This document shows, piece after piece, positions 1-64,000 of a stretch of 64,000 nt of DNA. Each line of letters opens with the position of its first letter. Within the stretch, counting starts at the first letter, position 1. The notes beneath the pieces were generated by a model. The model was not told where the DNA came from. It did not search any database and saw nothing but the letters and a program-made list of their open reading frames with translations. The position numbers were made by a program, and so were the translations under genes. The stretch lies in the sequence record MH791411.1. The stretch is one strand, 5' to 3'. The DNA comes from Escherichia phage Ecwhy_1.

Positions 1-2741
1 CTATTACTGGTGATCTGACCGTATCTGGAACTGTTACCCCTGGTGCAATTGACCTAAGTACTACCGATATTAGTTCTAAATCCCTAAGTACTACTGAAGG
101 TGCTACAATTGGTGGTGACCTAGTTGTTAATGGTTCAATTGATTTAAGTTCTTCCAATGTTTCAGCAATTACCCTTGCTAGTTCTGGTAATACTACCGTT
201 GGTGGTAACCTAGTACTAACAACTGGTGTTGTAACTGGCAGCCCATCTGTATCTGGCAACCTTTCAGTTGCAGGTACTGCGGCAGTAACTGGTGCAACTA
301 CCCTAACTGATATCGTAAATATCGGTAAGAAAGTAACTGTAAGCACTGGTGGTATTCAAGTAGTTGCAGGTGGTATTAATACCGACGCTATATTAGTATC
401 CGGTGATACAACTTTAAACAACACTACTGTAAACACTACCTTAAATGTAACTGGTCAAAGTACAGTAGCTGCACTAAGTGCTGCATCTTTGAATGTATCT
501 GGTGATAGTACTGTTCAAAAACTAACAGTTGAAGGTGAATTGGTTCCACAAGGTGGTATCGACCTAACTGGTGCAGATATTTCTGCTAATAGTCTTGCAA
601 CTGCTTCAACAATCACTGCAACTGGACTAAGCACACTAAGTGGTGGTGTAAGTACTACTAATGTTACTGCATCTGGTACAGTGAATGCTGGTAGTTTGGA
701 TGTTACTAACAACGCAACCGTTGGTGGTAATTTGGGTGTAACTGGTTCATTAACTTCTGGTCCATTGAGTGTAACAGGTATTGCGAATATTACTGGTGTA
801 ACAACTGTTGGTTCATTGGTTTCCGGTGCAGTATCTGGTAGTACTGGTACATTTAGTTCAACATTAGGTGTAACTGGTGCAGCTACATTTGACAATGACG
901 TAACTGTTGAAGGTGTATTCACCCCAGCAGGTGGTTTAGACCTAACAACTTCTGATATTACGGCTAAGAGTTTGTCAGTATCTGAAACTATTCACTCTGA
1001 TGGTGCAGCTTCCTTTGGTGGTAACACAACAGTAGGTGGTACATTGGGTGTAACTGGTGCAGTAACTGCTCCATCGGCAACCCTAAGTGGTACTGGTACT
1101 GCACTAGCAGTAACTAATAATGCAACTATTGGTGGTACATTAGGTGTAACTGGTCAAGCATCACTTGGTTCTATAGTAACTTCTGGCGTTTCTGCAACAA
1201 GTGGCTCTTTCAGTACTACTCTTGGCGTTACTGGTGCTGCGACATTTGGTAACGATGTAACTGTAGTTGGAACACTAACTCCTGGTAGCTTAGATCTAAC
1301 TGGTGCAGATATCTCTGCTAAAACACTAACTCTATCTGAAACATTAAATGCAACAGGTAATACTACCCTTGGTGGAACATTAGGTGTAACTGGTTTAGCA
1401 ACAATTGGTGGAACACTAACGTCTGGTGCAGTAACTGCTCCATCTGCAACCTTGAATGGTTCAGGTACTGGTCTAGCAGTAACTAACAACGCAACCGTTG
1501 GTGGAACATTAGGTGTAGTTGGTCAAACAACACTAGGTTCTGTTAAAACTGGTGCAACTCTAACAGTTGGTACACCATTAGGTGAGCAGCCTGAAACTGT
1601 ACAGATTATGCCAGACACTTATATTGCTGGTAAACTACGTGTTGAAGGTGGTATTAACGCAGATATCGATGTTGGTGGACAAACACTAGAACCGTTTGCA
1701 GTAATAGCATCTGATTCTTTATCTTCTGCTGGTAATATTACTGCTGGTGCAGCAATTATTTCAAGTTCTGCAACAATTGGTGAAGTCGGTTCACAAAACA
1801 ACAACCTAATCGTTAATGGTAACGTTGTAAACAACGGTAACTTCACTGTTACTGGTGTACTAAATGCACAATTGAACCAAGCAGATTCCGATGTAGCTGT
1901 TAAGTCTTTGACTGCAACTAACAACGTATCTGCTGGAACCACATTAAGTGCAGGTACTGCAATTACTGCTGGTACTTCCATCACTGCAACTGGATTACTT
2001 AAAGGTAATACTTTAGAAGTTACTACTACTGGTTCATTTGGTGGTTTAGTAACTATGTCAAGTGGTGCAAATATCACTGGTGCAATGACCACTGCGGGTA
2101 ACATAACAGTGGGTGGCAATATCACTGCAACTGGTACTGCTGGATTCGCTGCAACAACCGTTTCTACAATTACAACAACAGGTTTGGCTACAATTGCAAG
2201 TGCATCCATTACTGGTAACGCAACAGTAGGTGGAACACTAACTGCGAATGGTAACGTAACATTAGGTGACGCAGCGGCAGACGTTCTAACCGTTAATGCA
2301 ACTTCATCATTTAAAGAAAATGCTGTGTTTGATAAGGCAGTAACAGTAACTGGTGCACTAACCACTACTAATGCTAACTTAACTACTACAACAGTAACTA
2401 CCAAAAAGTATGATGTAATCCCAACTCAAGTTACATCATCAGTAATTGCTCCAACCGGAACATGGACTCCAGATGGTACAAGTAACGTATACTTCATCAC
2501 TCTAGACCAAGATACCACGTTGGCTCCAATTACTGGCCTAATTGGTGGTGGTAAAGCTGCATCAGTATACATCTATGTTAAACAAGATACAACTGGTAAC
2601 AGAAACTTTACAACTGATGGTACTTATGCTGTTGTTGATGGTGAACTAAACAAAACTGCTGGTAGTGTGACCATTTACCAAGTAATTTATGATGGTGTAA
2701 GTCCAGTTACTGATTTGTTCATTGCACAACGTACTGCTTAA
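1..2741 (+). CDS. repeat-rich fibrous virion protein (tail-fibre-like), 5' end outside window
   Basis: Frame 3 is open from the first bases of the window to TAA at 2739-2741, so the listed ATG at 489 is internal. Gly/Thr/Val/Ser-rich protein with reiterated modules (TPxxLDLTxxDIxAKSL, GGTLGVTG, AVTAPSATL, LAVTNNATVGG). Confidence 0.7.
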   Translation, partial: ITGDLTVSGTVTPGAIDLSTTDISSKSLSTTEGATIGGDLVVNGSIDLSSSNVSAITLASSGNTTVGGNLVLTTGVVTGSPSVSGNLSVAGTAAVTGATTLTDIVNIGKKVTVSTGGIQVVAGGINTDAILVSGDTTLNNTTVNTTLNVTGQSTVAALSAASLNVSGDSTVQKLTVEGELVPQGGIDLTGADISANSLATASTITATGLSTLSGGVSTTNVTASGTVNAGSLDVTNNATVGGNLGVTGSLTSGPLSVTGIANITGVTTVGSLVSGAVSGSTGTFSSTLGVTGAATFDNDVTVEGVFTPAGGLDLTTSDITAKSLSVSETIHSDGAASFGGNTTVGGTLGVTGAVTAPSATLSGTGTALAVTNNATIGGTLGVTGQASLGSIVTSGVSATSGSFSTTLGVTGAATFGNDVTVVGTLTPGSLDLTGADISAKTLTLSETLNATGNTTLGGTLGVTGLATIGGTLTSGAVTAPSATLNGSGTGLAVTNNATVGGTLGVVGQTTLGSVKTGATLTVGTPLGEQPETVQIMPDTYIAGKLRVEGGINADIDVGGQTLEPFAVIASDSLSSAGNITAGAAIISSSATIGEVGSQNNNLIVNGNVVNNGNFTVTGVLNAQLNQADSDVAVKSLTATNNVSAGTTLSAGTAITAGTSITATGLLKGNTLEVTTTGSFGGLVTMSSGANITGAMTTAGNITVGGNITATGTAGFAATTVSTITTTGLATIASASITGNATVGGTLTANGNVTLGDAAADVLTVNATSSFKENAVFDKAVTVTGALTTTNANLTTTTVTTKKYDVIPTQVTSSVIAPTGTWTPDGTSNVYFITLDQDTTLAPITGLIGGGKAASVYIYVKQDTTGNRNFTTDGTYAVVDGELNKTAGSVTIYQVIYDGVSPVTDLFIAQRTA
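36..1560 (+). repeat. in-frame tandem repeat array (units of roughly 110-120 codons) inside the fibre gene
   Basis: Successive protein units beginning near nt 36, 546, 921 and 1275 share the same motif order (TPxGxLDLTxxDIxAKSL, GGTLGVTG, AVTAPSATL, LAVTNNATxGGTLGV). Confidence 0.7.
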
Positions 2742-2752
2742 TAATTATAATA

Positions 2753-2784
2753 AAAAAAACGGTGTCATCAATTATGGTGACACC
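2753..2784. terminator. hairpin downstream of fibre gene (possible weak or bidirectional terminator)
   Basis: Inverted repeat ggtgtca/tgacacc (2761-2784) preceded by an A-run 2753-2759; no clean T-run on the plus side. Confidence 0.4.
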
Positions 2785-2807
2785 ATCTTAACAAGTGAGG
2801 TAGATAT

Positions 2808-3587
2808 ATGTTTACATATGTAAAAGGTAGTTCTAAAGAAAATTATGAATTGGGTAACATCATCTCCAACCCAGTTGGTGTTAAGGGTTTAAAAGAACGC
2901 CCTGGGGCAACTCCAGATGATGAACAAACATATCGTTATTTGTACAGTGATATCCGTGCACTTTATGGTATTTCAAGTAAAGATGGTTCTGAAATTGAAC
3001 CTAATAACGCTGTTCGCAAAGAAGAGGGTTTCTGGTGGTTGGAATATAAGAATGTTGGTAATGTGAACGCAATTAATGAGAATTTGGAATATATTAAACT
3101 ACAAGATAGTAATCAACCAGTCATCACATTCTTAGAAGAAGCAGAAGGTGAATATAAAGAGTTAACAGTACTGAAAACTTATAATTATGTTGATATGGAC
3201 ATTGCAGCAGTTAAATCTGATCTGAAAGCACGCACAGTATCATCTCGTAGTGATCGTATTAATGCTGGTTATATGTTTAACGGTCATCGTTATAGTACTG
3301 ATCTAGCTGGTCGTCAAATGCTTCTTAATTATTATACACAAGTAACTTCCGGTTCTGATAGCGTTTCGATTTTCCTTGATGACGCAATTGTAAAACTATC
3401 TGCTGCTGAAATGACTCAACTATACACTGAAGCATTTGCTATGGTTGAATCCCTATTTGCAGAGTGTAATAAGCAATGTGCTGACATTGATGCAGTTCCT
3501 GATGCTGATGAAGATGCAATTTATAAAGCACAACAGGCGGCTGTATGGGTATATGAAGGTATTGATATTCCTGAGCGTATTCGTTAA
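2808..3587 (+). CDS. hypothetical protein, possibly a fibre accessory/assembly protein
   Basis: 259-aa ORF with gaggt RBS upstream of the ATG, sitting between two fibre genes; no motif I can name with certainty. Confidence 0.5.
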   Translation: MFTYVKGSSKENYELGNIISNPVGVKGLKERPGATPDDEQTYRYLYSDIRALYGISSKDGSEIEPNNAVRKEEGFWWLEYKNVGNVNAINENLEYIKLQDSNQPVITFLEEAEGEYKELTVLKTYNYVDMDIAAVKSDLKARTVSSRSDRINAGYMFNGHRYSTDLAGRQMLLNYYTQVTSGSDSVSIFLDDAIVKLSAAEMTQLYTEAFAMVESLFAECNKQCADIDAVPDADEDAIYKAQQAAVWVYEGIDIPERIR

Positions 3588-3593
3588 TTTATA

Positions 3594-3632
3594 TTTTTTT
3601 AAAGGTCAACTATGGTTGGCCTTTTCTTTTAT
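3594..3632 (+). terminator. rho-independent terminator
   Basis: Stem aaaggtcaac/gttggccttt (one mismatch) at 3601-3624 followed by a T-rich tract tcttttatc. Confidence 0.55.
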
Positions 3633-3678
3633 CTAAAATAAATACTTAATATATAATCTATTCTGAGGAAATATTTAA

Positions 3679-5643
3679 ATGAGTATAAATCGAATTAGAG
3701 GTGATGGTGGTGTAATTATAGATAGTCAGGCATTTCTAGAATTACCTAAAGCACCGACTAAAGAAACCGCTGATGTGGTTAGATCAGGGATGATTAGATA
3801 CAATAAAGGATGGAAAGCATTTGAAGGTGTACTAGACTTTGAAGATGGTTCAATGGCATATCGACGTTTTGCAAACCTAGATGCAAACGGTAAACTTCTT
3901 ACTTCCCAATTACCAGATTCAGTAACTAGTGGTTTACAATTTGTTGGTACATATAATCCCATCCCAGATGATATCGATCCACCTTTAGCACAAACTCCAC
4001 TACCAGCACCATCACCATCGCTTAATGGTGATTATTATGTCGTTCGTGGTATAATGGATGCCGCACAAGCACATTATGAAGCAAATAATCCACAAACAAG
4101 TCCTGTTACATTTACACCTACAAATCCAACTGGACAAGGTAATTGGATTGAAATTTTATATTATGTTGACTCTAATCCAAATATATCTGGTGCTAAACTA
4201 GTAACATACGCTTTTGCTAGAATTATTACTGCATCTATTCCCAGTACTGGACATGATGGCCTTGAAAATTTAGCAACAGATACTGACTTGACCAAACCAT
4301 TTGCATCTGGTGTTCCAATGAACCAAACTGCACTTTCAGATGGTGATTGGATTATTATAACTGAAGATAAGAATATACGTCTTCGTCAGTCAAGAACAAG
4401 CATTTCCGCTGCTTCAGTATTATATGACAATACTGTAATGATTGCAAATCATCGCCAATTTAGAACAAACGCAGGGACCGTTCAAACATCCATAGATAAC
4501 GTTGTGATTGAGTGTTTACGTAGAACTGGCGATTCCATGTATAATGATGGAACAGACGGCTCTGGGCGTTTTGGGGTGGTGTATGGCAGTGCAGCAGCAC
4601 CAGCATTGACATTTAATAATAATCCGTTTGACCCAACGAACAACCCAGGTAATGACCCAACTAAGTGGTCCGATGCTAATACTGGTATATTCCATCCAGC
4701 AGATGATGCAATTGGTTTTACAACAGCCGGAACTGAGCGTGTTAGAATTAATAATGGAACATTAACATTATTCCAAACTACCGCTACACCAGCAGCTACG
4801 CCAGTAATACGTTTTGATAATGCATCAAACACAAACGTAGGGATAAGTGCAAGTAGTAATATTATTTCTTTAAGTTCAATGAATAAAGTTCAAGTTGAAT
4901 TTAAAAATGGTGAATCACATTTTCATGGAAATATTATTGTAGATGGATCAACATCACTAACTGGTGATTTAAACGCAGGTAACATCACTGCCAGCGGGAA
5001 TTTAGTTGTTAAAGGTAATACAACACTAGGCGACACTACTGGTGACACTATTACAGTTAATGGTGTTAGTACTTATAATGCAAATACTAATTTCAATGGA
5101 ACTAATAACAAATTCAAAAACATAAACTTACTAGAGAATGGTGTATTCACATTAGAAAGTACTACAAACCAAAGTGATATAAAACTACTTGGTGCAGACT
5201 TACGTTTCACTATGGGAAGTTATGCTGATGTAAGTATATATGATAACGGTGTTATTCGTACTCGTTTCAACCGATATGGTATTCAATTACCAGTACTGGC
5301 TACAATTGATAACTCAGTTGGTGTTGATGGTATGATTGCATACTCAAATACCGAACGTACATCGATGCAGAAGGTCCAAGGACAATGGGTTCCAATTGGT
5401 TCTGGTTCTGTACGTACTGACCCGTTTACTGCGTCAGCGTGGGTTTTAAACGGCTCATATTACACATTAACAGTAACTGCTAGTAACATAGTAACTGCTG
5501 AAATTCAAGAACTCGTAAGTACTGGTGTTTACACTCGTGTTGAAGTTGATAGTGTTACATTCAATGGAACAAGCGTAGTGTTCAGTATTCCTGCAACTCC
5601 TGATGTGAGATTTGCCGGACGTACACTGGTTACATTAAGATAA
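3679..5643 (+). CDS. tail fibre protein
   Basis: 654 aa; N-terminus (GMIRYNKGWKAFEG) is the type commonly seen at tail-fibre N-termini, followed by Asn/Thr/Gly-rich beta-type sequence; GAGGAAA RBS. Confidence 0.65.
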   Translation: MSINRIRGDGGVIIDSQAFLELPKAPTKETADVVRSGMIRYNKGWKAFEGVLDFEDGSMAYRRFANLDANGKLLTSQLPDSVTSGLQFVGTYNPIPDDIDPPLAQTPLPAPSPSLNGDYYVVRGIMDAAQAHYEANNPQTSPVTFTPTNPTGQGNWIEILYYVDSNPNISGAKLVTYAFARIITASIPSTGHDGLENLATDTDLTKPFASGVPMNQTALSDGDWIIITEDKNIRLRQSRTSISAASVLYDNTVMIANHRQFRTNAGTVQTSIDNVVIECLRRTGDSMYNDGTDGSGRFGVVYGSAAAPALTFNNNPFDPTNNPGNDPTKWSDANTGIFHPADDAIGFTTAGTERVRINNGTLTLFQTTATPAATPVIRFDNASNTNVGISASSNIISLSSMNKVQVEFKNGESHFHGNIIVDGSTSLTGDLNAGNITASGNLVVKGNTTLGDTTGDTITVNGVSTYNANTNFNGTNNKFKNINLLENGVFTLESTTNQSDIKLLGADLRFTMGSYADVSIYDNGVIRTRFNRYGIQLPVLATIDNSVGVDGMIAYSNTERTSMQKVQGQWVPIGSGSVRTDPFTASAWVLNGSYYTLTVTASNIVTAEIQELVSTGVYTRVEVDSVTFNGTSVVFSIPATPDVRFAGRTLVTLR

Positions 5644-5650
5644 TAAAAAA

Positions 5651-5678
5651 GGGAGACATAAGTCTCCCTTTTCTTTTA
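5651..5678. terminator. bidirectional rho-independent terminator between convergent genes
   Basis: Perfect hairpin gggagac-ataa-gtctccc (5651-5668) flanked by aaaaaa upstream and ttttctttt downstream; lies between the plus-strand fibre gene (ends 5643) and minus-strand thyA (ends 5676). Confidence 0.7.
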
Positions 5679-6605
5679 TACAGCCATTGGTGCTTTGATT
5701 GTTGGCATTGGATCGTAATTAACTAATTTGAAAGAATCCATAGTGAAATCTTCAATATCAGTAATAGTAGGATCTAGCCATAATTCTGGTAATGTACGTG
5801 GTTCACGTTGGAGTTGCTCTTTTACTTGTTCAATATGGTTTTGATAGATATGGCAGTCGCCACCATTCCAAATAAATTCACCAACATCTAACCCTGTAAT
5901 TTGTGCAATCATATGAGTTAGTAGTGAGTAACTACTAATATTAAATGGCACACCAAGGAATAGATCAGCACTACGTTGATGAAGAATACAACTTAGTTTA
6001 CCCTGTACAACACAAAACTGCACAAAGCTATGACAGGGTGGCAAAGTCATAGCATCAAGCTCACCAACGTTCCATGCACTTAGAATGTGACGACGACCGT
6101 ATGGATCAGTATTGATACCTTCAATAACTTGTTTTAGCTGGTCAGTTACACGACGCATAATAACACCATGTGAACCAGTATAATCAATAACTTTATACCC
6201 TTTATCTTTTAGTTCTTGAATTTCTTCAGTACTGGAACTGAATTTATAATCTTCCCATTCACGCCATTGTTTACCATAAACTGGGCCAAGCTCACCATCA
6301 GAATACCCAAGGCTTACACCTTGATTAAGGTAGTTGTCTGTCCAAATTGTTTTCTTTTCTACATCACGTGTCCCGTGTAAAATTTCACACAGACGACGCT
6401 CATCGTGAGAACCTTCAATAAACCATAACAATTCTGAAGTCATTGCTTTCCAAGCCAAACGTTTAGTAGTTACTGCTGGGAAACCTTCTTTTAGGTCAAA
6501 ACGCATTTGTTGTCCGATTAGCTTGATAGTGCCAACACCAGTACGATCAACGCTTTCGACACCTTGATCCAGAATTCTTTGATATAGTTCTTGTAGTTGT
6601 TTCAT
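5676..6605 (-). CDS. thyA: thymidylate synthase (ThyA/Td)
   Basis: Canonical ThyA motifs: RTGVGT, GFPAVTTKRLAWK, GPVYGKQWR, ILSAWN, LPPCH catalytic Cys, LGVPFNISSY. Uninterrupted ORF, no intron. Confidence 0.9.
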   Translation of the reverse strand: MKQLQELYQRILDQGVESVDRTGVGTIKLIGQQMRFDLKEGFPAVTTKRLAWKAMTSELLWFIEGSHDERRLCEILHGTRDVEKKTIWTDNYLNQGVSLGYSDGELGPVYGKQWREWEDYKFSSSTEEIQELKDKGYKVIDYTGSHGVIMRRVTDQLKQVIEGINTDPYGRRHILSAWNVGELDAMTLPPCHSFVQFCVVQGKLSCILHQRSADLFLGVPFNISSYSLLTHMIAQITGLDVGEFIWNGGDCHIYQNHIEQVKEQLQREPRTLPELWLDPTITDIEDFTMDSFKLVNYDPMPTIKAPMAV

Positions 6606-7198
6606 TTTACGTCCTTGAAAAATGTAATAAAGTGTTCCATGTGTTTTTGTGTAGCATTACGTGAACCAATCCCAGTCCAATTACCGTGTGGTGCTGGTAT
6701 TGAGAATGTTTCAGTAAACTCTTTCAGTACTGTATCATAATAAAATACAGAGCGAGTGTTCATATCATAACAATATATTTCTGGATTGTCAACTGAATCC
6801 ATATACATCTGTACGGCCCATGCAGTTCCACCTGAAACTTGCGTAGGTGATGTAATATTTGCAATACAATATACTCTTTTTGTATTAAGTATCTGGTAAC
6901 TATTCCTTGCAAGTAAGTTATATACATACGAACCAGGCTTAGGAACTTTACGGCGTAAAGAGTAACATGCAATGTTTAATTGTTTTAATATTGAACTATC
7001 ACAAAGGATATTGGGTGGAATTTCTAATATAGTATTTTCATCTACGCTGCTTTGGTGACCCTTGAATGAAAAATTTATTACTTCAAATCCATTGTCTTTT
7101 GCATAGATAGAAAAAAGGCGGTCAGCACCTGCTGCCCCGCCACTGAAACATACATTAGATAAACCATTGATTGCTTCATCTAATTCTATTTTATTCAT
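6602..7198 (-). CDS. hypothetical protein with Rossmann-like glycine motif (SLOG/DprA-like?)
   Basis: 198 aa; motif FSGGAAGADRLFSIYA resembles the Gly-rich loop of SLOG/DprA-type folds; stop overlaps the thyA start (ATGA). Family assignment tentative. Confidence 0.5.
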   Translation of the reverse strand: MNKIELDEAINGLSNVCFSGGAAGADRLFSIYAKDNGFEVINFSFKGHQSSVDENTILEIPPNILCDSSILKQLNIACYSLRRKVPKPGSYVYNLLARNSYQILNTKRVYCIANITSPTQVSGGTAWAVQMYMDSVDNPEIYCYDMNTRSVFYYDTVLKEFTETFSIPAPHGNWTGIGSRNATQKHMEHFITFFKDVK

Positions 7199-7203
7199 TT
7201 ATA

Positions 7204-7857
7204 TTATTTTGCTTTACGTTCAGCAAATGCCTGTTTAACTTTCTCAATTGCTTTGGTTTGTGAAATTCCTTCTGGGATTTCAATATAGAAAGTTTTGCTA
7301 TCAGGTGCTACAGGTGTTGCTTGAACTTGTGGACGTAGAGATGGTTCTAAGTTGTAAGCACGTTCAAAGTGCTCTTTAGCCAACTGCTCATAACGTTGTG
7401 CATCTTTAAGTAGTTGCTCAACAATGGTAGCTTCTTCAACAGAAGTATCGACTTCTTGTGGCTTGAATGGGTTGTATTCTTTAACTTTACCATCTTCATG
7501 TTTTTTAGCATCATTATCATTGATTGCGTTGTTTAGAACATCAAGAGAAATCTTACTGTTTCCACCAACATGCATATCAATATCACAAGTACGTGCACGA
7601 CGCAAATGTTGTAGATTATGAAGAACATCTAGCATTTTGCGACCGTCTAGATGACCAATCTTATGCATAACTTCCCACAAATCTACATTCGATTGACCTT
7701 GATTCATTACTAAATCTGCAACAGATTGAGCATATGCTTCAGGAAGTGAGTCGCGATAAACAATGAGACAATGTTCTGGATCATCAGGGAGTGAACGCCA
7801 TACCACAAATACTCGTGAACCCGTATTACGTACTACACCAACGTGACGAATAGCCAT
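7204..7857 (-). CDS. hypothetical protein
   Basis: 217-aa ORF with ATG start, in a tight minus-strand array. Confidence 0.5.
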   Translation of the reverse strand: MAIRHVGVVRNTGSRVFVVWRSLPDDPEHCLIVYRDSLPEAYAQSVADLVMNQGQSNVDLWEVMHKIGHLDGRKMLDVLHNLQHLRRARTCDIDMHVGGNSKISLDVLNNAINDNDAKKHEDGKVKEYNPFKPQEVDTSVEEATIVEQLLKDAQRYEQLAKEHFERAYNLEPSLRPQVQATPVAPDSKTFYIEIPEGISQTKAIEKVKQAFAERKAK

Positions 7858-7859
7858 TA

Positions 7860-8090
7860 TTATTCTCCTTTATTTTGTTCAGCAGCAGCTTGTGCAGCAT
7901 CAGCTTCTTCTTGTGCTTTGATATCTTCGAGTGCAGAGTTAGCAAACTCAACAAACTTAGATACGACTGGAGCAACATCAACAAGTTCTTCGACTTTAAA
8001 TGAATTACGAGCCACAGCAGCTTCCATGATTTTAGCAGCGTTGATTAGGTCGATTAGGGTTAGTTGAATTTTTTCTGGTTCTTGTTCCAT
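7860..8090 (-). CDS. hypothetical small acidic protein
   Basis: Track ORF 7860..8189; the ATG at 8090 (MEQEPEK) has a GGAGAG RBS, the upstream starts do not. Confidence 0.45.
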   Translation of the reverse strand: MEQEPEKIQLTLIDLINAAKIMEAAVARNSFKVEELVDVAPVVSKFVEFANSALEDIKAQEEADAAQAAAEQNKGE

Positions 8091-8199
8091 TTTAATACTC
8101 TCCATGTATGTTGTTACAAATATAATTATATCACCTTTTTCCAAGCTGTCCCGCTGAAAAAAGTAGAGAACGGAATTTTCCGTTCTCATTATTTAGTAC

Positions 8200-9609
8200 T
8201 TAGCTACGTTGACGCTTTTTGTCAGCTTCATATTCGTAGTGTACAGTTTCGCCAAATGGTGCTTGTTTGTTAGGATTACTGTGGATAACAAACAGTGTCT
8301 TACAGTAATCAGGATCACCCCATGACTGCCACGGCTCACCATCTGTAAACATAATAAGCTGTTTAGGCTTATAGTTGTCATGCTTCATATGAACCCATAC
8401 TGCTTCAAAGTCAGTACCACCACCACCTTTCACTGGATATTCGAGAATCTTACTCTCTTCACCAGTTTTGTAATCTTTCACAGTATAAACTTCAGTATCG
8501 AACGTCATGATACGGATTTTAAATTGTTTAAACTGCTTAGTGATACCCAGTACTTCACTGATGAAATCACGGAGCATATCTTCAGAGATAGAACCGGATG
8601 CATCTAGTGCAATTGCAATATCAATATCATCATCTGGTTTCATACCAGGGAAGATTGGATTCCCGTAGAATGAACCAGAACTACCAAAACCAGCACCCCA
8701 TGAACGACGATTAGGATTTTGATAAGTTGCATCAGACTTCAACCAGCTACGCAGTGTGCGGTGAAGTTTGGAACGCCAGTCAATCTTAGGTTCTTTGAAG
8801 TTGTTAATCATACGTGCGATTTCAGCAGGAGTACCACCTGCACGAGCAGCATTCATCATTGCTGTTTTGAAATCATCCATATAATCACGTTTTTGTTTAT
8901 CACTTGAACCACCTTCTTGACCTTCTTGTGGAACGTCATGCTGGTCGATTGTTGTACCTTTGCCTTTACCATCTTTGATATCACCAAAAGTACCGCGTGA
9001 TTTACCTTCACCCTCACCACTACCAGCCTGTGGATTTCCTTCACCTTCTCCGTCTTGATCCTGCTTATCTTCTTCTTCGAGAATGTTATAAATCTCTTCA
9101 GCAGTCATACCATCGTACTTTTTATCGTACAGCCATTGGCTTTGGATTTTACCAATTTTATCACGAACAAGAATCTGGTTAATTGCATAGTCAGCAGCAC
9201 GGTTATAACGCTGCGGGTCACGCATACCACGACGCAAGAAGTGGTCATATGCACAGTGAAGAATCTCATGACAGATAACTGCAATCAGGTTTTCATCGGT
9301 CAAACCTTCTGTCATTTCTTTAAGTTGTTCTTCAGTTACTTCAGGATGTTTCTCACGAATTGCTTCTTCGTATGCTGACTTTTTGGATTGGTCCTGAATA
9401 CCCATGATGAATTCTACGTTGTAGAATAAATGCTTACCATCTACAGCCAAAGTACGACACCATGTGTTGTTTGCAACTGGACGCAGACGAGAAGCCAGTA
9501 CACCAAAGAATGGGAATGTTAGCATTAAAGATGTGCGAGCTAAGATCAGACGATCTTGACATTCTTTCTGGAGAGCCGGAGTAACATCACTGAAACGTTT
9601 ATCTGACAT
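8200..9609 (-). CDS. VWA-domain protein with N-terminal HExxH metallopeptidase-like motif (CobT/DUF2201-like partner of MoxR ATPases)
   Basis: 469 aa; HEILHCAYDH in the N-terminal half; VWA MIDAS-like motif DIAIALDASGSIS in the C-terminal half; Gly/Glu-rich linker; GAGGA RBS. Confidence 0.7.
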   Translation of the reverse strand: MSDKRFSDVTPALQKECQDRLILARTSLMLTFPFFGVLASRLRPVANNTWCRTLAVDGKHLFYNVEFIMGIQDQSKKSAYEEAIREKHPEVTEEQLKEMTEGLTDENLIAVICHEILHCAYDHFLRRGMRDPQRYNRAADYAINQILVRDKIGKIQSQWLYDKKYDGMTAEEIYNILEEEDKQDQDGEGEGNPQAGSGEGEGKSRGTFGDIKDGKGKGTTIDQHDVPQEGQEGGSSDKQKRDYMDDFKTAMMNAARAGGTPAEIARMINNFKEPKIDWRSKLHRTLRSWLKSDATYQNPNRRSWGAGFGSSGSFYGNPIFPGMKPDDDIDIAIALDASGSISEDMLRDFISEVLGITKQFKQFKIRIMTFDTEVYTVKDYKTGEESKILEYPVKGGGGTDFEAVWVHMKHDNYKPKQLIMFTDGEPWQSWGDPDYCKTLFVIHSNPNKQAPFGETVHYEYEADKKRQRS

Positions 9610-9629
9610 TTGTATTTCCTCGTTTAGTT

Positions 9630-9660
9630 AAGATAAAAGAAGGATACCATGTGGTATCCT
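9630..9660 (-). terminator. intergenic hairpin with U-run (partial terminator/attenuator between ATPase and VWA genes)
   Basis: Palindrome aggatacc-atgt-ggtatcct (9641-9660); on the minus strand it is followed by tcttttatct. Confidence 0.45.
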
Positions 9661-9684
9661 CCTTGTCAACACTCTTTTTAATTA

Positions 9685-11013
9685 TTAACCAAGAGAGCGT
9701 GCTTTACGTACTAGGTCAGAGTACTTCATAACGAAGTCTTTAAACGCTGGTACATCTTTAATCGTAATCGCTACTTTATGAAGCGTGATGGTACGAATCG
9801 CCAGTACTGCCAGTTCTGCTTGAGTTGCAGAGAAGTTATGGTCTAGGAAGGTGATGAAGTTGTTGCACAGCTTACCCCAATCTTCCACTGGTAGACGTTG
9901 TTCTTGCTTCTCATTGTAGAGGTCGATAATTTTGTAAACCAGATTCAGAGTGATGAAGTAGTTCGCGGAAATATCAAGCGAAGCATCAATCTCTTTAATC
10001 TCACCCTGTAGGATGGACATGGTATCTGGTAGTTTAGCTACGTTATCAACATACTCGATGTATTCAGTTGCTACGCCTTCACCAACACGACCTGCAATCA
10101 TCGCACGGAACACTTCTTTATCAATGTTCTTAACTTTCTTCAGATCTTCGTAGCGTGCTACTGCTTCCCATGAACGTGGAGAAGTACCACCACAGTGAGA
10201 AGGATCTTGTGGGCTAAGGGTGTTGAAGTGTTTAGCACCAGTGTTGTTGATGAACGCTACAGTTGCTGGGTTCAAACGCTTACCAATCGCATAATCGTTA
10301 ATCCAATCTTGATGATAAGGAATCATTTCGATGTGGGTCATACGGTCACGCAGTGGTGTAGCTAGAGAGAACGTTACACCGCCATCAGTTTCACGGTTAC
10401 CTGCTGCGAGAATCAGTGCAGTCTTAGGTAGCTTCATCTCACCAACACAACGGTCGAGGATTAGCTGATAAGACGCTGCCTGTACAATCGGCATTGCAGA
10501 GTTGATTTCGTCAAACAGAATAACACCTTTCCAATCTGGAGACAGTTTCAGTACTTTAGGTGCTGCCCACACAACTGCTGTTTCAGCGATGTAATCTTGT
10601 GCACTAGCCAGTTCAGATTCAATCAGTTGCTTACCATCCATATCAAGGAACACTTTCTCTGGAACTGGGATACCGCGAAGGTCACTTGGTTCAATCTGAG
10701 ACAAACGGAAATCGATAAAGTTAGTGTCTTGGTCGATTAGTTTGGCTTCAAACGCTGCCAGTTCACGGCGAAGTTGATCAGCATTTTCAGTATCAGCTTC
10801 GATTTGTTGTTTCATGAACTCAATTTTTGCCACGTTATCTTTACGCAGTGGGTAGTTCTCATCAGCGTATTGACGTGCGATAGCAGATTTACCGATACCA
10901 GGGCTACCCCAAATCATCAGGCTATCTTGAATCATGTCAGCCAGTGCCATTGCTTCTTTAGCTTTCTTAGGAGTCAGTTTTACGTTCAGGATATCGTTGT
11001 TTTGAGTAGACAT
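9685..11013 (-). CDS. MoxR/CobS-like AAA+ ATPase
   Basis: 442 aa; Walker A GSPGIGKS, Walker B ILFDEIN, and overall MoxR/CobS-like arrangement; AAGGAAA RBS. Confidence 0.8.
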   Translation of the reverse strand: MSTQNNDILNVKLTPKKAKEAMALADMIQDSLMIWGSPGIGKSAIARQYADENYPLRKDNVAKIEFMKQQIEADTENADQLRRELAAFEAKLIDQDTNFIDFRLSQIEPSDLRGIPVPEKVFLDMDGKQLIESELASAQDYIAETAVVWAAPKVLKLSPDWKGVILFDEINSAMPIVQAASYQLILDRCVGEMKLPKTALILAAGNRETDGGVTFSLATPLRDRMTHIEMIPYHQDWINDYAIGKRLNPATVAFINNTGAKHFNTLSPQDPSHCGGTSPRSWEAVARYEDLKKVKNIDKEVFRAMIAGRVGEGVATEYIEYVDNVAKLPDTMSILQGEIKEIDASLDISANYFITLNLVYKIIDLYNEKQEQRLPVEDWGKLCNNFITFLDHNFSATQAELAVLAIRTITLHKVAITIKDVPAFKDFVMKYSDLVRKARSLG

Positions 11014-11079
11014 GTATATTTTCCTTTTGTTGGATAAAATCGTTTAGGTTTCTATTATAGCCAATCCGTGGGCAAAAGT

Positions 11080-11122
11080 AAAGGAACTGTGTTAAAAGAA
11101 TTTTTAACTTATCAGTTCCTTT
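11080..11122 (-). promoter_or_regulatory. 10-bp-stem hairpin in the 5' leader of the ATPase gene
   Basis: Inverted repeat aaaggaactg (11080-11089) / cagttccttt (11113-11122), 23-nt loop, between the promoters and the ATG at 11013. Confidence 0.5.
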
Positions 11123-11179
11123 GTTACTTCATGAATCATCCGTGTATTTAAAAAGGCATTTCTCTTTGCCGTCTTGATG

Positions 11180-11212
11180 TGGTCATTATATCACATCGTT
11201 CAGGCTTGTCAA
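11180..11212 (-). promoter_or_regulatory. sigma70-type promoter P1 (consensus -35/-10, extended -10, A-rich UP-like tract)
   Basis: Minus strand reads TTGACA (plus 11207-11212), 16-nt spacer, TGaTATAAT (plus 11185-11193); A-rich tract upstream of -35. Confidence 0.55.
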
Positions 11213-11271
11213 CAACTTTTTTATTTCTTTTTCAATCTCACATCTTGTGATTTTGAAAACTTGCTTCGTGG

Positions 11272-11304
11272 TGGTCATTATAACACATCATTCGGCGTTG
11301 TCAA
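11272..11304 (-). promoter_or_regulatory. sigma70-type promoter P2 (tandem copy of P1)
   Basis: Minus strand reads TTGACA (plus 11299-11304), 16-nt spacer, TGtTATAAT (plus 11277-11285); part of a ~60-bp direct repeat with P1. Confidence 0.55.
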
Positions 11305-11329
11305 CATCTTTTTTTCTTTATTTTCGAAG

Positions 11330-11707
11330 CTACATGTGCATCGAAAATAACATTCTAAAATCATCACCACACAATGTTAACTCTGTAACTATCATTGCGT
11401 CCGAGAGGTATATGTACTGCCCTTCTACATAGTAGGGTGAAGTACATATCCTATCAAGCGATGTAAAGATTATAGAACTTTTGAACTCTCTTTGCAAGGG
11501 GATTTTTGTAAATTCGTAAAGAATGTTTTCTTTACAAATTGTATATCCAAACTTGCTAAGTCTTAAACCACCGCCAGTTCTGAAATTTTCAAAAATTGAC
11601 ATCAGAAGCATACGGTCTGTTAATTCAGCGTCTGATCCATGTACTTCTCTAACTTTTAAAAGTACATCGTTTTGAAATTCAGTACTGTTGTGTGGTTCAG
11701 GAATCAT
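11330..11707 (-). CDS. hypothetical protein
   Basis: 125-aa ORF ending just upstream of the tandem promoters. Confidence 0.45.
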   Translation of the reverse strand: MIPEPHNSTEFQNDVLLKVREVHGSDAELTDRMLLMSIFENFRTGGGLRLSKFGYTICKENILYEFTKIPLQREFKSSIIFTSLDRICTSPYYVEGQYIYLSDAMIVTELTLCGDDFRMLFSMHM

Positions 11708-11710
11708 AAA

Positions 11711-12103
11711 TTACATCCCCACGAAACCCTGTCTTGCTGCATATGAAGGAGCATCTTTAACTTTATAGTCTTGGACACCATCTTTACCAATTTTCGGACC
11801 CATATCTTTGGTTCCGAAGCAGCAATCAGTGGATTCATCAACTTCTTCAGTACTTTCATCATTATATCGAACATCCGATAAAATGTCACACGCTTTTTGA
11901 AGCTTTTCTACGATTTCTTTTTGATCTTCACCTGATTTAACCTTATCCACAATGTGGATAAGGCATTCGGTGATATCTTTAAGTAAATCGGTGGCAACAG
12001 CATCAGAAGGAGTCTCAACTGCAAAACTTTCTTCTTCAGTAGATTCTTCACTAGAAGTGATTTCATCTAATGCTTCAACCAATTCACGATAATTATATCC
12101 CAT
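11711..12103 (-). CDS. hypothetical acidic protein
   Basis: 130 aa, Glu/Asp-rich; ATG at 12103 abuts the stop of the upstream gene. Confidence 0.5.
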   Translation of the reverse strand: MGYNYRELVEALDEITSSEESTEEESFAVETPSDAVATDLLKDITECLIHIVDKVKSGEDQKEIVEKLQKACDILSDVRYNDESTEEVDESTDCCFGTKDMGPKIGKDGVQDYKVKDAPSYAARQGFVGM

Positions 12104-12104
12104 C

Positions 12105-13097
12105 TTATTTGTCCCCTAGAAATTGTTGATATTTCTTCTGGAGACTTTCGAAAATGTCTTCGACTTCTTCATCGCTTTCATCTTCTAGTTCTTCGTTACC
12201 TTCCACTGACTCATCACTCTCATTAACATTGAGTGGGTTGTCACCTAGAGCAGTACCTGGAAACTTAGGTTCAAATTTGTGAACACGGTTCTCGTTACCG
12301 TCATTGTCATAGTACTCTGGTTCAGGACGATTGTCAACATCTTCATCAACGACACGTCTCCAGTAGAACTTGTTACCCTTGGTAATAACAACAAAGTGGT
12401 CACCTTCTACACCATTAGTTTTAGCTTGACCGTCACGAACAGCATCAGCTTCAGTGTTGTAAGGACCAAAATCAGTACTGTCACCTTGTTCTTCATCTTC
12501 AGAGATGGTTAGGTCTGGTAGGAAAGTGTTTTCTTCAACTTTAACTTCAGTATCTGGGTTACCTTCTACTGAATATTCATCTTCTGGTTCGTCTTGAAGA
12601 CCAGCTAGAGATAGCATACGACTGAAATCGAATTCTTCTTCGATGATTTCTTCTTCTTCTTCCTCTTCTTCAACTGATTCTAGTTGAGGTTGACCGGAAA
12701 GATCTAAAGAAAACTCTTCTTCATCTGCAACACCAGGCTCTTCGAACTCTGCATCCATACTTACTTCTTCAGAATCACCACCAAAATCACCAGCTTCAGC
12801 AGATAGTGAGTCAGCAGCTACTTCCAATGGGTCTTCAACTGGTGCATCAATCGCACCATCCATTGTACCACCAACTTCTTCTTCAGCACCCGCACCAATG
12901 GAATCCATGTCGAGTGGAGCGATTGGTGGTAGAGAAGGGGTCATAGACCCCATAGAAGGAACTGGAGCAGCAACAGGAGAAGCTTGACGCTCTGCTTGAC
13001 CAGCTAATGCAAGCATACGAGATAGTGTTTCTAGATCTTCAGATTCTAGACCTGCGATATCGATTTTAACTTGTGCTTCATTAATTTTTTTAGCCAT
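12105..13097 (-). CDS. highly acidic low-complexity protein (poly-Glu tract; repeated SRML[AS]LAG motif)
   Basis: 330 aa; run EEEEEEEEIIEEE; motif LSRMLALAGQ and FSRMLSLAGLQ occur twice; AAGGA RBS and ATG. Confidence 0.6.
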   Translation of the reverse strand: MAKKINEAQVKIDIAGLESEDLETLSRMLALAGQAERQASPVAAPVPSMGSMTPSLPPIAPLDMDSIGAGAEEEVGGTMDGAIDAPVEDPLEVAADSLSAEAGDFGGDSEEVSMDAEFEEPGVADEEEFSLDLSGQPQLESVEEEEEEEEIIEEEFDFSRMLSLAGLQDEPEDEYSVEGNPDTEVKVEENTFLPDLTISEDEEQGDSTDFGPYNTEADAVRDGQAKTNGVEGDHFVVITKGNKFYWRRVVDEDVDNRPEPEYYDNDGNENRVHKFEPKFPGTALGDNPLNVNESDESVEGNEELEDESDEEVEDIFESLQKKYQQFLGDK

Positions 13098-13119
13098 TTT
13101 AAATAAATCCTTTTAGTTA

Positions 13120-14631
13120 TCAATCATTCTTATTTAATGATTTTAAAATTTGCACTGTTTCATCCTTTTTACCAGATAGTAAAATGTCAGCAGCAATTAG
13201 AGAAACCTCATCACCACGCGTTAAGAGTACTGTAATTTTCTTAGCGTAAGGTGATTCTTTAATTCGTGAAGCCAATGATTGAACTTCATCACCAGGAGCA
13301 GGAACTTCAGGTTCTGGCTCTGATACAGGTTCTGGTTCTTTAGTAGGTTCAGCTTTTGGTTCAACTACATCAGTACTTGATACTTCAGCATCTACTTTCT
13401 CTTCAGGTTCTTCTTCTTTCTTATCAGCATGTTCTGCATCATAACGAGCAAGAATGTCATCAGCAGTTGATTTTGGAATCAATTTACCTTCTGCACTGAT
13501 AAAGCGGTTACCACCGATATAAGAATACTCTGTGCCTTTCTTAGATTTTACTTTAGTTCCGATTTTCATTGCACCAGAACTGTTATGGCGAATTATATCA
13601 CGTTGAGCAGCACGTTCAACACTTTTTGCAGCACTAGAATTTAGTTGTTTTTTAGTTTCTACATCAAACCATGCATTTTTTTGTTTAATGTATGTTTTAC
13701 CTTTATTTGAAGTAATGCGGTAACCATGTGGAACCACAACAGATTCAGTTTCTTCAATCTCTTCATCTGCTTCATTAATGGATTCTTTTGTTGCGAATAC
13801 TGGCTGTTTTACTGGTTGTTTAGGTTGTTCTGGCTTTTCACCTGAACCAAAACGTTGTTCACCTGATTCATGATCACCAGTTAGTGAAGGAAAATCACCA
13901 GGGTTAGCCTTAACAAATTGCTGATATGCATTAAAGATTACATGTGCATTTTGTTCTGGAATTACAACATTACCATCATTATCACAAAATTCTTTACCAT
14001 TCCATTCTGAACGAGTATTACCTTGTACTAATGTAGATTTAATTGGAATTAGTTTGTTTTTTGGTGCTAATTGGCGAGCAATACGCATACCTTCATCGGA
14101 AAGTTTACGTGTCATTGCTGGGTCAACTGGACGTCCAGATTTTGCATCAACAAAACGGTGATTTTTAGGGATGAATTTAAATCCACTAACTTCCATACCT
14201 GCTGGAATAGAAATATCATCAGCATATGGTGGAAGGATATAGAATTTTAGGGAGTTCCATTCTTTTTGTAGAGTTTCTTTTGAAACATTATATACACGGT
14301 GGTCATCTGCCATTAGTTCAGTGATAATTTCACTTTCAGTTAGTAGAATTCCATCTTTAGAATTGAAACGATTTTCACCAAGAAATGTACACTCTTTACC
14401 TTCAAGAATATATTTTTTACCAATTTTATATTCACTAGAAGATAGATTGTGCTCAACAATCTGTTGTCGAGCACTTGCGTACATGGATGGGTATTTTTTA
14501 GGGTCTACCATTAACATATTATTGTCGTTAAACCAGAAACCTTCTAGAAATACATATTTGCCACCAGTGTGAGAAGTATATACATATCCATTAGGTACTG
14601 TGGTAGTTTCAGTACTGAAAAAATTATCCAT
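13120..14631 (-). CDS. hypothetical protein with four internal small-domain repeats
   Basis: Track ORF 13120..14673; the ATG at 14631 (MDNFFSTE) has an AAGGAG RBS. Four related segments (GGKYVFLEGFWF, KIGKKYILEGKECTFLGENRF, GKTYIKQKNAWF, KKGTEYSYIGGNRF). Confidence 0.55.
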   Translation of the reverse strand: MDNFFSTETTTVPNGYVYTSHTGGKYVFLEGFWFNDNNMLMVDPKKYPSMYASARQQIVEHNLSSSEYKIGKKYILEGKECTFLGENRFNSKDGILLTESEIITELMADDHRVYNVSKETLQKEWNSLKFYILPPYADDISIPAGMEVSGFKFIPKNHRFVDAKSGRPVDPAMTRKLSDEGMRIARQLAPKNKLIPIKSTLVQGNTRSEWNGKEFCDNDGNVVIPEQNAHVIFNAYQQFVKANPGDFPSLTGDHESGEQRFGSGEKPEQPKQPVKQPVFATKESINEADEEIEETESVVVPHGYRITSNKGKTYIKQKNAWFDVETKKQLNSSAAKSVERAAQRDIIRHNSSGAMKIGTKVKSKKGTEYSYIGGNRFISAEGKLIPKSTADDILARYDAEHADKKEEEPEEKVDAEVSSTDVVEPKAEPTKEPEPVSEPEPEVPAPGDEVQSLASRIKESPYAKKITVLLTRGDEVSLIAADILLSGKKDETVQILKSLNKND

Positions 14632-14644
14632 GTGTTGATTCTCC

Positions 14645-15190
14645 TTAAGAAAGCATACGCAAAAGTTGTTCACGCTGCTCTGGACTTAATTTTTGTAGAG
14701 CATCAGGGATACTAGAACCTTGTGCTTTTGGCTGTTCCTGTGGTGCTGGTTGTGGAGCATTGTCAGGTTGAGCTTGTGGTGCAGGACGTTGTTGTTCTTC
14801 ACCTTTATCATCATCACGATAATCATTCATCAAGTCACGTGCTGCTGCCAATAGAGCAGAACCAACATCTTTAGGAGTAAAAGTACGACGACTGTTATTT
14901 CCCAGGTGTTTTATATCAAGGTTATTTCCTTTGAAGAATTGTGCAACATCAGCATATGGTACTGATGGCTGTGCTTTACCGTATTTGCGACCAACATAGC
15001 GTTTAAATTCAGCCCAAAGACGGTTTGCTTCTGCACCAACTTCTTGTGCACCTTGTTCTACTTGACCACTACCGAAAAAGCCTTTTACTTTTCCTTTTGC
15101 ACTATCTACTGCACTTTGTGAACGACTATATGGACGAGCTTCATTTAGCTCTTCATCATTATAGTCTAACATTTCATTAAGTATACTCAT
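14645..15190 (-). CDS. hypothetical protein (Gln/Pro-rich, C-terminal LLRMLS motif)
   Basis: 181-aa ORF; C-terminus EQREQLLRMLS resembles the SRMLxLAG motif of the neighbouring acidic protein. Confidence 0.5.
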   Translation of the reverse strand: MSILNEMLDYNDEELNEARPYSRSQSAVDSAKGKVKGFFGSGQVEQGAQEVGAEANRLWAEFKRYVGRKYGKAQPSVPYADVAQFFKGNNLDIKHLGNNSRRTFTPKDVGSALLAAARDLMNDYRDDDKGEEQQRPAPQAQPDNAPQPAPQEQPKAQGSSIPDALQKLSPEQREQLLRMLS

Positions 15191-15193
15191 GTC

Positions 15194-15727
15194 TCAATCC
15201 TTTTTACCAAAACCAGCACTCATATATTGAGAGTATTTATTGTCACTTTTAACTGCTTCAATCGCATCTTTAACTGCGGTTACAGCACGTTCTTCACCAG
15301 CTAAATCATGGCTGTCTTCTGGTTTGCCAAAATCAACACCAATTACTGGTTCGTAATCGTCAAAGTCAATATCATCTTCGAGTTCGGTCATTTCTTGTTG
15401 ACGTGGTTCATCTTTACTACGTACACGGATTAGAGCTTCAGTCATACTTAGTAGGTTGCCAATTTCATACATTAGTACGTTTGATTGAACACCACGGTGG
15501 CATTTGAAATCAAACATCCAAATTTCACCACAATCTAATTCATAAAAATCTAGTGGTCTTTCCATGAAAATAGTTTTCTTTAGTGCACCAATATCAAATG
15601 CATCATAACGATCCATTAGGCGTTGTGATACTTTACTTAGTTGCTCATTGGTAGGTTCAACTGCAAACTTGACTCGGTATTCAAAAACTGGTTTTTTATC
15701 CGTTAGGATTTGTTGTAATCTATTCAT
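15194..15727 (-). CDS. hypothetical protein
   Basis: 177-aa ORF, acidic C-terminal half. Confidence 0.5.
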   Translation of the reverse strand: MNRLQQILTDKKPVFEYRVKFAVEPTNEQLSKVSQRLMDRYDAFDIGALKKTIFMERPLDFYELDCGEIWMFDFKCHRGVQSNVLMYEIGNLLSMTEALIRVRSKDEPRQQEMTELEDDIDFDDYEPVIGVDFGKPEDSHDLAGEERAVTAVKDAIEAVKSDNKYSQYMSAGFGKKD

Positions 15728-15754
15728 TTTAATAACTCCATAAGGTCGTTTAAG

Positions 15755-16771
<1,017 letters not shown>

Positions 16772-17866
16772 TTAAAAATCTCCTAATATGTTACCTAATC
16801 CGAATTTTGAGCTTGCAGAAGAAACGATGCTTCCTAAACCAATAGCATTTGCACCTCTTGTCACTGCGGAACCTATGTTTCGGATGGTATCAGGAGTAAT
16901 GTCACCACGAAGGATATCACCAGCACTACTGATTATATCACTAACTGATGTTCCTGCTCGGATAATTTTACCAACTGTCGAAATTCCTTTAGTTTTGTCA
17001 TCAAGTTCACCAAAGTACTTAAAGAATCCACTCACACCAAGACCTTCAGTATCGGTGATGAGTTGTGCAATTTCCATTGTAGGGACACCAATACTCAAGT
17101 ACCCTTCAGGACCAAAGTTGTTACACGCTTCATAACGCATAGTCAAAGATAATAGTGCTGGGTCACCTTCACTTTCCATAGATTTAGTTTCTAATTGTAT
17201 ATCTTCGATGAATACATTTATCATGTTATGAACTGTATAGGTTTCATTATCAATTTCATAGATATTAATTGATTTGAAAAAGTACTGGTTGTCGTAGTTA
17301 CCATTGTTCATTACAGAACGACCCCAGTTTCCACCTAAACCATTGAAATTTTCGGGTGTACTGAGTACGTCATTTCGGTAAGATTGTGGGTTCTTGTCAA
17401 AGAAGTCACCATAGTAGAACTTACGATATGCGTCCATTAGGAGATATCCAGCACCATCAACAGTATCGTAGAAGACAACATTACTTGGTTTATAAACAAT
17501 ATCACCAGTAACTAAACGTTTTTTGTTGTATTGGTTTACGGTTTCAACACTAAAAGAAAAACTAGGAAGTGTTACATCTTTTACAAAGCACGATACATTA
17601 TTAACATCAAAATCAGTATGTGTATCTGGGAGTTGGGTTTTAATAAAGTTCTTTGCGAACGGGGTTAGTACAAATTCGATAATAAAACTGTTCTTAAATT
17701 TTGGTAAATTATAGAATGAAAAACCCATTTCACCTGCTGTACCAAACACACGTTGTGCAGCGTTATAATTCTCAAAAGCTGGTTCTCTAATGATGTTGAT
17801 ATTGTCAATAACACCATTAACTATACTAGTTCCAGTACTGACAAATGAATCAAAAAAATCACTCAT
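16772..17866 (-). CDS. tail-tube-fold protein with C-terminal extension (possible tube initiator/baseplate-proximal)
   Basis: 364 aa; segments PKFKNSFIIEFVL and VKDVTLPSFSFSVETVNQYNKKRLVTGDIVYKPSNVVFYD parallel the PKAKYKFRV and RDSVGNASAKAL regions of the two upstream tube genes. Confidence 0.5.
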   Translation of the reverse strand: MSDFFDSFVSTGTSIVNGVIDNINIIREPAFENYNAAQRVFGTAGEMGFSFYNLPKFKNSFIIEFVLTPFAKNFIKTQLPDTHTDFDVNNVSCFVKDVTLPSFSFSVETVNQYNKKRLVTGDIVYKPSNVVFYDTVDGAGYLLMDAYRKFYYGDFFDKNPQSYRNDVLSTPENFNGLGGNWGRSVMNNGNYDNQYFFKSINIYEIDNETYTVHNMINVFIEDIQLETKSMESEGDPALLSLTMRYEACNNFGPEGYLSIGVPTMEIAQLITDTEGLGVSGFFKYFGELDDKTKGISTVGKIIRAGTSVSDIISSAGDILRGDITPDTIRNIGSAVTRGANAIGLGSIVSSASSKFGLGNILGDF

Positions 17867-17877
17867 GGGTTATCTCC

Positions 17878-18654
17878 TTATAATCCAATGCTACCGAAAA
17901 CACGGTCAATGATATCTAATCCTTGGTTTACGTTTTCAGGTAAAAGTGAATTTATTCTAGTACTGTACATTTCTTCGATATTATCGAATTGGATACAATT
18001 ATCAGGTTTTATTGTAATAACCATTTCAACAGGAGAACTTGAACTATAGTCAAGTGAATCATATGATATATTTTGTATAACACATCCTGTTAGTACAAAG
18101 TACTCCATAACGCCAGCACTATTGTATGATGAACCACCAATGAACTGATCAACAGCGTTGACTAATCCAGTATTGTTGGTAGCGGCAGTTGTTGCATTAA
18201 CTAATGTGTTTCTTCCCAAGTCTTCTAGTGTATCATCAGAGTTGCGACCATTCAACATCTGAATGACAATTCCGAACTTATATGAACCATAATCATGGTC
18301 AGTTCTGGAAGTAATTCTTCGTTGAAAATCTAATTGTTTCTGTAATTGTCTTGACAAGGCTTTTGCTGATGCATTACCAACTGAATCACGGATAGTTAAA
18401 GTAATTGGGTCCCAATCGTGACTACCAATGTAAGATGTATTTGTTGTAAATTGATATAGTTTATGAGTACTGAAAGTAACAGTAGGTCTATCAACTTTAT
18501 CAACATCTAATGCAATGTGATCACGCTCATCTATATCAGTACCGAAATTATATACAATAACACGAAATTTGTATTTTGCTTTCGGTTGTAACATTGAACG
18601 GTTACGTCCTGATGGTAGAGGAACGCCATATTTATTAATCATGTTATTTGCCAT
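17878..18654 (-). CDS. tail tube protein, paralogue B
   Basis: 258 aa; shares YGVPL, QPKAKYKFRV and RDSVGNASAKAL with the adjacent tube gene; AAGAGG RBS. Confidence 0.7.
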   Translation of the reverse strand: MANNMINKYGVPLPSGRNRSMLQPKAKYKFRVIVYNFGTDIDERDHIALDVDKVDRPTVTFSTHKLYQFTTNTSYIGSHDWDPITLTIRDSVGNASAKALSRQLQKQLDFQRRITSRTDHDYGSYKFGIVIQMLNGRNSDDTLEDLGRNTLVNATTAATNNTGLVNAVDQFIGGSSYNSAGVMEYFVLTGCVIQNISYDSLDYSSSSPVEMVITIKPDNCIQFDNIEEMYSTRINSLLPENVNQGLDIIDRVFGSIGL

Positions 18655-18697
18655 AGCAACCTCTTTTATTTTATAAGGTATTATACTTTATTTAGCA

Positions 18698-18725
18698 TAA
18701 AAAAAGCCCCGAACTAGTTCGAGGC
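18698..18725 (-). terminator. rho-independent terminator between the two tube genes
   Basis: Stem gccccgaact/agttcgaggc (18706-18725, one mismatch); on the minus strand followed by a run of 7-8 U. Confidence 0.7.
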
Positions 18726-18743
18726 TTACGTTTAAAAGAAAAA

Positions 18744-19430
18744 TTAATTTTCGTAGAAGTTACTATCTGGTAGAGTAGTACTACTAATGTTGGTTTGTGC
18801 ACCACTAATAGAGGTAGCAGTGGATGGGTTACCGAAACCAGTAATTTCATCACCGAACGCTTCACCATTAGGACCGAGTTTTGCACAGCCGTCTGGTTGA
18901 ATTGTCATAGAAATAACTTGTGCTTCACTTGAGGAATAATCCCAGTCACCAAAGTTACTAGATTCGATAAAGCAGCCTTGACATACCCAAGTACTCAAAG
19001 TACCTTCAAAAAGGTTAGAAGTGTTTTCACTATTGGAGCCATCTAGCTCTTGAATCCACATTTCAAATTTGAACTGGGAATCAGTCATACGAGATTCTTG
19101 ACTGTAATAGTTAAATTCTTTACGCATTTGGTTATAAAGAGCTTTAGCAGAAGCATTACCAACTGAATCACGGAAAGCCACATCAATAGTATCCCAAGTA
19201 TACTTACCTTTATAGTGAGCAGAACTGTTATAACTATGCACAGTGACGTTTTCATGTGATACAGATACAGCACCAACGGTGTTGGTATCTAGGGTAATCA
19301 TATTGCCATCGTCGTTAGCACCGAAGCCAAAGAAAACAACACGGAATTTATATTTTGCTTTAGGTTGTTTCATAGAGATACGACCACCGCCAGCGAGCGG
19401 AACGCCATATCGATCAAGCATTGTAGCCAT
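18744..19430 (-). CDS. tail tube protein, paralogue A (probable major tube protein)
   Basis: 228 aa; AGGAG RBS; first gene after the sheath and followed by a strong terminator, as expected for an abundant structural protein. Confidence 0.75.
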   Translation of the reverse strand: MATMLDRYGVPLAGGGRISMKQPKAKYKFRVVFFGFGANDDGNMITLDTNTVGAVSVSHENVTVHSYNSSAHYKGKYTWDTIDVAFRDSVGNASAKALYNQMRKEFNYYSQESRMTDSQFKFEMWIQELDGSNSENTSNLFEGTLSTWVCQGCFIESSNFGDWDYSSSEAQVISMTIQPDGCAKLGPNGEAFGDEITGFGNPSTATSISGAQTNISSTTLPDSNFYEN

Positions 19431-19486
19431 TTATATTCTCCTGTTATGGAATGACATCTTTATATTATTTATCTATTACTTACACT

Positions 19487-19733
19487 TTTATTGAAGTATC
19501 TCATCAACAGGAAACCAATCTATATTCACACAATACAAGTACTTTTTTTCTTGTTTATGATCTGTATAGTTTACACCAACCGACCATTTACCATTTGTGT
19601 AAACATTGTATTCTCGAATTATACCGACAATGTTCCAAATTTTGTATAAAAGCTTTAAGGATTTTTACGGCATCGTCCTGTGTTGCTACAGTTTTACTTA
19701 CATCTTGTAATGTTTTTTTAAGTATTTCTTCCA
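19487..19733 (-). pseudogene. small ORF with apparent frame break between sheath and tube genes
   Basis: ATG at 19733 with AGGA RBS; this frame stops at 19587-19589, and a second frame stays open to 19487 with protein-like sequence (YNVYTNGKWSVGVNYTDHK). Could be a frameshifted gene, a programmed shift or a sequence error. Confidence 0.3.
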
Positions 19734-19781
19734 TATTATTCCTGATCGTTGAATTAATAACATAACGTATTTAATTTTAAA

Positions 19782-19810
19782 CAATAAAAAAGGGAACCAA
19801 AAGGTTCCCT
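19782..19810 (-). terminator. rho-independent terminator after the sheath gene
   Basis: Hairpin agggaacc-aaaa-ggttccct (19791-19810); on the minus strand followed by ttttttatt. Confidence 0.7.
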
Positions 19811-19817
19811 TAGTGTT

Positions 19818-22481
19818 TTATTGAGTCTTTTCAATACGAATAGGTACGTAAATGAAGTTGATAGACTTAGTAGGTTGGATTGCAATATCCATCCAAAGTT
19901 CGTTACGGTCAATACGTTCAGAAGTGTTGTTACTTTCGTCACAAACTACTGCGAAGTTATATAGACCTTGTTGTTGAACGATTTCAGCTAGGAAGCTATT
20001 CACTACACCACTGAATTCCTGACGAGTACTTGGAGTATTCAAACGGAATAGGAATGGTTCAGAGATGATTTCTAGTTGACGACGAATGTAAACAACCAAA
20101 CGAGCAACGTTAACACGGCTTAGTGCAGAGGTTTGGTTAGCAGATAGTGTTTTATCACCATATACTAGCAAGCCACGGTTAGGACGCATTGCAATTGGGT
20201 TAATGTTGTTGGTATACATCACGTCACGTTGACCTTGGTTGTATACTACTGGTTGATATTCACCTTCACTGTTAATGAAACCAGTACTTGCAGCGTTGGT
20301 TACAACACCACGAGTAGTACCAGCAGGTGGATACCACACATAACTAACACTATCACTGTACGCATAGGTACGCATTGCAACAGTACTGCCTGGAACTGCA
20401 ACTTCTTCACCATCAACGTTAGTACTTAAACACCAGCCCATGTACTGAGCAGCATAATCATATGCAGAAGTACGGCCTACTGAACCATTACTTGGTGCGT
20501 TGTTTGCGTTGGTAGCCCATTCTTGAACTGCACTACCGTTTCCGGTTGGGTTCAAACGAGCAGGTACATCAGTTACGATAAACGCTGTTTCTTTACGATC
20601 AGTGTTTAGGGTAATACATTCATCTAGAGTTTCTACATAACCAGGAACACAGATTAGGTTAAAGTTGATGAATTCAGAACGGATATCATCATTACCGATG
20701 ATTACAGCAGCTAGTGCTTCAACGATTAGTTTGCGTTGTGCTGCACGACCGAATAGACCTGCACCATCAAGACTAACACCACTAACAACTTGCCATTGAC
20801 CATTAACCATTTTCTTAACAACACCTTCGGTATTACCGAGGTCAATTGCAAGCATACCATTCTGATAAAGAGCAGCAGAAGCAACTTGTTCAGGGAAGTT
20901 AAAGTCAGCGAAAATCATACCGTTTAGAGTACTTTGGTCAGTATTGTCTAGTTTAACCCACTCACCATCAACGTTACGATAGAAATCATAACCATCAATT
21001 CCTTGAGATAGAGGGCGTACCCAAATTAGACGGTCTGCCGAAGGTTCATCAACTTGAACATATTTGTTATCTTCTTGTACTAGATCCCATTCGTCATTTG
21101 CAACATCTGCAATGTACATGGTAACAGTTAGGTTATCGGAATTACCGAAATCATACCAAATAGTACCGTCTTTAGCAATACTACGTGGAACAGAAGAGCT
21201 AACACGTAAGTTATTAACGTTAACTAGAGAATAGTTGTTACTATCTACAGTTAGTTTAGCTAGTTCATTCGCTGCAAAAATATCATCACCGCTTTGGGTA
21301 ACTTTAAAGCTATAACCTTTGGTGTTTGTAACTACCAAACCGCCATTAGATTCACGTTTGAATTTGAATCCATCATTGATAAGATCAGCACTAACATTTA
21401 GATTATCGATGATAGTTTGAGTATTAATTACGCCACCTTGTGGTACTGCAAGTACTTTAACAGATTTGTTTAGGTAAGCGAAAGTCAAATAACTATTTTC
21501 ACCAGCTTGCTCAATAACAGTTTCACCTAGTGGTACTGCTGGAGCACTAATTGCTGATAGTTTTGCACTTTGAATATAGAAAGAGAAACTCTTACTATCG
21601 TCATCAAAACGGCAAGCAATATAACTGTTGTTTAGTACACCACTCTTAGCTTCAACTTCTTGGAAAGAATTACCAGTATATGCTGGAACGATATTCCAAA
21701 CTTGAGTTAGAGATGCATAACGTTTTAGAACAAAGCGAGTGCCAAAATAGTTTGAACCATTTTGAGTATAACCATCACGAATCCATACGTTACCTTGTTC
21801 AACAGTTGAACCAACTGGAACTTTGTTGATTGGTGATAGATAAGTTTCAACCTGTACTAGACCAGATGCTGCACGTTTGTACATAAGCATTTGACCATTA
21901 CTTGGCTTATAACGTAGAACTAGATCATCAACGTTTAGACCAACTAGGCTAACATCGTCAACTTCTTCAGAACTTACGATGGTAACAGGCTTCAATTGCC
22001 AGTCATAGAAGCTGCTTGGGCTGTCTTTCTTAGCAACATAAGCTTCAATTTGTGATTGAGCAGCATCAAACCATAGAGTACCATTTGGTACTGGACCAGT
22101 TGGTGCAGTTGCACTTGGTGATAGTTGAGCTAAATCGATATCAGCACGAATAACATATGCACGGTTGGTGATGCCTAGATAAGAATACACAGCATGTAGA
22201 CCATATTCGTTTAGTTCGTCACCTTGAACAACTGAACCATTGTTCATTTGGAAAATTGGTGAGCCAAATGTATCTAGTGAGCTTTTCTGTGATGTTAGTA
22301 GCTGTAGTTTACCAGCGTTTGCTTTAGTGGTTCCCGCAGCGATTGCACTGCTACCAGGAACAAGTTTGTCTTCAGCAGTAGCGATTACAAATAGTGGTAC
22401 TGTGCCAGGAGCAGCAGCAGTACTCATACTTTCATCAGTTACTGAAATGGAAACGCCAGGTGAGAGTAGATCTCCTGCCAT
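19818..22481 (-). CDS. contractile tail sheath protein
   Basis: 887 aa; N-terminus MAGDLLSPGVSISV; C-terminal region (RVNVARLVVYIRRQ, VVCDESNNTSERIDRNEL, IQPTKSINFIYV) matches the conserved sheath C-terminal domain as I recall it from T4 gp18; GGAGGA RBS. Confidence 0.85.
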   Translation of the reverse strand: MAGDLLSPGVSISVTDESMSTAAAPGTVPLFVIATAEDKLVPGSSAIAAGTTKANAGKLQLLTSQKSSLDTFGSPIFQMNNGSVVQGDELNEYGLHAVYSYLGITNRAYVIRADIDLAQLSPSATAPTGPVPNGTLWFDAAQSQIEAYVAKKDSPSSFYDWQLKPVTIVSSEEVDDVSLVGLNVDDLVLRYKPSNGQMLMYKRAASGLVQVETYLSPINKVPVGSTVEQGNVWIRDGYTQNGSNYFGTRFVLKRYASLTQVWNIVPAYTGNSFQEVEAKSGVLNNSYIACRFDDDSKSFSFYIQSAKLSAISAPAVPLGETVIEQAGENSYLTFAYLNKSVKVLAVPQGGVINTQTIIDNLNVSADLINDGFKFKRESNGGLVVTNTKGYSFKVTQSGDDIFAANELAKLTVDSNNYSLVNVNNLRVSSSVPRSIAKDGTIWYDFGNSDNLTVTMYIADVANDEWDLVQEDNKYVQVDEPSADRLIWVRPLSQGIDGYDFYRNVDGEWVKLDNTDQSTLNGMIFADFNFPEQVASAALYQNGMLAIDLGNTEGVVKKMVNGQWQVVSGVSLDGAGLFGRAAQRKLIVEALAAVIIGNDDIRSEFINFNLICVPGYVETLDECITLNTDRKETAFIVTDVPARLNPTGNGSAVQEWATNANNAPSNGSVGRTSAYDYAAQYMGWCLSTNVDGEEVAVPGSTVAMRTYAYSDSVSYVWYPPAGTTRGVVTNAASTGFINSEGEYQPVVYNQGQRDVMYTNNINPIAMRPNRGLLVYGDKTLSANQTSALSRVNVARLVVYIRRQLEIISEPFLFRLNTPSTRQEFSGVVNSFLAEIVQQQGLYNFAVVCDESNNTSERIDRNELWMDIAIQPTKSINFIYVPIRIEKTQ

Positions 22482-22575
22482 ATTAAATCCTCCAAAAATA
22501 ATTGGTTATTCGAATTATATTCGTATAGTCTTATTTATTGAAGGATTTGAATGTCAAGTCCTAATTGTTTTAATT

Positions 22576-23202
22576 TCACTTATTGGCATAAATAACGCTC
22601 AATGCTTGTTGGTGCAACGCTTCAATTGTGCTATTATTTTGTACAATGATATCAGGATTATTGATACCAATCCACGCCCATTCAGATTCATGAACTGATT
22701 CTAACTCAATTGGTTTCATGCTAATATCACCTTTATTAAAAGATGCTGCTAAACCATACCAGTGTGGGAGGGTACGCTGAACTTCAATCACAATACCATT
22801 TAATGAACGAATCATTTTTAGTTCATTTGGAAATCGGCAGTCAGTAATGATAATATTCCCTTCAACAGATTGCATTGACTTCTCTAAGCTATGGACCCAA
22901 ATATCATTATGAAAGTACTTACGCAAAATATTAGTACCGTAATTCTGTAATACCCAACGAGGGGAAACATCATCACGCCCCAACTTCTCACACCAGTACT
23001 GGTCTGGCTCTTCACGGAGTTTACGACTTTCCTTAGTCGAACCCTCAAGCATTTCACGATCCCATCCAAAGATAGCAGCAACTGAATCTTTAAGATTAGT
23101 TGCAAATGACATTCTTGTGTAACCATTATTGATAAAAGTTTCACCAAAAGTATCTTTGCCACTACCGATAGTACCGTTAATTGCAATTATTTGTCTTTCC
23201 AT
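22576..23202 (-). CDS. deoxynucleoside monophosphate kinase (T4 gene 1-like)
   Basis: 208 aa; P-loop GTIGSGKDT, plus WVLQNYGTNILRKYF and IITDCRFPNE segments paralleling T4 dNMP kinase. Confidence 0.65.
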   Translation of the reverse strand: MERQIIAINGTIGSGKDTFGETFINNGYTRMSFATNLKDSVAAIFGWDREMLEGSTKESRKLREEPDQYWCEKLGRDDVSPRWVLQNYGTNILRKYFHNDIWVHSLEKSMQSVEGNIIITDCRFPNELKMIRSLNGIVIEVQRTLPHWYGLAASFNKGDISMKPIELESVHESEWAWIGINNPDIIVQNNSTIEALHQQALSVIYANK

Positions 23203-23220
23203 AATACTTCTCCATGTATA

Positions 23221-23499
23221 TTATATAAGTACTACTAAATCCTTTCCTACTAAACATTCAAGTAATCCAACTATAAACTCACTCCCATAATATATAGTAA
23301 CATAAGTGATGTAGAATGTTTCTCCATTATCATCACGACATATACTCGCCCACGCGTTTATTCGATCTCTACCGAAAACATCTACGATTGATTCTTTTAT
23401 AAATTTCCAGTTCTTTTCGGTTGATTCATAATCCAATGTAGGTGCTCCACAAGTATATTTGTTATACATTGCATACACTGCATCTATGTTGTTATTCAT
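23221..23499 (-). CDS. hypothetical protein
   Basis: 92-aa ORF with ATG start. Confidence 0.45.
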   Translation of the reverse strand: MNNNIDAVYAMYNKYTCGAPTLDYESTEKNWKFIKESIVDVFGRDRINAWASICRDDNGETFYITYVTIYYGSEFIVGLLECLVGKDLVVLI

Positions 23500-23543
23500 G
23501 TCAGGTTCCTTTAGATTAATATTATCATTATATCACAACATAT

Positions 23544-23576
23544 AAAAAAAGACCCCATATAGGAGTCTTTTTTTTG
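23544..23576. terminator. imperfect hairpin flanked by A-run and T-run (bidirectional terminator-like)
   Basis: aagac-ccc-atat-agga-gtctt (23549-23569) with aaaaaaa upstream and tttttttt downstream. Confidence 0.45.
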
Positions 23577-23578
23577 TT

Positions 23579-24370
23579 TTATCCGATAATCATTCCAAGT
23601 GGGTCACCACCATCTTTGTATCTCTTCAACTGTTCTTTAAGCTGTTCTTGAAGTTGTGCACCTTCATTACGTAATGTATCACCATCCATAGAGAATGTAC
23701 CCTGTGGTCCAGGCAATGTAGCAAATTTAGCACGGTTGCGACCCAACATAATCATAGCTTCAGACAATGCCCAGTCACGTAGCCAAGGATAGCTTTGTTG
23801 ACGTTGGAATAGCAATGGTTCAGGTATATTATGATATACATGTAATAGCACTTCTTCAGTACCGCGAATATCACGATCAATTATTAGTTTTTTGGTCATT
23901 GGGTTGAACTGGAAGATGATTTCTCTACCAAACATACGCCCAACTAATTCTTGGAATTGAAAACTAAAATCATAAGTAGTTAAGTCATAACCACCAGCGT
24001 TACGTGCAGACGTTAAAAGGTAAGTGTTGGTAAATGCGAGTGAAAAAGGGTCTACTGAGTTACCACTACCAGAACTTAGATAACCGTTACCATAACGATA
24101 AATCTGTTTGACAATTTCAACTTCAGTAGGAAGCATGTATACAGATTGTGAATCATAGAATTTCATGTTCAAGAATGCTTCTTCTTTTGAAGCAGAACTC
24201 CATGCTCGGTAGTTTGATACCGCATTATCAATTGCAATTTCCAATTGACCATCAGTAATTTCAACTTCAACTGCACCAGCACCTAACATTTGAGTGATAA
24301 CATCTTTCAGTTTTTCACGATGATCAAAGTTTGGAGCATCTGGGTTTCCACCCATATAATCGTAAGACAT
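23579..24370 (-). CDS. hypothetical protein (possibly virion/tail-associated by position)
   Basis: Track ORF 23579..24385; the ATG at 24370 has a GAGGTG RBS. No confident motif. Confidence 0.5.
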   Translation of the reverse strand: MSYDYMGGNPDAPNFDHREKLKDVITQMLGAGAVEVEITDGQLEIAIDNAVSNYRAWSSASKEEAFLNMKFYDSQSVYMLPTEVEIVKQIYRYGNGYLSSGSGNSVDPFSLAFTNTYLLTSARNAGGYDLTTYDFSFQFQELVGRMFGREIIFQFNPMTKKLIIDRDIRGTEEVLLHVYHNIPEPLLFQRQQSYPWLRDWALSEAMIMLGRNRAKFATLPGPQGTFSMDGDTLRNEGAQLQEQLKEQLKRYKDGGDPLGMIIG

Positions 24371-24420
24371 AAAAAAGCACCTCATTAATGTTTATATACA
24401 TTATTTAGAGGTGCTAATAG

Positions 24421-24639
24421 TTATTTGGAATTATACAAGCAATACAAGTATACCATAGGAGCAAAATGTTCGGTATCAACTAAGTATATTAACTGGGTGT
24501 CATATATACCGTACAAATCTCGAAATTTATCTCTGTACAGCAACAATGACTTATTGTTGTGTGGGTCAACCCAGTACTTTAAGTCATTGTAGTGCAACGT
24601 GTTATTACGGTAACCTGATAATATTTGTTTTTTAGCCAA
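24421..24639 (-). CDS. hypothetical small protein (non-ATG start?)
   Basis: 72-aa ORF whose first codon appears to be TTG with no clear RBS. Confidence 0.3.
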   Translation of the reverse strand: MAKKQILSGYRNNTLHYNDLKYWVDPHNNKSLLLYRDKFRDLYGIYDTQLIYLVDTEHFAPMVYLYCLYNSK

Positions 24640-25009
24640 CTTTTTTACAATTACTTAGTAAATGCATGATGGCATCAGCGGTAAATGGTCCCAGTACTAA
24701 AACTTCTTCTCCATTACCGAAGATACTCAATGGTACAGATTGTTGTCCTGCTAGATATTCGATTTGTTCTAATTCGAAAATGTCATCAGCAGCATAAACA
24801 ACCTGTTCCATTTCATTATCTTTAATCCATGACTGCCAATGTTCTTTAAACTGCTTCGCTTCGTATTCCAGTACATAGTTAGGTGATTCTGGATTGTACT
24901 GATGTAGCATTGTCATACCAGCCATAACCAGTTCTTTTGGTGATGGAGTAGAATCTTTCAGTACTACGATAGCTTGGATAGTTTTAACTTTAACGTTTTG
25001 AGCAGCCAT
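24632..25009 (-). CDS. hypothetical protein
   Basis: 125-aa ORF. Confidence 0.45.
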   Translation of the reverse strand: MAAQNVKVKTIQAIVVLKDSTPSPKELVMAGMTMLHQYNPESPNYVLEYEAKQFKEHWQSWIKDNEMEQVVYAADDIFELEQIEYLAGQQSVPLSIFGNGEEVLVLGPFTADAIMHLLSNCKKVG

Positions 25010-25021
25010 TAGATACCTCTA

Positions 25022-25330
25022 TTATAGAATGATTTTGTTATCAGGAACAATCAGTGCTGGTTTTTCTTCGATAGCCTTGATTGCTTCAACATAAGCTTCA
25101 ACTAGTGCAGGGTTTGCATCGCTGATGCTAATGATGTTGGATTTATAAAAAATAACGCCTTTTTCAGAACTAATGAATTCTAGATAATCACGTAGAATGA
25201 TTTCACCTTGTTCGTCAGTACCTAGCTGTGCTGGGTAGTTAACTACTACTGCTTCTGGTGCATCATTTTGTAGAATTGCTAGTACTGGGCCAACGCTGTT
25301 GATGTTTAGTAGTTTAACGGTCATAGTCAT
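25022..25330 (-). CDS. hypothetical protein
   Basis: Track start 25339 is TTG; the ATG at 25330 has an AAGGA RBS. Confidence 0.45.
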   Translation of the reverse strand: MTMTVKLLNINSVGPVLAILQNDAPEAVVVNYPAQLGTDEQGEIILRDYLEFISSEKGVIFYKSNIISISDANPALVEAYVEAIKAIEEKPALIVPDNKIIL

Positions 25331-25349
25331 TTTTGTCAAGTCCTTTTGT

Positions 25350-25829
25350 TTATTTTAGAATGTATAAGTGTTTTTCTGCATTAACCAGTCTGTGGTCAAT
25401 GATTTCTTTGATAACGTTCCAGTTACCACCGCCTAAATCGGCTCCAATTTTCGGGAAGTGTACATGGATCTCTTGTGGTTCATTTTTAATGAATTCATTC
25501 ATCGAGTTAAATGCAAGGTCAATCGCATCATAACTTACATACTTCTTACCATCATTACCATAATACTCTTGTGTAATGCAGTTTGCAATAATTAAGTTAT
25601 TATTTGGTGCTGCATAGACAACTTCACCCAATTTCAAACCATTCTGATTGGTATAACGTGTATGATACACATCATATGCCAATTGGTGACGCTTTCTTAA
25701 TTCTTTTGCAAAACCAGAACCCATCTTACCCTGAGCGTTACAACCATGAGCGATAATATGTAATGCAGTTTGATCAGTAGTAACAGTACTGAATAAATCA
25801 AACAGATTACCACAATGTTCATGTATCAT
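25350..25829 (-). CDS. macro-domain protein (ADP-ribose binding/processing)
   Basis: 159 aa; IIAHGCNAQGKMGSGFAKEL and HVHFPKIGADLGGGNW match the macro-domain Gly-rich ADP-ribose-binding loops; GGAGAA RBS. Confidence 0.7.
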   Translation of the reverse strand: MIHEHCGNLFDLFSTVTTDQTALHIIAHGCNAQGKMGSGFAKELRKRHQLAYDVYHTRYTNQNGLKLGEVVYAAPNNNLIIANCITQEYYGNDGKKYVSYDAIDLAFNSMNEFIKNEPQEIHVHFPKIGADLGGGNWNVIKEIIDHRLVNAEKHLYILK

Positions 25830-25839
25830 TATATTCTCC

Positions 25840-25869
25840 GAAAAGAAAGGACTCTGTAATCAGAGTCCT
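25840..25869 (-). terminator. rho-independent terminator
   Basis: Hairpin aggactctg-taat-cagagtcct (25848-25869); on the minus strand followed by a U-rich tract. Confidence 0.65.
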
Positions 25870-25880
25870 TAATTTATATT

Positions 25881-26138
25881 TTATTCTTCTTCACCGAATC
25901 GAATTTTTTTCAATTCTTTTCGTTGTTTGCGAGCAATGGTACTTTTGTGAAGTCTATTACCACGTTTTGTGTCTTTCGTAATGTACCATGAATCTTCTGG
26001 TGCATTATAATCACAATAACCATCTTCTGTAATCGTCCCTAAGAAAGCAGACTTTTTAGGAATGGATGTTTGAGCTTTAGCAGCGAATTGGCCTTTTGCT
26101 AATTGTTCACGAAAACTGAGCATAATAGTATCTCCCAA
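25881..26138 (-). CDS. hypothetical small basic protein
   Basis: 85-aa ORF, Lys/Arg-rich C-terminus. Confidence 0.45.
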   Translation of the reverse strand: MGDTIMLSFREQLAKGQFAAKAQTSIPKKSAFLGTITEDGYCDYNAPEDSWYITKDTKRGNRLHKSTIARKQRKELKKIRFGEEE

Positions 26139-26168
26139 ATTGTTACGAAGAACTTGTGTTCTTCATTA

Positions 26169-26411
26169 TTATTTAGGGTTGCTCGAAACCTCTACTGAAG
26201 CGATGAATGCCAAAATATCATCTTTACTGAAAGCTTCAATAATATAAGCAACCGCTTTATCGTACTGTTCTTTCTTAGTAGTGTATTCTTTCATTTTGTG
26301 AATTTTACGTTGTGCTTTAACTTTTGCAGCTTCCATATCAGGCATTTTAAATTCAACACCCAATGTGTCAGCTAAATGTTTTGCACGAGATGATACTTTA
26401 TCAATATTCAT
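26169..26411 (-). CDS. hypothetical small protein
   Basis: 80-aa ORF. Confidence 0.45.
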   Translation of the reverse strand: MNIDKVSSRAKHLADTLGVEFKMPDMEAAKVKAQRKIHKMKEYTTKKEQYDKAVAYIIEAFSKDDILAFIASVEVSSNPK

Positions 26412-26659
26412 TAATTCCAGCGACCTTCTTTAAGACCTTCAACGAAACCAGTACAGCCACCTGGAACGTAAACATCGTTTACGAAAATTTGTGGAACCTG
26501 TCGTACTGGCTCACCACATAGTTCAGATAGTTTAGCACCATCAATACCAGCGGTAACAATATCGATAAACTCCATATCAAATTTGTTATTTTCACATACT
26601 GCTTTAGCAGTGTCGCAGAATTTACAACCAGTAGTGCGACCATAAATTTTAACTTTCAT
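26411..26659 (-). CDS. glutaredoxin/thioredoxin-like protein (NrdC-like)
   Basis: 82 aa; CxxC active site (GCKFC) near the N-terminus and a C-terminal GG motif, typical small glutaredoxin layout. Confidence 0.7.
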   Translation of the reverse strand: MKVKIYGRTTGCKFCDTAKAVCENNKFDMEFIDIVTAGIDGAKLSELCGEPVRQVPQIFVNDVYVPGGCTGFVEGLKEGRWN

Positions 26660-27059
26660 TTCTTTTCCCTTTATTTCGTTGAAACATTGTAACAGCCTTT
26701 ATTATACTGTTACACATTCGTTCAGTCAAATACTTTTGACAATCTAGTACATCAATGTACATGAACTTATCCAATTCTGGGTGACTTCTACCATATCTGT
26801 TTGTGTAAGTACTTTTACACTCCAACTCTTCTGGTATAGGCTTATCTTTGGCTGTATAGAAAAATAAAACTAAACGTTTCCCCTTTCTATACGATACATC
26901 ACCAAGAAACAGAAGATCATCTTCATCGATTTCATATCCTGTCTCTTCGTAGCATTCACGTACAGCAGCCTCTTTAAATGTTTCTGTACCTTCAGTTTTA
27001 CCTTTAGGTAAGTCCCAGTGATTCTGTCCGTGTTGTATGCCCGATAAGTATCTGACCAT
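26649..27059 (-). CDS. Nudix hydrolase
   Basis: Complete Nudix box GKTEGTETFKEAAVRECYEETGY (Gx5Ex7REUxEExGU); track start 27062 is GTG, ATG at 27059. Confidence 0.75.
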   Translation of the reverse strand: MVRYLSGIQHGQNHWDLPKGKTEGTETFKEAAVRECYEETGYEIDEDDLLFLGDVSYRKGKRLVLFFYTAKDKPIPEELECKSTYTNRYGRSHPELDKFMYIDVLDCQKYLTERMCNSIIKAVTMFQRNKGKRNES

Positions 27060-27168
27060 CACGATAAAATATTATACCACAGCTATAACGCATAATCTTA
27101 TCTCTTTATCATCAAGTGATGTTCAGATACTAGTAATTATATCAGAAGATGTTAACTTGTCCCAGCTT

Positions 27169-28284
27169 TTAGAACATTTGCTTGATTGCTTCAATACGCA
27201 ATTCAGCAACAAAATCACGAATCTCCGATGTTTGGAGTTCACCATCTTTCACTAACTGCTGAATATCAGGTAATTCAACATCAGTATAACGATCATAAAC
27301 TTTAATAATCAAATCTTCAAGTTCAGAATCAATTTCTTTGTTCAAAATGAAGTTTTCCAGTACTTTGTAAAGGAAATCTTCACCACCATTGTTTTTGATA
27401 TTCATATCCAGTAAGATTTGTCCCATTTCAACTGGGGTCTTCTTACGGAAGGTTTTAATATCTTCACGGAAACGCTTGATGTAATTACTAAACTTAACGT
27501 ACTTAACTGGAACCTTAATGGAACCGTTAAGTACTGAATCATTATTTACTTCTTCATTTTCAAGAAGTACTGTCCATAAGAAATATGGTTTATATTCTTC
27601 TGTACAATTTGCAGCGATAGAATCAATTAATTCCAGACGTTTCTTGGTAACTGGAACTGTAGTAAATGCCTTTTCGTAATAACCAAATTGTACCAGAGTT
27701 TTGATAAACTTGGAAGGGTTTTCTTCAGAAAGTGCTTTTTCGAATTCAACAAAAACACGATCTGGAACTAGATGGTCTAGTTCACCAGTACTAACCATAT
27801 CTTTACACATTGTCATAGTATCATCATGGATTGTAAAGTCGGAGTAACGCGTAGCGAAACGGGCCAAACGTAGAACACGCAATGGATCTTCTTTAAAGTG
27901 TTCTGATACATGACGAAGTACTTTGTTCTTGATATCAGCTTTCCCGCCATAAGGGTCGATGTGAATCTGGAGTACTGGATCATATGCAATACTATTGATT
28001 GTGAGATCACGACGATATAGATCTTGTTCTAGTGTCACACCTTTTGTATTCACTTCGAAGCCACCATATCCAGTACCAGTTTTACGCTCAGTACGGGCTA
28101 ATGCGTGTTCATTACCTTCTGGACTTAGATATACAGGGAAATCCTTACCTACTTGCTTGTATCCAATACTTTGCAAGTATTTAATATCGGATTCGGTAGC
28201 ACCGACAATAACATAATCTTTGTCTTTTGCACGGATACCCATTAAACGGTCACGAACGTAGCCACCAACCAAATACTTTTTCAT
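27169..28284 (-). CDS. tRNA nucleotidyltransferase (CCA-adding enzyme / poly(A) polymerase family)
   Basis: 371 aa; N-terminal GGYVRDRLMG and DKDYVIVGAT match the class II CCA-adding/PAP head domain. Confidence 0.7.
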   Translation of the reverse strand: MKKYLVGGYVRDRLMGIRAKDKDYVIVGATESDIKYLQSIGYKQVGKDFPVYLSPEGNEHALARTERKTGTGYGGFEVNTKGVTLEQDLYRRDLTINSIAYDPVLQIHIDPYGGKADIKNKVLRHVSEHFKEDPLRVLRLARFATRYSDFTIHDDTMTMCKDMVSTGELDHLVPDRVFVEFEKALSEENPSKFIKTLVQFGYYEKAFTTVPVTKKRLELIDSIAANCTEEYKPYFLWTVLLENEEVNNDSVLNGSIKVPVKYVKFSNYIKRFREDIKTFRKKTPVEMGQILLDMNIKNNGGEDFLYKVLENFILNKEIDSELEDLIIKVYDRYTDVELPDIQQLVKDGELQTSEIRDFVAELRIEAIKQMF

Positions 28285-28285
28285 A

Positions 28286-28408
28286 TCATTCCCCCATCAA
28301 CCAATCACGTAGACGTTCCCAGAAGCCTTTTGGCTGATATTCTGGATATTCATATTCATCTGTTCCTTGCTCGGAAACACCCCAATCTTCTTCTAATACT
28401 GTAATCAC
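28286..28408 (-). CDS. conserved micro-ORF, copy A (about 40 aa, ends DWLMGE)
   Basis: GTG start with GGAGG RBS; stop TGA one nt before the CCA-enzyme ATG; paralogue of copy B at both nucleotide and protein level. Confidence 0.4.
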   Translation of the reverse strand: MITVLEEDWGVSEQGTDEYEYPEYQPKGFWERLRDWLMGE

Positions 28409-28419
28409 AATGCCTCCAA

Positions 28420-28857
28420 TTAAATTAATCTATCACGTAGACGGTCGTAATATTTTGCATGTATATCTAGTATACACTGAAATGATGGATAGTCAATACT
28501 AAATGTATCATCAATGAACATGTACTGAAGAAGTGTTTCTGGTCCATTATCAACAACTGGTAATGTCCCTTCTTTTTTTGATAGGGTGTGCCACATCAAC
28601 TCACTTTCAATATGGTGAGTTGCGTATGTCAATTCAATCTTACTTTTTCGTAGTAAAATTAACAATTCATCATTGTCATCGAGTGCATTACGAAATTTAA
28701 TACGAACTGTACCCTGGAAATTATTAGTGTACATAACACGATGATGATTGTATGAAATTAAACCACGTCTTTCAGTACTGATTTCATGTTCAGCAAAGTA
28801 CTTTAACGTTTCATTAAATTTTGGAATTTTACTTGCGTCCACCAATGTAATCCTCAT
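28420..28857 (-). CDS. hypothetical protein, member of a tandem paralogue pair
   Basis: C-terminal LLQYMFIDDTFSIDY parallels YLQYQFIDDTFGFDF in the neighbouring gene; start 28857 or 28863 uncertain. Confidence 0.5.
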   Translation of the reverse strand: MRITLVDASKIPKFNETLKYFAEHEISTERRGLISYNHHRVMYTNNFQGTVRIKFRNALDDNDELLILLRKSKIELTYATHHIESELMWHTLSKKEGTLPVVDNGPETLLQYMFIDDTFSIDYPSFQCILDIHAKYYDRLRDRLI

Positions 28858-29236
28858 ATACATGATATACGTTCATTATACTATTATATAGTTCAAAGTC
28901 AAATCCAAATGTGTCATCAATGAACTGGTATTGCAGATATTCTTCATATGAAGCATCAATTGGTAATGATCCAGCACGAATATCATCTGATTTAAAATCG
29001 TCAATGTATCTTAATGTTATGTCTTCATCAACAGTAATATCTATCATCAACGTATCGTCACTGTACCAAAGGTTATGTATACGGATGTAAAGTTTCTTAG
29101 CACGATTAAAACTAGATACATTGGTATTGCGATGGAGTTTATCTAAGTTGAAGTAAAAACCAGGCTCGTTTTTACTTATGTTTTTCATATGTTCTGCAAT
29201 CGAATCAATTATATAATCAATGTTGAATGTTCTCAT
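28829..29236 (-). CDS. hypothetical protein, member of a tandem paralogue pair
   Basis: Paralogue of 28420..28857; the ATG at 29236 overlaps the upstream stop (ATGA); track start 29242 is TTG. Confidence 0.5.
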   Translation of the reverse strand: MRTFNIDYIIDSIAEHMKNISKNEPGFYFNLDKLHRNTNVSSFNRAKKLYIRIHNLWYSDDTLMIDITVDEDITLRYIDDFKSDDIRAGSLPIDASYEEYLQYQFIDDTFGFDFELYNSIMNVYHVYEDYIGGRK

Positions 29237-29418
29237 AAACAAATCTCATAGCGGTTTGTGTTTGGATTGTAGCAATAGGTATCATTAATTTTAACACCAG
29301 GTTTAAGTGTTATTGTTGTTCCTACTTCAGTACTGGGTTCTGCATCACAATAAATCATCACACCAACGCCACAGATTAAAGCTAAGATACAAATAATAGC
29401 ACATATTGTATATTCCAT
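29233..29418 (-). CDS. small membrane protein
   Basis: 61 aa from the ATG at 29418; N-terminal hydrophobic helix ICAIICILALICGVGVMIY; start overlaps the stop of micro-ORF B (TGATG). Confidence 0.45.
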   Translation of the reverse strand: MEYTICAIICILALICGVGVMIYCDAEPSTEVGTTITLKPGVKINDTYCYNPNTNRYEICL

Positions 29419-29543
29419 CACTCCCCCATCAGCCAATCAAAGAGACGTTCCAAGAAGCCATTAGGCTTGTATTCTGGTTCTTTGTTCACGTCGGTTTCTT
29501 GTTCATAAACACCCAAATCTTCTTCAAGTATAATTGTATTCAT
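29418..29543 (-). CDS. conserved micro-ORF, copy B (41 aa, ends DWLMGE)
   Basis: ATG start; protein MNTIILEEDLGVYEQETDVNKEPEYKPNGFLERLFDWLMGE parallels copy A; stop overlaps the next start. Confidence 0.45.
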   Translation of the reverse strand: MNTIILEEDLGVYEQETDVNKEPEYKPNGFLERLFDWLMGE

Positions 29544-29926
29544 TATATATTATACTCTATTATACCATCATCACTTTCACCAGACAACCACTTAATGTAA
29601 TTTACTTTGTAGAAATTAATCAATGCATAAGTGCTGTACTCAATCAACAAGTGATCTCTCAAGAATTCGTCTTGAGCATATCCATCTTCATCCAAATCTG
29701 TTGGAATATCAGTTTCTTTGTCTTGAATGTGTAAAGTTATTGTGTCTTTTGTTATACAAATTGTTATATGATTACAAATAGTAATGATGATTATGCTATA
29801 TGTTCTATTGAAATATATTGTGAAATCTTCATTAATATTATATCTTCGACTTTCTTCATATTTCTGATATGGGTCGAAATGTGATAAATTAACTTTAATT
29901 AATGTATTTCTCAACTTACACCTCAA
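29543..29926 (-). CDS. hypothetical protein
   Basis: 127-aa ORF; start codon uncertain. Confidence 0.35.
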   Translation of the reverse strand: MRCKLRNTLIKVNLSHFDPYQKYEESRRYNINEDFTIYFNRTYSIIIITICNHITICITKDTITLHIQDKETDIPTDLDEDGYAQDEFLRDHLLIEYSTYALINFYKVNYIKWLSGESDDGIIEYNI

Positions 29927-30307
29927 TCATATAAAGTAATTATACATTTTATTGTACAATATAAAAAGGTCTTTAACATTATCATAAGTAATATCAGATA
30001 CATCATGAATTAATGATAACTGGAAAAATGATGCTTCGTCTATCTCTACTGGGATTATAACATCATAGTCTTCGTCAATTTTATGGGTGTAGTATTTTAT
30101 GTGATCAGCATTCAACACAAGGTTGTATTTTGTATCATCTTCAATTAATCCGACAAATTGAGATTTTTGATTAATAAAAAATCCAATCCCAACACAACGG
30201 TTATCTGGATATGGATAGTACCATCTATTAATAACTAGGTGTTCAGGTAAGTCCATATCATGTGTTGATATTAAAGATTTTACAATTCCCATCCAGGAAT
30301 AATTCAT
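29927..30307 (-). CDS. hypothetical protein
   Basis: 126-aa ORF with ATG start. Confidence 0.45.
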   Translation of the reverse strand: MNYSWMGIVKSLISTHDMDLPEHLVINRWYYPYPDNRCVGIGFFINQKSQFVGLIEDDTKYNLVLNADHIKYYTHKIDEDYDVIIPVEIDEASFFQLSLIHDVSDITYDNVKDLFILYNKMYNYFI

Positions 30308-30321
30308 AATTAAAACTCCAT

Positions 30322-30350
30322 AAGAAAAGGGACAGAATAATCTCTGTCCC
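30322..30350 (-). terminator. rho-independent terminator downstream of the hpf-like gene
   Basis: Hairpin gggacag-aataatct-ctgtccc (30329-30350); on the minus strand followed by ttttctt. Confidence 0.65.
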
Positions 30351-30361
30351 TTTATTATATC

Positions 30362-30694
30362 TTACTCTTCGTCTTCAGTCAAGTCTTCTTGAACTGGATG
30401 TTCGGGGTGGTTACGGCGATGCAATTTGATGCTTTTGTCTTTACCTAAGACAGTTTCCATTTTTTCAAATGAATCACCAATTGCTTTGTATAAATCTGCA
30501 TCATCGGCGGTGACAATCTTACCACCTGATGTTAAAGTTACGGAATATTGATTCTTATGCTCTTTCTTCACATGAACACCGATATAAAGTACTGAAGAAT
30601 CACTAAACTTCGTTAGTGCATTTGCTTCTGCATGAATCGCGTCATTGATTGCTGGAGTAATATCAACATTACCTTGGATAACTAAATCTAGCAT
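30362..30694 (-). CDS. hpf: ribosome hibernation promoting factor / RaiA-family protein
   Basis: 110 aa; aligns along its length with E. coli HPF as I recall it (ITG-N-V-ITxA near the N-terminus, a G-x-I-xA-x-DxYxAIDxxxxKL core, Lys-rich tail). Confidence 0.7.
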   Translation of the reverse strand: MLDLVIQGNVDITPAINDAIHAEANALTKFSDSSVLYIGVHVKKEHKNQYSVTLTSGGKIVTADDADLYKAIGDSFEKMETVLGKDKSIKLHRRNHPEHPVQEDLTEDEE

Positions 30695-30719
30695 AATTTA
30701 CCTACCTTTTTTTTTAGTT

Positions 30720-31646
30720 TTAAAGATTACTAACTAACAATTCTGCACGGTTTCCTACTTGACGATACCATAGAGAATTCTTAATTTCTTTTTTGAACTT
30801 GTTATTATTTTGATTATCAACGCTTTTCCATAATTTATTGAAAGTATTTAACTTATCAACTCCTAATGTAAATGCCATCTCAAATAAAATTCGTTGTTGT
30901 TCAGCCGTAAGGTTTGTTGCATTTCTTTTCTTCAATAATAAAACTAAATCATTATTAGTTCGTTCCATGTCAGACAATAAAAGTTTATGTGCTTGTGACT
31001 TCGTAATACCATTACGATACTTACTTGCATCTGATTCTTTCTTTCCAAGATAATGTCCGTACCCAATAGTGAAGTTACCTTTTATATCACGATACGGATA
31101 AAATTTAGAATTTCGATATGGAACTCCAACTTTCCCACCAAGTAAACGTCGTTTGTTCTTGGACTGAAATTCAATAGAACCTTCAGCTTCTTTGATGTGA
31201 TTGACAATTTCTGGATCTTTATAATCAAACAGTACAGTCACATCTGGTAACAATACGTGCTTCAAATCCTCTTTTGTTGGGATAAAGATACCCTGAGAAG
31301 TATGAAGAGTTGCATTTAAGTTGATGTTCTTCAACAAAATGACATAATCTTCAATCTGTACATTTTTAGGTTTAAATTTCTGTGCAATAGAATAATAACT
31401 ATCACCAGGTTGAACCGTATAATGTTTCTCGCTGCTTGGAACTGCTTTTGGTACTGACACCTGTGGTAGTTCCTGCTTTTGAATTTGCGTAACTTGTGGT
31501 TTTAAATTATGCACCTGACTTTCGTCTAATGATGATGCACGATCACTTTGAGAAAAACCATAAAATCCAATCGCAGCGAATAGGGCTGATGAAACTAATA
31601 CGCCTACGGCAATTTTAGTTTTCAGTTCTTTTTTCGCTTTTTTCAA
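30720..31646 (-). CDS. endolysin: N-terminal TM/signal-anchor + LysM + T4-lysozyme-like (GH24) domain
   Basis: Hydrophobic segment KIAVGVLVSSALFAAIGFYGF; LysM (YTVQPGDSYYSIAQKF); lysozyme motifs GNFTIGYGH, RILFEMAFTLG, SLWYRQVGNRAELL. No in-frame ATG near the 5' end; probable TTG start at 31646 preceded by AAAGGAGG. Confidence 0.8.
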   Translation of the reverse strand: MKKAKKELKTKIAVGVLVSSALFAAIGFYGFSQSDRASSLDESQVHNLKPQVTQIQKQELPQVSVPKAVPSSEKHYTVQPGDSYYSIAQKFKPKNVQIEDYVILLKNINLNATLHTSQGIFIPTKEDLKHVLLPDVTVLFDYKDPEIVNHIKEAEGSIEFQSKNKRRLLGGKVGVPYRNSKFYPYRDIKGNFTIGYGHYLGKKESDASKYRNGITKSQAHKLLLSDMERTNNDLVLLLKKRNATNLTAEQQRILFEMAFTLGVDKLNTFNKLWKSVDNQNNNKFKKEIKNSLWYRQVGNRAELLVSNL

Positions 31647-31813
31647 AACGCCTCCTTTGTTGGTTGTTAACAATGAGCAATCACAAAGAGGGCAAAGAGG
31701 CCATTTGCAAAAGCCTCATTGGACTTTCTACAGTACTCAGTTGTTCTTTGGAACATTTAAGTAGTATAGCATACTTTTTAGTTATATCAAGACCTATTTA
31801 CCAAATAACCACA

Positions 31814-32224
31814 TTAATCGTAGTATGTTCTACCAATGGTGATGTGATATTTGAAATATTTAGATGCCAAACCCAGTTCATTACGAATATGTGCAATGAA
31901 ATCATCTTCAAACTCTATGATAAAGAATGACCCAGGTTTCTTATTGTCTTTTACTTCTTCGATGAAAGGATCGAACTTAATCTTAACTTTCATACCATCG
32001 TACTTTTTCCAGTACTCTGGATTTGGTGGCACTTCACCACGAACGATACTGACATGTGCTCCCCATTGTGGGTCTTTAATATCAATATGTAAGTCAGTTC
32101 TGATGAAGTACTGGTAGTATCGAACCAACTGTAATGGAAGTTGCAGTACTAACCAGAAGTCCTTCTTCTTTTTCATAGTGCCACGATCTGGATCATACAC
32201 CAGAGTTCCTTCCATTTCAATCAT
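31814..32224 (-). CDS. 2H-phosphoesterase-like protein (LigT/cyclic-phosphodiesterase fold)
   Basis: 136 aa with two H-x-[ST]-x motifs (AHVSIVRG and YHITIGRT) at the spacing expected for the 2H superfamily. Confidence 0.5.
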   Translation of the reverse strand: MIEMEGTLVYDPDRGTMKKKKDFWLVLQLPLQLVRYYQYFIRTDLHIDIKDPQWGAHVSIVRGEVPPNPEYWKKYDGMKVKIKFDPFIEEVKDNKKPGSFFIIEFEDDFIAHIRNELGLASKYFKYHITIGRTYYD

Positions 32225-32231
32225 ATTTTAC

Positions 32232-32435
32232 CTATAAATTTACATATATATTTTTATTTTCAATACGAACATAAGTTTCTAAAACATCTTTCGGAATTTT
32301 ATTACTTGTTTTGTACCATGTAGTATTATCTACTAAAACAAAAGTTTCACCTTCAGTTTCACCAAATGTACTTAGTGCATAAATGAAGTAGTTTGGTGAT
32401 GCACTACAATAAACATCAGCATTAATTTCAATCAT
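32232..32435 (-). CDS. hypothetical small protein
   Basis: 67-aa ORF. Confidence 0.4.
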   Translation of the reverse strand: MIEINADVYCSASPNYFIYALSTFGETEGETFVLVDNTTWYKTSNKIPKDVLETYVRIENKNIYVNL

Positions 32436-32581
32436 ATTTTACACCACAATAAAGCTTAATACAACGAGTGTAATAAACACACCCACAATGGCGGTCATTT
32501 CAGGGTTAGCATCGTATGTATAACGGATGCACTTTAGAAAATCTTTACCAAACTTTTTTAGTCCATTCATATATTTTCCTT

Positions 32582-32938
32582 TCATTTCTTGTGTAAAGGG
32601 TCGGCACTTTCATAATAGATTGTATCATTGTTTCGCTCAATAGTAAAACTCTTTTGACACAACTCTTCAGCTAAACCCTTAGCATAGTTTAATACATCTC
32701 GGTTGAGATATACTTCTTCTTTTGGGAAGCGTGGGTACTGAATAATACGAGCACACATTCCACTTTCAAGACCACCCGTGTAGATGTATTCACACGGAAT
32801 CAATTGTACACAAAATCCAAGCTTGAATGCAAACTTTCGTGTGTACTCTCTTGCTGTTTGGATATCACCAGCAATATGAATATTCCAGTACTGTGTTTCA
32901 ACTGTACCTTTGTCGATGTATTTCATACTCATCTCCAA
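32582..32938 (-). CDS. hypothetical protein
   Basis: 118-aa ORF. Confidence 0.45.
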   Translation of the reverse strand: MEMSMKYIDKGTVETQYWNIHIAGDIQTAREYTRKFAFKLGFCVQLIPCEYIYTGGLESGMCARIIQYPRFPKEEVYLNRDVLNYAKGLAEELCQKSFTIERNNDTIYYESADPLHKK

Positions 32939-32955
32939 TTATAGCATAAAAAATC

Positions 32956-33351
32956 CTACTTGCCCAAATCTTCTATAATTCTTTTTATGATATCATTGTT
33001 TTCCAGACATAAAGTACTGAAATTTCTACCTGTTTTTTCATTGAGTTCATTAATCTCAAGCATAAGATAACCATAAGTGATATCTTGGACCCTACTTCGT
33101 TTTACCCTTGAGTACAGTCTGATGGGTACAGATACACGAGTATTCAAAAAGAATTCTGATAAATCATAACGATATACCAGGTATTCATTCTTGTAACGTT
33201 TACGACTGTACGATTCTAAACACTGTGGGAAACGTCTATCAAACATACTACTTCTTAGTTGAAGTGTGATTGGATCTAACTTATGCGAGAAATACTTTTT
33301 GATTATTTTATTAAATCTTGTTACATGTCGTTTACGCCATCTCATAATCAA
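32956..33351 (-). CDS. hypothetical basic protein
   Basis: 131-aa ORF, Arg/Lys-rich. Confidence 0.45.
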   Translation of the reverse strand: MIMRWRKRHVTRFNKIIKKYFSHKLDPITLQLRSSMFDRRFPQCLESYSRKRYKNEYLVYRYDLSEFFLNTRVSVPIRLYSRVKRSRVQDITYGYLMLEINELNEKTGRNFSTLCLENNDIIKRIIEDLGK

Positions 33352-33791
33352 ACCTTAAAAAATATAATAGGAAAGTATTTTGTTTCCGAATCTGAAATAC
33401 TGTTACAGTAATCTTTCAATTCATCATGGATAACATTCAAATGAATAGTAGGATAGTTCATAGGTTTCTGTACTGGGCCAGTGGCATATACGCAATCTGT
33501 TCTATCCCAACTTACATATTGGGTTGGGTAATTATCTTTAGTACGTTCTTCAATAATAATATTATATTCTGGTGTATTGAATATATACATATCACATTGT
33601 GAAATGTACTGAACATTAAAATCACCGTCAGTGAGATGGATCATGTTCCCATCGCAATATAAGCATGATGGTTCAGTGTATCCTAAAATTGAAGATAAAG
33701 TTCTGAAGTTTGCTCCTGGACCCAAATATACCAAATTCGTGTGTAAACAAATATCAATGAAACGTTTGAAGACTTCAGTTTCGTTATGCAT
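33348..33791 (-). CDS. hypothetical protein
   Basis: 147-aa ORF; start overlaps the downstream stop. Confidence 0.45.
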   Translation of the reverse strand: MHNETEVFKRFIDICLHTNLVYLGPGANFRTLSSILGYTEPSCLYCDGNMIHLTDGDFNVQYISQCDMYIFNTPEYNIIIEERTKDNYPTQYVSWDRTDCVYATGPVQKPMNYPTIHLNVIHDELKDYCNSISDSETKYFPIIFFKV

Positions 33792-33834
33792 ATAGATACC
33801 TTAAAAAGACCCCACATAGTGAGGTCAAACACTT

Positions 33835-34059
33835 TTAAACGTTATCATCATCCAAAGCTTCACGGTAAACATAATAAACATGCGTACCTAGAAGAACAAT
33901 GAGTACAATGAATACTAACCAGAATGGTACAAAATGCAGTACAAGTGCAAATGCCATTACGGTAATAACCATCACTACTGAACTAAAAATAAGACTAGTC
34001 GCTTTTTTAAATCCAGATAGTACATCATTCAAAACGCGTTTCATAAATGAATCAACCAT
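33835..34059 (-). CDS. small membrane protein
   Basis: 74 aa; hydrophobic segment VVMVITVMAFALVLHFVPFWLVFIVLIVLLG. Confidence 0.45.
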   Translation of the reverse strand: MVDSFMKRVLNDVLSGFKKATSLIFSSVVMVITVMAFALVLHFVPFWLVFIVLIVLLGTHVYYVYREALDDDNV

Positions 34060-34636
34060 TTTTATTCCTCATATAATCCATATAGCAAGTTCTGCATAGA
34101 CTCTTGTATGATTCATCACCACCAATAAAGACTTTATCAGTACTTTCAACTATACGGGCATTCATAGTGGCTTCTTTGCCACACTTCTGATTCTCACACA
34201 CGTTCTTAAGTTCATGTATGTCATCAGCTATTTCGAACAGTCTTTGTGAACCTTCAAAAAGATTGGATTCAAAATCTGTTCGTATTCCATAACAGGAAAC
34301 ATCAACACCATAATTATCTGCTATATCAGCTAAATGGTCAATTTGTTCTCTGTTTAAAAATTGACATTCATCAACATAGATACTGTTAATGTCAACGTCA
34401 TTTTTGAGTGTTTCTTTAACTTTAAGAAGAACACTAATGTCATTTTTTGGAATTACTTCAGCCACAGCTTCGATGCCAATTCTTGAAGTAATCTTTCCTG
34501 TTCCATAACGATCATCAAGTGCACTGGTTAAGTAAATTACCTTCATTCCATTTTTCTTATGGTTATATGCTTTTTGTAAAAGATGAGTACTTTTACCACT
34601 AGACATACTACCATAGTAATATACTAATTTACCCAT
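34052..34636 (-). CDS. tdk: thymidine kinase
   Basis: 194 aa; P-loop GSMSSGKST, VDECQFL, and a C-terminal zinc-ribbon-like cysteine cluster (CxxxxC ... CxxC), the type II thymidine kinase layout. Confidence 0.85.
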   Translation of the reverse strand: MGKLVYYYGSMSSGKSTHLLQKAYNHKKNGMKVIYLTSALDDRYGTGKITSRIGIEAVAEVIPKNDISVLLKVKETLKNDVDINSIYVDECQFLNREQIDHLADIADNYGVDVSCYGIRTDFESNLFEGSQRLFEIADDIHELKNVCENQKCGKEATMNARIVESTDKVFIGGDESYKSLCRTCYMDYMRNKNG

Positions 34637-34967
34637 TTTTAATCCTTAAGTACGTGTGCTTACATTTTAATCTATTACCATAGGATGAAATTGGGATATT
34701 GAACATTTCTATTTTACCCTCTTTTAAAAGACGTAAAATATCTGGATCGTTTTTGGTTTGTACACAATGAAGACCATTGACTTGAATTTCTAAACCATTC
34801 TTCAGAAATTCATAAATCTTCTGTCTACGCTTCCCACCGAAACTTTCATTTCGGATAACATCTCTTAGGTCTTTATATTCTTGTTTTAATTTCCTGTCAA
34901 AAAGTGTTCCATCTTTCTTTCTGATTTCTTCAATACACTTATATTGAGTTTGTCCTCTAAGAGCCAT
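34629..34967 (-). CDS. hypothetical basic protein
   Basis: 112-aa ORF. Confidence 0.45.
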   Translation of the reverse strand: MALRGQTQYKCIEEIRKKDGTLFDRKLKQEYKDLRDVIRNESFGGKRRQKIYEFLKNGLEIQVNGLHCVQTKNDPDILRLLKEGKIEMFNIPISSYGNRLKCKHTYLRIKNG

Positions 34968-35436
34968 ATTTGACCTCGTTGGGATATTTCTTCATTAACT
35001 CATGTAAACGTTGAATTTCCTGATTTTTCTTATGTTCTTCATCATACTTCTTAGAAAGATTCTTTCTTGTATTTGTTTCTAATAATCTAAAATTAGTACA
35101 GAATCTATCATTTTTAGCAACGTTCTTACGTAACGCATCAAAAACAGTACTGAAATAGTTATCCAATGGAAAAGAAGTATCAGTGTAATTATAAAAATCC
35201 ATTACATTTGTCATGTTCACATGTTCAATTACCGCACCATTGTGCGTTACAATAAACATTATATCACCATAATTACAATTTGCATCAGTACGGTACAGAT
35301 ATAAATGATCACGTAAATAATCTTTTAATTTATGTTCAATACCACTTTGTTCAGTACTTTGAAATACCAAAACTTCACCATAGATTGTATTACCTTCATA
35401 ATCATTTGGTTCGCGGATAATTGTAAGGTTATACAT
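34957..35436 (-). CDS. hypothetical protein
   Basis: 159-aa ORF. Confidence 0.45.
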   Translation of the reverse strand: MYNLTIIREPNDYEGNTIYGEVLVFQSTEQSGIEHKLKDYLRDHLYLYRTDANCNYGDIMFIVTHNGAVIEHVNMTNVMDFYNYTDTSFPLDNYFSTVFDALRKNVAKNDRFCTNFRLLETNTRKNLSKKYDEEHKKNQEIQRLHELMKKYPNEVKYGS

Positions 35437-35444
35437 ATAACTCC

Positions 35445-35735
35445 TTATACCGGAGATACGGTACTCAGCATTAGTAGAGCAGTGTTTTCATCAATTTCAT
35501 GTTGATTGTCGCACACTAGTGTTTCCAATAGGTCTGGATTGTAATAATAATGTTCATAATCTGTATCATTTGGAATATGGTGATAGGTGAATACAATGTC
35601 AAATACATCATCATCATTTTCACTTTTGAAACGCTTTAATTCTTCTACACTTTCAACAAAACCATACTCTTCAAAAGCAGTAGTACCATCAGTAAGTTTC
35701 ATCCATGCACTTGCGACAATTTTCATAAATTTCAA
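35445..35735 (-). CDS. hypothetical acidic protein
   Basis: 96-aa ORF. Confidence 0.45.
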   Translation of the reverse strand: MKFMKIVASAWMKLTDGTTAFEEYGFVESVEELKRFKSENDDDVFDIVFTYHHIPNDTDYEHYYYNPDLLETLVCDNQHEIDENTALLMLSTVSPV

Positions 35736-35739
35736 ATCC

Positions 35740-36327
35740 TTATTCTTTTGTAATGTTTAGTTTAGAAACGAAATGGTTTTTTGCTTCTTCAAATGTCATT
35801 GAAGTATATACTGGGTTCCAATTATCGTCAAGATCTGTAAGTACTTTAACTTCCATTACATCTTCAGGTGTGTAGAATTGCCATGTGTTATGATCTGGTT
35901 CATAATTAGGGTCTAGTGTGAAAACTGTTCCATTCTGACCATAAACTTGTCCATCCTCTAATAGCTCACGAAATAAGTCTTCCCCAGTTGTTGGGTCTTC
36001 GTATGCATTATAAAAAGGAAAAACAACATTCTCAACATCAGTTCGGGTAGTACCATCGTCTTCATCATATTCAACCAAACGGTCCTGATGAAATACTAGG
36101 TCAATAGCACCAATGCGAGGTTTATTATGTGGAGTTTTGATTTCTTGCTGGGAATTGTAATCCATACGTTCAGTACTGATGAATACACCACTTGGTGTGA
36201 TTTCAATACCAGATACATTTTCTGGTGAATAATAAGAGTCACACATATCATCAATATGCATGTGCTCATGATACACTTCCATTTCAGGGTTCTGCATCAA
36301 CAGTGCTGCTAGGTCTTTTGCTTTCAA
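35740..36327 (-). CDS. hypothetical acidic protein
   Basis: 195-aa ORF. Confidence 0.45.
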   Translation of the reverse strand: MKAKDLAALLMQNPEMEVYHEHMHIDDMCDSYYSPENVSGIEITPSGVFISTERMDYNSQQEIKTPHNKPRIGAIDLVFHQDRLVEYDEDDGTTRTDVENVVFPFYNAYEDPTTGEDLFRELLEDGQVYGQNGTVFTLDPNYEPDHNTWQFYTPEDVMEVKVLTDLDDNWNPVYTSMTFEEAKNHFVSKLNITKE

Positions 36328-36716
36328 TCTTCAATCTCCATAGAGTCATCACTTTCGTAATCATCACTAGTGTACTTAGTTTTTACCTCAATACCATTCT
36401 CATGAAGGTATGTGATAAAGCCATTACCATGAACGAATTGATTATAATATGTATTTTCTTCTACATGTGAGTCATAATCATCTTCGTAATATGTGGGCAT
36501 TGTAACATCATGACCAGCACTTTGCAAGTACTGGAACAATTCTTTCAGAACTACTTCGATATCACCTTCTTCTGTGCCATAACAATATGCAGGTTCACCG
36601 TGAGTGAATTTGAATCCTTTACAGGAAACTGTATAAATGTCACTCATGTTCATACCACAATCATCACATTCATGTATAGAACAATGCTGGTGGAATTTAA
36701 TCTTTTTGATTTGCAT
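36324..36716 (-). CDS. hypothetical Cys-containing acidic protein
   Basis: 130 aa; N-terminal HxHCxxHxCxxC cluster, acidic C-terminus. Confidence 0.45.
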   Translation of the reverse strand: MQIKKIKFHQHCSIHECDDCGMNMSDIYTVSCKGFKFTHGEPAYCYGTEEGDIEVVLKELFQYLQSAGHDVTMPTYYEDDYDSHVEENTYYNQFVHGNGFITYLHENGIEVKTKYTSDDYESDDSMEIED

Positions 36717-37050
36717 TTAGAAAATCCTGTAAAGATGTAGTAGACATTGGACTATCAGCACCATCATACCACAGTGATGTATATGGCTGAACTGAACTAA
36801 TATCAATACAGAATCCTTCACGCTCACATTTTCGAGCGAATTCTTCAGTAGTTAGTTTGTTACCAAAAGAAATCTCAAATTCATAACTAGACATATCAAT
36901 ATCAGTACTGTAAATCAATGTACCATCATATGTAATATGGAGTTTAGAATCTGCGTCAAAAAGACGATCTGAAATAGCTTCATAATCATCTTCAGGAACT
37001 GCTTCAATAAGACGGGCCATTAGTCCAGATGTTACGCGGTAATCACTCAT
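36697..37050 (-). CDS. hypothetical protein
   Basis: 117-aa ORF. Confidence 0.45.
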   Translation of the reverse strand: MSDYRVTSGLMARLIEAVPEDDYEAISDRLFDADSKLHITYDGTLIYSTDIDMSSYEFEISFGNKLTTEEFARKCEREGFCIDISSVQPYTSLWYDGADSPMSTTSLQDFLNANQKD

Positions 37051-37066
37051 TTTTTAATCCTTTTTT

Positions 37067-37684
37067 TTATTTTTCAAGTTTATCAATAATAGAAGGTGAT
37101 ACTTTTACATTGAATTCAGAATCAGGAAAATCTTTAGAAAATGAATCAATTTGTTCTTGTGAAAGTTCTTCTTTTTGTGGAAATAACATTTTAACTAAAT
37201 TTTTACCACATTCAATTGCTTCATCATACGACATAGTTTCCCATGTTCCATGCCAAGTACTAGGTTCATATTCTGTCAGTACAGAAATGAAATCAATATC
37301 ATCGGGTGTATACCAAACAGCATTTTGATTCCCTGATGGTGCTGATTGATTTTTACCTAATAAAACAATTGGCTTTTCATAAGGAATGTTAAATATCAAC
37401 CCAGATTCTAAGTTAAGAACAGTTTGAATAGATGAACCCTCCAATTTTGGAGTAATAGTACCATCCTTAAAGAAAATTTGTACATGACCCAAGAGTGGGG
37501 TTTCATATGGTGTAAGTACATTTTCAGAAACTGATGTGGGTTTTGCCGTTGTGAAAATACCAGATGGGGTGACCATTAATTTATTATCAAAATTCTGATA
37601 ATGCAATTCACTATCCACATCATAATGATAAATGTCTAGATTTGGTTGAGATAGTAGTAATTTTGCTAAATCATGAGATTTCAT
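37067..37684 (-). CDS. hypothetical protein
   Basis: Track ORF starts with GTG at 37714 inside the terminator hairpin; the ATG at 37684 (MKSHDLAKLL) has a GGAGAAA RBS. Confidence 0.5.
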   Translation of the reverse strand: MKSHDLAKLLLSQPNLDIYHYDVDSELHYQNFDNKLMVTPSGIFTTAKPTSVSENVLTPYETPLLGHVQIFFKDGTITPKLEGSSIQTVLNLESGLIFNIPYEKPIVLLGKNQSAPSGNQNAVWYTPDDIDFISVLTEYEPSTWHGTWETMSYDEAIECGKNLVKMLFPQKEELSQEQIDSFSKDFPDSEFNVKVSPSIIDKLEK

Positions 37685-37695
37685 TTTATTTCTCC

Positions 37696-37725
37696 AAAAG
37701 AAAAGGAGAGTCACAATGACTCTCC
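37696..37725 (-). terminator. rho-independent terminator
   Basis: Hairpin ggagagtca-caa-tgactctcc (37705-37725); on the minus strand followed by ttttctttt. Confidence 0.65.
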
Positions 37726-37732
37726 ATATATT

Positions 37733-38173
37733 TTATTGTAAAACTTTGAGTTTGTAAAGCATTCCTTCACAAAAACTCATAATGTCTTCTAGCGTGTTAG
37801 TACTACCATAGTCTTCAGCCTCTTCTAGCATAGCATGAATGGCTTTACATTGACTAACATATTCTTCAAGAATTGGTACACAATCCTCGATAGGGGTAAA
37901 ACGATAACTGTTACCAGTACCTACCTGCAATGCCCCGCGAGTGTTCATAATACCCTCTACAAATGCATCAACGTACTCAGGTAACTCTTTGTATAGTTCA
38001 TCCAATTGTAGGTGCTTCGTGTAGAAATGGCTCTGTAAATGCCAGTTGTGAGCAGCAGCACTTAAAAATAAACTATTCTCAATAAATGTAAGTAGTACTT
38101 CATCATAAGAACTATCTTCTTCAGTATCTCCGATAAAGTCCATTACATGTCGTAAATCATTAATATTTTCCAT
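37733..38173 (-). CDS. hypothetical protein, possibly ferritin/Dps-like four-helix bundle
   Basis: 146 aa; AAAHNWHLQSHFYTKHLQLDELYKELPEYVDAF loosely resembles the Dps/ferritin-like His/Glu/Asp motif region. Weak assignment. Confidence 0.45.
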   Translation of the reverse strand: MENINDLRHVMDFIGDTEEDSSYDEVLLTFIENSLFLSAAAHNWHLQSHFYTKHLQLDELYKELPEYVDAFVEGIMNTRGALQVGTGNSYRFTPIEDCVPILEEYVSQCKAIHAMLEEAEDYGSTNTLEDIMSFCEGMLYKLKVLQ

Positions 38174-38203
38174 AAATCTCTCCTTAGAGTTATTCTATGG
38201 TAT

Positions 38204-38632
38204 TTAGTTAATAATAAAGGTAACTTCAGGATTCATTTCTGAAACTGCATTTCTCTTACTTCTATTCCATAGTACTCTATTGTTATATAATGAAGAATCA
38301 CAAATTATAAGTAAGCAATTCCTTAATCTACTTACAGTACTTTGATTACTTAAATCAGTTTCTGTAACAAAAAATACATTATCAGGAACTTCTACAGGAA
38401 TTGATTTATCAAAGAAGAAAACTACAATAGGTCTGTTTGTATGAACTAAATTAATAAAGTCTAAAATACTGTTATAAAATTCAGTTCCTTTGTTTAAACT
38501 TAATGGATCTTTGATTCTCTTCAAATAGGTCTGAACCAAATTATGATCGCTTTTGATTTGATACTCAAAATATTCTTTGAATAACATTTGTGTTAATTCA
38601 GATGTATTGGATATTTTCGTTGTGTTACTCAT
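38204..38632 (-). CDS. hypothetical protein
   Basis: 142-aa ORF with ATG start. Confidence 0.45.
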   Translation of the reverse strand: MSNTTKISNTSELTQMLFKEYFEYQIKSDHNLVQTYLKRIKDPLSLNKGTEFYNSILDFINLVHTNRPIVVFFFDKSIPVEVPDNVFFVTETDLSNQSTVSRLRNCLLIICDSSLYNNRVLWNRSKRNAVSEMNPEVTFIIN

Positions 38633-38769
38633 TCACTTCGTTCTCTCGTAACTCAAGAAGTCACTACGTTTACTTCGTAAACTAGTTCCTTCTGAAAATG
38701 ATAATGTACTTTAAAAGCTTGACGGGATTTGTTGAGGACTATTTCATCCCCCCGCAGGGGAATGAAGGT

Positions 38770-38796
38770 AATAAAAAAGAGACAATTAAGTCTCTC
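38770..38796 (-). terminator. rho-independent terminator ending the long non-coding region
   Basis: Hairpin agagac-aattaa-gtctct (38779-38796); on the minus strand followed by tttttta. Confidence 0.6.
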
Positions 38797-39322
38797 TTGA
38801 CGATGATGGCATCGGATATTATCGAATTGCGAATTTCTCAAATTTTGGACGGATCTTTCCTGTACCAAAATTTAGAGAGCGAAAGCGGGTTGCTCGGTTT
38901 CTCTCTATCGCAGTCATATGCAACGGTCGCTGGTCTTTTCATCAACAGCACTCAGTACTAAACTCTATTCGATCAAAGTAGTACCTGTTCTCAAATTTTG
39001 GACGCAACTTTCTTGTAAAATCGCGTCCACAATCCTTGAACTCCCTTAGCAAATTCGTAAGGTGCGAACCTTATACATCTATCTAGGAACTCTCTGTGTG
39101 CTTATTGGAGTTCTTTATACAGCCGTGTCGCCGTGATTCGTGGTCTTATCTCGTGTTTGTTTGATTGCCAGTACTCTAACAGGTTTCTTTTGCTGTTCGC
39201 TACAACGGTAAAGCTCATCTATCCTTTACATTTTCAAGAGAAGTAGGTTCTCATTATCCATTTTTCAATGTCCGTTGTCATTTTACAATATACATTATAT
39301 CACTAGGATGTATTATGTCCCG
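38797..39322 (-). other. structured non-coding region (candidate ncRNA or regulatory region)
   Basis: About 0.5 kb with no convincing ORF on either strand, visibly more G+C-rich than its flanks, with two related stem-loops (aaattttgg..ccaaaattt at 38840-38873; ttttggacgc..gcgtccacaa near 38993-39032), a long hairpin at 38873-38907, and a possible extended -10 (TGATATAAT on minus, plus 39294-39302). Confidence 0.3.
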
Positions 39323-39736
39323 TTACATGTATACCTTTTTCAAATCCTTGGAACAACGGTCAAAAATTGTGTTGATGAATTCGACATCCTCTTTGATATT
39401 GGAGTCTATAGCATCATTCTCGTTTCTTGTTGTGTTCCTGTATTTGTGTTCAGGGTGATTGTATACCACCTTGACTACATTATTTAGGTCTACAAAAAAT
39501 GACGATTTTTGCGTATAGGAAGCCTGAAGCTTGATGAGTTTACCATCGTTTTGTAGATTAGTCTTGTGAATTAGTTCTTCAATACCATCTAAATGGCTAT
39601 AGCTATCCTGTTCTTTGACGAATGTAACAGTTACCAGTACTGACTTCTCATCTCCAAAGTCAGAGATATTTTTAACAGCACTGATGATTTCTAAGTTTGA
39701 AAAATCTAATTCTTTTAGCATTACAAATATTTCCAC
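39323..39736 (-). CDS. hypothetical protein
   Basis: 137-aa ORF. Confidence 0.45.
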   Translation of the reverse strand: MEIFVMLKELDFSNLEIISAVKNISDFGDEKSVLVTVTFVKEQDSYSHLDGIEELIHKTNLQNDGKLIKLQASYTQKSSFFVDLNNVVKVVYNHPEHKYRNTTRNENDAIDSNIKEDVEFINTIFDRCSKDLKKVYM

Positions 39737-40077
39737 AAAGTTCGATAAGTGATAATTTCTTCTCTGGTAACAGAAACTTCATAGCACTTAACACCATCAG
39801 TTTCATTTCTGAATGGTTCTGCTGGTCTATCTTCTGTTAAACCTCGTTCATACGTACAATGATAATATTTGTTCGTGTTCATGTCAAGAAAAACTAGATC
39901 AAATTCTTCTGTCCATCGTCTATGCCCTTTACTTTCATTACTAATGATTTTGTACTTAACATCGGGATTGAATGATTCAGTACTGTCATCCCATGTACCA
40001 TAGTCAGTATATTCATCATCTTCATCTAACTCTGCCAGATGCCACATTAACTGCGGTAAAAAGATTTTAGATTTCAT
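39721..40077 (-). CDS. hypothetical protein
   Basis: 118-aa ORF; ATG at 40077 with GGAGAA RBS. Confidence 0.5.
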   Translation of the reverse strand: MKSKIFLPQLMWHLAELDEDDEYTDYGTWDDSTESFNPDVKYKIISNESKGHRRWTEEFDLVFLDMNTNKYYHCTYERGLTEDRPAEPFRNETDGVKCYEVSVTREEIITYRTLWKYL

Positions 40078-40088
40078 TTATTTTCTCC

Positions 40089-40120
40089 AAAAAAATAGGG
40101 ACTCGATTTCTCAAGTCCCT
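40089..40120 (-). terminator. rho-independent terminator after the HNH gene
   Basis: Hairpin agggact-(10 nt)-agtccct (40097-40120); on the minus strand followed by attttttt. Confidence 0.55.
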
Positions 40121-40131
40121 ATCATAACATA

Positions 40132-40743
40132 TTAATTGTGATTATTCAATTTCTTTTGTTCTTTTTTTAGAGCTTTCATATGTCGTCCAAAATCACGAAC
40201 ATGCCATATATGGTCGGTTTCCCATAGTTCTGTACGTAAACGGCGTTCTTCCAATTCTTCTGGCGTAGGAATTTTAGATTTCTTCTTATCTTTATTGAAA
40301 AAATCATTCATATGTTCTTCCAGTAGATTTCTACCCTTAACTTTTTCCAGGAATTCATCTACTGATTCAGTTTTATTAGAACGAAGACTGTTACAACGTG
40401 AACACATGGTGTTGTAATTTGACTCTAAATCAGGTCCACCCTTAGATGCTAGTTGGTTATGATCTACTGTCATCAGTACTTCATATAGACCACAAACTGC
40501 ATAGACATTTAAGTGAGGTTTACCATATACCGGATCAGTGCTATGTGAACGCTCAATGCGAACTTCAGTGGCTTCAATACCACACGCAACGCATTTACGA
40601 TTCTTAACGAATGTAAGTACTTTTTGTGGGAAGTATCGGAAAGTAACACCGTTATATGTATAGCGTTTCATCTGTGTACTTCTTTGATTTAACTCATCAA
40701 GAAGTGATAGTTTGGCAACATAGTAGACCTGATATTTTGACAT
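40132..40743 (-). CDS. HNH-family endonuclease (free-standing, possible homing endonuclease)
   Basis: 203 aa; CVACG ... VDHNQLASKGG ... NYNTMCSRCN gives the HNH motif with zinc-binding cysteines. Confidence 0.65.
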   Translation of the reverse strand: MSKYQVYYVAKLSLLDELNQRSTQMKRYTYNGVTFRYFPQKVLTFVKNRKCVACGIEATEVRIERSHSTDPVYGKPHLNVYAVCGLYEVLMTVDHNQLASKGGPDLESNYNTMCSRCNSLRSNKTESVDEFLEKVKGRNLLEEHMNDFFNKDKKKSKIPTPEELEERRLRTELWETDHIWHVRDFGRHMKALKKEQKKLNNHN

Positions 40744-40745
40744 TT

Positions 40746-41060
40746 TTAATCCTCGGATTTAATTTTAACCTTAACATCTTGATTTTGTAAATCACGAATA
40801 GTTTTAATTAATGCATCATGTTTTAGTGCACAGTCATTGTACATTGCATCCCATTTTACGAGTACTGCAAGAATTTCAGCACCATCATATCCTCTGAACC
40901 CGTTTTTATCGACCATGATTTTACTTGGTAGTGGTGTATTTTCGTCACAACGTTCAAGTAAGATTTCTTGTTCTACAATTGGCTTAGGTTGATACTTAAT
41001 TTCTTCAGCACAACCACTAATTAATAGAAAAGAAATTGCAAATACTAAAGCGTATTTCAT
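40746..41060 (-). CDS. outer-membrane spanin (o-spanin lipoprotein)
   Basis: 104 aa; signal peptide with lipobox LLISGC; directly downstream of and overlapping a TM plus coiled-coil protein. Confidence 0.55.
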   Translation of the reverse strand: MKYALVFAISFLLISGCAEEIKYQPKPIVEQEILLERCDENTPLPSKIMVDKNGFRGYDGAEILAVLVKWDAMYNDCALKHDALIKTIRDLQNQDVKVKIKSED

Positions 41061-41431
41061 TTGAATTTATTCCTCGCTGCAAGGGAATTCTGTTTAAGTT
41101 CATTCAGAAGTTTAACGCCATCTTCATCTAGACATACGTTTTTGTAAACTTCTCTTTCTACTATAATAGGCACTTGTGTCTCAATAACTTTAGCATTATC
41201 TTGCATTATCTTTTTGGTTTCTATATAGTTTTTTGCATTTTCTTGCTGCATCTTAGCGAGTGCAGAATCAACTTTCTTTTCTATTTTTTGGTCAATACTT
41301 TCTTTATAACCAGTATAATAAGTATTTGCTGACCATCCACCGTAAACACAACCTGCCATTACTCCTACTACCAAAATTGGTTTCCAATATGGTATTAAAA
41401 CTTTTGAAACAATAATTTCTAGTACACTCAT
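41057..41431 (-). CDS. inner-membrane spanin (i-spanin)
   Basis: 124 aa; N-terminal TM helix (ILVVGVMAGCVYGGW) followed by a charged coiled-coil-like periplasmic domain; stop overlaps the o-spanin start. Confidence 0.5.
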   Translation of the reverse strand: MSVLEIIVSKVLIPYWKPILVVGVMAGCVYGGWSANTYYTGYKESIDQKIEKKVDSALAKMQQENAKNYIETKKIMQDNAKVIETQVPIIVEREVYKNVCLDEDGVKLLNELKQNSLAARNKFK

Positions 41432-41484
41432 AATAACATCTCCTATAGTTGGTAATATTATTTAGAGTGTACTATATTATATGT

Positions 41485-41901
41485 TTACAACATTTTTTGA
41501 ATATGATCTACGAGTTTATACAGTTTAGTGTTTTCATTCTCGTATTCCAAATCAACTTCAACTTTGAATTCTTCTTCAAGTTCCATGATCATTTCAATCC
41601 AGTCAAGCCAATCGAATTTAAATTTTTCCACGACTTCACATTTAGTAAGATGGAAGTTCATTGATACATCTTTTTCGGATGCATTTTTGTCGCGACTTGT
41701 AATGAATTTGACAATTGCTTTTTCAACGTCAGTTAATTCACGAGTGCGATATTCTGGTTCAAGATACCATTCGCCATTATTGATAGCTTCCAACGAAAGT
41801 CTAAGTTCATGCATTAGTTTATAACGATCAGTACTTTTATGGATGCGGTTAACTTCGCGATTCAGTACACGTAGTGCGTCTTTGATTTGTTCGTTTAGCA
41901 T
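41485..41901 (-). CDS. hypothetical protein
   Basis: Track start 41940 overlaps the upstream gene; the ATG at 41901 has an AAGAGGA RBS. Confidence 0.45.
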   Translation of the reverse strand: MLNEQIKDALRVLNREVNRIHKSTDRYKLMHELRLSLEAINNGEWYLEPEYRTRELTDVEKAIVKFITSRDKNASEKDVSMNFHLTKCEVVEKFKFDWLDWIEMIMELEEEFKVEVDLEYENENTKLYKLVDHIQKML

Positions 41902-41911
41902 AACAATCCTC

Positions 41912-43150
41912 TTATTTTTTACTGTACCATTGCATTTCACGGATATCTAATAGTACCTTCGTAGCCAACTTTATGTTTGGTCGCTTCGGTAGATGGGTCT
42001 TATGATACGCCACATTTCGGATGTAGTCAACCTTTTCGTTGAAATAATCCATAACTTCTTGATACAACCACTTCCCGTTACGAATGTCCATCAACATAGC
42101 AGCATCCGGTCGGTGAACTTGGATGATACCAGTTTCAAGTGCTTCCTGTGCTGTATTCAGCAGCCTGACTGTATGCATTGCGTGTTTACAATCATAACCG
42201 TGGTGTGATTCAAGAATAGCACGTTTGGCATTACGATTCTGCTTCCATTTGTGATAACTCTTACGGTTCTCACTATTTTCTTTGTATTCTTTTTCATTGA
42301 ATTTTACAATGAGTTCAGGACGAACTTTCAATTCTTCTGTAGTACGTTCTTTGTTGAAGTAACGTAGTGAACCATCAGCATTCACTGTACTTTCATTCGG
42401 GTTGATAATTACCCCAAAGATGTTTTCACCGTAATGGATTAGTTCATATCCAGAATTGTAATTCAATAAATTGAAATCACGATCTAATACTTTATCAGTA
42501 CTATAATTATGTACTAAACGTACAAAATGATATTGTTTCAATGCTTGTGTTGAAACTAATTGTAATGAAGTATCACGCATGTATTTTTCAAAATCAATTT
42601 TTGTAGCATTGAATGGGTGAAGATTGGATTTATTCAAACGGTCAACCAAATACTGCGGAAATGTATCATACATCCATGAAAGTACTTCGTCAACTGGATG
42701 TTCTTCTAAAATTTCATTTAGTTTACGTTCAGCAATTCGTTCCTTATCGAGCCAGCCGTGGTGATTAGACATACGCTTAACCTGATTGTATGCATATCCA
42801 CTGTATGAGTGTGCAATCTTTGAACTCAATAATTGCTGATTGAATGAGCGTAGATAGTCATAGATTTCAGTACTTTCTACGATGTGTTCCGGTTTAACCC
42901 ATAGTGATTCAAGAATGTTTGGGTTAGCTTCAGTATACAGACTTAAGTACTGATTGATTTCATAAAATTTAGTATCTTCTTCAGAAGTATCTGAAACTTC
43001 CTTAACATTAAAAAAAGGAGTTAGGATATATTCTTTGTTTGCAAGGAAGATACCACGATAATCTGTATCACTTTCTGGTGTGCTTGTGCCATACGCCTGT
43101 GAACCAGCTAAGTGTTTCACAATAGTTTGTTCTAGAAAATTGTTTTTCAT
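41912..43150 (-). CDS. Pol-beta-superfamily nucleotidyltransferase
   Basis: 412 aa; N-terminal GSQAYGTSTPESDTDYRGIF fits the GS-x(9-13)-DxD nucleotidyltransferase signature. Substrate unknown. Confidence 0.6.
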   Translation of the reverse strand: MKNNFLEQTIVKHLAGSQAYGTSTPESDTDYRGIFLANKEYILTPFFNVKEVSDTSEEDTKFYEINQYLSLYTEANPNILESLWVKPEHIVESTEIYDYLRSFNQQLLSSKIAHSYSGYAYNQVKRMSNHHGWLDKERIAERKLNEILEEHPVDEVLSWMYDTFPQYLVDRLNKSNLHPFNATKIDFEKYMRDTSLQLVSTQALKQYHFVRLVHNYSTDKVLDRDFNLLNYNSGYELIHYGENIFGVIINPNESTVNADGSLRYFNKERTTEELKVRPELIVKFNEKEYKENSENRKSYHKWKQNRNAKRAILESHHGYDCKHAMHTVRLLNTAQEALETGIIQVHRPDAAMLMDIRNGKWLYQEVMDYFNEKVDYIRNVAYHKTHLPKRPNIKLATKVLLDIREMQWYSKK

Positions 43151-43548
43151 AAGTAAATCGTTAACTCCTTTAGAAAACCATTATAGTATCGTTTAAAATC
43201 ATGATCCAGTACTTGATAGTCATTGTAACTAAATCCAAGATTGATGATGGTATCTTCTTGGAAGAATTTCTCTTCATTCATTACTTCGATGGGTTCGTAT
43301 TCTTTCCCACCTTTACATACTTTAGTAAAGAACATACCATCATTGTTAATTTCAACGTACATGAAATTATTTTCTGGATCTCGTGGACACACAATGTTTA
43401 GTGAACTTGTCCCATTGTTATTATATTCGTATGAAATAATATCAAAAGAATCGATGCCATAACATTTGGACTTTTCTTTGTCACCAAAGACTTTTCTATC
43501 TGTACTCATATTGCGTATAGTACTGTAGATATCATCGATTGTAGTCAT
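43147..43548 (-). CDS. hypothetical protein
   Basis: 133-aa ORF. Confidence 0.45.
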   Translation of the reverse strand: MTTIDDIYSTIRNMSTDRKVFGDKEKSKCYGIDSFDIISYEYNNNGTSSLNIVCPRDPENNFMYVEINNDGMFFTKVCKGGKEYEPIEVMNEEKFFQEDTIINLGFSYNDYQVLDHDFKRYYNGFLKELTIYL

Positions 43549-43550
43549 AA

Positions 43551-44060
43551 TTAACCACCGTACTTTGACTTATATGTTTCTAAAGATAAAGAAATGCGAT
43601 TTTGCTTTTTAATTCTTTCATCAATATCCTTTGAATTCTTAACACTTCTGTATACATCAGCTAATAAATTATAATCTTCTTTATTTGAGCTATGTAATGC
43701 CCAACCTATATCTGTTTTGATTCGAACATATGCTTTATTTGATGTGAAATAAAAATTGAATCCGTTAGACCCATCAAAAATATCATAAGTATTTACCCAA
43801 TCTCCATAAGGAAAACTCATTGGTACTGACTCATAATCAATGGTGATATCCGATAAATTTTTAGAACAGTACTTTACAAAGTGGTAAACAATCGGATCAC
43901 ATTTTGATAATTCGTATTTGTATTCAATGATAGTTTTTCTATTAGTATCATTGATGGCATATTCTTTTATCAATGGACTTTTTTTGATGATAAGAGTCCA
44001 TAGAAACGATTCTAATCCAGTTTCATCAACTTTTTCTTTCTTTTTGAAAAATGAAATCAT
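43551..44060 (-). CDS. hypothetical protein, tandem paralogue 3 of 3
   Basis: 169 aa; shares the N-terminal pattern T-x2-(D)R-x3-I/L-E-x-KY-x-LSK with the two upstream genes. Confidence 0.5.
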   Translation of the reverse strand: MISFFKKKEKVDETGLESFLWTLIIKKSPLIKEYAINDTNRKTIIEYKYELSKCDPIVYHFVKYCSKNLSDITIDYESVPMSFPYGDWVNTYDIFDGSNGFNFYFTSNKAYVRIKTDIGWALHSSNKEDYNLLADVYRSVKNSKDIDERIKKQNRISLSLETYKSKYGG

Positions 44061-44578
44061 TTATATAAACCCTTAATTTTCTGTCTATTATGTATATCAT
44101 TTTGCTGAATTTTCAAATTAGTAAGATTGTGTCTTACACCTTCAACGCCACGCATTATTTGTAACATAATTAGTGATTCGTCATATGTTAGAACATTGCT
44201 ATTATTATCGATATATACTTTCACTCCACTTTCAAGATAATCATTTTCTTTGGAGTTAAAGTTTCTAATAGCAAACTTAACGCCATTTGTTGCATCACTG
44301 AATACATATCGTTCCGCACCGTAGAATGTTTTTCCACGAAATAAACCGCCTTCTTCAAACTTCCAACGACTGGATTCATAATCATTAACGTAATCAATGA
44401 TTAATGGTAGCAAAGGGTGTTTGCTCAATTTATATTTTGCTTCTAACAGAACACGACGATCTTGATCTGTATTGATGATATCTTTAAGTGTGAAACTTTT
44501 TGATATAATTTTAAAGATAATTTCATGCCAAATTAAAGTACTGTTTTGTTTTCCAACTGGGCCAAAAAACATATTCAT
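44057..44578 (-). CDS. hypothetical protein, tandem paralogue 2 of 3
   Basis: 173 aa; TDQDRRVLLEAKYKLSK motif. Confidence 0.5.
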   Translation of the reverse strand: MNMFFGPVGKQNSTLIWHEIIFKIISKSFTLKDIINTDQDRRVLLEAKYKLSKHPLLPLIIDYVNDYESSRWKFEEGGLFRGKTFYGAERYVFSDATNGVKFAIRNFNSKENDYLESGVKVYIDNNSNVLTYDESLIMLQIMRGVEGVRHNLTNLKIQQNDIHNRQKIKGLYK

Positions 44579-44584
44579 TCCTCA

Positions 44585-45151
44585 TTAGTATAAATCAGTA
44601 ATGTCTTTGTATGCATTAATCTGTTTTTGTTGTAATGAAAGTTCATTGAGTTTAGTTACCATTTTATCTACACCAACACGTATATAGAAAATAATAAATG
44701 AATCTAACTTGCCTAGAGTAATTCTTGAACTGTAAGTTGAAAGTTTTCTTGCATAAACATAAATTTCTTCTTCACTTGGTAAACGTTTCTCAATCAGCAA
44801 GTTTTCCACACCATTCGGCTCATAATCAATCTCGAACTCTACGCCTATCACAGTATCTTGAATGATATCAGTATATGAACCACCGAAAAAAAACTCTCTT
44901 GGTTTGGTTCTCCAACGAGGACTAAATGGGTCAGATGCGTATTCTTTTACAAATTTGTAAAAGGACATTTTACTGAGCATATACTTCATCTCAATTAGTG
45001 CTTTGCGGTCATCATCAGTTTTAAACTCTGCTTTGAGCGATGGACTTTTACACAGTAACTTAACTAAATTGTTGTACATCTTTAATGTACGTTGGTCTTT
45101 CATTTCTTGGATTTTGTGACGCTTTGGTGGTGGTAGTAAAGATTTGACCAT
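44585..45151 (-). CDS. hypothetical protein, tandem paralogue 1 of 3
   Basis: 188 aa; TDDDRKALIEMKYMLSK motif. Confidence 0.5.
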   Translation of the reverse strand: MVKSLLPPPKRHKIQEMKDQRTLKMYNNLVKLLCKSPSLKAEFKTDDDRKALIEMKYMLSKMSFYKFVKEYASDPFSPRWRTKPREFFFGGSYTDIIQDTVIGVEFEIDYEPNGVENLLIEKRLPSEEEIYVYARKLSTYSSRITLGKLDSFIIFYIRVGVDKMVTKLNELSLQQKQINAYKDITDLY

Positions 45152-45184
45152 AATTTCCTCCTGTATTTTCTAGCATTATACACA

Positions 45185-45214
45185 TAAAAGAAAAGCCCGT
45201 CAATAGACGAGCTT
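45185..45214 (-). terminator. rho-independent terminator after a fibre gene
   Basis: Hairpin aagcccgtc-aata-gacgagctt (45193-45214, one mismatch); on the minus strand followed by ttttctttt. Confidence 0.6.
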
Positions 45215-45221
45215 AAAATTT

Positions 45222-47951
45222 TTAATGCCAACGTGTACCAGAGCTTGAAGGAACACCAGTACTTGCGGGGATAGCAGAACCACGCTTGGTCGTACTAGGT
45301 CTGTATGTCAAGAATCGGGTTACCTTTTCAGTATCAATTGACGTAATACTCGTACTTCCAGTAACAATATCACCAACATATACGTTTGTCAATGTCTCAT
45401 CAAGAAGAGTTGTACTGATAACGTATGCCGCTTTTCTTGTGTTACGGTTCATTTGAATGTAAAGATAAAAAGTACTGTTAGCTGGGTTAGTTTTAATAGT
45501 ACTTAATTCTATGGTTTGAATCGCCAATCTATCAAACATACCACCAAGGAATACCGGAACTTCACGGGTGAAGTACACAGTGAAACCTTCAGCAACATCT
45601 TGTGAAACTACTACGATTTTATCTTGTACAGTTCCTGAACCATCAATCAACCCATCCATCTGTGCTGATGTTGTCCCAAAGAGACTAAACACTGCTTTAG
45701 TTTGATAATCTGAATCTTGAAGATGATAGTATCCAAATCCAACACCTGGTATAACTCCGTGCTGGAATGCATTGCCATTATCTATGTAGCTGGATGACAT
45801 AAATCGGTTAGATGTAATCAAACCATTCACTGTTTTAGCAATCATCAATTTGAATTGAGCATTACCAGGTTGTGAAAACTGATGAACTGCATCAACACCA
45901 ATATAACCAAAACCAGAATACTTAGCAACAGTTAGACCAGTACAGCGTTTCATATAGGCTTCGGTTACAATACCTGTTACAGAATTAAGTGTTTCGTATC
46001 TAGAACTCACCATAGACGCAGAACTAATATTGGTTCCTGAAACCGTGACATCAACTTCAGAATATATTGCATAACCTTGGTTATTTCCTAAGTTATATGC
46101 AGAAACCACCGCAATAGATTTTGAGAAAGAACTATCTGGTACATAATATAAAGCAATTTTACCAGAAAATGCTCCTACTATTCCAATATTAGCAAGTATT
46201 TCTTGTTTTAATGTTTCCAGAACATTATCACCAATTGTATAAGAACCATCAAATTCTAAAGTATCTGGGTTAAACAAACCACCACTTGTTTTGTATACAC
46301 CTTCAATGAATGATGTCCCATAACATTTAACTGAACCGTCAGTATCAATTAGTGAAATCATACCTGTATATTTGAAATCATCACCAAGACGAGTTCGGTT
46401 AGCTTGTGGTGCAAAACCATTAAGTGTTGTATTGTTTTGTACTGAATTGAACTGGAAGGTTGGATCAGTACCAATTTCAGAAAATACTGTATTGTTATAA
46501 CCATATGACTCATCTTCATATGTTCCAGAACATGCTAACAGTACTTTACGTTTATCAATAAAACGTGTTCCTAAAAGGTTTTCACCTACTGCACTACCAT
46601 ATGTTGGGGCAACGTTTACAAATTTAGAATTGTTCGCTTTGCGAGTACTGGCAACCCAACTATCATATGGTGTTCCTGTTACGTTATAAACCTGAATACC
46701 ATAGGTTTCAGAAGAACTCCAACGAGCACGTGTGCTGAATACTAAACCGTCATAGGTTTGGCATATAGAACCAACGTTACCTAATTGTGGAACACCTAAC
46801 TGTGTACCCATGAAGTTATTCATCTCAATGGCAAATGGGTTTGTTAGTGTGAATCCATCAACATCATTATATTCCGCTGCTATTGGTGCTCTACTACTTC
46901 CATCAATTGATAATGATTTAGAGTTGATAGTATAAACAAAACTAAAACCACTAGCATAAACAGTACTAATATATAGATTTGATACTAAACGGTTAGTTGG
47001 GAATAATGTAATTCTAATCTTTGATAAATCTGGACTTACGTTTGCTTGTATATTATAATCTGTATAATCTGAATATTCAACTCGTGTAACTGGTGAAGTG
47101 CATTCAAATAATGAATCACTACTAGTTCCAACTGAATATAATCTTTCATAAATTTTCAAATTATTAGCACTTGTGTAGTTAACACTTCTTAAGGTTTGAC
47201 CAGAAAAACCAGTAACCTTAGCAAAAGTACTCATAGTACCATCTTTAATACTACTTGTATTAACAGTATATAATGTTAAAGCCAAACCATAGTTTGCTAT
47301 AGTAGTGTCTTTGCACCACACAAATACTTTATCATTAACGATATGTGCATACAATGGTTTATCTGTACCAAATGATGTAGCAGCGATAGAAGCGTGAATA
47401 TGTGCAACTTCGTTAAATGTACCATTTGTTAAAGTGAAAATATAATTACTTGCACTAGATAGGCTAACTAGTAATTCATAACCATTCGTTCCGATGAACT
47501 GTTTAACATTTTCAGTACTTGGAAGAATTCTAGGATGATATTTTGATGTAGTACTGATAACACTACTTTGTGTTAGTGCATCAATATTACGCAAATCACG
47601 AATGAATGCATAGTAATATCCTTCAGTACTACCATTTGTACCAGCACGTAATACCACACCAGTACCATCATCTTCGACTATTGTTGGTTGCATACGGTAT
47701 ACATCTGAAAGCGACGTTGCCCCTTCGTATGAACCATTAACGTTTAATGGTAGATAATCCATTTCCCCTATACGGGAGATTGGTAACATATCAAGTATTT
47801 TTTGAACTTCTGATCTTTTATAAATTGGATAGTCAACAATACCTGTATTTGCGTCTGGTGCTGTACCATTAAAAGTACGCATAGCGTACTTTCCACCAAT
47901 TGCCAAATTTCCAAGTATAGCAGCACTACCAATGATGCGTTTGGATGACAT
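45222..47951 (-). CDS. tail fibre / receptor-binding protein, paralogue 1
   Basis: 909 aa; conserved N-terminal (LPISRIGEMDYLP) and C-terminal (TYRPSTTKRGSAIPASTG ... GTRWH) modules shared with 47968..48555 and 48568..51264; Asn/Ser/Thr/Gly-rich centre. Confidence 0.7.
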   Translation of the reverse strand: MSSKRIIGSAAILGNLAIGGKYAMRTFNGTAPDANTGIVDYPIYKRSEVQKILDMLPISRIGEMDYLPLNVNGSYEGATSLSDVYRMQPTIVEDDGTGVVLRAGTNGSTEGYYYAFIRDLRNIDALTQSSVISTTSKYHPRILPSTENVKQFIGTNGYELLVSLSSASNYIFTLTNGTFNEVAHIHASIAATSFGTDKPLYAHIVNDKVFVWCKDTTIANYGLALTLYTVNTSSIKDGTMSTFAKVTGFSGQTLRSVNYTSANNLKIYERLYSVGTSSDSLFECTSPVTRVEYSDYTDYNIQANVSPDLSKIRITLFPTNRLVSNLYISTVYASGFSFVYTINSKSLSIDGSSRAPIAAEYNDVDGFTLTNPFAIEMNNFMGTQLGVPQLGNVGSICQTYDGLVFSTRARWSSSETYGIQVYNVTGTPYDSWVASTRKANNSKFVNVAPTYGSAVGENLLGTRFIDKRKVLLACSGTYEDESYGYNNTVFSEIGTDPTFQFNSVQNNTTLNGFAPQANRTRLGDDFKYTGMISLIDTDGSVKCYGTSFIEGVYKTSGGLFNPDTLEFDGSYTIGDNVLETLKQEILANIGIVGAFSGKIALYYVPDSSFSKSIAVVSAYNLGNNQGYAIYSEVDVTVSGTNISSASMVSSRYETLNSVTGIVTEAYMKRCTGLTVAKYSGFGYIGVDAVHQFSQPGNAQFKLMIAKTVNGLITSNRFMSSSYIDNGNAFQHGVIPGVGFGYYHLQDSDYQTKAVFSLFGTTSAQMDGLIDGSGTVQDKIVVVSQDVAEGFTVYFTREVPVFLGGMFDRLAIQTIELSTIKTNPANSTFYLYIQMNRNTRKAAYVISTTLLDETLTNVYVGDIVTGSTSITSIDTEKVTRFLTYRPSTTKRGSAIPASTGVPSSSGTRWH

Positions 47952-47967
47952 ATTCTTTTTCCTTTAA

Positions 47968-48555
47968 TTACCAGCCTAATGTACCAGTTTGTGTTGGATT
48001 TCCAGTACTGACTGGGAAAGATGAACCTTTTTGTGTTGTACTTGGTCTGTATGTATTGAATCGTGATACGCGTTCAATGTTGATAGCAGTAATACCAGAA
48101 GTTCCAACGGTAATAGTCCCGATGAACATTATAATCTGTGATTCTTGTAATTGTGAAGTTGAGATTCTATAAATTGGCTCTCCCAGTACTAAAGTAGCGT
48201 ATACATATTGTGTTTGTGTGCCTGATGCCACTGTTGGTGCTGTCACTGCAACAACAGGGTAATTATAAAGATAGCCACCGATGAATGCAGGTATCTCTCG
48301 GTTAAAACGTAATGAATAACCGCTTGATGTAATTGACAAACTAGATACATCATAAAGTTCACCATATTGTGATAATGGTAAACCGTTAACAATAGAATCA
48401 ACTTCATCTTTTGTTAAGAGGGGGAATGTACATTCCCCATTTGCGTCTGTTCGATACGATACGTCATTAATATCACTAATAGATAGTCCAGTGTTTTTAT
48501 TCTGGACTACGATTTGTGACATAGCTTCGATATCGGATCTTATAATATATGCCAT
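47968..48555 (-). CDS. short fibre-family protein (N- and C-terminal modules only)
   Basis: 195 aa; LPLSQYGELY at the N-terminus and FNTYRPSTTQKGSSFPVSTGNPTQTGTLGW at the C-terminus match the two long fibre genes; no central domain. Confidence 0.6.
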   Translation of the reverse strand: MAYIIRSDIEAMSQIVVQNKNTGLSISDINDVSYRTDANGECTFPLLTKDEVDSIVNGLPLSQYGELYDVSSLSITSSGYSLRFNREIPAFIGGYLYNYPVVAVTAPTVASGTQTQYVYATLVLGEPIYRISTSQLQESQIIMFIGTITVGTSGITAINIERVSRFNTYRPSTTQKGSSFPVSTGNPTQTGTLGW

Positions 48556-48567
48556 AAGATTAATCCT

Positions 48568-51264
48568 TTACCAATTGATTGTTCCTGTTTGTGACGGTAG
48601 ACCATAACTAACTGGGAATGAAGAACCAGCAGCTTCAAGAGACGCACCGAAAATATCCAATCTTGAACGTTTTTGTATGTTAACATTTGATATTTGTAGT
48701 GAGTTTGTTTGTATAGTACCTATCCAGAAAATATTATATGCTGTAGAACCAGTTTCTGAAATAACATCAGTTGTTATTACATATTTTGCATTACCTTGTT
48801 CCATTTTAACATATACATGAAATAATGTGTTTGCTGGATTAGCCTTAACTGTAGTTAAGTTTATACTAGTAATCGGTAATGTAAATGCTTTACCAGAAAG
48901 AATTACTGGAGTTTCTTCTGTGAAGTACACAATAAAACCTTGAGCAACGTCTTGTGAAACTACGTTAATCGGTGCACCTTGAGCAGTCCAGTTATTATAA
49001 TCAGCAATTGTAGTACCACATTTTTGGAAAGTCATTTTGTTTACATAGTCTATTGCTTGGAAATAACCAAAACCAATACCAGGTAAAGCTGCTGGTTGAA
49101 TACCTTGCTCATAACTTGCATGTGAACCACTGATAATAAAACTATCAAATTGTGCAGTTGCTTTTGTTACATATGCTCTGAATTGGTGTGTGTTTGTATT
49201 ACCAATAGTTGGGTGAGATAATGGGTCAGAACCACCTATGAAGTAGAAAGAACCACCATCATATATTGTTAAACCAACAGAAGACGAAGCAAAACTACCA
49301 TTACCATTTGGTGTAAAGTTACTTCCGTAAACGTTTTCTAGTACTAAACGCTTGAAGGTAATTGTAGTGATATTACCTGAACGTGTATTCACATTCACTT
49401 CAGCAATTCTAATATAGTTCTGATATGTATTTGTAACTGTACTTAGCATTACGAATGCAGGTATATCAGTTTGTTGTGGAACAAACAATGTCATATCTTT
49501 ATAAGCAGCGGAAGATAAGTTCCAGTCGCTTAGTACTTTGGCGTATTCAGCATTTCTGAAATTATCAAGTACAGATTGAGTAACACTAATGATACCAGTT
49601 CCGTTCATATTTTTATCATATGATAGTGATTGGGAATATCTCTGACCTACCATGAATATCCCACCATTTGTAGTAACATTATTACCACTAATGGAACTAA
49701 TAAAAACTCTGTTGTTCGTGTTATCTGTCACATTAGCACGTTCTGTTGTTGGCTCATAACCTTGTATGGTTCCACGTGATAAAGAATTAAACGTAAAGTT
49801 AGGAGTACTTTTATGAACTGCATAAGATGGACGGAATGCACCAGAACCAGTTGAACGAGAATACTGTTTAGTACTGTTCCCTGGAAGCAATTCTACGCCG
49901 TTAATAAAAGAACCAACTGCTGAACCAAATGAAGGACGAACTATGCCATTTCTGAAATCAGTTGAAATGTTCGCACGTACATTAATCATGCTATATATTG
50001 ATTGTGCAGTAAATTTAGCTTTCTGCATAAGCAATGGTTCTGCTAAGTTTGGACATGCAGTACAGAATACTTCACCTGTATTCAGATAATAATATGAACT
50101 GTAAATGTTTCTTGCACCGCTATGGTCATATAAAGGATCTTTGTTGAGAACGTTACCAGTAGCAACCAATGCCGAACCTGTGTTTGTAACAACAAATGGT
50201 GCAGCAAATGTACCAATATCGTTCCCATTATCCAAGTTACATTGTTTAGTACTCATGTTAAAATTGAAACTATAACTATGCTGTGGTCGGGTATTGTAGT
50301 TTGCCATAGTGAACCATGCGTCACCATTCATTCTGAATCGGAAGTTCTGCGTTCCTGGCTCCTGAGCAACATATAAATCGATAGATGTCATATAAATCCC
50401 CATACCAGCCAAATTTTGTGGTACATAGACATATGGCTTATCAGCAATATTAGTTGAGTTAACATGGTCAGTAATGATTATATTATTCTGAGCAGTATAT
50501 GTAGTATTGTAAAAAGTTTTTGTTGTCCATCCCGTGATTCGGGTAGCAGTATAAGTACCGTTTGCAATATTCAATACAACACGAACAACAACAATCTGTA
50601 GTTTGTTATTTTCATTAAGGACGTTGAATACATAAACTGAACCGTCTTCTGCCATCATAGCATACTCAATCCCACCTTCAGGTGAAATATCAGCTTGGTT
50701 CACAAAAAGACCACTATGTTGTGTATCATCCAATGTACCATTCGTTACTGATATAAACAACCCATTAGTATTGGTAGATGTGTCATTGTAACGACCTAAT
50801 AGTATTTTTGAATCAGTATTGTATAAACCAATAGCAACACGGTTTGCCCCAAAATAGCCAGGCTTATACTGACGGCTTGTATTAACAGTACGGCTCATAT
50901 CGGTAACGGATAATGCGTTCGCTAGGTAAGAATAAAATAAACCTTCAACACTACCGTTTGTACCACTACGTAATAGTACTAATGTGCCATCGTTTTCTAA
51001 AAGTATTTTGTTTCTACGTTGGGATTGGTTTTCTGATGCACCATTAAAATCACCAGATACCCCAGCAGGTAGATAGTTATGTGTACCATAATGCGAGATT
51101 GGAAGTAAACTAATTACATCAAGTAATTCTTCTTTGGAATATGTATCAATTTCCATATTACCATTAGCATCAAATACTTGATCATTGATGCCCTGTACTG
51201 TTCTTTTCCCTTTAACTGTCACATTATGAGTGACGTCTAAGCCACCATATATTTTCTTTGACAT
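48568..51264 (-). CDS. tail fibre / receptor-binding protein, paralogue 2
   Basis: 898 aa; N-terminal LLPISHYGTHNYLP, C-terminal module ending GTINW; AAGGA RBS. Confidence 0.7.
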   Translation of the reverse strand: MSKKIYGGLDVTHNVTVKGKRTVQGINDQVFDANGNMEIDTYSKEELLDVISLLPISHYGTHNYLPAGVSGDFNGASENQSQRRNKILLENDGTLVLLRSGTNGSVEGLFYSYLANALSVTDMSRTVNTSRQYKPGYFGANRVAIGLYNTDSKILLGRYNDTSTNTNGLFISVTNGTLDDTQHSGLFVNQADISPEGGIEYAMMAEDGSVYVFNVLNENNKLQIVVVRVVLNIANGTYTATRITGWTTKTFYNTTYTAQNNIIITDHVNSTNIADKPYVYVPQNLAGMGIYMTSIDLYVAQEPGTQNFRFRMNGDAWFTMANYNTRPQHSYSFNFNMSTKQCNLDNGNDIGTFAAPFVVTNTGSALVATGNVLNKDPLYDHSGARNIYSSYYYLNTGEVFCTACPNLAEPLLMQKAKFTAQSIYSMINVRANISTDFRNGIVRPSFGSAVGSFINGVELLPGNSTKQYSRSTGSGAFRPSYAVHKSTPNFTFNSLSRGTIQGYEPTTERANVTDNTNNRVFISSISGNNVTTNGGIFMVGQRYSQSLSYDKNMNGTGIISVTQSVLDNFRNAEYAKVLSDWNLSSAAYKDMTLFVPQQTDIPAFVMLSTVTNTYQNYIRIAEVNVNTRSGNITTITFKRLVLENVYGSNFTPNGNGSFASSSVGLTIYDGGSFYFIGGSDPLSHPTIGNTNTHQFRAYVTKATAQFDSFIISGSHASYEQGIQPAALPGIGFGYFQAIDYVNKMTFQKCGTTIADYNNWTAQGAPINVVSQDVAQGFIVYFTEETPVILSGKAFTLPITSINLTTVKANPANTLFHVYVKMEQGNAKYVITTDVISETGSTAYNIFWIGTIQTNSLQISNVNIQKRSRLDIFGASLEAAGSSFPVSYGLPSQTGTINW

Positions 51265-51309
51265 ACATATCCTTGTAATTTAGATATTAGTTACTGTATT
51301 TATGAATGT

Positions 51310-51334
51310 AATAAAAAAGCACCCATTGGGTGCT
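51310..51334 (-). terminator. rho-independent terminator after nrdG
   Basis: Hairpin agcaccc-att-gggtgct (51318-51334); on the minus strand followed by ttttttatt. Confidence 0.65.
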
Positions 51335-51339
51335 TGTGT

Positions 51340-51810
51340 TTAAAAGTCTTTATTTTTATATAAAATTCGTTGGTTATTTGAACCACGAAATGGTAATGTT
51401 AAATTCTTTTCTTCTGAAACAAATTTACCATCAACTAATACATCTAAGTACTGAAGAATGTCTTTAGCATGATTATTCATAATCTCTTCTAAAGTATATC
51501 CACTCCAGCACCAAATAGTTTTATTGGGATAAGTCTCTTTTACAATCTTACATAGTTCTAAAATTGTTTCTATGTTCTTTTTCATTAGAGGATCTCCACC
51601 AAGGAGGGATAATCCACTAACGTAAGGCTTACTGAGTTCAGCTAAAATTATATCAATTGTATCAGTACTGAACTCTTGTCCACTTCTATAATCCCATGCT
51701 TCTTCATTGAAGCATCCGTCACACCCATGACTGCACCCACTAACAAAAAGGGAGCATCTTACTCCCTCCCCATTAATAAGGTCGTCTTTAATTATCGTCT
51801 GGTAATTCAT
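51340..51810 (-). CDS. nrdG: anaerobic ribonucleotide reductase activating protein (radical SAM)
   Basis: 156 aa; Cx3Cx2C radical-SAM motif in SGCSHGCDGC near the N-terminus; downstream of nrdD. Confidence 0.85.
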   Translation of the reverse strand: MNYQTIIKDDLINGEGVRCSLFVSGCSHGCDGCFNEEAWDYRSGQEFSTDTIDIILAELSKPYVSGLSLLGGDPLMKKNIETILELCKIVKETYPNKTIWCWSGYTLEEIMNNHAKDILQYLDVLVDGKFVSEEKNLTLPFRGSNNQRILYKNKDF

Positions 51811-52114
51811 CTAATATTGCACTCACTATCTCAACGAGAACATCACCATGACATGATTTCGGTTTACAGAAACAGCCAAGACGTTTCCCTGCTAACTCAA
51901 GTAAATCATCAATCTGAACTTCACCGTTAGAAATACGCTCAATAATGTATTCTCTGAACTTTTCGATTGATTCTTCCCTTGTAGCAACAATGAACTCGGC
52001 TTTGGTCTGTTTATCACTGATATGGGTAAATGGGTTGCCCCATTTAGACCCACGACCGATATACACATCATACGGTTCTTTATATTTGTTAACCACAATT
52101 GGCTTTAAATCCAT
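51788..52114 (-). CDS. small conserved protein (DUF4326-like?) between nrdD and nrdG
   Basis: 108 aa; GRGSKWGNPF and a C-terminal CFCKPKSCHGD cluster; my recollection is that this matches the DUF4326 family. Confidence 0.45.
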   Translation of the reverse strand: MDLKPIVVNKYKEPYDVYIGRGSKWGNPFTHISDKQTKAEFIVATREESIEKFREYIIERISNGEVQIDDLLELAGKRLGCFCKPKSCHGDVLVEIVSAILDELPDDN

Positions 52115-52122
52115 AATGTACC

Positions 52123-53928
52123 TTATTTGTGTTGTATACGCTCACAACATTCTTGTTGTTTGCCTTTGTTGAATCCACGAGACGATGGGTTCCCCAAATA
52201 TCCAGAAACACGACGAATCACTGAGATTGTCTTCTCATTGCGATTATCACATACTGGACAATGAAAACCGTGTTTATCTACACTGAACTCACCTTTATAC
52301 CCACACTCGTAACACTGGTCAATTGGCTGGTTGATGCCAAAATATGGAATCTTTGTGTAAGCGTAATTGACTAAAGTCTCAAGTGCTTGAATATTGTTAC
52401 TTAGGTTGGGTGATTCCACATAACTGATGTTTCCTCCATTACTGAGGTAAGCAAAGCCCTCTTCGTAGCTCCACTTATCAAATGCAGAACTTTCTACCCA
52501 TACTGGTTGATGGAAGGAATTTGTGATGTAATCACGTTTTAGTACTGAAGGGTATTTAGATTCGATGCAACGTGCAAATTTGTAGCAAAGTGACTCTGCT
52601 GGGGTTCCATATAGACTAAAAGCTATATTACTCTCTTTTTTGAACTCATCGCATTTTACTTTCATATAATTCAGTACTGACATACAGAACTCCTTACTGA
52701 TAGAACCAGTCAGAATTTCTGAACATTCAACTAAACCAACGTAACCAATACTAATACTAGCATATCCGTTATAAAATAGCTTGTCAATCGTTTCTTCTGC
52801 CCCTAAACGTGAAAGTGCACCTTCCATGAACAAAATCGGATTCTGCTTCGCTTTTGTGCCTTTTAAACGCTCTACGCGGTTCATCTGAGCACGATATGCA
52901 ATATTCATATGCTCGTCTATTTTATCAAAAAACTCTCCATCTGAGGCACTTTCAAGAGCAATTAGAGGTAAATTGATAGAAACCACGCCTAAGTTGAAAC
53001 GACCGTTATATTGCTCATTTCCATTGGAATCTTCCCATTTTCCTAAAAATGAACGACAACCCATAGGAGTTACTGCTGTACTGCTACTTCCTGTAACTTT
53101 GTGATTTAACGGCACAGAAACGAAGTCTGGGTAGATTCTCTTCGATGCACAACGCATTGCCAACTGTTTCATGTCATAGTTGCAATCATCGCTATTCATG
53201 TTGATTCCGTCCTGTAAAAAGAAAATTACTTTAGGAAACACAGGAGTGATCTTATCTTTACCTAAACCATTCTCATGTACTTTTAAGTACTGTTCAGTGA
53301 TTAATTTACCAAATTTTGAAGTATTCAGTCCTAAACTAAGAGAAATGAATGCTGCTTGACCATTTGTACTAATCATTGAATTTGTCTGGTAAAGTAAGGT
53401 TTGACACCCATCATAGACTTCTTTTCGTAATTCTTCCTCAATGTATTCAGTACTGAGATTATATGCCTTTTGCTTCGCTAATAGCTTATCCCACGACTTT
53501 TGGACGTAAGGTTCAAGACCAACGTCGATATGAGCCAACGATTGACCACCGTACTGGGAACTAGCAACAGCTTGTACAATTTGTGTCAGTACTGTACATG
53601 CTACACTAAAACTCTTTGGTTCTTCAATTTTGGCACAACCAATGGTAAATCCATTTTTTAGCATATCTGGGTAGTTAACTAAGCAACAGTTAGTTAATGG
53701 GCTGATATAGTAGTCTAAATCATGAATATGACCATAACCATCATTATGCCACTGCATTAGCTCCTTTGGAATAACATCTTGTGAATAATGCTTAGATAGG
53801 ATACCAGCAAGTAAATCCCTGTGTGTATTGACGCATTTCGCATCTTTGTTTGCATTTTCATTTGTAAGATCAGTATTGCTCTGATTTAGGAAATTTGTTA
53901 CGTCAGTATATAATTTATCTAATTGCAT
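52123..53928 (-). CDS. nrdD: anaerobic ribonucleoside-triphosphate reductase (class III RNR)
   Basis: NENANKD ... RDLLAGILSKH near the N-terminus; C-terminal zinc ribbon (CYECG ... CPVCDN) and glycyl-radical loop RRVSGYLGNP. Track start 53955 has no RBS; the ATG at 53928 has AAGGAAAG and gives a T4-like N-terminal length. No intron. Confidence 0.9.
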   Translation of the reverse strand: MQLDKLYTDVTNFLNQSNTDLTNENANKDAKCVNTHRDLLAGILSKHYSQDVIPKELMQWHNDGYGHIHDLDYYISPLTNCCLVNYPDMLKNGFTIGCAKIEEPKSFSVACTVLTQIVQAVASSQYGGQSLAHIDVGLEPYVQKSWDKLLAKQKAYNLSTEYIEEELRKEVYDGCQTLLYQTNSMISTNGQAAFISLSLGLNTSKFGKLITEQYLKVHENGLGKDKITPVFPKVIFFLQDGINMNSDDCNYDMKQLAMRCASKRIYPDFVSVPLNHKVTGSSSTAVTPMGCRSFLGKWEDSNGNEQYNGRFNLGVVSINLPLIALESASDGEFFDKIDEHMNIAYRAQMNRVERLKGTKAKQNPILFMEGALSRLGAEETIDKLFYNGYASISIGYVGLVECSEILTGSISKEFCMSVLNYMKVKCDEFKKESNIAFSLYGTPAESLCYKFARCIESKYPSVLKRDYITNSFHQPVWVESSAFDKWSYEEGFAYLSNGGNISYVESPNLSNNIQALETLVNYAYTKIPYFGINQPIDQCYECGYKGEFSVDKHGFHCPVCDNRNEKTISVIRRVSGYLGNPSSRGFNKGKQQECCERIQHK

Positions 53929-54063
53929 TTTACTTTCCTTGTATTTTGAAATCATCTGGGGGTGAAGTTATTTAACATCACCAGACACCATTATAGCGTC
54001 AGAACAGGGTATTTCTCTTGACCTATATCAAGGAAAGGTCACATTGCTTTATATTTGTACAAA

Positions 54064-54087
54064 TAGAAAAAGCACCACTAGGGTGCT
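54064..54087 (-). terminator. hairpin with short U-run (weak terminator) upstream of nrdD
   Basis: Hairpin agcacc-actag-ggtgct (54071-54087); on the minus strand followed by tttttct. Confidence 0.45.
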
Positions 54088-54204
54088 TTAAAGTACTGCT
54101 AATATAAAAACTGCCCAAATTAGCAGTACTACATTGGTTGGAGCGGCAAAAAACATATATGCAGCAATTGCACTGCATCCGATTACAAGTTTAGCTAGTC
54201 TCAT
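54088..54204 (-). CDS. 38-aa hydrophobic micro-protein (single TM helix)
   Basis: Not in the ORF track (under 60 aa). ATG at 54204 with GGAG RBS; translation MRLAKLVIGCSAIAAYMFFAAPTNVVLLIWAVFILAVL; stop abuts the hairpin. Confidence 0.35.
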   Translation of the reverse strand: MRLAKLVIGCSAIAAYMFFAAPTNVVLLIWAVFILAVL

Positions 54205-54376
54205 CTGGACTCCATGTAATAGTCACAGTAAATGTGCCTTCTTGGAAACCAAACTCATCTTGTGGGATTTGTCCAGCTAATGGGTTAAATCTTGAATCGA
54301 ATGCTTCATGTACGTCTCGCTGAATATCATAGAGACTTTCACCATCGTATTCTTTTTTAAAGATTTCATTCTGCAT
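54191..54376 (-). CDS. hypothetical small protein
   Basis: 61-aa ORF. Confidence 0.4.
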   Translation of the reverse strand: MQNEIFKKEYDGESLYDIQRDVHEAFDSRFNPLAGQIPQDEFGFQEGTFTVTITWSPDETS

Positions 54377-54776
54377 TTATACGTAACGACCCTCGTATTC
54401 TGTCTGGATATCCATCAAATAGATCAATGAATTGGTTTAACGCATAAGTACTGATGAATGGATTATTCTTTGCAAGTTCTATGCGTTTTTCAAAATCCAT
54501 TAATATAATCTCTGGTCTACTGAAATTTCCTTTACGTCTATATGTTAGTAAACGCTCGGTATGACCACTGAACTGAAATTCAAAATATGTTGATGCTGCA
54601 TAATCACTTCCATCAGGAACCGGAATTGAAAAATCAACATTGAACTTATTACCAAATGCGAAAAAATATCCACCATCTTCGTGTGGTATAGTTTTATCAT
54701 TTAGATGGAAATCTATTTCATCACCTAATATATCAAATATCTTGATACTTAGAGACATAAAATCATCGGCTAACAT
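54366..54776 (-). CDS. hypothetical protein
   Basis: 136-aa ORF. Confidence 0.45.
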   Translation of the reverse strand: MLADDFMSLSIKIFDILGDEIDFHLNDKTIPHEDGGYFFAFGNKFNVDFSIPVPDGSDYAASTYFEFQFSGHTERLLTYRRKGNFSRPEIILMDFEKRIELAKNNPFISTYALNQFIDLFDGYPDRIRGSLRINAE

Positions 54777-54787
54777 TTCTTTTTACC

Positions 54788-55006
54788 TTATTTTATAACT
54801 CTACAATAGAAATGAATAATATACGGAAATATAGGATTATCTACGTATGTTGCAAAATTAGCTATGGTAATTTTTTTATAGTACGAGTTATGTATGGATA
54901 TAATGGTTTGTGGGTCGATTGCTTCTCTATTTGATAGTTCAACAAAACGACCACACTTCATATAAGCCTTACCATAATAATCGTAAGTTATCTCATATTG
55001 TTCCAT
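54788..55006 (-). CDS. hypothetical small protein
   Basis: 72-aa ORF. Confidence 0.4.
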   Translation of the reverse strand: MEQYEITYDYYGKAYMKCGRFVELSNREAIDPQTIISIHNSYYKKITIANFATYVDNPIFPYIIHFYCRVIK

Positions 55007-55408
55007 TTATTCTGGATCTTTGTTTTTATCCACTGTATTGTTTTTGTTTAGATCAATACCGAGTGCCACTGCTGCTGCCAGGTTTTCAATACCATCACCA
55101 TTCAAACGAAAACCTTGCTTGAGTAGGTTTTGTGTGTAGTATTTGTTGTAGAAAAATGCCCATACAAACATGGCGATGAAACCTAATGTACCAAAACTAA
55201 TAACGTTCAGGATTACAAAGATGACAAACGCACCGATGAATGTTAGAAAATCAGAACGGAATAGTGCAGGGATTGGACCAAAAAAGAATGTAGTCCATGA
55301 AAAACCATAGAAACCGTCTTTCTTGATTCCAGTACTTTCATTTTTTAAAGAAATAGTTTTAGCCATTGTTGACTCCTTACATGTTATGATTTGGTATACA
55401 GTACACAA
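55007..55408 (-). CDS. membrane protein (two predicted TM helices)
   Basis: 133 aa; hydrophobic stretches TTFFFGPIPALF and FIGAFVIFVILNVISFGTLGFIAMFVWAFF. Confidence 0.45.
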   Translation of the reverse strand: MCTVYQIITCKESTMAKTISLKNESTGIKKDGFYGFSWTTFFFGPIPALFRSDFLTFIGAFVIFVILNVISFGTLGFIAMFVWAFFYNKYYTQNLLKQGFRLNGDGIENLAAAVALGIDLNKNNTVDKNKDPE

Positions 55409-55646
55409 ATACTAAATTGGAAAAGTGTTCAGTACTGGAATATTTTGCTAAATCTGTTATATGGAAGTAGACATCTTTGAAATTATCATTCTCAAATGTC
55501 GTTATTTGTAAACAGTGTGTGGGTCTGAAAATATAATAATAAAATATATCATCTTCAGCCACAACTGTATGGTTTTTGTAGCGTTCAATTTTTTTCATGT
55601 GTGAATAATTTCTTTTACCCCATATTCCATAATTGCCAACGTACAA
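55377..55646 (-). CDS. hypothetical small protein
   Basis: 89-aa ORF overlapping both neighbours; uncertain. Confidence 0.3.
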   Translation of the reverse strand: MYVGNYGIWGKRNYSHMKKIERYKNHTVVAEDDIFYYYIFRPTHCLQITTFENDNFKDVYFHITDLAKYSSTEHFSNLVFVYCIPNHNM

Positions 55647-55963
55647 ATCTCACAAGGCTTGGCAGGGACTGGAATACCATCTTTACTTACCCGTGCAATC
55701 AACAAAGTATGAACTTCAGCACGAGAAGCCAGCAAACATGAGATTTCAGCATGAAGAAATTCACCTTGTGGACGACCAGCACGGATTGCAAAACCTTTCT
55801 GTACTGGGTGAGTATGTGTGTAAGAATTAGTACGTGTTGCCAATACACGACCTTTCTTATCAAGTGCACGAGCAATCACACGATAACGTTTGTAGCTCCC
55901 CACTTGCTCGATTGGTGGCATCCGTCGCAATTCTTCAATTAGTTTCTCAAGTTTACGATTCAT
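55595..55963 (-). CDS. zinc-dependent cytidine/deoxycytidylate-type deaminase domain protein
   Basis: 122 aa; the deaminase zinc-ligand pair HAE (FLHAEISCLL) and PCxxC (AKPCEICTL) at typical spacing; shorter than classical dCMP deaminases. Confidence 0.5.
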   Translation of the reverse strand: MNRKLEKLIEELRRMPPIEQVGSYKRYRVIARALDKKGRVLATRTNSYTHTHPVQKGFAIRAGRPQGEFLHAEISCLLASRAEVHTLLIARVSKDGIPVPAKPCEICTLAIMEYGVKEIIHT

Positions 55964-56586
55964 AAGTCTAAGTCTATACCCTTTTCAAATGATTTCTCTA
56001 GAACCCAAAGTTTACATTCTTCACTCTCCAAATGCATCTTTGCCTCTTTCTGTTGTTCTATTGTACAAGACTTTATAAATTCACGCAAGGCTTCTATTGT
56101 ACTTTTTATATTTTTTATGTCTTCCAGAATTGTTTCTTTGGCTTCAGCATCAATTACAGATGAACTCCACCCGTGACGTTCTTCCCAAATTGTTTTTGTT
56201 GAATTGTAAATTGATGATGTAGAAATGACTGCATGGACCTTATTAAACGTATCGTCTGCTTCTTGTTGGGTGTAATCACCATAAGTGTTTAGCACATTTT
56301 TGTATAGTTCATCAATTGCCTCATCATAAGTATCACCACCGCAATCTAACTCATAATCATGTGCTTGTACCCATTCATCATCTTGCTCAACGTACATAGG
56401 TGAGATGAATTCTACCCAAAATTGTGTCTTTGTATTCAGAGCTTTAAATGATTCAATGCGGTTTGTGATTGGACACACATCATGTGGTTCGATATCAATC
56501 CTTGGGGGAACCATATCTCCGTTGATGAATTTAGGATGGCCCATAATCCACCAGTACTTTTCAGATGTAGTCATTGTAATCTCCAA
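55960..56586 (-). CDS. hypothetical acidic protein
   Basis: 208-aa ORF. Confidence 0.45.
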   Translation of the reverse strand: MEITMTTSEKYWWIMGHPKFINGDMVPPRIDIEPHDVCPITNRIESFKALNTKTQFWVEFISPMYVEQDDEWVQAHDYELDCGGDTYDEAIDELYKNVLNTYGDYTQQEADDTFNKVHAVISTSSIYNSTKTIWEERHGWSSSVIDAEAKETILEDIKNIKSTIEALREFIKSCTIEQQKEAKMHLESEECKLWVLEKSFEKGIDLDL

Positions 56587-56619
56587 ATAAAAAGTACTGC
56601 CACTATAACAGTACTGATA

Positions 56620-56979
56620 TTAAATGTAACGTTTCTTTTTATAATCATACCCTACTTCTTTGTAAAAGTCAAACAAAGAAGCATGGGTAAACGTAGGTAA
56701 CAGATCATATGGGTGCTGATAGTTCGCAATACCAACAACTGCCAGCATTGATTCAGCCGTTCTGGAATTTTCACTATCCCATTCATCTAAACGCCACAGT
56801 GAACAAAGAACTTCACGTTCGTGTTGCTTACCAAGAAAGAATTCAGCTTCACGGTCACGAAATGCACCTACGCTGATAGTACTTTTGTACCAGTCTTTCT
56901 CACCATAAGCTGGCATACGGATAATGTGTTTTTCTTGAGCTTCACCAAAGCGATGAAGAAATGCCACATAATCACTCAT
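56620..56979 (-). CDS. hypothetical protein
   Basis: 119-aa ORF; ATG overlaps the stop of the upstream micro-ORF. Confidence 0.45.
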   Translation of the reverse strand: MSDYVAFLHRFGEAQEKHIIRMPAYGEKDWYKSTISVGAFRDREAEFFLGKQHEREVLCSLWRLDEWDSENSRTAESMLAVVGIANYQHPYDLLPTFTHASLFDFYKEVGYDYKKKRYI

Positions 56980-57146
56980 AACTTATAACCCATTACTGGT
57001 TTTGAATAATCAGGTTCATAAAACTTTTCAGTACTGAACCCTCTGAAATTACCACGACCTGGCTTCGGACAAGCCATCCCTTCTACACCGTGCTTACCCT
57101 GAACCTTTCCGCAGTTTTTGCATTTGTATCCAATAACTTCTTTCAT
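56976..57146 (-). CDS. 56-aa zinc-ribbon-like micro-protein
   Basis: Not in the ORF track. ATG at 57146 overlaps the upstream stop (ATGA), and its TGA overlaps the downstream ATG; translation MKEVIGYKCKNCGKVQGKHGVEGMACPKPGRG... contains CxxC plus a further Cys. Confidence 0.45.
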   Translation of the reverse strand: MKEVIGYKCKNCGKVQGKHGVEGMACPKPGRGNFRGFSTEKFYEPDYSKPVMGYKL

Positions 57147-57391
57147 TGTGCATCCTTTGGAATAGTGTTAAGGCGTGTACGGTTTACAATCTTCCTGCAC
57201 ATGAGATTAAGATCTTGCCCATGACGCATCTCATGGCAAGCATACAATGTACCATCATAGTTAAGTTTAGTCAAATTCTGGCGAATGAACTCTGCATCAG
57301 CCTCCTGAACTTTAGGTGCACAGCCACAGAGAGTAATGGACACAAATATTGTTAATGTAATGAATATATTTTTCATGATATTTTTTCTCAT
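57143..57391 (-). CDS. putative small lipoprotein
   Basis: 82 aa; N-terminal hydrophobic signal ending ITLCGC (lipobox-like). Confidence 0.4.
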   Translation of the reverse strand: MRKNIMKNIFITLTIFVSITLCGCAPKVQEADAEFIRQNLTKLNYDGTLYACHEMRHGQDLNLMCRKIVNRTRLNTIPKDAQ

Positions 57392-58359
57392 TTTGGGCTA
57401 TAACCACTTTTAATTTTAGAAATTACTTTCTTCTCGAAGAACTTACGTGCTTCTTCAATAGTTTTGAATTCTTCACCATCTGTAGTACTGGTTTTACCAA
57501 TAGCACCATACTCAATAATTACTTCACACACTGGAGCATTCAATTCAATATTATAGAATTTGTTCGAAGAACCGTGAACATATTCCAAATGTACATTATC
57601 AGGAATGTTCTGCACATAATCATAGTTCTTGAAGATAATATCAATCATATTTTCTTCACCGCGATCAGGAAATAGTTCAGTATTATTCAGTACTAAACGC
57701 TGTGCAGCACGGAACATATCAAAATATTGTTCACCTTTTTTCAGTTCTTTTGTATCAGAACAGAAATGACCATAGTATTCTACATAATCATTCCAAGGAT
57801 AAATTCCTTCATCAGCAGTTTCAAAAGCGTAAGTTTCATCTTGTGGAACTTTAAAACCACGAGTTTTTGGATGAGAAATTAAGCACAGTGAAATATTATG
57901 ACCGATATCTGAATCATCAGTAATACTACCACCAACCATATGAACAACATTTTTAATACGTTCAAAATCTACATCTTCAATTTCATGATACATTAAATGT
58001 TCTTCAATATTACTTACTAGTAATGAATTACCATTTCCTGCATCGAATTCAAAAATGAAAAGTTCTACACAATCTTCTTCTTTCATTTCAATAGTATCAC
58101 TGAGTTTAATATACTCATTTTTTACTTGTTCAATATTTTCATGAGAACCAAAACTATAACGAGAACTGATATAACTACTACCATCCAACCATCCCATATC
58201 CCAAGGTTCTTCTGACATGTATTCGGTGCTATAGAAATCAGTCAAATCATCTCTCTGAGTACAAACCGTAAGAGAACGAACATTATTAAGACCTTGAACT
58301 TCAAGATTCAGTACTGTAGTGTTGCCGATTTTTTGTTCAGAAATAATTTTAGTTTTCAT
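57388..58359 (-). CDS. hypothetical protein with C-terminal WGR-like domain
   Basis: 323 aa; C-terminal ~80 aa (SSNKFYNIELNAPVCEVIIEYGAIGKTSTTDGEEFKTIEEARKFFEKKVISKIKSGY) follows the WGR pattern, with YGAIG in place of WGRIG. Confidence 0.45.
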   Translation of the reverse strand: MKTKIISEQKIGNTTVLNLEVQGLNNVRSLTVCTQRDDLTDFYSTEYMSEEPWDMGWLDGSSYISSRYSFGSHENIEQVKNEYIKLSDTIEMKEEDCVELFIFEFDAGNGNSLLVSNIEEHLMYHEIEDVDFERIKNVVHMVGGSITDDSDIGHNISLCLISHPKTRGFKVPQDETYAFETADEGIYPWNDYVEYYGHFCSDTKELKKGEQYFDMFRAAQRLVLNNTELFPDRGEENMIDIIFKNYDYVQNIPDNVHLEYVHGSSNKFYNIELNAPVCEVIIEYGAIGKTSTTDGEEFKTIEEARKFFEKKVISKIKSGYSPK

Positions 58360-58368
58360 TTAAAATAC

Positions 58369-58473
58369 CTATTGAAATGATTTACGCCATTTGACTAGTT
58401 TAACATTCATGTAAGTAAGGAACTCACGTTCCATCTCTTCTGGACTCATATTATCGCATTGCAAAGCGAACAT
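58369..58473 (-). pseudogene. truncated duplicate of the 3' end of gene 58491..59138
   Basis: Nucleotides 58381-58480 are recognisably similar to 58505-58600; the 34-codon ORF (MFALQCDNMSPEEMEREFLTYMNVKLVKWRKSFQ) parallels the C-terminus of the upstream gene (...NSDEVEREFITRVQIALHKSKK). Confidence 0.4.
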
Positions 58474-58490
58474 GTCAAGTGCACATCATC

Positions 58491-59138
58491 CTACTTTTTT
58501 GATTTATGTAATGCAATTTGTACTCGCGTAATGAACTCACGCTCTACTTCATCTGAATTAACACCATCATATTGTGTTTTGAATAGTTCCATAGCTTTGA
58601 TAGCCATCTGAACTGAAAGATCAGCAATACTTTCAGTACTGGTACTTTCAAATACATTTTTGAGGCTTAGTTCACCATCATCAATACATTCTTTTGGTTT
58701 GTTGATTTCTGGTACTTGGATGTATCGCAATGCTTTGTATTCTGCTTTGGTCAGATTCCCAGTCCATCTTGGTTCATTGAACAAGTCATGCATTGTAATG
58801 CCAGCTTCACCCATTAGGTGTACTAACTCTTCATTTCGGCGAATATGCTTTTCTTCATCTTTGAAATTTTTGTAAGTGTAAGCACAACGCATGATAGCCA
58901 AACGTACTTCACCACTTTTAGTAATTGTATACGTATGAATTGCATTATCGTAGTCACTTTCCCATTGTTGACCCGCATATTCGTACCAAAGGTCATTTGT
59001 CTCCCAACGGAGCATTTTACCTTCTAGTAGCTCGTCAATCATTTTAGCCATGTTACCATGATATTCACAACTGGTAATATTAAATCCACCATTGTACTTT
59101 GCAAGGTACAGAATCTTTTCTTGTGATACATTTTTCAT
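58491..59138 (-). CDS. hypothetical protein
   Basis: 215-aa ORF with ATG start. Confidence 0.5.
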   Translation of the reverse strand: MKNVSQEKILYLAKYNGGFNITSCEYHGNMAKMIDELLEGKMLRWETNDLWYEYAGQQWESDYDNAIHTYTITKSGEVRLAIMRCAYTYKNFKDEEKHIRRNEELVHLMGEAGITMHDLFNEPRWTGNLTKAEYKALRYIQVPEINKPKECIDDGELSLKNVFESTSTESIADLSVQMAIKAMELFKTQYDGVNSDEVEREFITRVQIALHKSKK

Positions 59139-59476
59139 TACATGTAATCCTTGATGTATTTTAGCAGTTTAGATTTCTCTTCGGTACTTAATGATTTCTT
59201 GTTCATCAAGTGTTTCATTTCTTGACGTTCAATTTCTTCACATCTTTTAGATTCAGCTTCAATTCGTGTATGGTATTCTTCGTCAGTTTCTTCTCTGGTC
59301 CAAATTACATTGTATCCATCGAAACCACCGTAACCACCGTCTGGTGAAAGACTAATGTATCCCTTGTACTCTGAACGGTACTTATTAAGAGTGTCAATAA
59401 AGGTATCAATGCCACACTGTTCAATTTCAATATAACCAATCACGACAGCAACTTCAATTTTGTTCATAAAGTTCAC
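59138..59476 (-). CDS. hypothetical protein
   Basis: 112-aa ORF. Confidence 0.45.
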   Translation of the reverse strand: MNFMNKIEVAVVIGYIEIEQCGIDTFIDTLNKYRSEYKGYISLSPDGGYGGFDGYNVIWTREETDEEYHTRIEAESKRCEEIERQEMKHLMNKKSLSTEEKSKLLKYIKDYM

Positions 59477-59494
59477 CTATAAAAATAGGGAGCA

Positions 59495-60052
59495 TTAGCT
59501 CCCTTTGTATTGATGTTTACGTTTAGTACTGTATTTCCAGCCAGTACTGTGTCTTGTTCTGATATCATCCCAATACGATGGTAGTGAACGCATCTTACGT
59601 CTTCCACGTATATCCGGTTCCCCCTCATCCTTCAGTACTGCACAAGCCATACGACGCTCTTGTTGGGTCTTAGGACGTTTGTATCTGGAGTGGTTATGTT
59701 TGTACATATACGAACGCTTGTGTCGCCATTCAGTGTCACGAGCATTTCGTTTATGATCCCAGTACTCATTATAGAGTATCATGTATTCACCCATAAGTAA
59801 ATCAGGAGATACAAGTAATCCTTTTTCAGTACAAAGATAATAACCTACGAACTTTTCTGGATACATTTCGTAATAGAAACGGTTCTTCCAAAATGTTTCA
59901 CGATTCTTTTTGTTGAATTCAGCTAAATCGAATTTCATCTTACTGTGGAAACGGTCTATACCGTCATGTTCCGCAATGTACTCTAACAGATTATCAATAA
60001 TCTCAACTTTACCTGAATCATGGTACAACGTAAATGTTTGGTCAAAAAACAT
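59495..60052 (-). CDS. hypothetical protein with basic C-terminal tail
   Basis: 185-aa ORF; Arg/Lys/His-rich C-terminal third. Confidence 0.45.
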   Translation of the reverse strand: MFFDQTFTLYHDSGKVEIIDNLLEYIAEHDGIDRFHSKMKFDLAEFNKKNRETFWKNRFYYEMYPEKFVGYYLCTEKGLLVSPDLLMGEYMILYNEYWDHKRNARDTEWRHKRSYMYKHNHSRYKRPKTQQERRMACAVLKDEGEPDIRGRRKMRSLPSYWDDIRTRHSTGWKYSTKRKHQYKGS

Positions 60053-60140
60053 ATATTTCTCCTTTAAGTTAAACTAACCTAATGGAATGTCATTCTTCCT
60101 TTACTACATGTTCTCATGGTTTAATCCTTTTGTCAATATC

Positions 60141-60173
60141 TAGAAAGAAAAAATCCCTGCCAAAAGACAGGGA
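60141..60173 (-). terminator. rho-independent terminator
   Basis: Hairpin atccctg-ccaaaaga-cagggat (60152-60173); on the minus strand followed by ttttttctttct. Confidence 0.6.
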
Positions 60174-60268
60174 TGAAAAACTGAAATAACACATGGAGTT
60201 CTTTTTAAATTAATAAAAAGTATTATTATTCTTATGAAAGTATTTATCATGAACTCCAGTTTATTGCT

Positions 60269-60466
60269 TCAAATGCCCCAATAACCTTTTTGTGCTACTA
60301 TCTCACGGTATTGAGCACGAGTTAGAACACCTTGTTTACGTAGAGCTTGAAGACCTGATAGGGTTTCTGCTTTACGTAGTTCGTAATTGCGTTGTTCTTT
60401 AGATTGAATAACTTTAACTTTCTTAACTTTTGCTACTGGTTCTTTTTTCTTAGGTTGCTTTGCCAT
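60269..60466 (-). CDS. small basic protein (possible nucleic-acid-binding)
   Basis: 65 aa; Lys-rich N-terminus; AAGGAG RBS. Confidence 0.5.
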   Translation of the reverse strand: MAKQPKKKEPVAKVKKVKVIQSKEQRNYELRKAETLSGLQALRKQGVLTRAQYREIVAQKGYWGI

Positions 60467-60532
60467 GAGTATTTCTCCTTTGTTGTTAACAATATTATTA
60501 TATCATGTATGGGACGAATGTCCCATACATTA

Positions 60533-61972
60533 TTACATATTTTCTTCAGCAAATTCTGCCAGTGGTGAACGAACGACACCTTCTAGTTCGATTACACGAC
60601 AACCGTCCCAGTTCTTGAACTTCTCGGTAACATAAGTTAGACCGCTGTTAACTGGACTAATGAATTTAGAGTCAATCTGGCTCAAGTTGCCCATAATAAC
60701 CACTTTACAGTTCATTCCTGCACGAGTCAGGATTGTTTTAGCCTGAGCAGGAGTAATGTTCTGGAATTCATCCACTACTAGGATAGTGTTTGTGAAAGAA
60801 CGCCCACGAACGAAGTTTAGTGCTTTGAACTGGATAACATTACGTTTCATGATTTCTTCGATACTGCCTTGTGGGTTAGCATCATCTTTGTGTAGGAATT
60901 CCAACGCATCAATGGCAGCTCCACAGAATGGAATCACCTTCTCTGCCTCAGAACCTGGCAAGAAACCAATGTCTTCGAATTGGGAATCTTGTGTTTTGGA
61001 GAAGATGATACGGTCGTATTTTTTCTTCTCTAGTACTAGCTCCAGTGCAGTAGCAATGGTGATCAATGTTTTACCAGTACCTGCGGAACCCAACAGTACT
61101 GTTAGATGAACATCAGGATCTAGGATACTGTTGATTGCTAGTGCTTGTTGAATATTCTTAGCCTTAATATCCCACACTTTAGCACGTAGAGCAACAGATT
61201 GTCCAATATCTTGGAATACAAGAATATCTTCTGGTGTTAAAGTACCATCATCTTCTTCAATTGCAGATTGGCCTTCGTACACAAATAGAACATCAGCATT
61301 ATCATATAGGTAATCACCGATGCAAATATTTTGTGGCATGATATGTTCAATCAAGCTTTTTGGAATGTAGTGATACAAACGGCGACCAACTTGTTCAGAT
61401 TGGATAGACACATCAGTTAGATTGCTATACACATCCCAAAAATCTAGGTCGAGGTGATGTTGACCAATGTGAATCAAATCACTATCACCAATCACGATAT
61501 CATGACGATAATCTTGAACTTCCACCCCGTAGCTTAGAGCCTTGATACGCATATTGATATCACGGGTAACCAGTACTGAATCAGTTGCTAATGCTACTAA
61601 AATGATTTTATCATCTGGTACTGTGCTTTTTAGAAGAGTTTGAACTTTCTCTTCGTTACCAGAAGTACGAATTAGTGCTTCAGCTTCTTCGCTTGTAATA
61701 ACAAACAATTTGCTTTCAGGACTCATATTAGTATGAACATCAGCAATATTAACACCAGTACTACTAATTTCTTCATGTGATGCATCAGAAAGGATAGCTT
61801 CAATGTTACGGATTGCAACACGAGCATCACGGGAAACATCCACATTACGACTTTTGATTGAATCCAATTCTTCAAGTACTGTGAACGGTAGAATGATAGC
61901 TGCTCCATCAAAAGCAATGGTAGCATTTGGATCAGATAGTAGTACGTTTGTGTCAATTGTATATTTTTTCAT
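60533..61972 (-). CDS. phoH: PhoH-like ATPase with N-terminal PIN-like domain
   Basis: 479 aa; N-terminal DTNVLL PIN-like start; C-terminal Walker A GSAGTGKT and Walker B VVDEFQN. Confidence 0.85.
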   Translation of the reverse strand: MKKYTIDTNVLLSDPNATIAFDGAAIILPFTVLEELDSIKSRNVDVSRDARVAIRNIEAILSDASHEEISSTGVNIADVHTNMSPESKLFVITSEEAEALIRTSGNEEKVQTLLKSTVPDDKIILVALATDSVLVTRDINMRIKALSYGVEVQDYRHDIVIGDSDLIHIGQHHLDLDFWDVYSNLTDVSIQSEQVGRRLYHYIPKSLIEHIMPQNICIGDYLYDNADVLFVYEGQSAIEEDDGTLTPEDILVFQDIGQSVALRAKVWDIKAKNIQQALAINSILDPDVHLTVLLGSAGTGKTLITIATALELVLEKKKYDRIIFSKTQDSQFEDIGFLPGSEAEKVIPFCGAAIDALEFLHKDDANPQGSIEEIMKRNVIQFKALNFVRGRSFTNTILVVDEFQNITPAQAKTILTRAGMNCKVVIMGNLSQIDSKFISPVNSGLTYVTEKFKNWDGCRVIELEGVVRSPLAEFAEENM

Positions 61973-62033
61973 AAAACATCCTTGAGTTATGAGTACATCC
62001 TTGTACTCGACTAATGGTTAGTGACTCGGAATA

Positions 62034-62336
62034 TTACATGCTCGGTTCGTATTCAACATAACATCTTGAACCACGAGCCTTTTCCTCCCAGCATTCCTGG
62101 TAAACTAGTTGACCAATTGATACTGGATCTCTTGATAACCCATTACGAACTTCACCAGTACTGGTTTTATAAGTAAATGAGCATTTATTTTCATTACATT
62201 GACCTAATCCTGTTACAGTCGCTGTATTGTAATGAATATTATAACGTTTAGTGTTCTCATGATATGAACTGAACCACAGAACACCTATACCTAATAGCGT
62301 TGTGCAAATAAGACTCTTGATATGTGTTGAAATCAT
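62034..62336 (-). CDS. hypothetical secreted/membrane-anchored small protein
   Basis: 100 aa; N-terminal hydrophobic segment LICTTLLGIGVLWF; several Cys. Confidence 0.45.
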   Translation of the reverse strand: MISTHIKSLICTTLLGIGVLWFSSYHENTKRYNIHYNTATVTGLGQCNENKCSFTYKTSTGEVRNGLSRDPVSIGQLVYQECWEEKARGSRCYVEYEPSM

Positions 62337-62653
62337 AGTGCATTAAATCCATTAGTTAAGTAAGTTTCAATATTAACTTTCCCTACTGGATTACTACTAT
62401 GTACATAGTATTTAAATGGTTCTTTAATATTATGCTCAAACATATAATCAATTAGAAATTTGGCAAAAGTGTATCCAGTTTTCTCATCTGTACTCAAGTC
62501 ACCCAAGTCATGGTCAAATGAGACAAATGCTGGAATTCCATTTTTGATTACGTATTCACATGCACTTTCGTAGTCACGACACAATACCATCTCTTGGTCA
62601 GGATAATATTTTTGATAATCACGAATATCATCCAAGAACATTGAGTACGACAT
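62333..62653 (-). CDS. hypothetical protein (receiver-like fold?)
   Basis: 106 aa; conserved-looking FLDDIR, FDHDLG and HSSNPVG motifs; family not confidently recognised. Confidence 0.45.
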   Translation of the reverse strand: MSYSMFLDDIRDYQKYYPDQEMVLCRDYESACEYVIKNGIPAFVSFDHDLGDLSTDEKTGYTFAKFLIDYMFEHNIKEPFKYYVHSSNPVGKVNIETYLTNGFNAL

Positions 62654-62662
62654 TTTAAACTC

Positions 62663-63214
62663 CTATAGATAGCTGATTAGTAAGTTTTCTTTTTGTACAA
62701 GATACTCTAATTCTTGTTTCGCAGTTCCGATGAAGTTCTGTGTCATAAGATTATTATATCCTGCTTCTCGATTTTGTCCCTTCGAATAACGAGAGATGTG
62801 ACATAAATTTACACCAGCCACCTCTGCACTAGCATGTTTGCCATATGCATAATTATCACGAAGTTTTTTAAGTTCAGCATAAGTCATTTCATAACTATAG
62901 CTATGTGAGTGACCCTCTGGAAACAATTCAAGTGATTTTAATGGAGACAGGCGACTTTTGTCAATGATATAGTTCATTTCTTCTTGTACTTCACGTTGTA
63001 ACGCATCTTCTAATGACTTATCAGTACTTTCAACTGTTCCACCACATGCACCCAACAATCCATCCCAACGCACTTGTAGGAGTACTAAGTTAACCACTGG
63101 AATATCATTTAGTTCATAACCAGAGTATGGGGTACATTCTTTTGCATAAAAGAAACAGAATACAAAATTTGCACGTTTCCCCAGTTGTCCCAGTGGTACT
63201 TCAGCTTTACTCAT
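62663..63214 (-). CDS. Nudix-like hydrolase (divergent Nudix box)
   Basis: 183 aa; GGTVESTDKSLEDALQREVQEEMNY approximates the Nudix box (REVQEE core) with altered spacing; ATG overlaps the Sir2-like stop (ATGA). Confidence 0.5.
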   Translation of the reverse strand: MSKAEVPLGQLGKRANFVFCFFYAKECTPYSGYELNDIPVVNLVLLQVRWDGLLGACGGTVESTDKSLEDALQREVQEEMNYIIDKSRLSPLKSLELFPEGHSHSYSYEMTYAELKKLRDNYAYGKHASAEVAGVNLCHISRYSKGQNREAGYNNLMTQNFIGTAKQELEYLVQKENLLISYL

Positions 63215-63963
63215 CGCATTCGTTCCTTAATTATAGTTTCAACCTGTGGAATTGCTTTCGTCGCAGGTTTGATGACCTTCTCATTAAAAAGAAAATCATT
63301 ATCATTTTTTCGGATGTTAACATTTACACTATAGCATGGAAGTGCACCAGCTAGTCTGGACCATACCAGTACTGTATCACTACTTCCAATAACTACAACT
63401 GTATCATTTTCTGTGAGACTTTTCAACACTTCATTTCGTTCTTCATAAATGGGGAGACGTACCCCATCAACGTAGCGATGATACTCACCAATCATCACTA
63501 CATTTGGTTTTGCAAAAACATCAGCTTTAGGGATATATGGTTCATAACCACAATTAATGACATTGTAATCATCAGTATTAATAGAAAAGTTCTCAATTAC
63601 TTCACATAAATTGCCGTGTAGTTTGAGTTCGGTTCCACCAATTCTAGTATATAGATCATCCATATTAGAAGTCATGTGTAAAAAACAATCACCATACAAA
63701 TCTTCTAATGATTTAATAAAGTAATGCATTTCATTAGGATGACATTCACCTAATTTTACACGCAATGTATTATAAAATGAATGAACTATATGATACTTAG
63801 AACTAAGTCGTGCAATGTTACAAACATCATTAATTTTGAAATTGTCCCACAACCCATCATCAAAGCGGAATGGTTCCATCCCGCTCTCAACTGAAAGACC
63901 TGCCCCTGAAATTATAAGTAATCTTTTGTTCCCAGCATTTTGTATAAATTTATCTGATATCAC
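63211..63963 (-). CDS. Sir2-family (sirtuin-like) NAD+-dependent protein
   Basis: 250 aa; ISGAGLSVESGMEPFR, TSNMDDLY, LHG and VVVIGSSDTV match sirtuin NAD-binding motifs; no CxxC zinc ribbon seen; GTG start at 63963 preceded by AAGGAG. Confidence 0.65.
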   Translation of the reverse strand: MISDKFIQNAGNKRLLIISGAGLSVESGMEPFRFDDGLWDNFKINDVCNIARLSSKYHIVHSFYNTLRVKLGECHPNEMHYFIKSLEDLYGDCFLHMTSNMDDLYTRIGGTELKLHGNLCEVIENFSINTDDYNVINCGYEPYIPKADVFAKPNVVMIGEYHRYVDGVRLPIYEERNEVLKSLTENDTVVVIGSSDTVLVWSRLAGALPCYSVNVNIRKNDNDFLFNEKVIKPATKAIPQVETIIKERMR

Positions 63964-64000
63964 ATTTACTCCTTATATAAAAAGTATCAAGTTTAATACT

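Follow-up and report, generated by a model that had tools for sequence, protein, structure and literature searches.

A hypervariable three-gene cassette of paralogues beside fibre genes in a Rak2-like jumbo phage, with a possible role in counter-defence

Directly downstream of a fibre gene in Escherichia phage Ecwhy_1 (sequence record MH791411.1) lie three small genes in tandem, and they raise a simple question: what are they for? Do their products help to assemble the fibre encoded next to them, or do they act on the host? Both options had been put forward in a first-pass annotation of the stretch of 64,000 nucleotides analysed here (the window), which described a diversifying tandem family of fibre chaperones or accessory factors, or else of rapidly evolving host-interaction or anti-defence genes. 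The genome is that of a Rak2-like jumbo phage, and the gene names g242 to g248 follow the numbering of Escherichia phage fEgEco12; the three genes are called A, B and C below (Table 1).

Table 1. Features of the locus and its surroundings, with positions in the window
Feature	Positions	Strand	Description
g242	48568-51264	(-)	898 aa; paralogue of g244; ATAAATA motif upstream; context
g243	47968-48555	(-)	195 aa; context
g244	45222..47951	(-)	909-aa fibre-like protein; phrog_3573; upstream context, outside the cassette
Intrinsic terminator hairpin	45193..45214	(-)	AAGCTCGTC-TATT-GACGGGCTT and T-run; closes the upstream fibre transcription unit
sigma70-like promoter (predicted)	45175..45203	(-)	TTGACG-17-TATAAT; 11/12 consensus matches
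Paralogue A (g245)	44585..45151	(-)	188 aa; pI 9.2; phrog_18641 at 9.6e-78; orthologues 121Q_502, phAPEC6 gp321c
Paralogue B (g246)	44057..44578	(-)	pI 9.3; phrog_18641 at 2.9e-80; orthologues 121Q_503, phAPEC6 gp320c
Paralogue C (g247)	43551..44060	(-)	169 aa; pI 8.6; phrog_7868 at 2.2e-52; orthologues 121Q_504, phAPEC6 gp319c, RaK2 gp002, CBB_153
g248	43147..43548	(-)	acidic 133-aa protein; pI 4.5; phrog_22376; outside the A/B/C family
RlaP-family Pol-beta nucleotidyltransferase	41912..43150	(-)	PF10127, 63 bits against a cut-off of 23

Are the three genes related at all? All three minus-strand open reading frames are present where the tandem array had been reported, and their kinship, earlier proposed from a shared motif, is significant by BLASTP (A-B, E = 8e-16, with 30% identity over 175 residues, that is, the full length; B-C, E = 1e-5; A-C, E = 2e-5). 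The motif itself occurs in A (TDDDRKALIEMKYMLSK) and B (TDQDRRVLLEAKYKLSK), but it is only approximate in C (NDTNRKTIIEYKYELSK). The further proposal, that an N-terminal module is conserved and the sequences diverge beyond it, agrees with the mean pairwise identity among 27 non-redundant members of the family, which drops from 33% in the helical region (residues 17-65) to 17-19% elsewhere; there are residues invariant across all 27 of these divergent proteins. Because the remainder outside the module is also homologous and folds with it as one unit, A, B and C are full-length paralogues and not a common N-terminal module set on unrelated bodies. In PHROGs, phrog_18641 and phrog_7868 are distinct families, neither with a known function; here, however, reciprocal cross-matches, among them one of B to phrog_7868 (4e-10, full length), join the two into one family with two ancient subtypes, and its match places C in the ancient C-subtype, phrog_7868.

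For B, the start is most likely 44572 (MFFG...) and not 44578, giving a protein of 171 aa, because a GAGGA ribosome-binding site lies 6 nt upstream and both the orthologues and the GenBank annotation agree with this position. No further copy of the family was found elsewhere in the 64-kb window, and tblastn over the fEgEco12 record gives three family places in total. As for g248, considered as a fourth, degenerate copy, it was ruled out (hhalign probability 0.2).

How widespread is the family? An exhaustive HMMER search returned 32 representatives of 150-197 aa, so that the tiny family of 12 clusters given by a first word-indexed homologue search reflects a limit of sensitivity; a second word-indexed search, with a wide alignment, again returned few proteins. 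A 2,278-aa match of the exhaustive search (P0033) was rejected (hhalign probability 0.1) as an artefact of repeats or low complexity. The members are confined to Asteriusvirus, Alcyoneusvirus, Mimasvirus and Yersinia jumbo phages, each genome having 2-4 copies, and by these searches the family belongs to Rak2-like jumbo phages alone. Its two subtypes, an AB-type and a C-type, follow one another in the same order in three genera, and in a distant metagenomic lineage a member lies directly upstream of RlaP. The genes A, B and C go unmentioned in the fEgEco12 genome paper and in other Asteriusvirus papers.

The proteins themselves are basic (pI 8.6-9.3) and without membrane segments. Scans of A, B and C against Pfam gave no family at E <= 0.1, and NCBIfam gave none; PADLOC, whose models are of defence and not of anti-defence proteins, produced one marginal match, to DUF2290, for A only (E 0.004). 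The AlphaFold model of B, made with a 34-sequence alignment, is confident and compact (pLDDT 85.6, pTM 0.78); a poor first model from 11 sequences (pLDDT 66) was set aside in its favour. PDB searches with the model found no significant structural neighbour and BFVD matched only uncharacterised relatives; as modelled, the family has no known fold. Each protein would consist of a conserved N-terminal helical module, a variable region of beta-sheet and loops, and a long C-terminal helix that ends in an invariant tyrosine. In the virion proteome of phAPEC6 (62 proteins) the orthologues of A, B and C are absent, and the neighbours gp314c, gp315c and gp323c are present.

Another question is how the locus varies between relatives. 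Nucleotide identity to phage G17 is 85-99% exactly over 43555-45204 and 71-84% in the flanks, with dS of 0.12-0.51 within the block against values above 1 in the flanks, and the shared block stops exactly at the fibre stop codon. The alignments to phages A4 and JNE01 cover both flanks and break off over 43551-45140; at the protein level, these two share 28-39% identity in the cassette, 74-87% in the transferase and 41-77% in the fibres. This divergence is unusually high relative to the neighbouring genes, and it tracks neither the fibres nor the transferase: identity to G17 is 73-85% in the fibres and 91-92% in the paralogues, whereas identity to JNE01 is 65-77% in the fibres and 28-35% in the paralogues. 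By these alignments the block is an exchangeable, hypervariable cassette with exact boundaries, and the pattern is that of old, very divergent cassette alleles swapped by recombination. Fast diversification among close relatives, or a current arms race, is ruled out by dN/dS values of 0.07-0.30 between fEgEco12 and G17, which denote purifying selection. Of the two options first proposed, a rapidly evolving host-interaction or anti-defence family fits the data best, but its speed cannot be read as a present arms race.

The signals for transcription mark the same border. The terminator that had been noticed after the fibre gene is confirmed as a hairpin running from 45214 to 45193 and followed by a T-run; across five Asteriusvirus lineages it hardly varies, the stem change in A4 being a compensatory one, and the G17 annotation has a terminator at the same place. 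Within this hairpin sits the -35 box of the predicted cassette promoter, downstream of which come an AGGAGG ribosome-binding site and then the start of gene A. The promoter is kept in G17 and A4 (TATAAT) and in JNE01 and L012 (TATACT), Klebsiella phage Muenster has an equivalent TTGACA-17-TAAAAT, and CBB has two such sites. The terminator-promoter element is thus conserved, whereas the open reading frames just after it are hypervariable.

When would such a promoter act? The late-type motif ATAAATA, defined in PMC5259590 and described for CBB, stands upstream of the tail sheath gene and of fibre gene g242 and is absent upstream of the cassette; the T4-type late promoter TATAAATA has no occurrence in the whole window. 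A relative, PA5oct, needs the RNA polymerase of its host, and the host enzyme probably transcribes the cassette too, from the cassette's own sigma70-type element, whose function as a promoter is predicted from its match to the consensus. The transcription unit seems to continue into the spanin genes, which are normally late. A literature search found no transcriptome for these genera.

The start of C overlaps the stop of B (ATGA), and g248, whose position is conserved in Klebsiella phages, starts 2 nt past the C stop and overlaps the nucleotidyltransferase start by 4 nt; by these overlapping and abutting start and stop codons, B, C, g248 and the nucleotidyltransferase gene are translationally coupled. 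The cassette would accordingly be read in one string with the acidic protein and the RNA-repair enzyme. The last gene of the string, its conserved downstream member, is by its matches a member of the RlaP (PF10127) family and a homologue of T4 NrdC.11 (BLASTP, E = 2e-13), hence a predicted enzyme; RlaP is an RNA 3'-end repair enzyme (PMC12776372, PMC7824862), and its biochemistry is given in PMC12776372. CBB and GAP32 have Thg1, DUF4326 and methyltransferase genes inserted between the paralogues, and the same transferase follows downstream. Scans of the window for tRNA genes and Rfam families found none.

Could A, B and C then be small nucleic-acid-binding regulators, with a basic N-terminal helical module that binds DNA or RNA, so as to modulate phage or host expression or to guide or assist RlaP on its RNA substrates? 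The basic pI values, the conserved K, R, S and Y residues located in the helices of the family, and an operon shared with an RNA 3'-end repair enzyme (interleaved with Thg1 in CBB) would suit such a role. However, no helix-turn-helix or RNA-binding family is matched at E <= 0.1, T4 RlaP has no such partner, and if the targets were conserved nucleic acids, tRNAs or promoters for example, orthologues at 28-39% identity beside a transferase at 74-87% would not be expected. We consider this role decidedly unlikely.

The other neighbours of the cassette are the fibre genes. The proteins g242, g243 and g244 have in common a C-terminal domain of about 120 aa; orthologues of g242 are found in phAPEC6 virions (gp323c), g244 itself is not annotated in the phAPEC6 record, and CBB_148 and CBB_149 are annotated as structural proteins. 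Receptor-binding-type genes lie upstream of the array in every lineage examined (Asteriusvirus, Alcyoneusvirus, Mimasvirus and the metagenomic lineage), and in most Asteriusvirus genomes the operon has fibre genes on both sides. This constant placing speaks for assembly chaperones or accessory factors of fibres or spikes, which would transiently bind nascent fibres encoded upstream or elsewhere, aid their trimerisation or attachment, and be left out of the virion. The size of the proteins (about 170-190 aa) and their absence from the virion recall T4 gp38 and gp57A and Pam3 gp25 (PMC9608196). Like these and the Tfa (Caudo_TAP) proteins of Mu, P2 and lambda, which are small, encoded just downstream of fibres and often non-virion, A, B and C are made of two modules, of which one is conserved and the other varies, with a long helix that could oligomerise (PMC9608196).

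On closer comparison, however, the likeness fails at several points. In tail fibre assembly proteins it is the C-terminal domain that is conserved and the N-terminal one that varies (PMC9608196), and the polarity of conservation in A, B and C is the opposite. Those chaperones come as one gene per fibre, these proteins as 2-4 ancient paralogues, in a number that does not follow the count of adjoining fibres. Neither the Tfa domain (Pfam PF02413, Caudo_TAP) nor any other Pfam family is matched by A, B or C, and their PHROG matches are only to families of unknown function; the B model lacks the fold of TfaMu (5YVQ) and Pam3 gp25, a beta-sandwich fibre-binding domain with a conserved C-terminal helical trimerisation domain, and the PDB searches gave no fold match to TfaMu or to any chaperone. 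The array is also set off from the fibre gene by the conserved terminator and its own predicted promoter. In Klebsiella phages the adjoining receptor-binding genes come from unrelated families, yet the paralogues are still retained. There is also no co-variation with the adjacent fibres, and a divergence decoupled from them argues against dedicated fibre chaperones. Of the earlier reading, then, what stands is a tandem family diversifying strongly beside virion fibre-like genes; the fibre chaperone is unsupported, and we hold it to be unlikely.

A, B and C look more like host-interaction or counter-defence proteins than fibre chaperones because their cassette is self-contained, diverges fast, can be swapped, has a predicted promoter of its own and would share its transcript with the gene for an RNA-repair enzyme. 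Our preferred reading, to which we give a probability of about 0.4, is that they belong to an uncharacterised family whose small proteins (about 150-197 aa) are basic, soluble and absent from the virion, and that they form a cassette for counter-defence or host takeover that is exchanged between lineages. In this they resemble generic counter-defence and accessory cassettes, which likewise have a sigma70-type promoter of their own (predicted here), small soluble non-virion products, extreme divergence between otherwise similar genomes, and recombination at conserved flanks.

How might such proteins work? The conserved module may be a common core or the contact to a partner, and the variable part may recognise a variable target outside the conserved machinery of the phage. 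Host factors would be the likeliest targets, such as defence nucleases that attack RNA or tRNA, or other strain-specific defences to which the co-expressed repair enzyme is also a response. The timing of expression, the action in the cytoplasm, the target and the counter-defence role itself are all what we infer for A, B and C. A bolder version would make them a structurally new class of counter-defence alongside RNA repair of the RlaP type: all members would dock through the N-terminal module to one shared partner, each paralogue would use its hypervariable beta region to neutralise a strain-specific target of its own, a host nuclease or other immune effector, and three-gene cassettes would be swapped at the terminator-promoter element and the g248 boundary. 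In this full form the proposal is doubtful.

Several observations go against a counter-defence role. The array lies downstream of fibre or spike genes in each lineage examined, which could reflect a fibre-related role, its transcription unit seems to run on into normally late spanin genes, the family does not co-vary with the transferase, and T4 has an RlaP homologue with no detectable member of the A/B/C family. The genomes of the clade are broadly collinear, so that adjacency proves functional coupling neither with the transferase nor with the fibres.

Discrete and very divergent alleles with exact boundaries, recently exchanged between clades, would also be expected of determinants of inter-phage competition or superinfection exclusion, whose alleles define incompatibility groups among co-circulating Rak2-like phages. 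The predicted promoter suggests probable early expression, and the proteins are non-virion, both of which would suit such determinants. They lack, however, the membrane segments or signal peptides present in many exclusion proteins, no homology to known exclusion proteins was found, and the data hold nothing that points specifically to this role, which we regard as very improbable.

Rak2-like jumbo phages (PBECO4, 121Q, RaK2, K64-1) are in development for therapy, and about 80% of their genes are without known function. Here, between receptor-binding genes and an RNA-repair operon, is a cleanly bounded, recombining, hypervariable three-gene module with a new predicted fold. Should the cassette set the strain range after adsorption, it would be a second determinant of host range beside the fibres, an obvious object for engineering and a place to look for new inhibitors of bacterial immunity. 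If the proteins were instead a new type of fibre chaperone, they would matter for expressing or swapping the unusual fibres of these phages. The exact boundaries of the cassette make deletion and allele-swap experiments simple to design.

A last point concerns the corresponding region of T4. The T4 nrdC-tk region is plastic and largely non-essential, and its genes are early. Many of its short genes are annotated only as hypothetical, and it could be supposed that A, B and C are likewise filler in a plastic region, dispensable, under weak constraint and serving no particular function; Salmonella phage SD-1_S14 and the unverified CMSTMSU record do have family copies that are truncated or carry internal deletions. 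This is scarcely plausible for genes kept at 2-4 copies across three genera in a fixed order of subtypes, under the purifying selection given above, with invariant residues among 27 divergent members and a confident, compact model. None of T4 NrdC.1-10, MobD.1, Pin, gp49.2 or gp49.3 was found to be homologous to A, B or C; only the transferase has its counterpart, NrdC.11. The two regions differ in that the gene order is reversed relative to transcription and no fibre genes lie there in T4, but they share the same neighbourhood of nrdD/nrdG, the RlaP transferase, rI.-1 and tk, and both hold small hypothetical genes.

In this phage, A, B and C (g245, g246 and g247 of the fEgEco12 record, all three labelled hypothetical) constitute a discrete cassette with very old, divergent alleles, and recombination at conserved flanks has lately carried this cassette from one clade to another. 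The argument comes from a block of identity with phage G17, from a contrast in synonymous divergence, and from an alignment gap in phages A4 and JNE01. Against G17, nucleotide identity is 85-99% (mostly 89-99%) exactly across 43555-45204, versus 71-84% in the flanks on either side; synonymous divergence is 0.12 for A, 0.20 for B and 0.51 for C, and exceeds 1 in the flanks. With A4 and JNE01, both flanks align by blastn, but 43551-45140 does not. The protein identities between fEgEco12 and G17 are 92/91/92% for A/B/C, 89% for the neighbour g248, 82% for the transferase and 85/72/73% for the fibre-like g242/g243/g244; the corresponding values are 28/35/35, 63, 74 and 77/73/65% for JNE01, and 35/31/39, 62, 87 and 53/41/49% for A4. 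The cassette evolves independently of the fibres and of the transferase. Between close alleles, dN/dS is 0.30 (A), 0.22 (B) and 0.07 (C), which points to purifying selection; the differences among close variants show a modest excess in the beta and loop region. Hypervariable accessory cassettes are a known kind of element in phage genomes, and this one belongs among them; what is new here is its exact boundaries, with hypervariability plus recent exchange, and its coupling to the RlaP operon.

Features of the region and of other sites discussed in the text
Feature	Coordinates	Strand	Remarks
Gene A (g245)	44585..45151	-	12 nt from B
Gene B (g246)	44057..44578	-	start most probably 44572; overlaps C (ATGA)
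Gene C (g247)	43551..44060	-	2 nt from g248
g248	43147..43548	-	133 aa; phrog_22376; 4-nt overlap with transferase gene
Transferase	41912..43150	-	RlaP family, PF10127 at 63 bits
Terminator hairpin	45214-45193	-	after the end of g244
Sigma70-like promoter	45203-45175	-	TTGACG-17-TATAAT, consensus match
g244	45222..47951	-	909 aa, upstream of A; ends at 45222
g243	47968-48555	-	195 aa
g242	48568-51264	-	898 aa; ATAAATA upstream
ACP-like ORF	41485-41940		
Spanin genes	40746-41431		
Probable tail-sheath gene	19818-22481		ATAAATA upstream
Gene	18744-19430		ATAAATA upstream
Tandem sigma70 promoters	11165-11320	-	TTGACA-16-TATAAT, both perfect (12/12)
Gene	9685-11013		316-nt gap upstream

The surrounding 5.5 kb match fEgEco12 (PP777464.1, 374.7 kb) at 100% identity and the PBECO4/121Q/G17/phAPEC6 group of Asteriusvirus jumbo phages at ∼80%; in this group the counterparts of A, B and C are 121Q_502-504 and phAPEC6 gp321c-gp319c. 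These proteins have been deposited as hypothetical and placed in two PHROGs of unknown function, and our literature search found no paper discussing them. A first-pass annotation had proposed the three ORFs as paralogues, and both their positions and their kinship hold: BLASTP pairs A with B over the full length (E = 8e-16, 30% identity), B with C (E = 1e-5) and A with C (E = 2e-5), while PHROG profiles place A and B in phrog_18641 and C in phrog_7868 with reciprocal cross-hits, B matching phrog_7868 over its full length at 4e-10. A and B carry the N-terminal motif described there exactly, C only approximately. Its picture of a conserved N-terminal module with a divergent remainder is quantitatively right: among 27 non-redundant family members, mean identity is 33% in the N-terminal helical region versus 17-19% in the beta region and C-terminal helix. 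The proteins are nonetheless homologous end to end, with an invariant tyrosine at the C-terminus. The window holds exactly three copies, and tblastn finds three family places in all in the fEgEco12 record; g248 was considered as a further member and rejected (hhalign probability 0.2).

Searched exhaustively with HMMER, 1.84 billion representatives gave 32 clusters at E ≤ 1e-3, nearly all of 150-197 aa with a full-length match. By tblastn, members occur only in Rak2-like jumbo phages: Asteriusvirus (phages of E. coli and Salmonella), Alcyoneusvirus (RaK2 gp001 and gp002, K64-1, Muenster 235 and 236), Mimasvirus (CBB, GAP32) and the Yersinia phages fHe-Yen9-03 and fHe-Yen9-04. Copies per genome are three in Asteriusvirus, two in the Klebsiella phages, four in CBB and GAP32, and two in a metagenomic lineage. 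In a neighbour-joining tree, orthology follows gene position: genes in first and in second position make up clades A and B, to which the first Klebsiella copy is sister, and those in third position make up clade C, RaK2 gp002 and CBB_153 among them. No fewer than two subtypes are therefore older than the split of the genera, and treating the two PHROGs as a single family with such old subtypes is new here. Some records are irregular: that of CMSTMSU (locus L002, MH494197, flagged UNVERIFIED) is broken at many points of the region by what look like frameshifts, and in Salmonella phage SD-1_S14 (proteins P0006 and P0012) A is internally deleted and B truncated; these could be sequencing errors or genuine decay.

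The AlphaFold2 model of B, built on a 34-sequence alignment, is confident (pLDDT 85.6, pTM 0.78). Four helices at the N-terminus (residues 17-65) are followed by a small beta-sheet, whose loops are poorly ordered and rich in indels (72-123), and by a C-terminal helix of 40 residues (132-171). Foldseek gave no match in the PDB at E ≤ 0.001, and a BFVD fold search returned uncharacterised proteins of related phages and nothing else; as modelled, the family would be without any known fold, another new point. Profile searches of A, B and C against Pfam, NCBIfam and PDB sequences had no significant match, and PADLOC profiles gave a single marginal one (DUF2290, E 0.004, gene A only). The three proteins are basic (pI 8.6-9.3) and hydrophilic, and no membrane segments were found in them.

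How is the cassette separated from the fibre genes? The terminator that the first-pass annotation had placed after g244 is present, and with the promoter it forms a predicted pair between the fibre gene and the array; the -35 box sits in the loop and descending arm of the hairpin, and an AGGAGG ribosome-binding site precedes the start of A. The element is nearly invariant across five Asteriusvirus lineages, with a compensatory stem change in A4, and equivalent sigma70-like sites lie 3' of a terminator in CBB and the Klebsiella phage Muenster. The overlapping design itself (-35 within the hairpin, 45175-45214) recurs in G17, A4, JNE01, Muenster and, twice, CBB. Because a location 3' of receptor-binding genes is kept everywhere, the possibility that A, B and C are fibre chaperones keeps some weight; however, it failed the tests of sequence, of fold and of co-variation with the fibres, and is rather unlikely. 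From genus to genus, the fibre or spike genes beside the array come from families that are unrelated.

The order shared by all lineages is fibre/spike genes, terminator and promoter, two to four family members, the phrog_22376 protein and RlaP, as in the Klebsiella phages, A4, JNE01 and a metagenomic Asteriusvirus contig. In CBB and GAP32, genes for Thg1, DUF4326 and an N4-cytosine methyltransferase lie in among the paralogues, and a distant metagenomic contig leads from a fibre-like gene (phrog_33406) through one member, DUF4326 and another member directly to RlaP. The transferase, a nucleotidyltransferase by family, is homologous to T4 NrdC.11, and the wider surroundings (nrdD, nrdG, RlaP, rI.-1, tk) mirror the T4 nrdD-nrdC.11-tk region. 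RlaP enzymes add 1-2 nucleotides at damaged RNA 3' ends, restoring tRNA function (PMC12776372), and jumbo-phage RlaP is regarded as RNA repair countering host RNases (PMC7824862). A role of the basic A, B and C proteins as nucleic-acid-binding regulators or RlaP accessories is improbable.

In phAPEC6 virions, gp314c, gp315c and gp323c (the g242 orthologue) were detected and gp319c-gp321c were not (PMC7247149). The orthologues of g244 and g243 have intact reading frames by tblastn (MK817115, locus L004, 8120-11453, orthologous to window 45222-48555) and are unannotated in that record, so they were undetectable in the published proteome and their absence there is uninformative. Independent evolution, an own conserved regulatory element, the non-virion status in one proteome and the string with an RNA-repair enzyme together favour, with a probability of about 0.4, the reading that the cassette may be a module for host interaction or counter-defence, in which the core is conserved and the recognition surfaces vary. 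This was the other functional option of the first-pass annotation, and the one we prefer to chaperones. The remaining rivals are a part in inter-phage exclusion and the lack of any specific function.

Several minor observations concern expression. No terminator was found between the cassette promoter and the spanin genes, which fEgEco12 labels "cell division protein FtsB" and "lytic conversion lipoprotein" and which are homologues of Muenster's annotated i-spanin/o-spanin pair. The late-type motif ATAAATA, described for CBB (PMC5259590), is absent upstream of the cassette; it occurs on the coding strand in just 3 of ∼30 larger intergenic gaps examined, two of which precede virion protein g242 and the probable tail-sheath gene, so named because it agrees in size with phAPEC6 gp277c. 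Nowhere in the window does the full T4 late box TATAAATA occur. The tandem sigma70 promoters, each after an A-rich tract, occupy the 316-nt gap, in which no tRNA or Rfam RNA was found.

Others concern the fibre genes and the far side of RlaP. The products of g242, g243 and g244 have in common a C-terminal domain of ∼120 aa, which closes with RPSTT.(K/R)GS..P.S.G.P...GT..W; g243 aligns to the two large proteins by this domain alone (residues ∼77-195), which gives it the look of a miniature version of them. At 41901-41912, where the transferase and ACP-like ORFs overlap, fEgEco12 is without a ∼3.5-kb fibre module carried by G17, phAPEC6, A4 and JNE01, comprising a 2,790-bp fibre gene (phAPEC6 gp314c, in virions), a fibre-like ORF of ∼540-630 bp and gp315c. 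Directly 3' of RlaP, where Asteriusvirus has the fibre module and ACP-like gene, a metagenomic contig (L015, 4121-5639) has another set of small paralogues in tandem, three copies of phrog_10375 of ∼165 aa, and the Klebsiella phages and CBB have small genes alike in size and position (cf. L005, 12106-13571).

Follow-up and report, generated by a model that had tools for sequence, protein, structure and literature searches.

Three adjacent genes of Escherichia phage Ecwhy_1 (sequence record MH791411.1) raise the question of what two very long related proteins do for a jumbo phage, and why a third, made essentially of their two ends, is kept between them. Rak2-like jumbo phages (121Q, PBECO4, phAPEC6, CBB, GAP32) have been proposed for therapy, and their adsorption apparatus is largely unassigned. 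The genes lie in a 64,000-nucleotide stretch of DNA (hereafter the window), where the original prediction had read them as a modular family of fibre or receptor-binding genes. Their coordinates and lengths (909, 195 and 898 aa, minus strand) were exactly as claimed:

48568..51264, minus strand: g242, paralog A, 898 aa, matching phrog_3573 (E 7e-263)
47968..48555, minus strand: g243, headless paralog B, 195 aa
45222..47951, minus strand: g244, paralog C, 909 aa

The three genes form a true paralog family. The 909-aa and 898-aa proteins align from end to end as homologs, at 26% identity (E 2e-53), and BLAST and HMM comparisons confirmed that the 195-aa gene joins ~65 aa from the N-terminus of the long proteins to ~120 aa from their C-terminus. 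Specifically, residues ~1–66 of the short protein match the N-termini of the long proteins (E 2e-4 and 2e-5), and residues 77–195 match their last ~120 aa (E 2e-22 and 4e-17 after compositional adjustment, at 32% identity). Our A3 profile HMM matches short proteins at 1–62 and 776–899 in many loci, and the PHROG 3573 and 26864 profiles align end to end with the long proteins (E 7e-263 and 1.6e-230) and with the 195-aa protein (9.5e-84). The terminal similarity is not a low-complexity artefact; a short-family HMM retrieved 497 cluster representatives (E<=1e-3) from 1.84 billion proteins; the family comprises about 500 clusters at 50% identity. No further paralogs beyond g242–g244 were found within the window. 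A MAFFT three-way alignment misplaced the N-module of the 195-aa protein, and the module coordinates were taken from BLAST and HMM:

g242, minus strand: N-module at aa 1–66, head unit D1 at 67–443, head unit D2 at 444–775, C-module and tail at 776–898 (nt 48571–48939)
g243, minus strand: N-module at aa 1–66 (helix 49–58, LPLSQYG 60–66), shoulder-like beta-sandwich at ~70–165 (nt 48061–48327)
g243, minus strand: conserved tail at aa 166–195, last residue W
g244, minus strand: N-module at aa 1–70, head at 71–786, C-module and tail at 787–909 (nt 45225–45593), tail ending ...TGVPSSSGTRWH

The motifs first proposed for the modules held in part. LPIS-x-YG is exact in the 898-aa protein alone, the corresponding strings being LPISRIG in g244 and LPLSQYG in g243; TYRPSTT occurs in g243 and g244 only, and g242 carries IFGASLEAAGSSFPVSYG...INW instead. 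The ends are indeed more conserved, as an entropy profile confirmed, but the supposedly differing centres are homologous though diverged. Domain shuffling was not borne out: the central regions of all three lineages are homologous to one another (E 2e-53), and a tree of the C-module groups genes by array position, with the A, B and C clades kept from E. coli phages to Pectobacterium phages. As read from the sequences, the history of the trio is one of duplication, divergence and in-frame deletion, without exchange.

At every locus examined in Rak2-like jumbo phages there are three members in the fixed order A-B-C, and the head is absent from different members in different phages. It is absent from B in Asteriusvirus and from A in L020–L023; C lacks D2 only, in contigs L020/L021. 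The head-deletion boundaries are identical each time (A3 HMM positions ~60–66 joined to 776). The family is also present in Chimalliviridae (EL gp114/115, Agricanvirus gp18-20); there and in distant clades, short and long members are intermixed. Judging by these shared boundaries and by the C-module tree, the head has been lost repeatedly and independently from different members of the trio, with the anchor kept. The g243-type short form reads as a functional protein, with 29 clusters (190–202 aa, down to 41% identity, 22 invariant columns), and the C-terminal tail is equally conserved in short and long forms. That g243 might be a pseudogene was ruled out by its intact frame, constant length, 22 invariant residues and detected peptides.

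The arrangement of the genes is best explained as a single late operon. Only 12 nt separate g242 from g243 and 16 nt g243 from g244, each gap holding an AAGGA ribosome-binding site, and the unit is bounded by the following signals:

51317..51335, minus strand: terminator-like hairpin AAGCACCCAATGGGTGCTT and T-run, 8 pairs (5 GC), closing the nrdG transcription unit just 5' of the operon
51296..51303, minus strand: ATAAATAC motif (CATAAATA), T4-type late promoter-like, 32 nt 5' of the g242 ATG
45193..45214, minus strand: terminator-like hairpin, 9 pairs (5 GC), then a T-run, directly 3' of the g244 stop and ending the three-gene unit

The hairpin upstream of gene A is kept in phAPEC6, 121Q, CBB, Yersinia fHe-Yen9-03, fENko-Kae01, L016 and L022, and [T/A/C]ATAAATA stands at the equivalent position before gene A in 8/8 phages compared. 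Since ATAAATAC is not enriched in the window (4 observed vs 6 expected), the evidence for a late-promoter-like motif is its positional conservation only. The CBB authors noted that ATAAATA precedes structural genes and also found a gp55-like sigma factor (PMC5259590). With this putative ATAAATA promoter and with orthologs detected in virions, g242–g244 have the marks of late structural genes of a Rak2-like phage.

Orthologs of all three lineages are virion-associated at low abundance. We identified CBB_147/148/149, GAP32_143-145 and phAPEC6 gp323c (PHROGs 3573, 26864 and 7449) as true orthologs or family members of the trio, with g242 orthologous to CBB_147 (749 bits) and g244 to CBB_149 (520 bits). 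For lineage A, phAPEC6 gp323c was detected in virions with 4 peptides (5.6% coverage); CBB_148 (B) and CBB_149 (C) were positive by mass spectrometry. The 195-aa short B of fENko-Kae01 (CDS_169) gave 3 spectra and its C (CDS_170) 2 spectra, both under the threshold set by the authors, whose data set includes many non-structural proteins as well. These signals need to be read with caution, being weak (2–4 peptides) and with only part of the trio detected in each study. The CBB authors listed CBB_147/148/149 as paralogs, with 148/149 in virions (PMC5259590). The papers and records consulted for CBB, GAP32 and phAPEC6 call the proteins only 'hypothetical' or 'structural' and describe neither a fold nor a module map, and neither a headless form nor a pattern of head loss; g242–g244 are not mentioned in the fEgEco12 genome paper. 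The tandem duplications described in 121Q by Hua et al. 2017 concern another array, of >30 genes, and not the trio.

The proteins are not predicted to be fibres. The AF2 model of g242 (pLDDT 87, pTM 0.80; a monomer, with the N-module and tail below pLDDT 55) is a compact all-beta globule, rich in propellers and without the elongated trimeric shaft (repetitive, coiled-coil or beta-helical) of a tail fibre. In fold comparisons it matched beta-propeller lectins, sialidases and glycoside hydrolases; a Foldseek search of the long model against the PDB returned generic propellers only, with no full-length relative. The C-module, predicted as two 4-stranded antiparallel sheets plus a helix, has the shoulder fold, and the shoulder domain is the element common to its matches: three TssK structures, IglD, HFTV1 gp42, a phi812 baseplate protein, an Anabaena contractile-injection-system baseplate protein and Mtd. 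Shoulder domains trimerise and are clamped by a baseplate partner through a loop, the Dit arm or the TssG foot (PMC7291167). This RBP-shoulder-like fold differs from that of an intramolecular chaperone, and neither Peptidase_S74 nor any other Pfam family was matched, so that C-terminal processing or chaperoning was not upheld. Pfam searches gave nothing for the trio proteins at E<=0.1 (five neighbours were searched alongside) and no match for eight atypically long or extended family members; a PDB sequence search with the family profile found no chain at E<=1. The 'putative membrane protein' annotation (GAP32, Agricanvirus) was rejected on hydropathy, as no hydrophobic 19-mer exceeds 1.6 on the Kyte-Doolittle scale.

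Taken as a whole, we consider it just on the probable side that the locus is a late operon for an anchor with an optional glycan-binding head, with g243 as a retained headless anchor. The three genes are ancient tandem paralogs (A, B, C) of a low-copy virion protein family of jumbo myophages. Their anchor would comprise an N-terminal part of ~65 aa (a helix and the LPxSxYG strand) and, towards the C-terminus, a beta-sandwich of ~95 aa of the type seen in the 'shoulder' of phage RBPs or the N-domain of TssK, followed by a conserved, intrinsically unstructured, Trp-terminated tail of ~30 aa. Between the two anchor parts the long proteins carry a head of ~710 aa, predicted as two beta-propeller-like units (D1 and D2). 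The anchor may trimerise and dock the protein at the tail or baseplate periphery, in the manner of shoulder domains in phage p2 and TssK. The exposed, faster-evolving head would most likely bind glycans at the cell surface and possibly cleave them; the few invariant residues in the head argue against a conserved enzyme site. The gene g243 would then be the B paralog after a clean in-frame deletion of the entire head, under purifying selection and retained because its anchor may still fill an assembly slot of its own.

The placement of these proteins in the virion needs to be interpreted with care. The Ecwhy_1 operon is embedded in a nucleotide-metabolism region, and throughout the Rak2-like phages the trio genes lie among such genes, away from the tail genes, which weighs against a baseplate reading; tail, collar or capsid could be alternative sites. 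In phage EL a family member adjoins a baseplate gene. The vertical descent of A, B and C, without the mosaicism of host-range cassettes, counts against a receptor-binding reading. A putative role of the trio as host-range determinant is plausible.

Compared with known systems, the proposed anchor is familiar in fold and unusual in layout. The C-module of the g242 family has the shoulder fold of the lactococcal p2 and 1358 RBPs, TssK and SPP1 gp22, but no sequence likeness to them (Pfam, PDB), and its host virus is a jumbo myophage, unlike in the p2, 1358 and SPP1 systems. The p2 RBP and TssK begin with the shoulder, which leads through a neck into a C-terminal head or a domain that binds the membrane complex. 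In most members of the g242 family, in contrast, the shoulder-like sandwich stands at the extreme C-terminus, followed by the conserved 30-aa tail, and the ~710-aa payload is inserted ahead of the sandwich, whereas the neck and head of p2 and TssK lie downstream. This difference in layout counts against the proposed anchor. Likeness of the family to the Staphylococcus phi11 RBP Gp45 and to phage endosialidases is generic to propellers, with no shared stem or tower. By analogy, phiKZ gp131–gp135 appear to be the closest functional counterpart of the trio. Like the g242 family, gp131 and its paralogs gp132-gp135 are tandem jumbo-phage paralogs with a shared anchor region and a propeller head on some only, and the gp131 paralogs co-assemble at the baseplate periphery (PMC13250141). 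However, gp131 bears its seven-bladed propeller at the C-terminus and shares only its N-terminal part with the paralogs, whereas the anchor parts of the g242 family flank the head. Homology to phiKZ gp131-135 or gp145/146 was rejected, as hmmsearch with the A2 and A3 HMMs gave no match among all ORFs of phiKZ 120–199 kb (gp120-gp184).

The phiKZ fibre base, reported as a hetero-hexamer of three gp131 with the paralogs gp133, gp134 and gp135 and a common anchor region (PMC13250141), is also the precedent for a different assembly. It is possible, if doubtful, that the products of all three genes assemble together through their anchors, for instance into an A:B:C heterotrimer or a mixed fibre base like that of phiKZ, with g243 as an obligatory headless subunit. 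The three would in that case act as a single device, and loss of the head from one chain would only reduce valency. This would be consistent with the invariable three members and order of the Rak2-like loci, with co-transcription across gaps of 12–16 nt, and with heads gone from A, B or partly C but never from all three in our sample. The C-tails are also lineage-specific (A ...YGLPSxxGxINW, B ...TGNPxQTGTIxW, C ...TGVPSxxGTRW[HKNQ]). However, three is not a universal number, as clades with two (L029–L032) or five (L027/L028) members exist; the solved shoulder-domain proteins that we found are all homotrimers (PMC7291167), and the partial detection of the trio in each mass-spectrometry study speaks against co-assembly. 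If the co-assembly reading were true, it would parallel the phiKZ mixed fibre base just described. More speculatively, and with less confidence still, the N- and C-modules may form one shoulder-type anchor that tolerates a 700-residue double-propeller insertion, in a hetero-oligomeric A/B/C adhesin whose headcount is tuned in evolution by chain-by-chain deletion; such a receptor-binding device would be conserved from Rak2-like to nucleus-forming jumbo phages.

We regard as unlikely a purely decorative or structural role in the virion, without receptor binding, for example as bases or collars of the whiskers seen on sheath and capsid in phAPEC6, CBB and fEgEco12, or as peripheral baseplate stabilisers. 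Both phAPEC6 and CBB bear hair-like appendages and decoration densities that are unassigned (PMC7247149; PMC5259590), and the vertical evolution of the family and its distance from the tail genes would fit such a role. But the trio is present in GAP32, for which no whiskers were reported (PMC5259590), and the hairs are flexible and ~119 nm long, whereas the g242 model is a compact globule. Very few peptides were recovered, unlike what many-copy decoration would give; the fold of the anchor is confined to baseplate RBP/TssK proteins, and the variable part is a propeller head with lectin- or glycosidase-like folds.

It is very unlikely that g243 acts outside the virion as an assembly factor or regulator, be it a trimerisation template, a chaperone or a competitor limiting the docking of the long proteins. 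A small protein whose gene lies between those of its putative clients, g243 has the same oligomerisation and docking modules as they do, and its virion signal is the sub-threshold one noted above. However, a long B (CBB_148) is a bona fide virion protein, the tail is as conserved in short forms as in long ones, and headless A or B with the same boundaries are easier to reconcile with a retained structural slot than with a chaperone invented several times. Scarcely credible are interchangeable fibre genes with receptor-binding centres shuffled between adaptor ends, despite conserved ends, a variable centre and faster divergence than the flanking genes, given the homologous centres, orthologs that are collinear across genera with no exchange seen, and the non-fibrous AF2 prediction; the stricter variant, in which the short gene is a decaying remnant, conflicts with the intact frame, constant length and detected peptides of g243 and its 22 invariant residues across 29 clusters.

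Under the favoured anchor-and-head reading, three 'hypothetical' genes gain a testable identity as a late operon for virion proteins with a head and a TssK/RBP-shoulder-like anchor. The family reaches Chimalliviridae and also offers a natural experiment in repeated, independent head loss with the anchor retained; the pattern points to a structural slot that needs occupancy, and heads may be swappable or removable by engineering. Compared with phAPEC6, g242–g244 are 72–85% identical vs 88–96% for the flanking genes, and the hot spot of divergence is D1 of g244 (aa 71–450), at 62.9% identity compared with 79–89% in the other parts.

The three open reading frames lie on the minus strand exactly where the original prediction placed them, and each is annotated 'hypothetical protein':

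48568-51264, minus strand: g242 (paralog A), 898 aa
47968-48555, minus strand: g243 (paralog B), 195 aa
45222-47951, minus strand: g244 (paralog C), 909 aa

This 6-kb region matches Escherichia phage fEgEco12 (PP777464.1, 374.7 kb) at 100% identity. The phage, a jumbo myophage, is a near relative of Asteriusvirus (121Q, PBECO4, phAPEC6); its nucleotide identity with the PBECO4 group is 76%. In the CMSTMSU record (MH494197.1, 'UNVERIFIED_ORG'; locus 6001-12019), the trio and nrdD are fragmented into numerous short CDS, and two of these bear the label 'minor tail protein'; since this locus is 98.5% identical in nucleotides to the window, the splits look like assembly frameshift errors rather than biology.

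The three genes are paralogs, and the window holds no further copies. BLASTP aligned the 898-aa and 909-aa proteins over their whole length (E 2e-53, 26% identity), and matched g243 residues 77-195 to the C-terminal ~120 residues of both long proteins (E 2e-22 and 4e-17) and residues ~1-66 to their N-termini (E 2e-4 and 2e-5). Short proteins in many other genomes likewise match A3, our profile HMM of the long family, at positions 1-62 and 776-899. The terminal similarity is true homology and not low complexity. The centres, which had been taken as different, are homologous but diverged, as the whole-length match of the long pair indicates. Of the motifs first proposed, the N-terminal one is exact in only some proteins (LPISHYG, LPLSQYG, LPISRIG), and TYRPSTT occurs in g243 and g244 but not in g242. 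The resulting map is N-module (1-66), head units D1 (67-443) and D2 (444-775), C-module (776-870) and a conserved tail.

The headless short form, which lacks D1 and D2, is a conserved gene: an alignment of 29 clusters (190-202 aa, identity as low as 41%) retained 22 invariant columns, many of them in the tail (...SR..YR.S....G..FPVS.G.P...G...W). The short-family HMM recovered 497 cluster representatives (E<=1e-3) with bimodal lengths (~165-250 aa and ~890-1000 aa), and its matches placed the C-module almost always at the extreme C-terminus. Members occurred in Rak2-like phages (Asteriusvirus, Mimasvirus, Eneladusvirus, Salmonella Munch/7t3, Xanthomonas XaC1/XbC2) and in Chimalliviridae (Agricanvirus gp18-20; Pseudomonas EL gp114/115, adjoining a baseplate gene); the phiKZ region gp120-184 gave no family match. 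Across a census of 26 loci, Rak2-like phages always carried exactly three members 3' of nrdG, arranged A-B-C, and every member had the tail typical of its lineage.

Forms of the family members by locus (L-numbers are the loci compared)
CBB, GAP32, Serratia BF and Yersinia phages (L004, L005, L016-L019, L024): A long, B long, C long
Asteriusvirus and relatives (window, L012-L015, fENko-Kae01): A long, B short, C long
L022, L023: A short, B long, C long
L020, L021: A short, B long, C 569 aa, lacking profile positions 444-764 only
Distant contigs L025, L026: short, long, long
Distant contig L007: long, long, short
Distant contig L006: long, short, short
Distant contigs L027, L028: five members, two long and three short
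Distant contigs L029-L032: two members
Agricanvirus: 420, 1163 and 1151 aa

Head deletions always joined profile position ~60-66 to ~776. When a neighbour-joining tree was built from the final 125 residues, sequences clustered by array position, with short A forms nested within clade A and the Asteriusvirus short B on a long branch. When compared with the Mimasvirus/Eneladusvirus paralogs of CBB and Yersinia fHe-Yen9-03, both ends of short B were closest to CBB_148 (C-end, 111 bits vs 94 and 50 for the other CBB paralogs; N-end, score 131 vs 72-92). Together with the position-wise tree, this identifies g243 as the B paralog after in-frame loss of ~720 residues. Head loss has recurred independently in different lineages. 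L020 and L021 are IMG/VR contigs from different metagenomic phages; the in-frame loss in their gene C (~10367-12073) corresponds to the second head unit, and this clean D2-only loss shows that two separable units make up the head.

The AF2 model of g243 contained a confident beta-sandwich core (residues ~70-165, pLDDT 86-96), a low-confidence N-terminus (residues 1-66, with a helix at 49-58) and an unstructured tail (166-195). The model showed fold similarity to receptor-binding and baseplate proteins.

Fold matches of the short protein, with scores
Lactococcal phage p2 RBP: 9.7
Cyanophage A-1(L) fibre: 7.7
Phage 1358 RBP: 7.6
SPP1 gp22: 7.3
TssK (three structures): 5.2-6.5
HFTV1 gp42 (two structures): 6.3-6.4
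phi812 baseplate protein: 5.9
Mtd: 5.0
IglD: 4.7
Anabaena contractile-injection-system baseplate protein: 3.6

For the 898-aa protein, Foldseek found no full-length structural relative; its matches were tandem or large propellers and, weakly, phi11 RBP. Pfam gave no family match and the PDB sequence search no match. Given these results, neither a fibre for the 898-aa protein nor an S74-type chaperone for the C-module is tenable. The original prediction is confirmed as an observation, and its interpretation stands in part: the ends are truly homologous, but the domain-shuffled centres, the fibre and the chaperone are not supported. Functionally, these are probably phage receptor-binding or baseplate-type proteins. 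They fall outside the p2-RBP/TssK family in architecture and sequence but probably dock in the same way. In eight members (P0110, P0098, P0216, P0181, P0127, P0191, P0203 and Deimos-Minion gp20, L008 7442-10897), the anchor module and tail are not terminal but are followed by 130-300 or more residues with no Pfam match, resembling the canonical shoulder-then-head order of siphophage RBPs.

Among 31 g242 orthologs, the centre was less conserved than the ends (1-120 and 750-898), and across 64 diverse long members the positions with >=85% conservation fell almost entirely within the N-module, the D1 start and the C-module. The trio is 72-85% identical to phAPEC6, whereas flanking genes are 88-96% identical; divergence of g244 is concentrated in D1 (62.9% identity).

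Every lineage has been detected in virions on one or more occasions, in each case at low abundance. For lineage A, the g242 ortholog gp323c was found in phAPEC6 virions (4 peptides, 5.6% coverage; PMC7247149). The phAPEC6 record (MK817115.1, locus 3001-6334) has no CDS for the intact g244 (909 aa) and g243 (195 aa) orthologs, only a 114-nt ORF, so that proteome could not detect them. For lineages B and C, CBB_148 and CBB_149 were found in virions; they belong to the syntenic trio CBB_147/148/149 of Pectobacterium phage CBB, listed as paralogs by its authors. The short form was detected in flagellotropic Klebsiella phage fENko-Kae01 as CDS_169 (195 aa, 3 spectra) alongside CDS_170 (921 aa, 2 spectra), both under the authors' cut-off of 4 spectra (PMC11218385, Table S3).

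The data establish the paralogy, the module map, the operon, the presence in virions, the fold similarity and the recurrent head loss. Beyond these, the favoured reading is that the anchor formed by the N- and C-modules would assemble as a trimer and attach to the periphery of the tail or baseplate in the manner of shoulder domains, with the N-module helix and C-sandwich perhaps forming one shoulder-type domain split by the head. The head would bind, and possibly cleave, a surface glycan, and headless g243 would be kept for an anchor that occupies a required slot. Co-assembly of A, B and C is the main alternative; the constant trio, the tails specific to each lineage and the mixed fibre base of phiKZ (PMC13250141) point to it, but clades that have two or five members weaken it. 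Further alternatives are an assembly factor and the base of a decoration or whisker; shuffled fibres conflict with the mutual homology of the centres, and a pseudogene with the conservation of the short form across 29 clusters.

Earlier work had recorded the genes as hypothetical or structural, and had already listed the CBB trio as paralogs. In the literature and records consulted, we found no description of the anchor fold assignment, the globular propeller head or the precise module boundaries, nor of the late-promoter context, the family breadth or the repeated, boundary-precise head loss. Most deserving of experimental work are the headless-paralog pattern and the possible hetero-oligomeric assembly.

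The trio forms an operon, with intergenic gaps of 12 and 16 nt that each contain an AAGGA site, and is bounded as follows:

51335-51317, minus strand: terminator-like hairpin directly 3' of nrdG, upstream of the trio
51296-51303, minus strand: late-promoter-like motif CATAAATAC, between this hairpin and the g242 start
45214-45193, minus strand: terminator-like hairpin directly 3' of g244

A hairpin, then ~10-14 nt, then [T/A/C]ATAAATA ~30-40 nt before the first ATG was kept in all eight phages compared (fEgEco12, phAPEC6, 121Q, CBB, Yersinia fHe-Yen9-03, Klebsiella fENko-Kae01 and two metagenomic phages). Because the motif is not enriched across the window, only its conserved position counts as evidence. 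In CBB, ATAAATA precedes structural genes, and its authors noted the likeness to the T4 late promoter and found a gp55-like sigma factor (PMC5259590). We infer that the trio is a late operon set in an early/middle nucleotide-metabolism region (nrdD, nrdG, thymidine kinase, dCMP deaminase, PhoH).

Directly 3' of the trio (43551-45151) lie three small tandem paralogs (pairwise E-values 3e-15 to 6e-5), assigned to phrog_18641 and phrog_7868, PHROGs without known function:

44585-45151, minus strand: 188 aa
44057-44578, minus strand: 173 aa
43551-44060, minus strand: 169 aa

In most Rak2-like loci (Yersinia g143, L013, L015, L017, L022), gene C is immediately followed by a member of this family, which may serve the trio as an accessory or assembly factor or may simply be a neighbour with no link to it. 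A predicted sigma-70-like promoter (45175-45203, minus strand; TTGACG-17-TATAAT, 11/12 matches to consensus) shares sequence with the terminator that follows g244 and is positioned ahead of the first small paralog, which suggests a separate transcription unit with timing different from the trio. Two further minus-strand genes, an RlaP-type nucleotidyltransferase (41912-43150, 412 aa; PF10127, E 4.5e-17) and a DUF4326 protein between nrdD and nrdG (51788-52114, overlapping nrdG by 23 nt), are both conserved near the same locus in CBB and GAP32.

Follow-up and report, generated by a model that had tools for sequence, protein, structure and literature searches.

Gene content and layout of the nrdD-nrdG locus

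The locus lies in a window of 64,000 nucleotides, the whole stretch of DNA that was analysed, which corresponds to an E. coli jumbo phage of the Asteriusvirus type (PBECO4/121Q). Escherichia phage fEgEco12, whose record already names the gene under study 'DUF4326 domain-containing protein', matches the region at 99.9% identity, and about 34 further 350-kb jumbo phages of E. coli and Salmonella do so at 88–99%. The original prediction had pointed out a 108-aa open reading frame that follows nrdD, overlaps the start of nrdG and carries two conspicuous motifs, and this layout was confirmed by the reading frame itself, by the positions of both motifs and by Pfam matches of the flanking genes (Table 1). 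The encoded protein has a mass of 12.3 kDa, a pI of 5.0 and exactly three cysteines.

Table 1. Features of the nrdD-DUF4326-nrdG unit, in coordinates of the window
Feature	Position	Strand	Properties and basis
Terminator-like hairpin, end of the unit	51317..51335	-	8 pairs followed by a T-run, 5 nt 3′ of the nrdG stop
nrdG, radical-SAM activase, last gene of the unit	51340..51810	-	156 aa; Fer4_12 E 2.9e-53 and Radical_SAM
Overlap of DUF4326 (3′ end) and nrdG (5′ end)	51788..51810	-	23 nt, different frames; ORF positions
DUF4326 / T4 NrdA.1-type gene	51788..52114	-	ATG start, 108 aa; ORF, PF14216 at 86 bits, phrog_464 E 1.4e-42
Motif 2, CFCKPKSCHGD (C81-D91)	51842..51874	-	residues 81-91, at the junction of predicted strand 78-81 and helix 89-103
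Motif 1, GRGSKWGNPF (G20-F29)	52028..52057	-	residues 20-29
nrdD stop TAA and 8-nt spacer before the DUF4326 ATG	52115..52125	-	sequence reading
nrdD, anaerobic class III ribonucleotide reductase, first gene of the unit	52123..53955	-	610 aa; PF13597 E 4.6e-167 and Gly_radical
Terminator-like hairpin upstream of nrdD, closing the preceding unit	54069..54089	-	

The three genes look like a single, translationally coupled transcription unit, because terminator-like hairpins were found at its outer ends only and none inside it, because the spacer between nrdD and the DUF4326 gene is short and accompanied by a Shine-Dalgarno-like site (TAAGGT, spanning the nrdD stop and placed 6–8 nt 5′ of the DUF4326 ATG), and because the DUF4326 gene in turn runs into nrdG. 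Comparison with the ortholog of phage 121Q yielded a dN of 0.036 and a dS of 0.50 for the DUF4326 gene, that is a dN/dS of about 0.07, comparable to the value of about 0.06 for nrdG. The DUF4326 gene is thus under purifying selection.

The leftward block that precedes nrdD contains genes for a SIR2-family protein (63211..63963), a Nudt16-like NUDIX protein (62663..63214), a PIN-PhoH protein (60533..61972), a WGR-domain protein (57388..58359) and a dCMP-deaminase-like protein (55595..55963). This gene content fits a nucleotide and NAD-metabolism neighbourhood, which is no proof of a role of the DUF4326 protein in it.

Family assignment and naming

DUF4326 had been suggested as a family to search, and the HMM search bore this guess out: the protein matches PF14216 (DUF4326) with 86 bits at a cut-off of 25 bits (E 2.9e-24, profile positions 4–82 of 82). 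It likewise falls into phrog_464, the family of T4 NrdA.1. A chance open reading frame is ruled out by these two matches, by more than 3000 homologous clusters at 90% identity in a word-indexed search and by the low dN/dS, all of which also uphold the earlier statement that the gene is conserved. T4 NrdA.1 shares 43% identity with the window protein, family members find each other in phmmer with E 5.5e-20, and the RaK2 ortholog is called 'nrdA.1' in its authors' annotation. Judged by these sequence matches, the window ORF encodes a homolog of phage T4 NrdA.1.

The family is large. An exhaustive HMM search returned 17,824 clusters at 50% identity (E ≤ 1e-3), and tblastn located the family in 2168 of 50,697 phage records, T4 included. 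The window gene is an ordinary member of an already known and annotated family and represents no new kind of system. The label 'ribonucleotide reductase NrdA-like', which is attached to phrog_24867 and to many GenBank records, was considered and rejected, since there is no similarity to NrdA; it is a carry-over of the positional T4 gene name nrdA.1 and does not denote homology. The literature searched contains computational predictions only and no experimental function for any DUF4326 member, in agreement with the original prediction, which knew of no established function.

Conserved residues and predicted fold

Conservation was counted over 149 diverse representatives that are mutually less than 50% identical. 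C81, C83, C88 and H89 are each present in 149/149 of them, followed by R21 (148/149), N27 (146/149), G26 (145/149), P85 and G90 (144/149 each), R46 and K77 (129/149 each), D16 (128/149) and D91 (127/149). The spacing C-x-C-x4-C-H is kept in 135/149 representatives, while the loop is one residue longer (x5) in 5/149. This core does not vary across 14 phage lineages that share 33–53% identity, and the window protein possesses all of the family-wide residues R21, N27, C81, C83, C88, H89 and G90.

An AlphaFold2 model computed from a 30-sequence alignment reached a pLDDT of 91.7 and a pTM of 0.84. It predicts short strands at residues 6–9, 17–18, 29–30, 41–42 and 78–81 and helices at residues 46–62, 68–72 and 89–103. 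Because the last of these strands ends and the last helix begins within it, the cysteine motif C81-H89 would reach from the end of the strand through a loop into the helix, of which it includes the first turn.

No solved structure was found by sequence, a profile search of the PDB sequences giving E-values of about 1 or worse, or by fold, the best match of the model in a Foldseek search of the PDB having an E-value of 2.4 and a TM score below 0.32; rhodanese, PTP and RapZ were absent among the 30 Foldseek PDB matches. Among the predicted viral structures of BFVD, significant named matches were mostly DUF4326, many of them within longer multidomain proteins. Further labels were DUF2493 (a SLOG relative), 'NADAR domain with protein tyrosine phosphatase', 'transposase' and 'alpha-L-fucosidase', and a weak match to a DUF488 protein appeared at E 0.19. 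Thioredoxin and glutaredoxin gave no Pfam match even at E ≤ 10, the protein has no CxxC motif, and the order of its secondary-structure elements differs from theirs.

The nrdD-nrdG interval in related jumbo phages

Within Asteriusvirus, NrdD at 80% identity or more and the DUF4326 protein at 90% identity or more were each found in 35 records, and the DUF4326 gene lies between nrdD and nrdG in all 35 as well as in RaK2-type phages. We compared this interval with that of sister jumbo phages whose NrdD is 71–73% identical to the NrdD of the window. RaK2 carries a gene for a 120-aa stand-alone glycyl-radical protein of the T4 vs.6 type, followed by DUF4326; 7t3 carries the glycyl-radical gene only; GAP32 has two and XbC2 three unrelated ORFs; and Serratia BF has five ORFs, the glycyl-radical gene among them. 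An HMM search of the nrdD-nrdG loci of 7t3, GAP32, XbC2 and Serratia BF revealed no DUF4326 even at E ≤ 10, and at a threshold of 60% identity the genomes of 7t3, GAP32 and BF yielded no copy elsewhere either. The original prediction had named absence of the ORF from close relatives with an intact nrdDG as the result that would refute its proposal of a redox or metal-handling accessory, and these four phages present this picture.

In the sister jumbo phages, the space between nrdD and nrdG serves as a slot for variable cargo, and the window gene is very probably an independent DUF4326/NrdA.1-type gene that occupies it. Because this is a cargo site, little can be read from where the gene lies. 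Outside the Asterius/Alcyoneusvirus group, the closest homolog is a 71%-identical protein on a 349-kb metagenomic contig of a related jumbo phage, where its gene adjoins a Thg1-like gene and lies near a gene for an RlaP-type nucleotidyltransferase. A relative in Xanthomonas phage XaC1, 80% identical to this homolog, is encoded two genes downstream of a Thg1-like gene.

Neighbourhoods of the family in other phages

We examined 80 IMG/VR loci with the closest homologs. NrdD or NrdG was encoded within 6 kb in only two of them, both of the RaK2/121Q type, none of the remaining 78 had a gene for NrdD, NrdG or NrdA within this distance, and NrdA was found in 0/80. The co-occurrence with nrdDG that had been proposed as a check was thus not seen within 6 kb in 78 viral loci, and the accessory role that had been deduced from position is not supported, the family residing mostly away from ribonucleotide reductase (RNR) genes. 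The 109 non-redundant immediate neighbours did not include a recurrent partner, DNA methylase being the commonest with four occurrences. Within 3 kb, the neighbours were clamp loader and 5′-3′ exonuclease (10 loci each), DNA methylase (8), T4-type RNA ligase 1 (7), YfbR-like nucleotidase and 2OG-Fe oxygenase (6 each), a cyclic-phosphate REC domain (5) and dCMP deaminase (4).

Individual phages give the same impression of heterogeneous replication, recombination and nucleotide-metabolism modules. The gene adjoins SbcCD-like exonuclease genes in Kuttervirus, stands in the order primase, exonuclease, DUF4326, dCMP deaminase, helicase in Rhizobium phage TM40 and in the order DNA polymerase, DUF4326, endonuclease, helicase in Klebsiella YMC16, and is close to a polynucleotide kinase gene in Erwinia vEam_S_24 and to an exonuclease gene in PaMx11. 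It is found amid early hypothetical genes in KVP40, tuntematon and the N4-like PGN829.1, and next to a cytosine methyltransferase gene in the 35-kb Actinomyces phage xhp1, the genome of which has no annotated RNR.

Apart from the jumbo phages, proximity to an RNR gene is seen in Straboviridae, where T4, Jiaodavirus and Acj9 keep the arrangement td / nrdA.1 / nrdA and the family member overlaps the start of nrdA; exceptions are PX29, in which denA and rnlA follow, and KVP40. Adjacency to RNR genes is thus seen in two vertically inherited synteny blocks that concern two mechanistically different RNR classes. Two RNR-adjacent lineages among about 100 independent contexts come close to chance placement in early nucleotide-metabolism regions, by a rough estimate of our own that takes 2–3% of gene positions to touch an RNR gene and is not a computed statistic.

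Cellular fusions and published predictions

In cellular genomes, DUF4326 is repeatedly joined to SLOG and NADAR domains. A trio of genes for DuOB (dual-OB), DUF488 and mSLOG-DUF4326, in which DUF488 stands directly upstream of mSLOG-DUF4326, recurs in eleven gammaproteobacterial chromosomes. DUF4326 proteins of 1101–1103 aa are encoded in MAG genomes of Vicinamibacterales (L174 and L182) and Acidobacteria (L178), and the one of these three that was scanned, L174, consists of NADAR (DarT1-type), three SLOG domains and DUF4326. A fusion of DUF4326 with YpsA-SLOG occurs in Evansella (Bacillales) and one of DUF5131 with DUF4326 in a Terriglobia genome. The fusion partners cleave or bind N-glycosidic linkages of nucleotides or ADP-ribose, so that a ribose-phosphate-type substrate is the most economical guess for DUF4326.

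Profile comparison gave mixed results on a possible relationship to DUF488. PF22751 ('Active DUF488-N3 subclade', DUF488-N3a) gave sub-threshold, colinear matches in 17 of 30 family members (best E 2.9e-4), which cover the C-terminal strand-loop-helix of DUF4326, while two hhalign runs against an alignment of YeaO-type DUF488 proteins returned no signal; the YeaO homologs were all at least 70% identical, and both profiles were of low diversity. Burroughs and Aravind reportedly put DUF4326 into the rhodanese-phosphatase superfamily in 2023, in a clade of RapZ-C, DUF488 and DUF4326. We treat this assignment as predicted, on the strength of the weak matches and of this proposal.

Computational predictions for DUF4326 have been published (PMC9503650, PMC7824862). 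The survey of jumbo phages by the Aravind group (Viruses 2021) regards DUF4326 as an enigmatic domain that is probably enzymatic, and a 2025 preprint describes giant-virus homologs of the LOG-like anti-Avs protein ORF83 that carry a C-terminal DUF4326.

Proposed function and rival explanations

The reading that we tentatively prefer, at slightly below an even chance, is that of a stand-alone Cys/His-dependent phosphoesterase or phosphotransferase acting on a ribose-linked phosphate, as predicted by Burroughs, Iyer and Aravind. The DUF4326 gene is very probably cargo of the variable intergenic slot and no dedicated part of the reductase. It appears to be co-transcribed and translationally coupled with nrdD and nrdG, so that its product would be made while the phage builds dNTPs. 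The predicted active site would lie where the strand meets the helix, with R21, N27 and R46 joining the C81-x-C83-x4-C88-H89 loop. Candidate substrates would be a phosphate on the ribose of a nucleotide, on an ADP-ribose breakdown product or at an RNA or DNA end, and the role during replication may be housekeeping of the nucleotide pool or of nucleic acids, or counter-defence. Inferred in this reading are the type of catalysis, the substrate and the identity of the nucleophile, which would be C83 or C81. Of the redox or metal-handling function proposed earlier, the part that needs no reductase is retained: with three cysteines and one histidine invariant, the DUF4326 protein itself may perform cysteine-based chemistry or bind metal. 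Against this reading stand the searches of the PDB by sequence and by fold, which found no relative, the lack of an hhalign signal to the shallow YeaO-type DUF488 alignment, and two further points. The invariant Cys3-His set equally matches the look of a structural zinc site, and the extra loop residue in 5/149 representatives would be poorly tolerated by a strict P-loop.

Both points lead to the main rival, a non-catalytic zinc protein, in which C81, C83, C88 and H89 would hold a structural Zn2+ and a small domain with a basic patch would bind nucleic acid or protein, perhaps regulating replication or nucleotide metabolism or acting there as an adaptor. The strict presence of all four ligand-type residues, the lack of any further cysteine in the protein, the slight variation in loop length, the failure of Foldseek to match any solved enzyme fold in the PDB and the lack of the cysteines in YeaO-type DUF488 relatives are consistent with such a site. 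However, a Cys88 and a His89 that directly adjoin each other at the N-terminus of a helix are an unusual pair of ligands, and the near-invariant polar residues D16, R21, S23, N27, R46, K77 and D91 suggest a substrate pocket. The repeated fusions to enzymes for nucleotide or ADP-ribose N-glycosidic bonds also speak against this rival. Zinc-finger families gave no Pfam match to the window protein, Zn-ribbon-like matches being confined to N-terminal extensions of two homologs. Taken together, we consider a purely structural zinc protein unlikely. The invariant cysteines could also serve a disulfide relay of C83, C88 and C81 that reduces a small oxyanion or a modified nucleotide, in the manner of the ArsC-type Cys-cascade reductases. 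The C-x4-C spacing beside a basic residue resembles that of LMW-PTP-type arsenate reductases, and thioredoxin-like genes are nearby according to the fEgEco12 annotation, but neither the sequence nor the structure searches linked the protein to ArsC or LMW-PTP, and the SLOG/NADAR fusion partners point to ribose-phosphate products rather than oxyanions, which makes such a reductase very unlikely.

The reading that takes position most literally is an accessory of NrdD and NrdG, or of NrdA in T4, which would act as a reductant or thiol relay, as an Fe-S or metal chaperone for NrdG or as a modulator of the reductase. In its favour are the translational coupling to nrdD and nrdG, which the 35 Asteriusvirus records and the RaK2-type phages have in common, another family member that overlaps the start of nrdA in T4, Jiaodavirus and Acj9, and three invariant cysteines that are compatible with redox chemistry. 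On the other side, 7t3, GAP32, XbC2 and BF keep nrdDG with a slot devoid of DUF4326, a close homolog adjoins a Thg1-like gene in a related jumbo phage, the 78 other viral loci have no RNR gene within 6 kb and the 109 neighbours no recurrent partner, and phage xhp1 has the family with no annotated RNR. Moreover, T4 NrdD and NrdG are active in vitro without NrdA.1. The two RNR classes concerned differ wholly in the chemistry of radical generation, the protein has neither a thioredoxin/glutaredoxin signature nor a CxxC motif, and the frequency of adjacent lineages is, by our rough estimate, about that of chance. We therefore regard a dedicated accessory as scarcely probable. Nevertheless, the tight coupling to an RNR gene in T4-like phages and in Asterius/Alcyoneusvirus leaves room for an RNR-related role. 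DUF4326 might have been recruited twice into RNR operons, of class Ia (nrdA) and class III (nrdD/nrdG), as a nucleotide-pool enzyme that works alongside dNTP synthesis, perhaps by stripping a ribose-linked phosphate from an aberrant or defence-made nucleotide or from an ADP-ribose derivative that is toxic to RNR or to replication. We rate this extension as a long shot; if true, T4 nrdA.1 would be the first tractable model of a new counter-defence or pool-sanitising activity present in about 4% of sequenced phages.

DUF4326 is among the larger unknowns in phage biology, being very widespread, possessing an absolutely conserved Cys3-His centre and being fused repeatedly to SLOG and NADAR domains.

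Comparison with known systems

In RaK2, 7t3 and Serratia BF, the same place between nrdD and nrdG is taken by stand-alone glycyl-radical proteins of the vs.6 / GrcA (YfiD) type; no gene of this type was found within the window. These proteins belong to PF01228 and are unrelated to DUF4326, and the evident link to glycyl-radical enzymes is theirs, whereas none is apparent for DUF4326.

DUF488 (E. coli YeaO; PF04343/PF22751) resembles DUF4326 in its length of about 100–120 aa and in a C-terminal strand-loop-His-helix element, and DUF488 and the C-terminal domain of RapZ are said to have been described as sister groups of DUF4326 by Burroughs and Aravind in 2023. In contrast to DUF4326, YeaO-type DUF488 proteins lack the three cysteines, and neither hhalign nor Foldseek gave a significant match between the two. 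The P-loop of LMW-PTP and ArsC, C-x4-C-R-S/T, is paralleled by C83-x4-C88-H89, in that a strand ends in a cysteine, after which come a short loop with a second cysteine and then a basic residue at the N-terminus of a helix. In DUF4326, however, histidine replaces the arginine, an extra cysteine is present two residues upstream, and similarity to LMW-PTP and ArsC is not detectable; we would thus speak of a resemblance rather than of membership.

The closest known counterpart is T4 NrdA.1, which agrees with the window protein in family, in size, in R21 and N27 and in the C-x-C-x4-C-H motif. It has HRGTFWGNYV in place of GRGSKWGNPF and lacks a 10-residue insert at residues 33–42. In T4, the gene lies in front of nrdA of the aerobic class Ia (in the order td, nrdA.2, nrdA.1, nrdA), whereas the window gene is placed between the class III genes nrdD and nrdG; both appear to be translationally coupled to an RNR gene in a nucleotide-metabolism cluster.

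DUF4326 proteins with repeated domains and in cellular genomes

Among the representatives of the DUF4326 family to which the gene between nrdD and nrdG belongs, some carry tandem domain repeats with two to four separate DUF4326 stretches per polypeptide (P0251, 352 aa; P0243, P0264, P0269, P0270 and P0275). Many GenBank and PHROG annotations label phage DUF4326 proteins as 'ribonucleotide reductase NrdA-like' or 'ribonucleoside-diphosphate reductase subunit'; we rejected an NrdA-like reductase as their identity, since these labels are spurious and derive from the naming of the T4 gene nrdA.1.

In cellular genomes, a chromosomal gene trio encoding a DuOB (dual OB) protein, a DUF488 protein and a 201-aa mSLOG-DUF4326 fusion is conserved among Gammaproteobacteria (loci L166, L168-L172, L175, L179, L180, L183 and L184, at about 3570-5234 in each), and this trio likely constitutes a nucleic-acid or nucleotide-processing system. 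Much longer DUF4326 proteins of 1101-1103 aa are encoded in three MAGs, two of them from Vicinamibacterales (L174, 3189-6497; L182, 3195-6497) and one from Acidobacteria (L178, 3195-6500). A domain scan, performed on the L174 protein only, revealed a DarT1-associated NADAR domain, three YAcAr-SLOG repeats and DUF4326. Through this fusion the family is connected with the reversal of DNA ADP-ribosylation.

Genes flanking the nrdD-nrdG operon

The minus-strand block upstream of nrdD (window 55595..63963) is an NAD/nucleotide-metabolism cluster.

Genes of the block upstream of nrdD
Feature	Window coordinates	Strand
SIR2	63211..63963	minus
Nudt16-like NUDIX	62663..63214	minus
PIN-PhoH	60533..61972	minus
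323-aa protein, WGR domain at C-terminus	57388..58359	minus
dCMP-deaminase-like protein	55595..55963	minus

Directly past the nrdG terminator lie an 898-aa and a 195-aa ORF (window 47968..51264, minus strand), whose sequences are tail-fibre-like, rich in Asn/Thr/Ser, and share the C-terminal ending '...GSSFPVS.G.P.QTGT..W'; a structural gene block therefore adjoins the metabolic operon.

Divergence and variable cargo of the nrdD-nrdG region

Compared with phage 121Q (window 51343..52114 versus L002 6001-6772), the DUF4326 gene has a dS of 0.50, much below the 1.37 of the neighbouring nrdG; the difference could be sampling noise, the gene being short, or could mark a recombination boundary. The 3.2-kb window region 51000..54200 aligns as 2-5 pieces across 4.4-5.9 kb in some Asteriusvirus genomes (vB_Ec-M-J, TH47 and CMSTMSU), and NrdD is split into three parts in the CMSTMSU annotation. 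These split alignments and annotations suggest that insertions such as introns or homing elements interrupt nrdD in these relatives, or that the gene contains frameshifts.

Comparison of the intervals separating nrdD and nrdG in RaK2-like jumbo phages (window 51811..52122 versus L087 4310-5523, L088 4316-4686, L089 4346-6219, L090 4310-5076 and L186 4319-5914) reveals that their cargo varies, making this interval a variable slot. GAP32 and XbC2 fill it with unrelated ORFs, one of which weakly matches a TRM5/TYW2 methyltransferase. No vs.6-like gene was found in the window phage within the 64 kb. The slot of RaK2, 7t3 and Serratia BF encodes a stand-alone glycyl-radical protein of 120 aa (PF01228), which resembles the 'spare part' T4 vs.6/GrcA.

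Follow-up and report, generated by a model that had tools for sequence, protein, structure and literature searches.

A compact, highly basic zinc deaminase of an essentially virus-restricted family in a Rak2-like jumbo phage

The window that we analysed, a stretch of 64,000 nucleotides of Escherichia phage Ecwhy_1 (MH791411.1), contains a gene for a very short zinc deaminase. The annotation of the gene was already known; the novel part is the virus-restricted, truncated and highly basic clade to which it belongs. We place the protein in a clade of its own within the CDA superfamily, outside all of the named families, and tentatively propose that it acts on a free cytosine nucleotide, as an unregulated deaminase in an auxiliary pyrimidine route.

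The gene and its annotation

The coding sequence (55595..55963, minus strand) runs from ATG to TGA and specifies 122 aa. The same sequence is annotated as CDS g233 (XBS49315.1) in Escherichia phage fEgEco12 (PP777464.1), a Rak2/PBECO4-like jumbo phage of 374.7 kb, to which the 4.5 kb of the window that were compared are 100% identical; we use the name g233 for the gene in the window as well. It is no orphan: it carries the GenBank label "CMP/dCMP-type deaminase domain-containing protein", it is mentioned in the paper on phage CBB, which speaks of "two CMP/dCMP deaminases" (PMC5259590), and it is a member of a very large viral family. Mentions of that family were found at the level of annotation only, in the papers on RaK2, CBB (PMC5259590), phAPEC6 and Sharanji, and the searched literature yielded no experimental work on it. 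An earlier note on this DNA had called the protein shorter than the classical dCMP deaminases, which is correct: g212, the canonical enzyme that this phage encodes, has 157 aa and T4 cd has 193 aa (PDB sequence).

A motif scan located the two parts of the zinc site, both on the minus strand: H71-A72-E73 (HAE; codons at 55745..55753), which provides a zinc-ligand His and the catalytic Glu at the N-terminus of helix alpha2, and P103-C104-E-I-C107 (PCEIC; 55643..55657), which provides two zinc-ligand Cys at the N-terminus of helix alpha3. The only cysteines of g233 are C76, C104 and C107. Two further minus-strand stretches stand out. One is the family signature segment N46...R64 (55765..55828; N-S-Y-x-[K/H]-T-H-P-x-Q...A...G), apparent from the conservation table and hhalign; it holds an extra helix (53-61) between beta2 and alpha2 in the structural model, and stands in place of the second-zinc region of true dCMP deaminases when aligned with the canonical enzymes by hhalign. 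The other consists of R91 and about 11 inserted residues (VSKDGIPVPAK) that separate beta3 from PCxxC (55658..55693), seen in the conservation and as a gap of 10 residues in hhalign.

The deaminase domain

The HMM search that the earlier note had proposed connects g233 to Pfam family PF00383 (dCMP_cyt_deam_1) with 26.2 bits (E 7.7e-6, residues 23-120), which exceeds the curated gathering threshold of 25 bits by a narrow margin. All family members that were scanned match the same model (112/112, best E 3e-16), and g233 also matches PHROG 174, "dCMP deaminase" (E 1e-11). Across 160 aligned relatives the zinc-site residues are (nearly) invariant: E73, C104 and C107 each occur in 160/160, H71 and P103 each in 159/160. 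Strongly conserved as well are R91 (157/160, 98%), N46 (98%), H52 and P53 (both 91%) and Q55 (88%), together with A72, [K]50, T51, A59, G63 and G96. Comparison of g233 with a phage 121Q-type homologue gave a dN/dS of 0.035 at a dS of 0.84. By prediction and conservation, the deaminase domain is catalytically intact and under strong purifying selection.

The AlphaFold (AF2) model of g233, built on 16 homologues, has a mean pLDDT of 90.5. The predicted structure has the three alpha/beta/alpha layers of a deaminase fold, and its zinc ligands sit at the N-terminal ends of alpha2 and alpha3. Its N-terminal half comprises a1 (3-14), b1 (28-34), b2 (40-45) and the extra helix (53-61), its C-terminal half a2 (72-80, from HAE), b3 (86-92), a3 (105-114, from PCxxC) and b4 (118-121). 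The chain ends at T122, directly after b4, and of the five-stranded core sheet beta5 is absent from the model. HAE and PCxxC, whose misplacement would have spoken against a deaminase, are in register with the fold in both the model and the PF00383 alignment. The original reading of g233 as a zinc deaminase with HAE...PCxxC is borne out by the above-threshold profile match, the ligands conserved in 160 relatives and the modelled fold.

Size and distribution of the family

When 1.84 billion cluster representatives were searched exhaustively with HMMER, 4,515 clusters (50% identity) matched at E<=1e-3 and 1,079 at the stricter E<=1e-10; the 150 matched clusters listed of the 4,515 are all single-domain proteins of 96-166 aa. 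Roughly half of the family, including every Rak2-like sequence, ends 15-17 residues past PCxxC and has no fifth strand, and the remaining members have 10-15 further residues at the C-terminus. In the model of a long relative (P0046, pLDDT 91.2) these extra residues form a beta4-beta5 hairpin, which in the fold classification of Iyer et al. 2011 is reportedly the CDA/BSD-type arrangement.

A single peptide pattern retrieved 459 relatives from IMG/VR; applied to 185,579 bacterial and archaeal species (one genome per species) the same pattern gave only 12 matches, all of them on taxonomically scattered MAG contigs (eleven of 2-15 kb, one of 142 kb) and 0 in the isolate genomes of that set. A clade-specific pattern found no match in the bacterial-genome scan. 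The family is essentially virus-restricted. Among isolated phages it is present in 195 records, which include Rak2-like jumbo phages, phiKZ-like phages (PHIKZ260), phages of Aeromonas, Xanthomonas, Cobetia and Ralstonia, and T4-like cyanophages; Klebsiella phage phiKp_21 was rejected as an independent lineage, as it is a fragment of a Rak2-like genome. Some sources automatically name members of the family "TadA".

Relation to known deaminases

A search of the PDB sequences with g233 alone gave no meaningful match (best E 0.16, for an unrelated protein), and the matches to known deaminases needed the family profile. With that profile the best match is the dCMP deaminase of cyanophage S-TIM5 (4P9C, 138 aa; E 2.4e-11), further dCMP deaminases being the ComEB-type enzyme of S. 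mutans (2.7e-8), human DCTD (5.6e-7) and T4 cd (2.3e-6). Interleaved with these are tRNA deaminases (M. capricolum 4.4e-9, S. pyogenes TadA 6.8e-6), and lower in the list come B. subtilis CDA (2e-3) and E. coli TadA (0.012). Alignment of the family with the canonical phage dCMP deaminases by hhalign gave a probability of 98.7% and an E of 1.8e-16. The likeness to the dCMP deaminases comprises the HAE/PCxxC zinc site, the long beta2-alpha2 connection, the Asn after beta2 (N46), the [F/Y]-L-HAE context (compare "FVLHAE" of S-TIM5), and the phage-borne occurrence in nucleotide-metabolism neighbourhoods. The residues of the T4 enzyme that contact dC include Asn40, Ala105, Glu106 and Pro131 (PMC12697855), and the counterparts of these four are kept in the mini family as N46, A72, E73 and P103.

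Various hallmarks of the dCMP deaminases are nevertheless missing from g233. Of the motif G-[Y/W]-N-G after beta2 the Asn alone is kept (T-N46-S-Y), whereas in the alignment of canonical dCMP deaminases S-x-G-x-N is invariant and G41 nearly so; HAExNA, with an Asn (N88) that is invariant in the canonical alignment, is replaced by HAEISCL in g233 and by HAEIxAL in the family. The second, structural zinc site, formed in the T4 enzyme by Cys19, Cys49, His94 and Glu102 (PMC12697855), is absent: C19 and C49 are invariant in the canonical alignment and have no counterpart in g233 by hhalign, although the site is not strictly universal, as some true dCMP deaminases have been reported without it. In the dCMP deaminases beta3 abuts PCxxC, where g233 has its insert with the conserved R91, and beta4 is followed by helix 4, beta5 and a C-terminal Tyr (Y131, nearly invariant), all of which g233 lacks. 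The pI also differs (about 6.4 versus 9.8). None of the NCBIfam dCMP-deaminase models matches g233; its two NCBIfam hits, both far below threshold, are to cytidine deaminase (TIGR01354, 12.8 bits, cut-off 113.65) and to the anti-phage dCTP deaminase (NF041025, 10.6 bits, cut-off 400).

The resemblance to TadA/ADAT2 (PDB 2B3J, 6L2M, 1Z3A) lies in the family motif HAEIxAL, which is close to the HAEIMAL of TadA. The beta2-alpha2 loop of TadA is short and ends in D-P-T-A-HAE, whereas g233 has 24 residues of other sequence between N46 and H71. Helix 4, beta5 and the C-terminal helices with which TadA binds the tRNA anticodon arm are also missing, enterobacterial TadA is far less basic than the mini family, and the NCBIfam TadA models do not match g233.

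By structure, Foldseek ranks tetrameric cytidine deaminases and blasticidin-S deaminase (PDB 4WIF, 3DMO, 2Z3H; E 2e-4, TM about 0.5) highest among the solved matches of the g233 model, and CDA aligns over more residues (109) than the other enzymes compared. These enzymes share with g233 their size (120-135 aa) and a spacer between beta3 and PCxxC, an insert that neither the canonical dCMP deaminases nor TadA possess, and the long relatives of the mini family are predicted to end in a similar beta4-beta5 hairpin. In contrast to g233, however, CDA/BSD have Cys as first zinc ligand (Cys-Ala-Glu instead of HAE), the motif PCGxCRQ and the sugar-binding motif N-x-E, neither of which occurs in g233, and a beta5, of which g233 has none at all. 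Assignment to a sub-family by fold was dropped, since the models of g233 and of a longer relative resemble TadA, dCMP deaminase, CDA and guanine deaminase to about the same degree. As for the polymorphic-toxin deaminases (MafB19, DddA, SsdA), no above-threshold model, fusion to a delivery domain or adjacent immunity gene was found for g233, and toxin or defence was rejected as the main reading on the Pfam/NCBIfam scans, the family search and the conservation.

Charge

With a pI of 9.84, g233 is the sole ORF that basic among the 40 ORFs of 90-160 aa in the window, the proteome of which has a median pI of 5.3. The property is family-wide: the median pI of the mini deaminases is 9.63 (97% above 8.5) with a net charge of +9 on about 120 residues, versus 6.44 (3% above 8.5) and -2 for the homologues of the canonical dCMP deaminase (Mann-Whitney p 1e-48). 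Basic residues are conserved in the active-site loops (K/R26, K50, R91, K102). Such basicity is unusual for an enzyme with a small soluble substrate. A basic pI as the hallmark of a tRNA deaminase was rejected, since enterobacterial TadA has a median pI of 7.1 and a net charge of 0.

Genomic context

Immediately upstream of the deaminase gene lies g232 (55960..56586, minus strand; 208 aa, pI 4.5, PHROG 16370), the TGA of which overlaps the ATG of the deaminase (ATGA), an arrangement that suggests translational coupling; g232 adjoins the deaminase in 9/9 Rak2-like loci examined. Downstream, the ATG of g234 (55377..55598, minus strand; 73 aa, no family match) overlaps the TGA of the deaminase in the same way (ATGA). 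A consensus scan found a terminator-like hairpin with T-run just upstream of g232 (56593..56615, minus strand), a region overlapped by promoter-like sites (56602-56630 and 56644-56672), and three terminator-like hairpins between the block of small genes and nrdD (54069..54178, minus strand). The former region is the probable start and the latter hairpins are the probable end of the transcription unit of the deaminase, and together they flank eight small minus-strand genes, including that of the deaminase. For the gene of the phiKZ homologue, PHIKZ260, a separate primary TSS that is active early in infection has been reported (PMC8244752).

In the clade of the window, nrdD and nrdG are found 1.6-4 kb from the deaminase. 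Of ten flanking proteins nine had no Pfam match and the tenth is a WGR-domain protein, while PHROGs returned only function-unknown families for the flanking proteins. No protein neighbour that is conserved across lineages was found, and consequently no pathway can be read from the neighbourhood; the metagenome contigs of two relatives, of about 2 kb or less, had uninformative neighbours. ThyX is encoded within 5 kb of the mini deaminase in 6/54 lineages, and glutaredoxin and 5'(3')-deoxyribonucleotidase recur within the same distance in a minority of other lineages.

The phage also has a canonical dCMP deaminase of the T4-cd kind, g212 (157 aa, HAEMNAL...PCYTC), encoded about 10 kb beyond the end of the window; it is 40% identical to T4-type cd, and members of its family were found in 3,618 phage records. 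The Rak2-like relatives examined have all kept both the canonical dCMP deaminase and the mini enzyme. In phiKZ and Xanthomonas phage DES1, on the other hand, scans of the complete genomes recovered the mini enzyme as the sole protein with a CDA motif or CDA profile; DES1 has ThyX and RNR, and phiKZ has ThyA (gp235) and an annotated dCTP deaminase of the dUTPase fold (gp214/217).

We also compared the linkage to tRNA genes. A tRNA gene lies no more than 2 kb away, without exception in the same orientation and in several cases at 0-11 bp, in 34/115 mini-deaminase loci from IMG/VR and phages, versus 1/80 control loci of canonical dCMP deaminases; after clustering of the deaminases at 70% identity the numbers are 14/54 versus 1/32 (Fisher p 0.007). 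In DES1 the single tRNA gene of the phage is found 370 bp upstream of the mini deaminase. The Rak2-like loci lack tRNA genes within 8 kb, the 64-kb window lacks them altogether, and the phiKZ tRNAs lie about 20 kb away. The linked tRNAs are of many kinds, few with A34, and many of the tRNA-linked loci have a common gene set (amidoligase/GATase, ligase), so that these loci may represent one broad phage lineage and not independent events. Editing of A34 in phage tRNAs was rejected as a general explanation, given the few linked A34 tRNAs and the absence of linked tRNAs in the clade of the window.

Candidate functions

The earlier note had left the substrate class wide (free nucleotide, tRNA or nucleic acid), and rightly so, as the sequence cannot assign the substrate. 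A free nucleotide is ranked first because of the closeness to the dCMP deaminases by profile, the kept dC-contact positions and the nucleotide-metabolism setting. The genomes of DES1 (ThyX, RNR) and phiKZ (ThyA), in which the mini enzyme is the sole protein with a CDA motif, and the early TSS of PHIKZ260 speak for it as well. According to this proposal g233 would be a single-domain, zinc-dependent hydrolytic deaminase of the CDA superfamily in which H71, C104 and C107 hold the Zn2+-bound water and E73 shuttles the proton, so that the exocyclic amine of cytosine would be exchanged for oxygen (C to U); the chemistry is extrapolated from the superfamily, and ligands and fold are as predicted. The mini clade would then be a virus-restricted sister group of the dCMP deaminases from which the second zinc site and the C-terminal part with helix 4 and beta5 have disappeared, strand beta5 having gone altogether in the Rak2-like clade. 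The enzyme probably works as an oligomer, which we infer from the open active site that a four-stranded subunit of 122 residues leaves. The first candidate for its reaction would be dCMP to dUMP, the alternatives being dCTP, CMP, deoxycytidine and 5-modified dCMP, within an early-expressed auxiliary pyrimidine route beside g212, thymidylate synthase and the nearby NrdD/NrdG reductase. The suggestion that the enzyme feeds dUMP to thymidylate synthase stands in part: a free nucleotide stays the first candidate, but with g212 in the same phage this dUMP is not an unfilled need. What counts against a free nucleotide are the missing dCMP-deaminase features, the basic charge, the linkage to tRNA genes elsewhere and the equidistance of the fold. 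In addition, the dUMP already supplied by the canonical dCMP deaminase (Rak2-like phages) or the dCTP deaminase (phiKZ) argues for a job of the mini enzyme that is not redundant with these.

The reading ranked second, conceivable though we have our doubts, is that g233 is a polynucleotide deaminase whose basic surface binds RNA or DNA and which converts C to U or, less likely, A to I. Its targets could be phage or host tRNA, other RNA or ssDNA; by editing them the phage might adjust decoding, evade defences that attack tRNAs or harm the nucleic acid of the host. Consistent with such an activity are the family-wide basic charge (median pI 9.63, net +9), the conserved basic residues round the active site, the linkage to tRNA genes in other lineages (14/54 versus 1/32 after clustering), which in DES1 concerns the sole tRNA of the phage (370 bp upstream), and a role that would not be redundant with g212 or with Dcd of phiKZ. 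Yet nearby tRNA genes are lacking from the Rak2-like loci and the window, and those of phiKZ are about 20 kb off; the adjacent tRNAs are of many kinds with few A34, the linked loci may form one broad lineage, and genuine enterobacterial TadA, itself acting on tRNA, is not basic (median pI 7.1), while both its C-terminal tRNA-binding helices and its DPTAHAE motif are absent from g233. We regard it as rather unlikely that the virus-restricted family as a whole, with the smallest known deaminases (96-135 aa, here with four strands), acts on nucleic acid and not on free nucleotides. In the most attractive version of this idea, tRNA or other RNA would be edited in the course of infection, from C to U (or A to I), which would account for the conserved net charge of about +9, for the gene so often lying inside phage tRNA arrays and for the presence of a normal dCMP deaminase beside the mini enzyme.

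Deamination of another small molecule, such as a nucleoside antibiotic, a purine, a pterin/riboflavin-type intermediate or a nucleotide-derived host immune signal, seems improbable. The Foldseek ranking of tetrameric CDA and blasticidin-S deaminase, the CDA/BSD-like spacing between beta3 and PCxxC and the predicted beta4-beta5 hairpin at the end of P0046 point in that direction, but by sequence profile CDA, guanine deaminase and RibD rank far below the dCMP deaminases, the TIGR01354 score (12.8 bits versus 113.65) is far from its cut-off, the zinc ligand is His and not the Cys of tetrameric CDA/BSD, and the neighbouring genes suggest no such pathway. Least probable is a non-catalytic remnant retained for binding or regulation, for instance to modulate the canonical deaminase, as Tad3/ADAT3 does for Tad2. 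The loss of beta5 and of everything past beta4 in the Rak2-like clade and the complete canonical deaminase in the same phage would fit such a pseudo-enzyme; however, Tad3-type pseudo-enzymes have lost the catalytic Glu, which together with the zinc ligands is (near-)invariant in the 160 relatives, including every Rak2-like sequence, and phiKZ and DES1 have no other CDA-fold protein that could serve as partner.

Significance

If g233 is simply a second dCMP deaminase, it is an everyday part of the nucleotide metabolism of phages, and its present annotation already says so. The odd properties of the family, i.e. its virus-only range, extreme basicity, linkage to tRNA genes and loss of a core strand, would weigh more if they reflect a different substrate. 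Thousands of viral genes are called "dCMP deaminase", "TadA" or "hypothetical" on labels that rest on no experiment. Should the family act on nucleic acid, phages would bring to the conflict with their hosts a novel RNA/DNA cytosine deaminase of about 100-120 residues, which would also offer an exceptionally compact scaffold for base-editing tools.

tRNA genes in the vicinity of the mini deaminase relatives

The genetic context of the relatives of the mini deaminase (g233) was often marked by tRNA genes: a tRNA was found within 2 kb of a family member in 34 of the 115 loci, as compared to a single one of the 80 control loci carrying a canonical dCMP deaminase. The difference was retained after clustering at 70%, with 14/54 loci for the mini deaminase and 1/32 for the canonical control (p 0.007). 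The IMG/VR loci showed that the phage tRNA arrays frequently enclose or adjoin the deaminase gene, on the same strand and with a gap of down to 0-11 bp (L003, at 4559-4634; L017-L024, L037-L039, L072, L084-L088, L095-L097, L115, L117 and L120). No such linkage was found in the Rak2-like clade, to which the window belongs, and no tRNA genes were found in the 64-kb window itself. Various unusual phage tRNAs were encountered close to family members, including one with a CTA anticodon (amber-suppressor-type), tRNA-Ser(ACT), tRNA-Val(AAC) and several tRNA-Ile(TAT) (L023, 5713-5788; L085-L087, about 7127-7216; L108, 1307-1382; L072/L095-L097/L120).

The mini deaminase and the canonical dCMP deaminase

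Escherichia phage fEgEco12 (L001) also encodes a canonical, T4-cd-like dCMP deaminase of 157 aa (g212; HAEMNAL...PCYTC), some 10 kb from the mini deaminase (L001 24293-24766, which corresponds to about 66292-66765 in window coordinates, just beyond the window), and the phage therefore has two deaminases of the CDA fold. Near the canonical enzyme the Rak2-like phages carry genes for a Sir2-like protein and a NUDIX hydrolase, to which Klebsiella phage phiKp_21 adds an NMN adenylyltransferase/Nudix protein and a nicotinate phosphoribosyltransferase; together these genes (L001 20664-21964; L040 25905-28516) look like a set for NAD metabolism or salvage.

Of the ORFs in the window (1-64000) that are 60 aa or longer and do not overlap, 92 in number, the minus strand holds 87. 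The proteins predicted from the window are acidic as a set, with a median pI of 5.3. The block of small genes that includes the mini deaminase is directly followed downstream by the genes for the anaerobic ribonucleotide reductase NrdD and its activase NrdG, with a DUF4326 gene between the two (window 52123-53955, minus strand; L001 9341-11929). Three terminator-like hairpins lie within 110 bp immediately upstream of nrdD (54069-54178, minus strand), a stretch that is overlapped by the tiny annotated ORFs g237 and g238. The gene at 57388-58359 (minus strand), 1.4 kb upstream of the mini deaminase, encodes a protein of 323 aa that carries a WGR domain at its C-terminus (Pfam E 1.3e-10).

Family variants and shared gene content

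The phiKZ homologue, PHIKZ260 (L047 47159-47518), has HSE as catalytic motif instead of HAE and is the sole CDA-like protein of its genome, which also encodes an annotated dCTP deaminase of the dUTPase fold, split over gp214 and gp217. On one viral contig (L025 7986-8603) the deaminase ORF extends to 205 aa, past ...AKPCSICEGG. The family sequence disappears beyond PCxxC, and the extension thus probably reflects a frameshift or an assembly error and not a fusion.

Many mid-size viral contigs with a mini deaminase carry genes for a glutamine amidotransferase, an amidoligase and a COOH-NH2 ligase (L111 4725-6135; L065 4870-6710; L051 8703-10043; L003/L042). The version in L003/L042, from Xanthomonas phage DES1, consists of an ATP-grasp protein, a glutamine amidotransferase and a gamma-glutamylcyclotransferase. 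As so many of these contigs hold the same set, the loci that combine it with the mini deaminase may represent one broad phage lineage.
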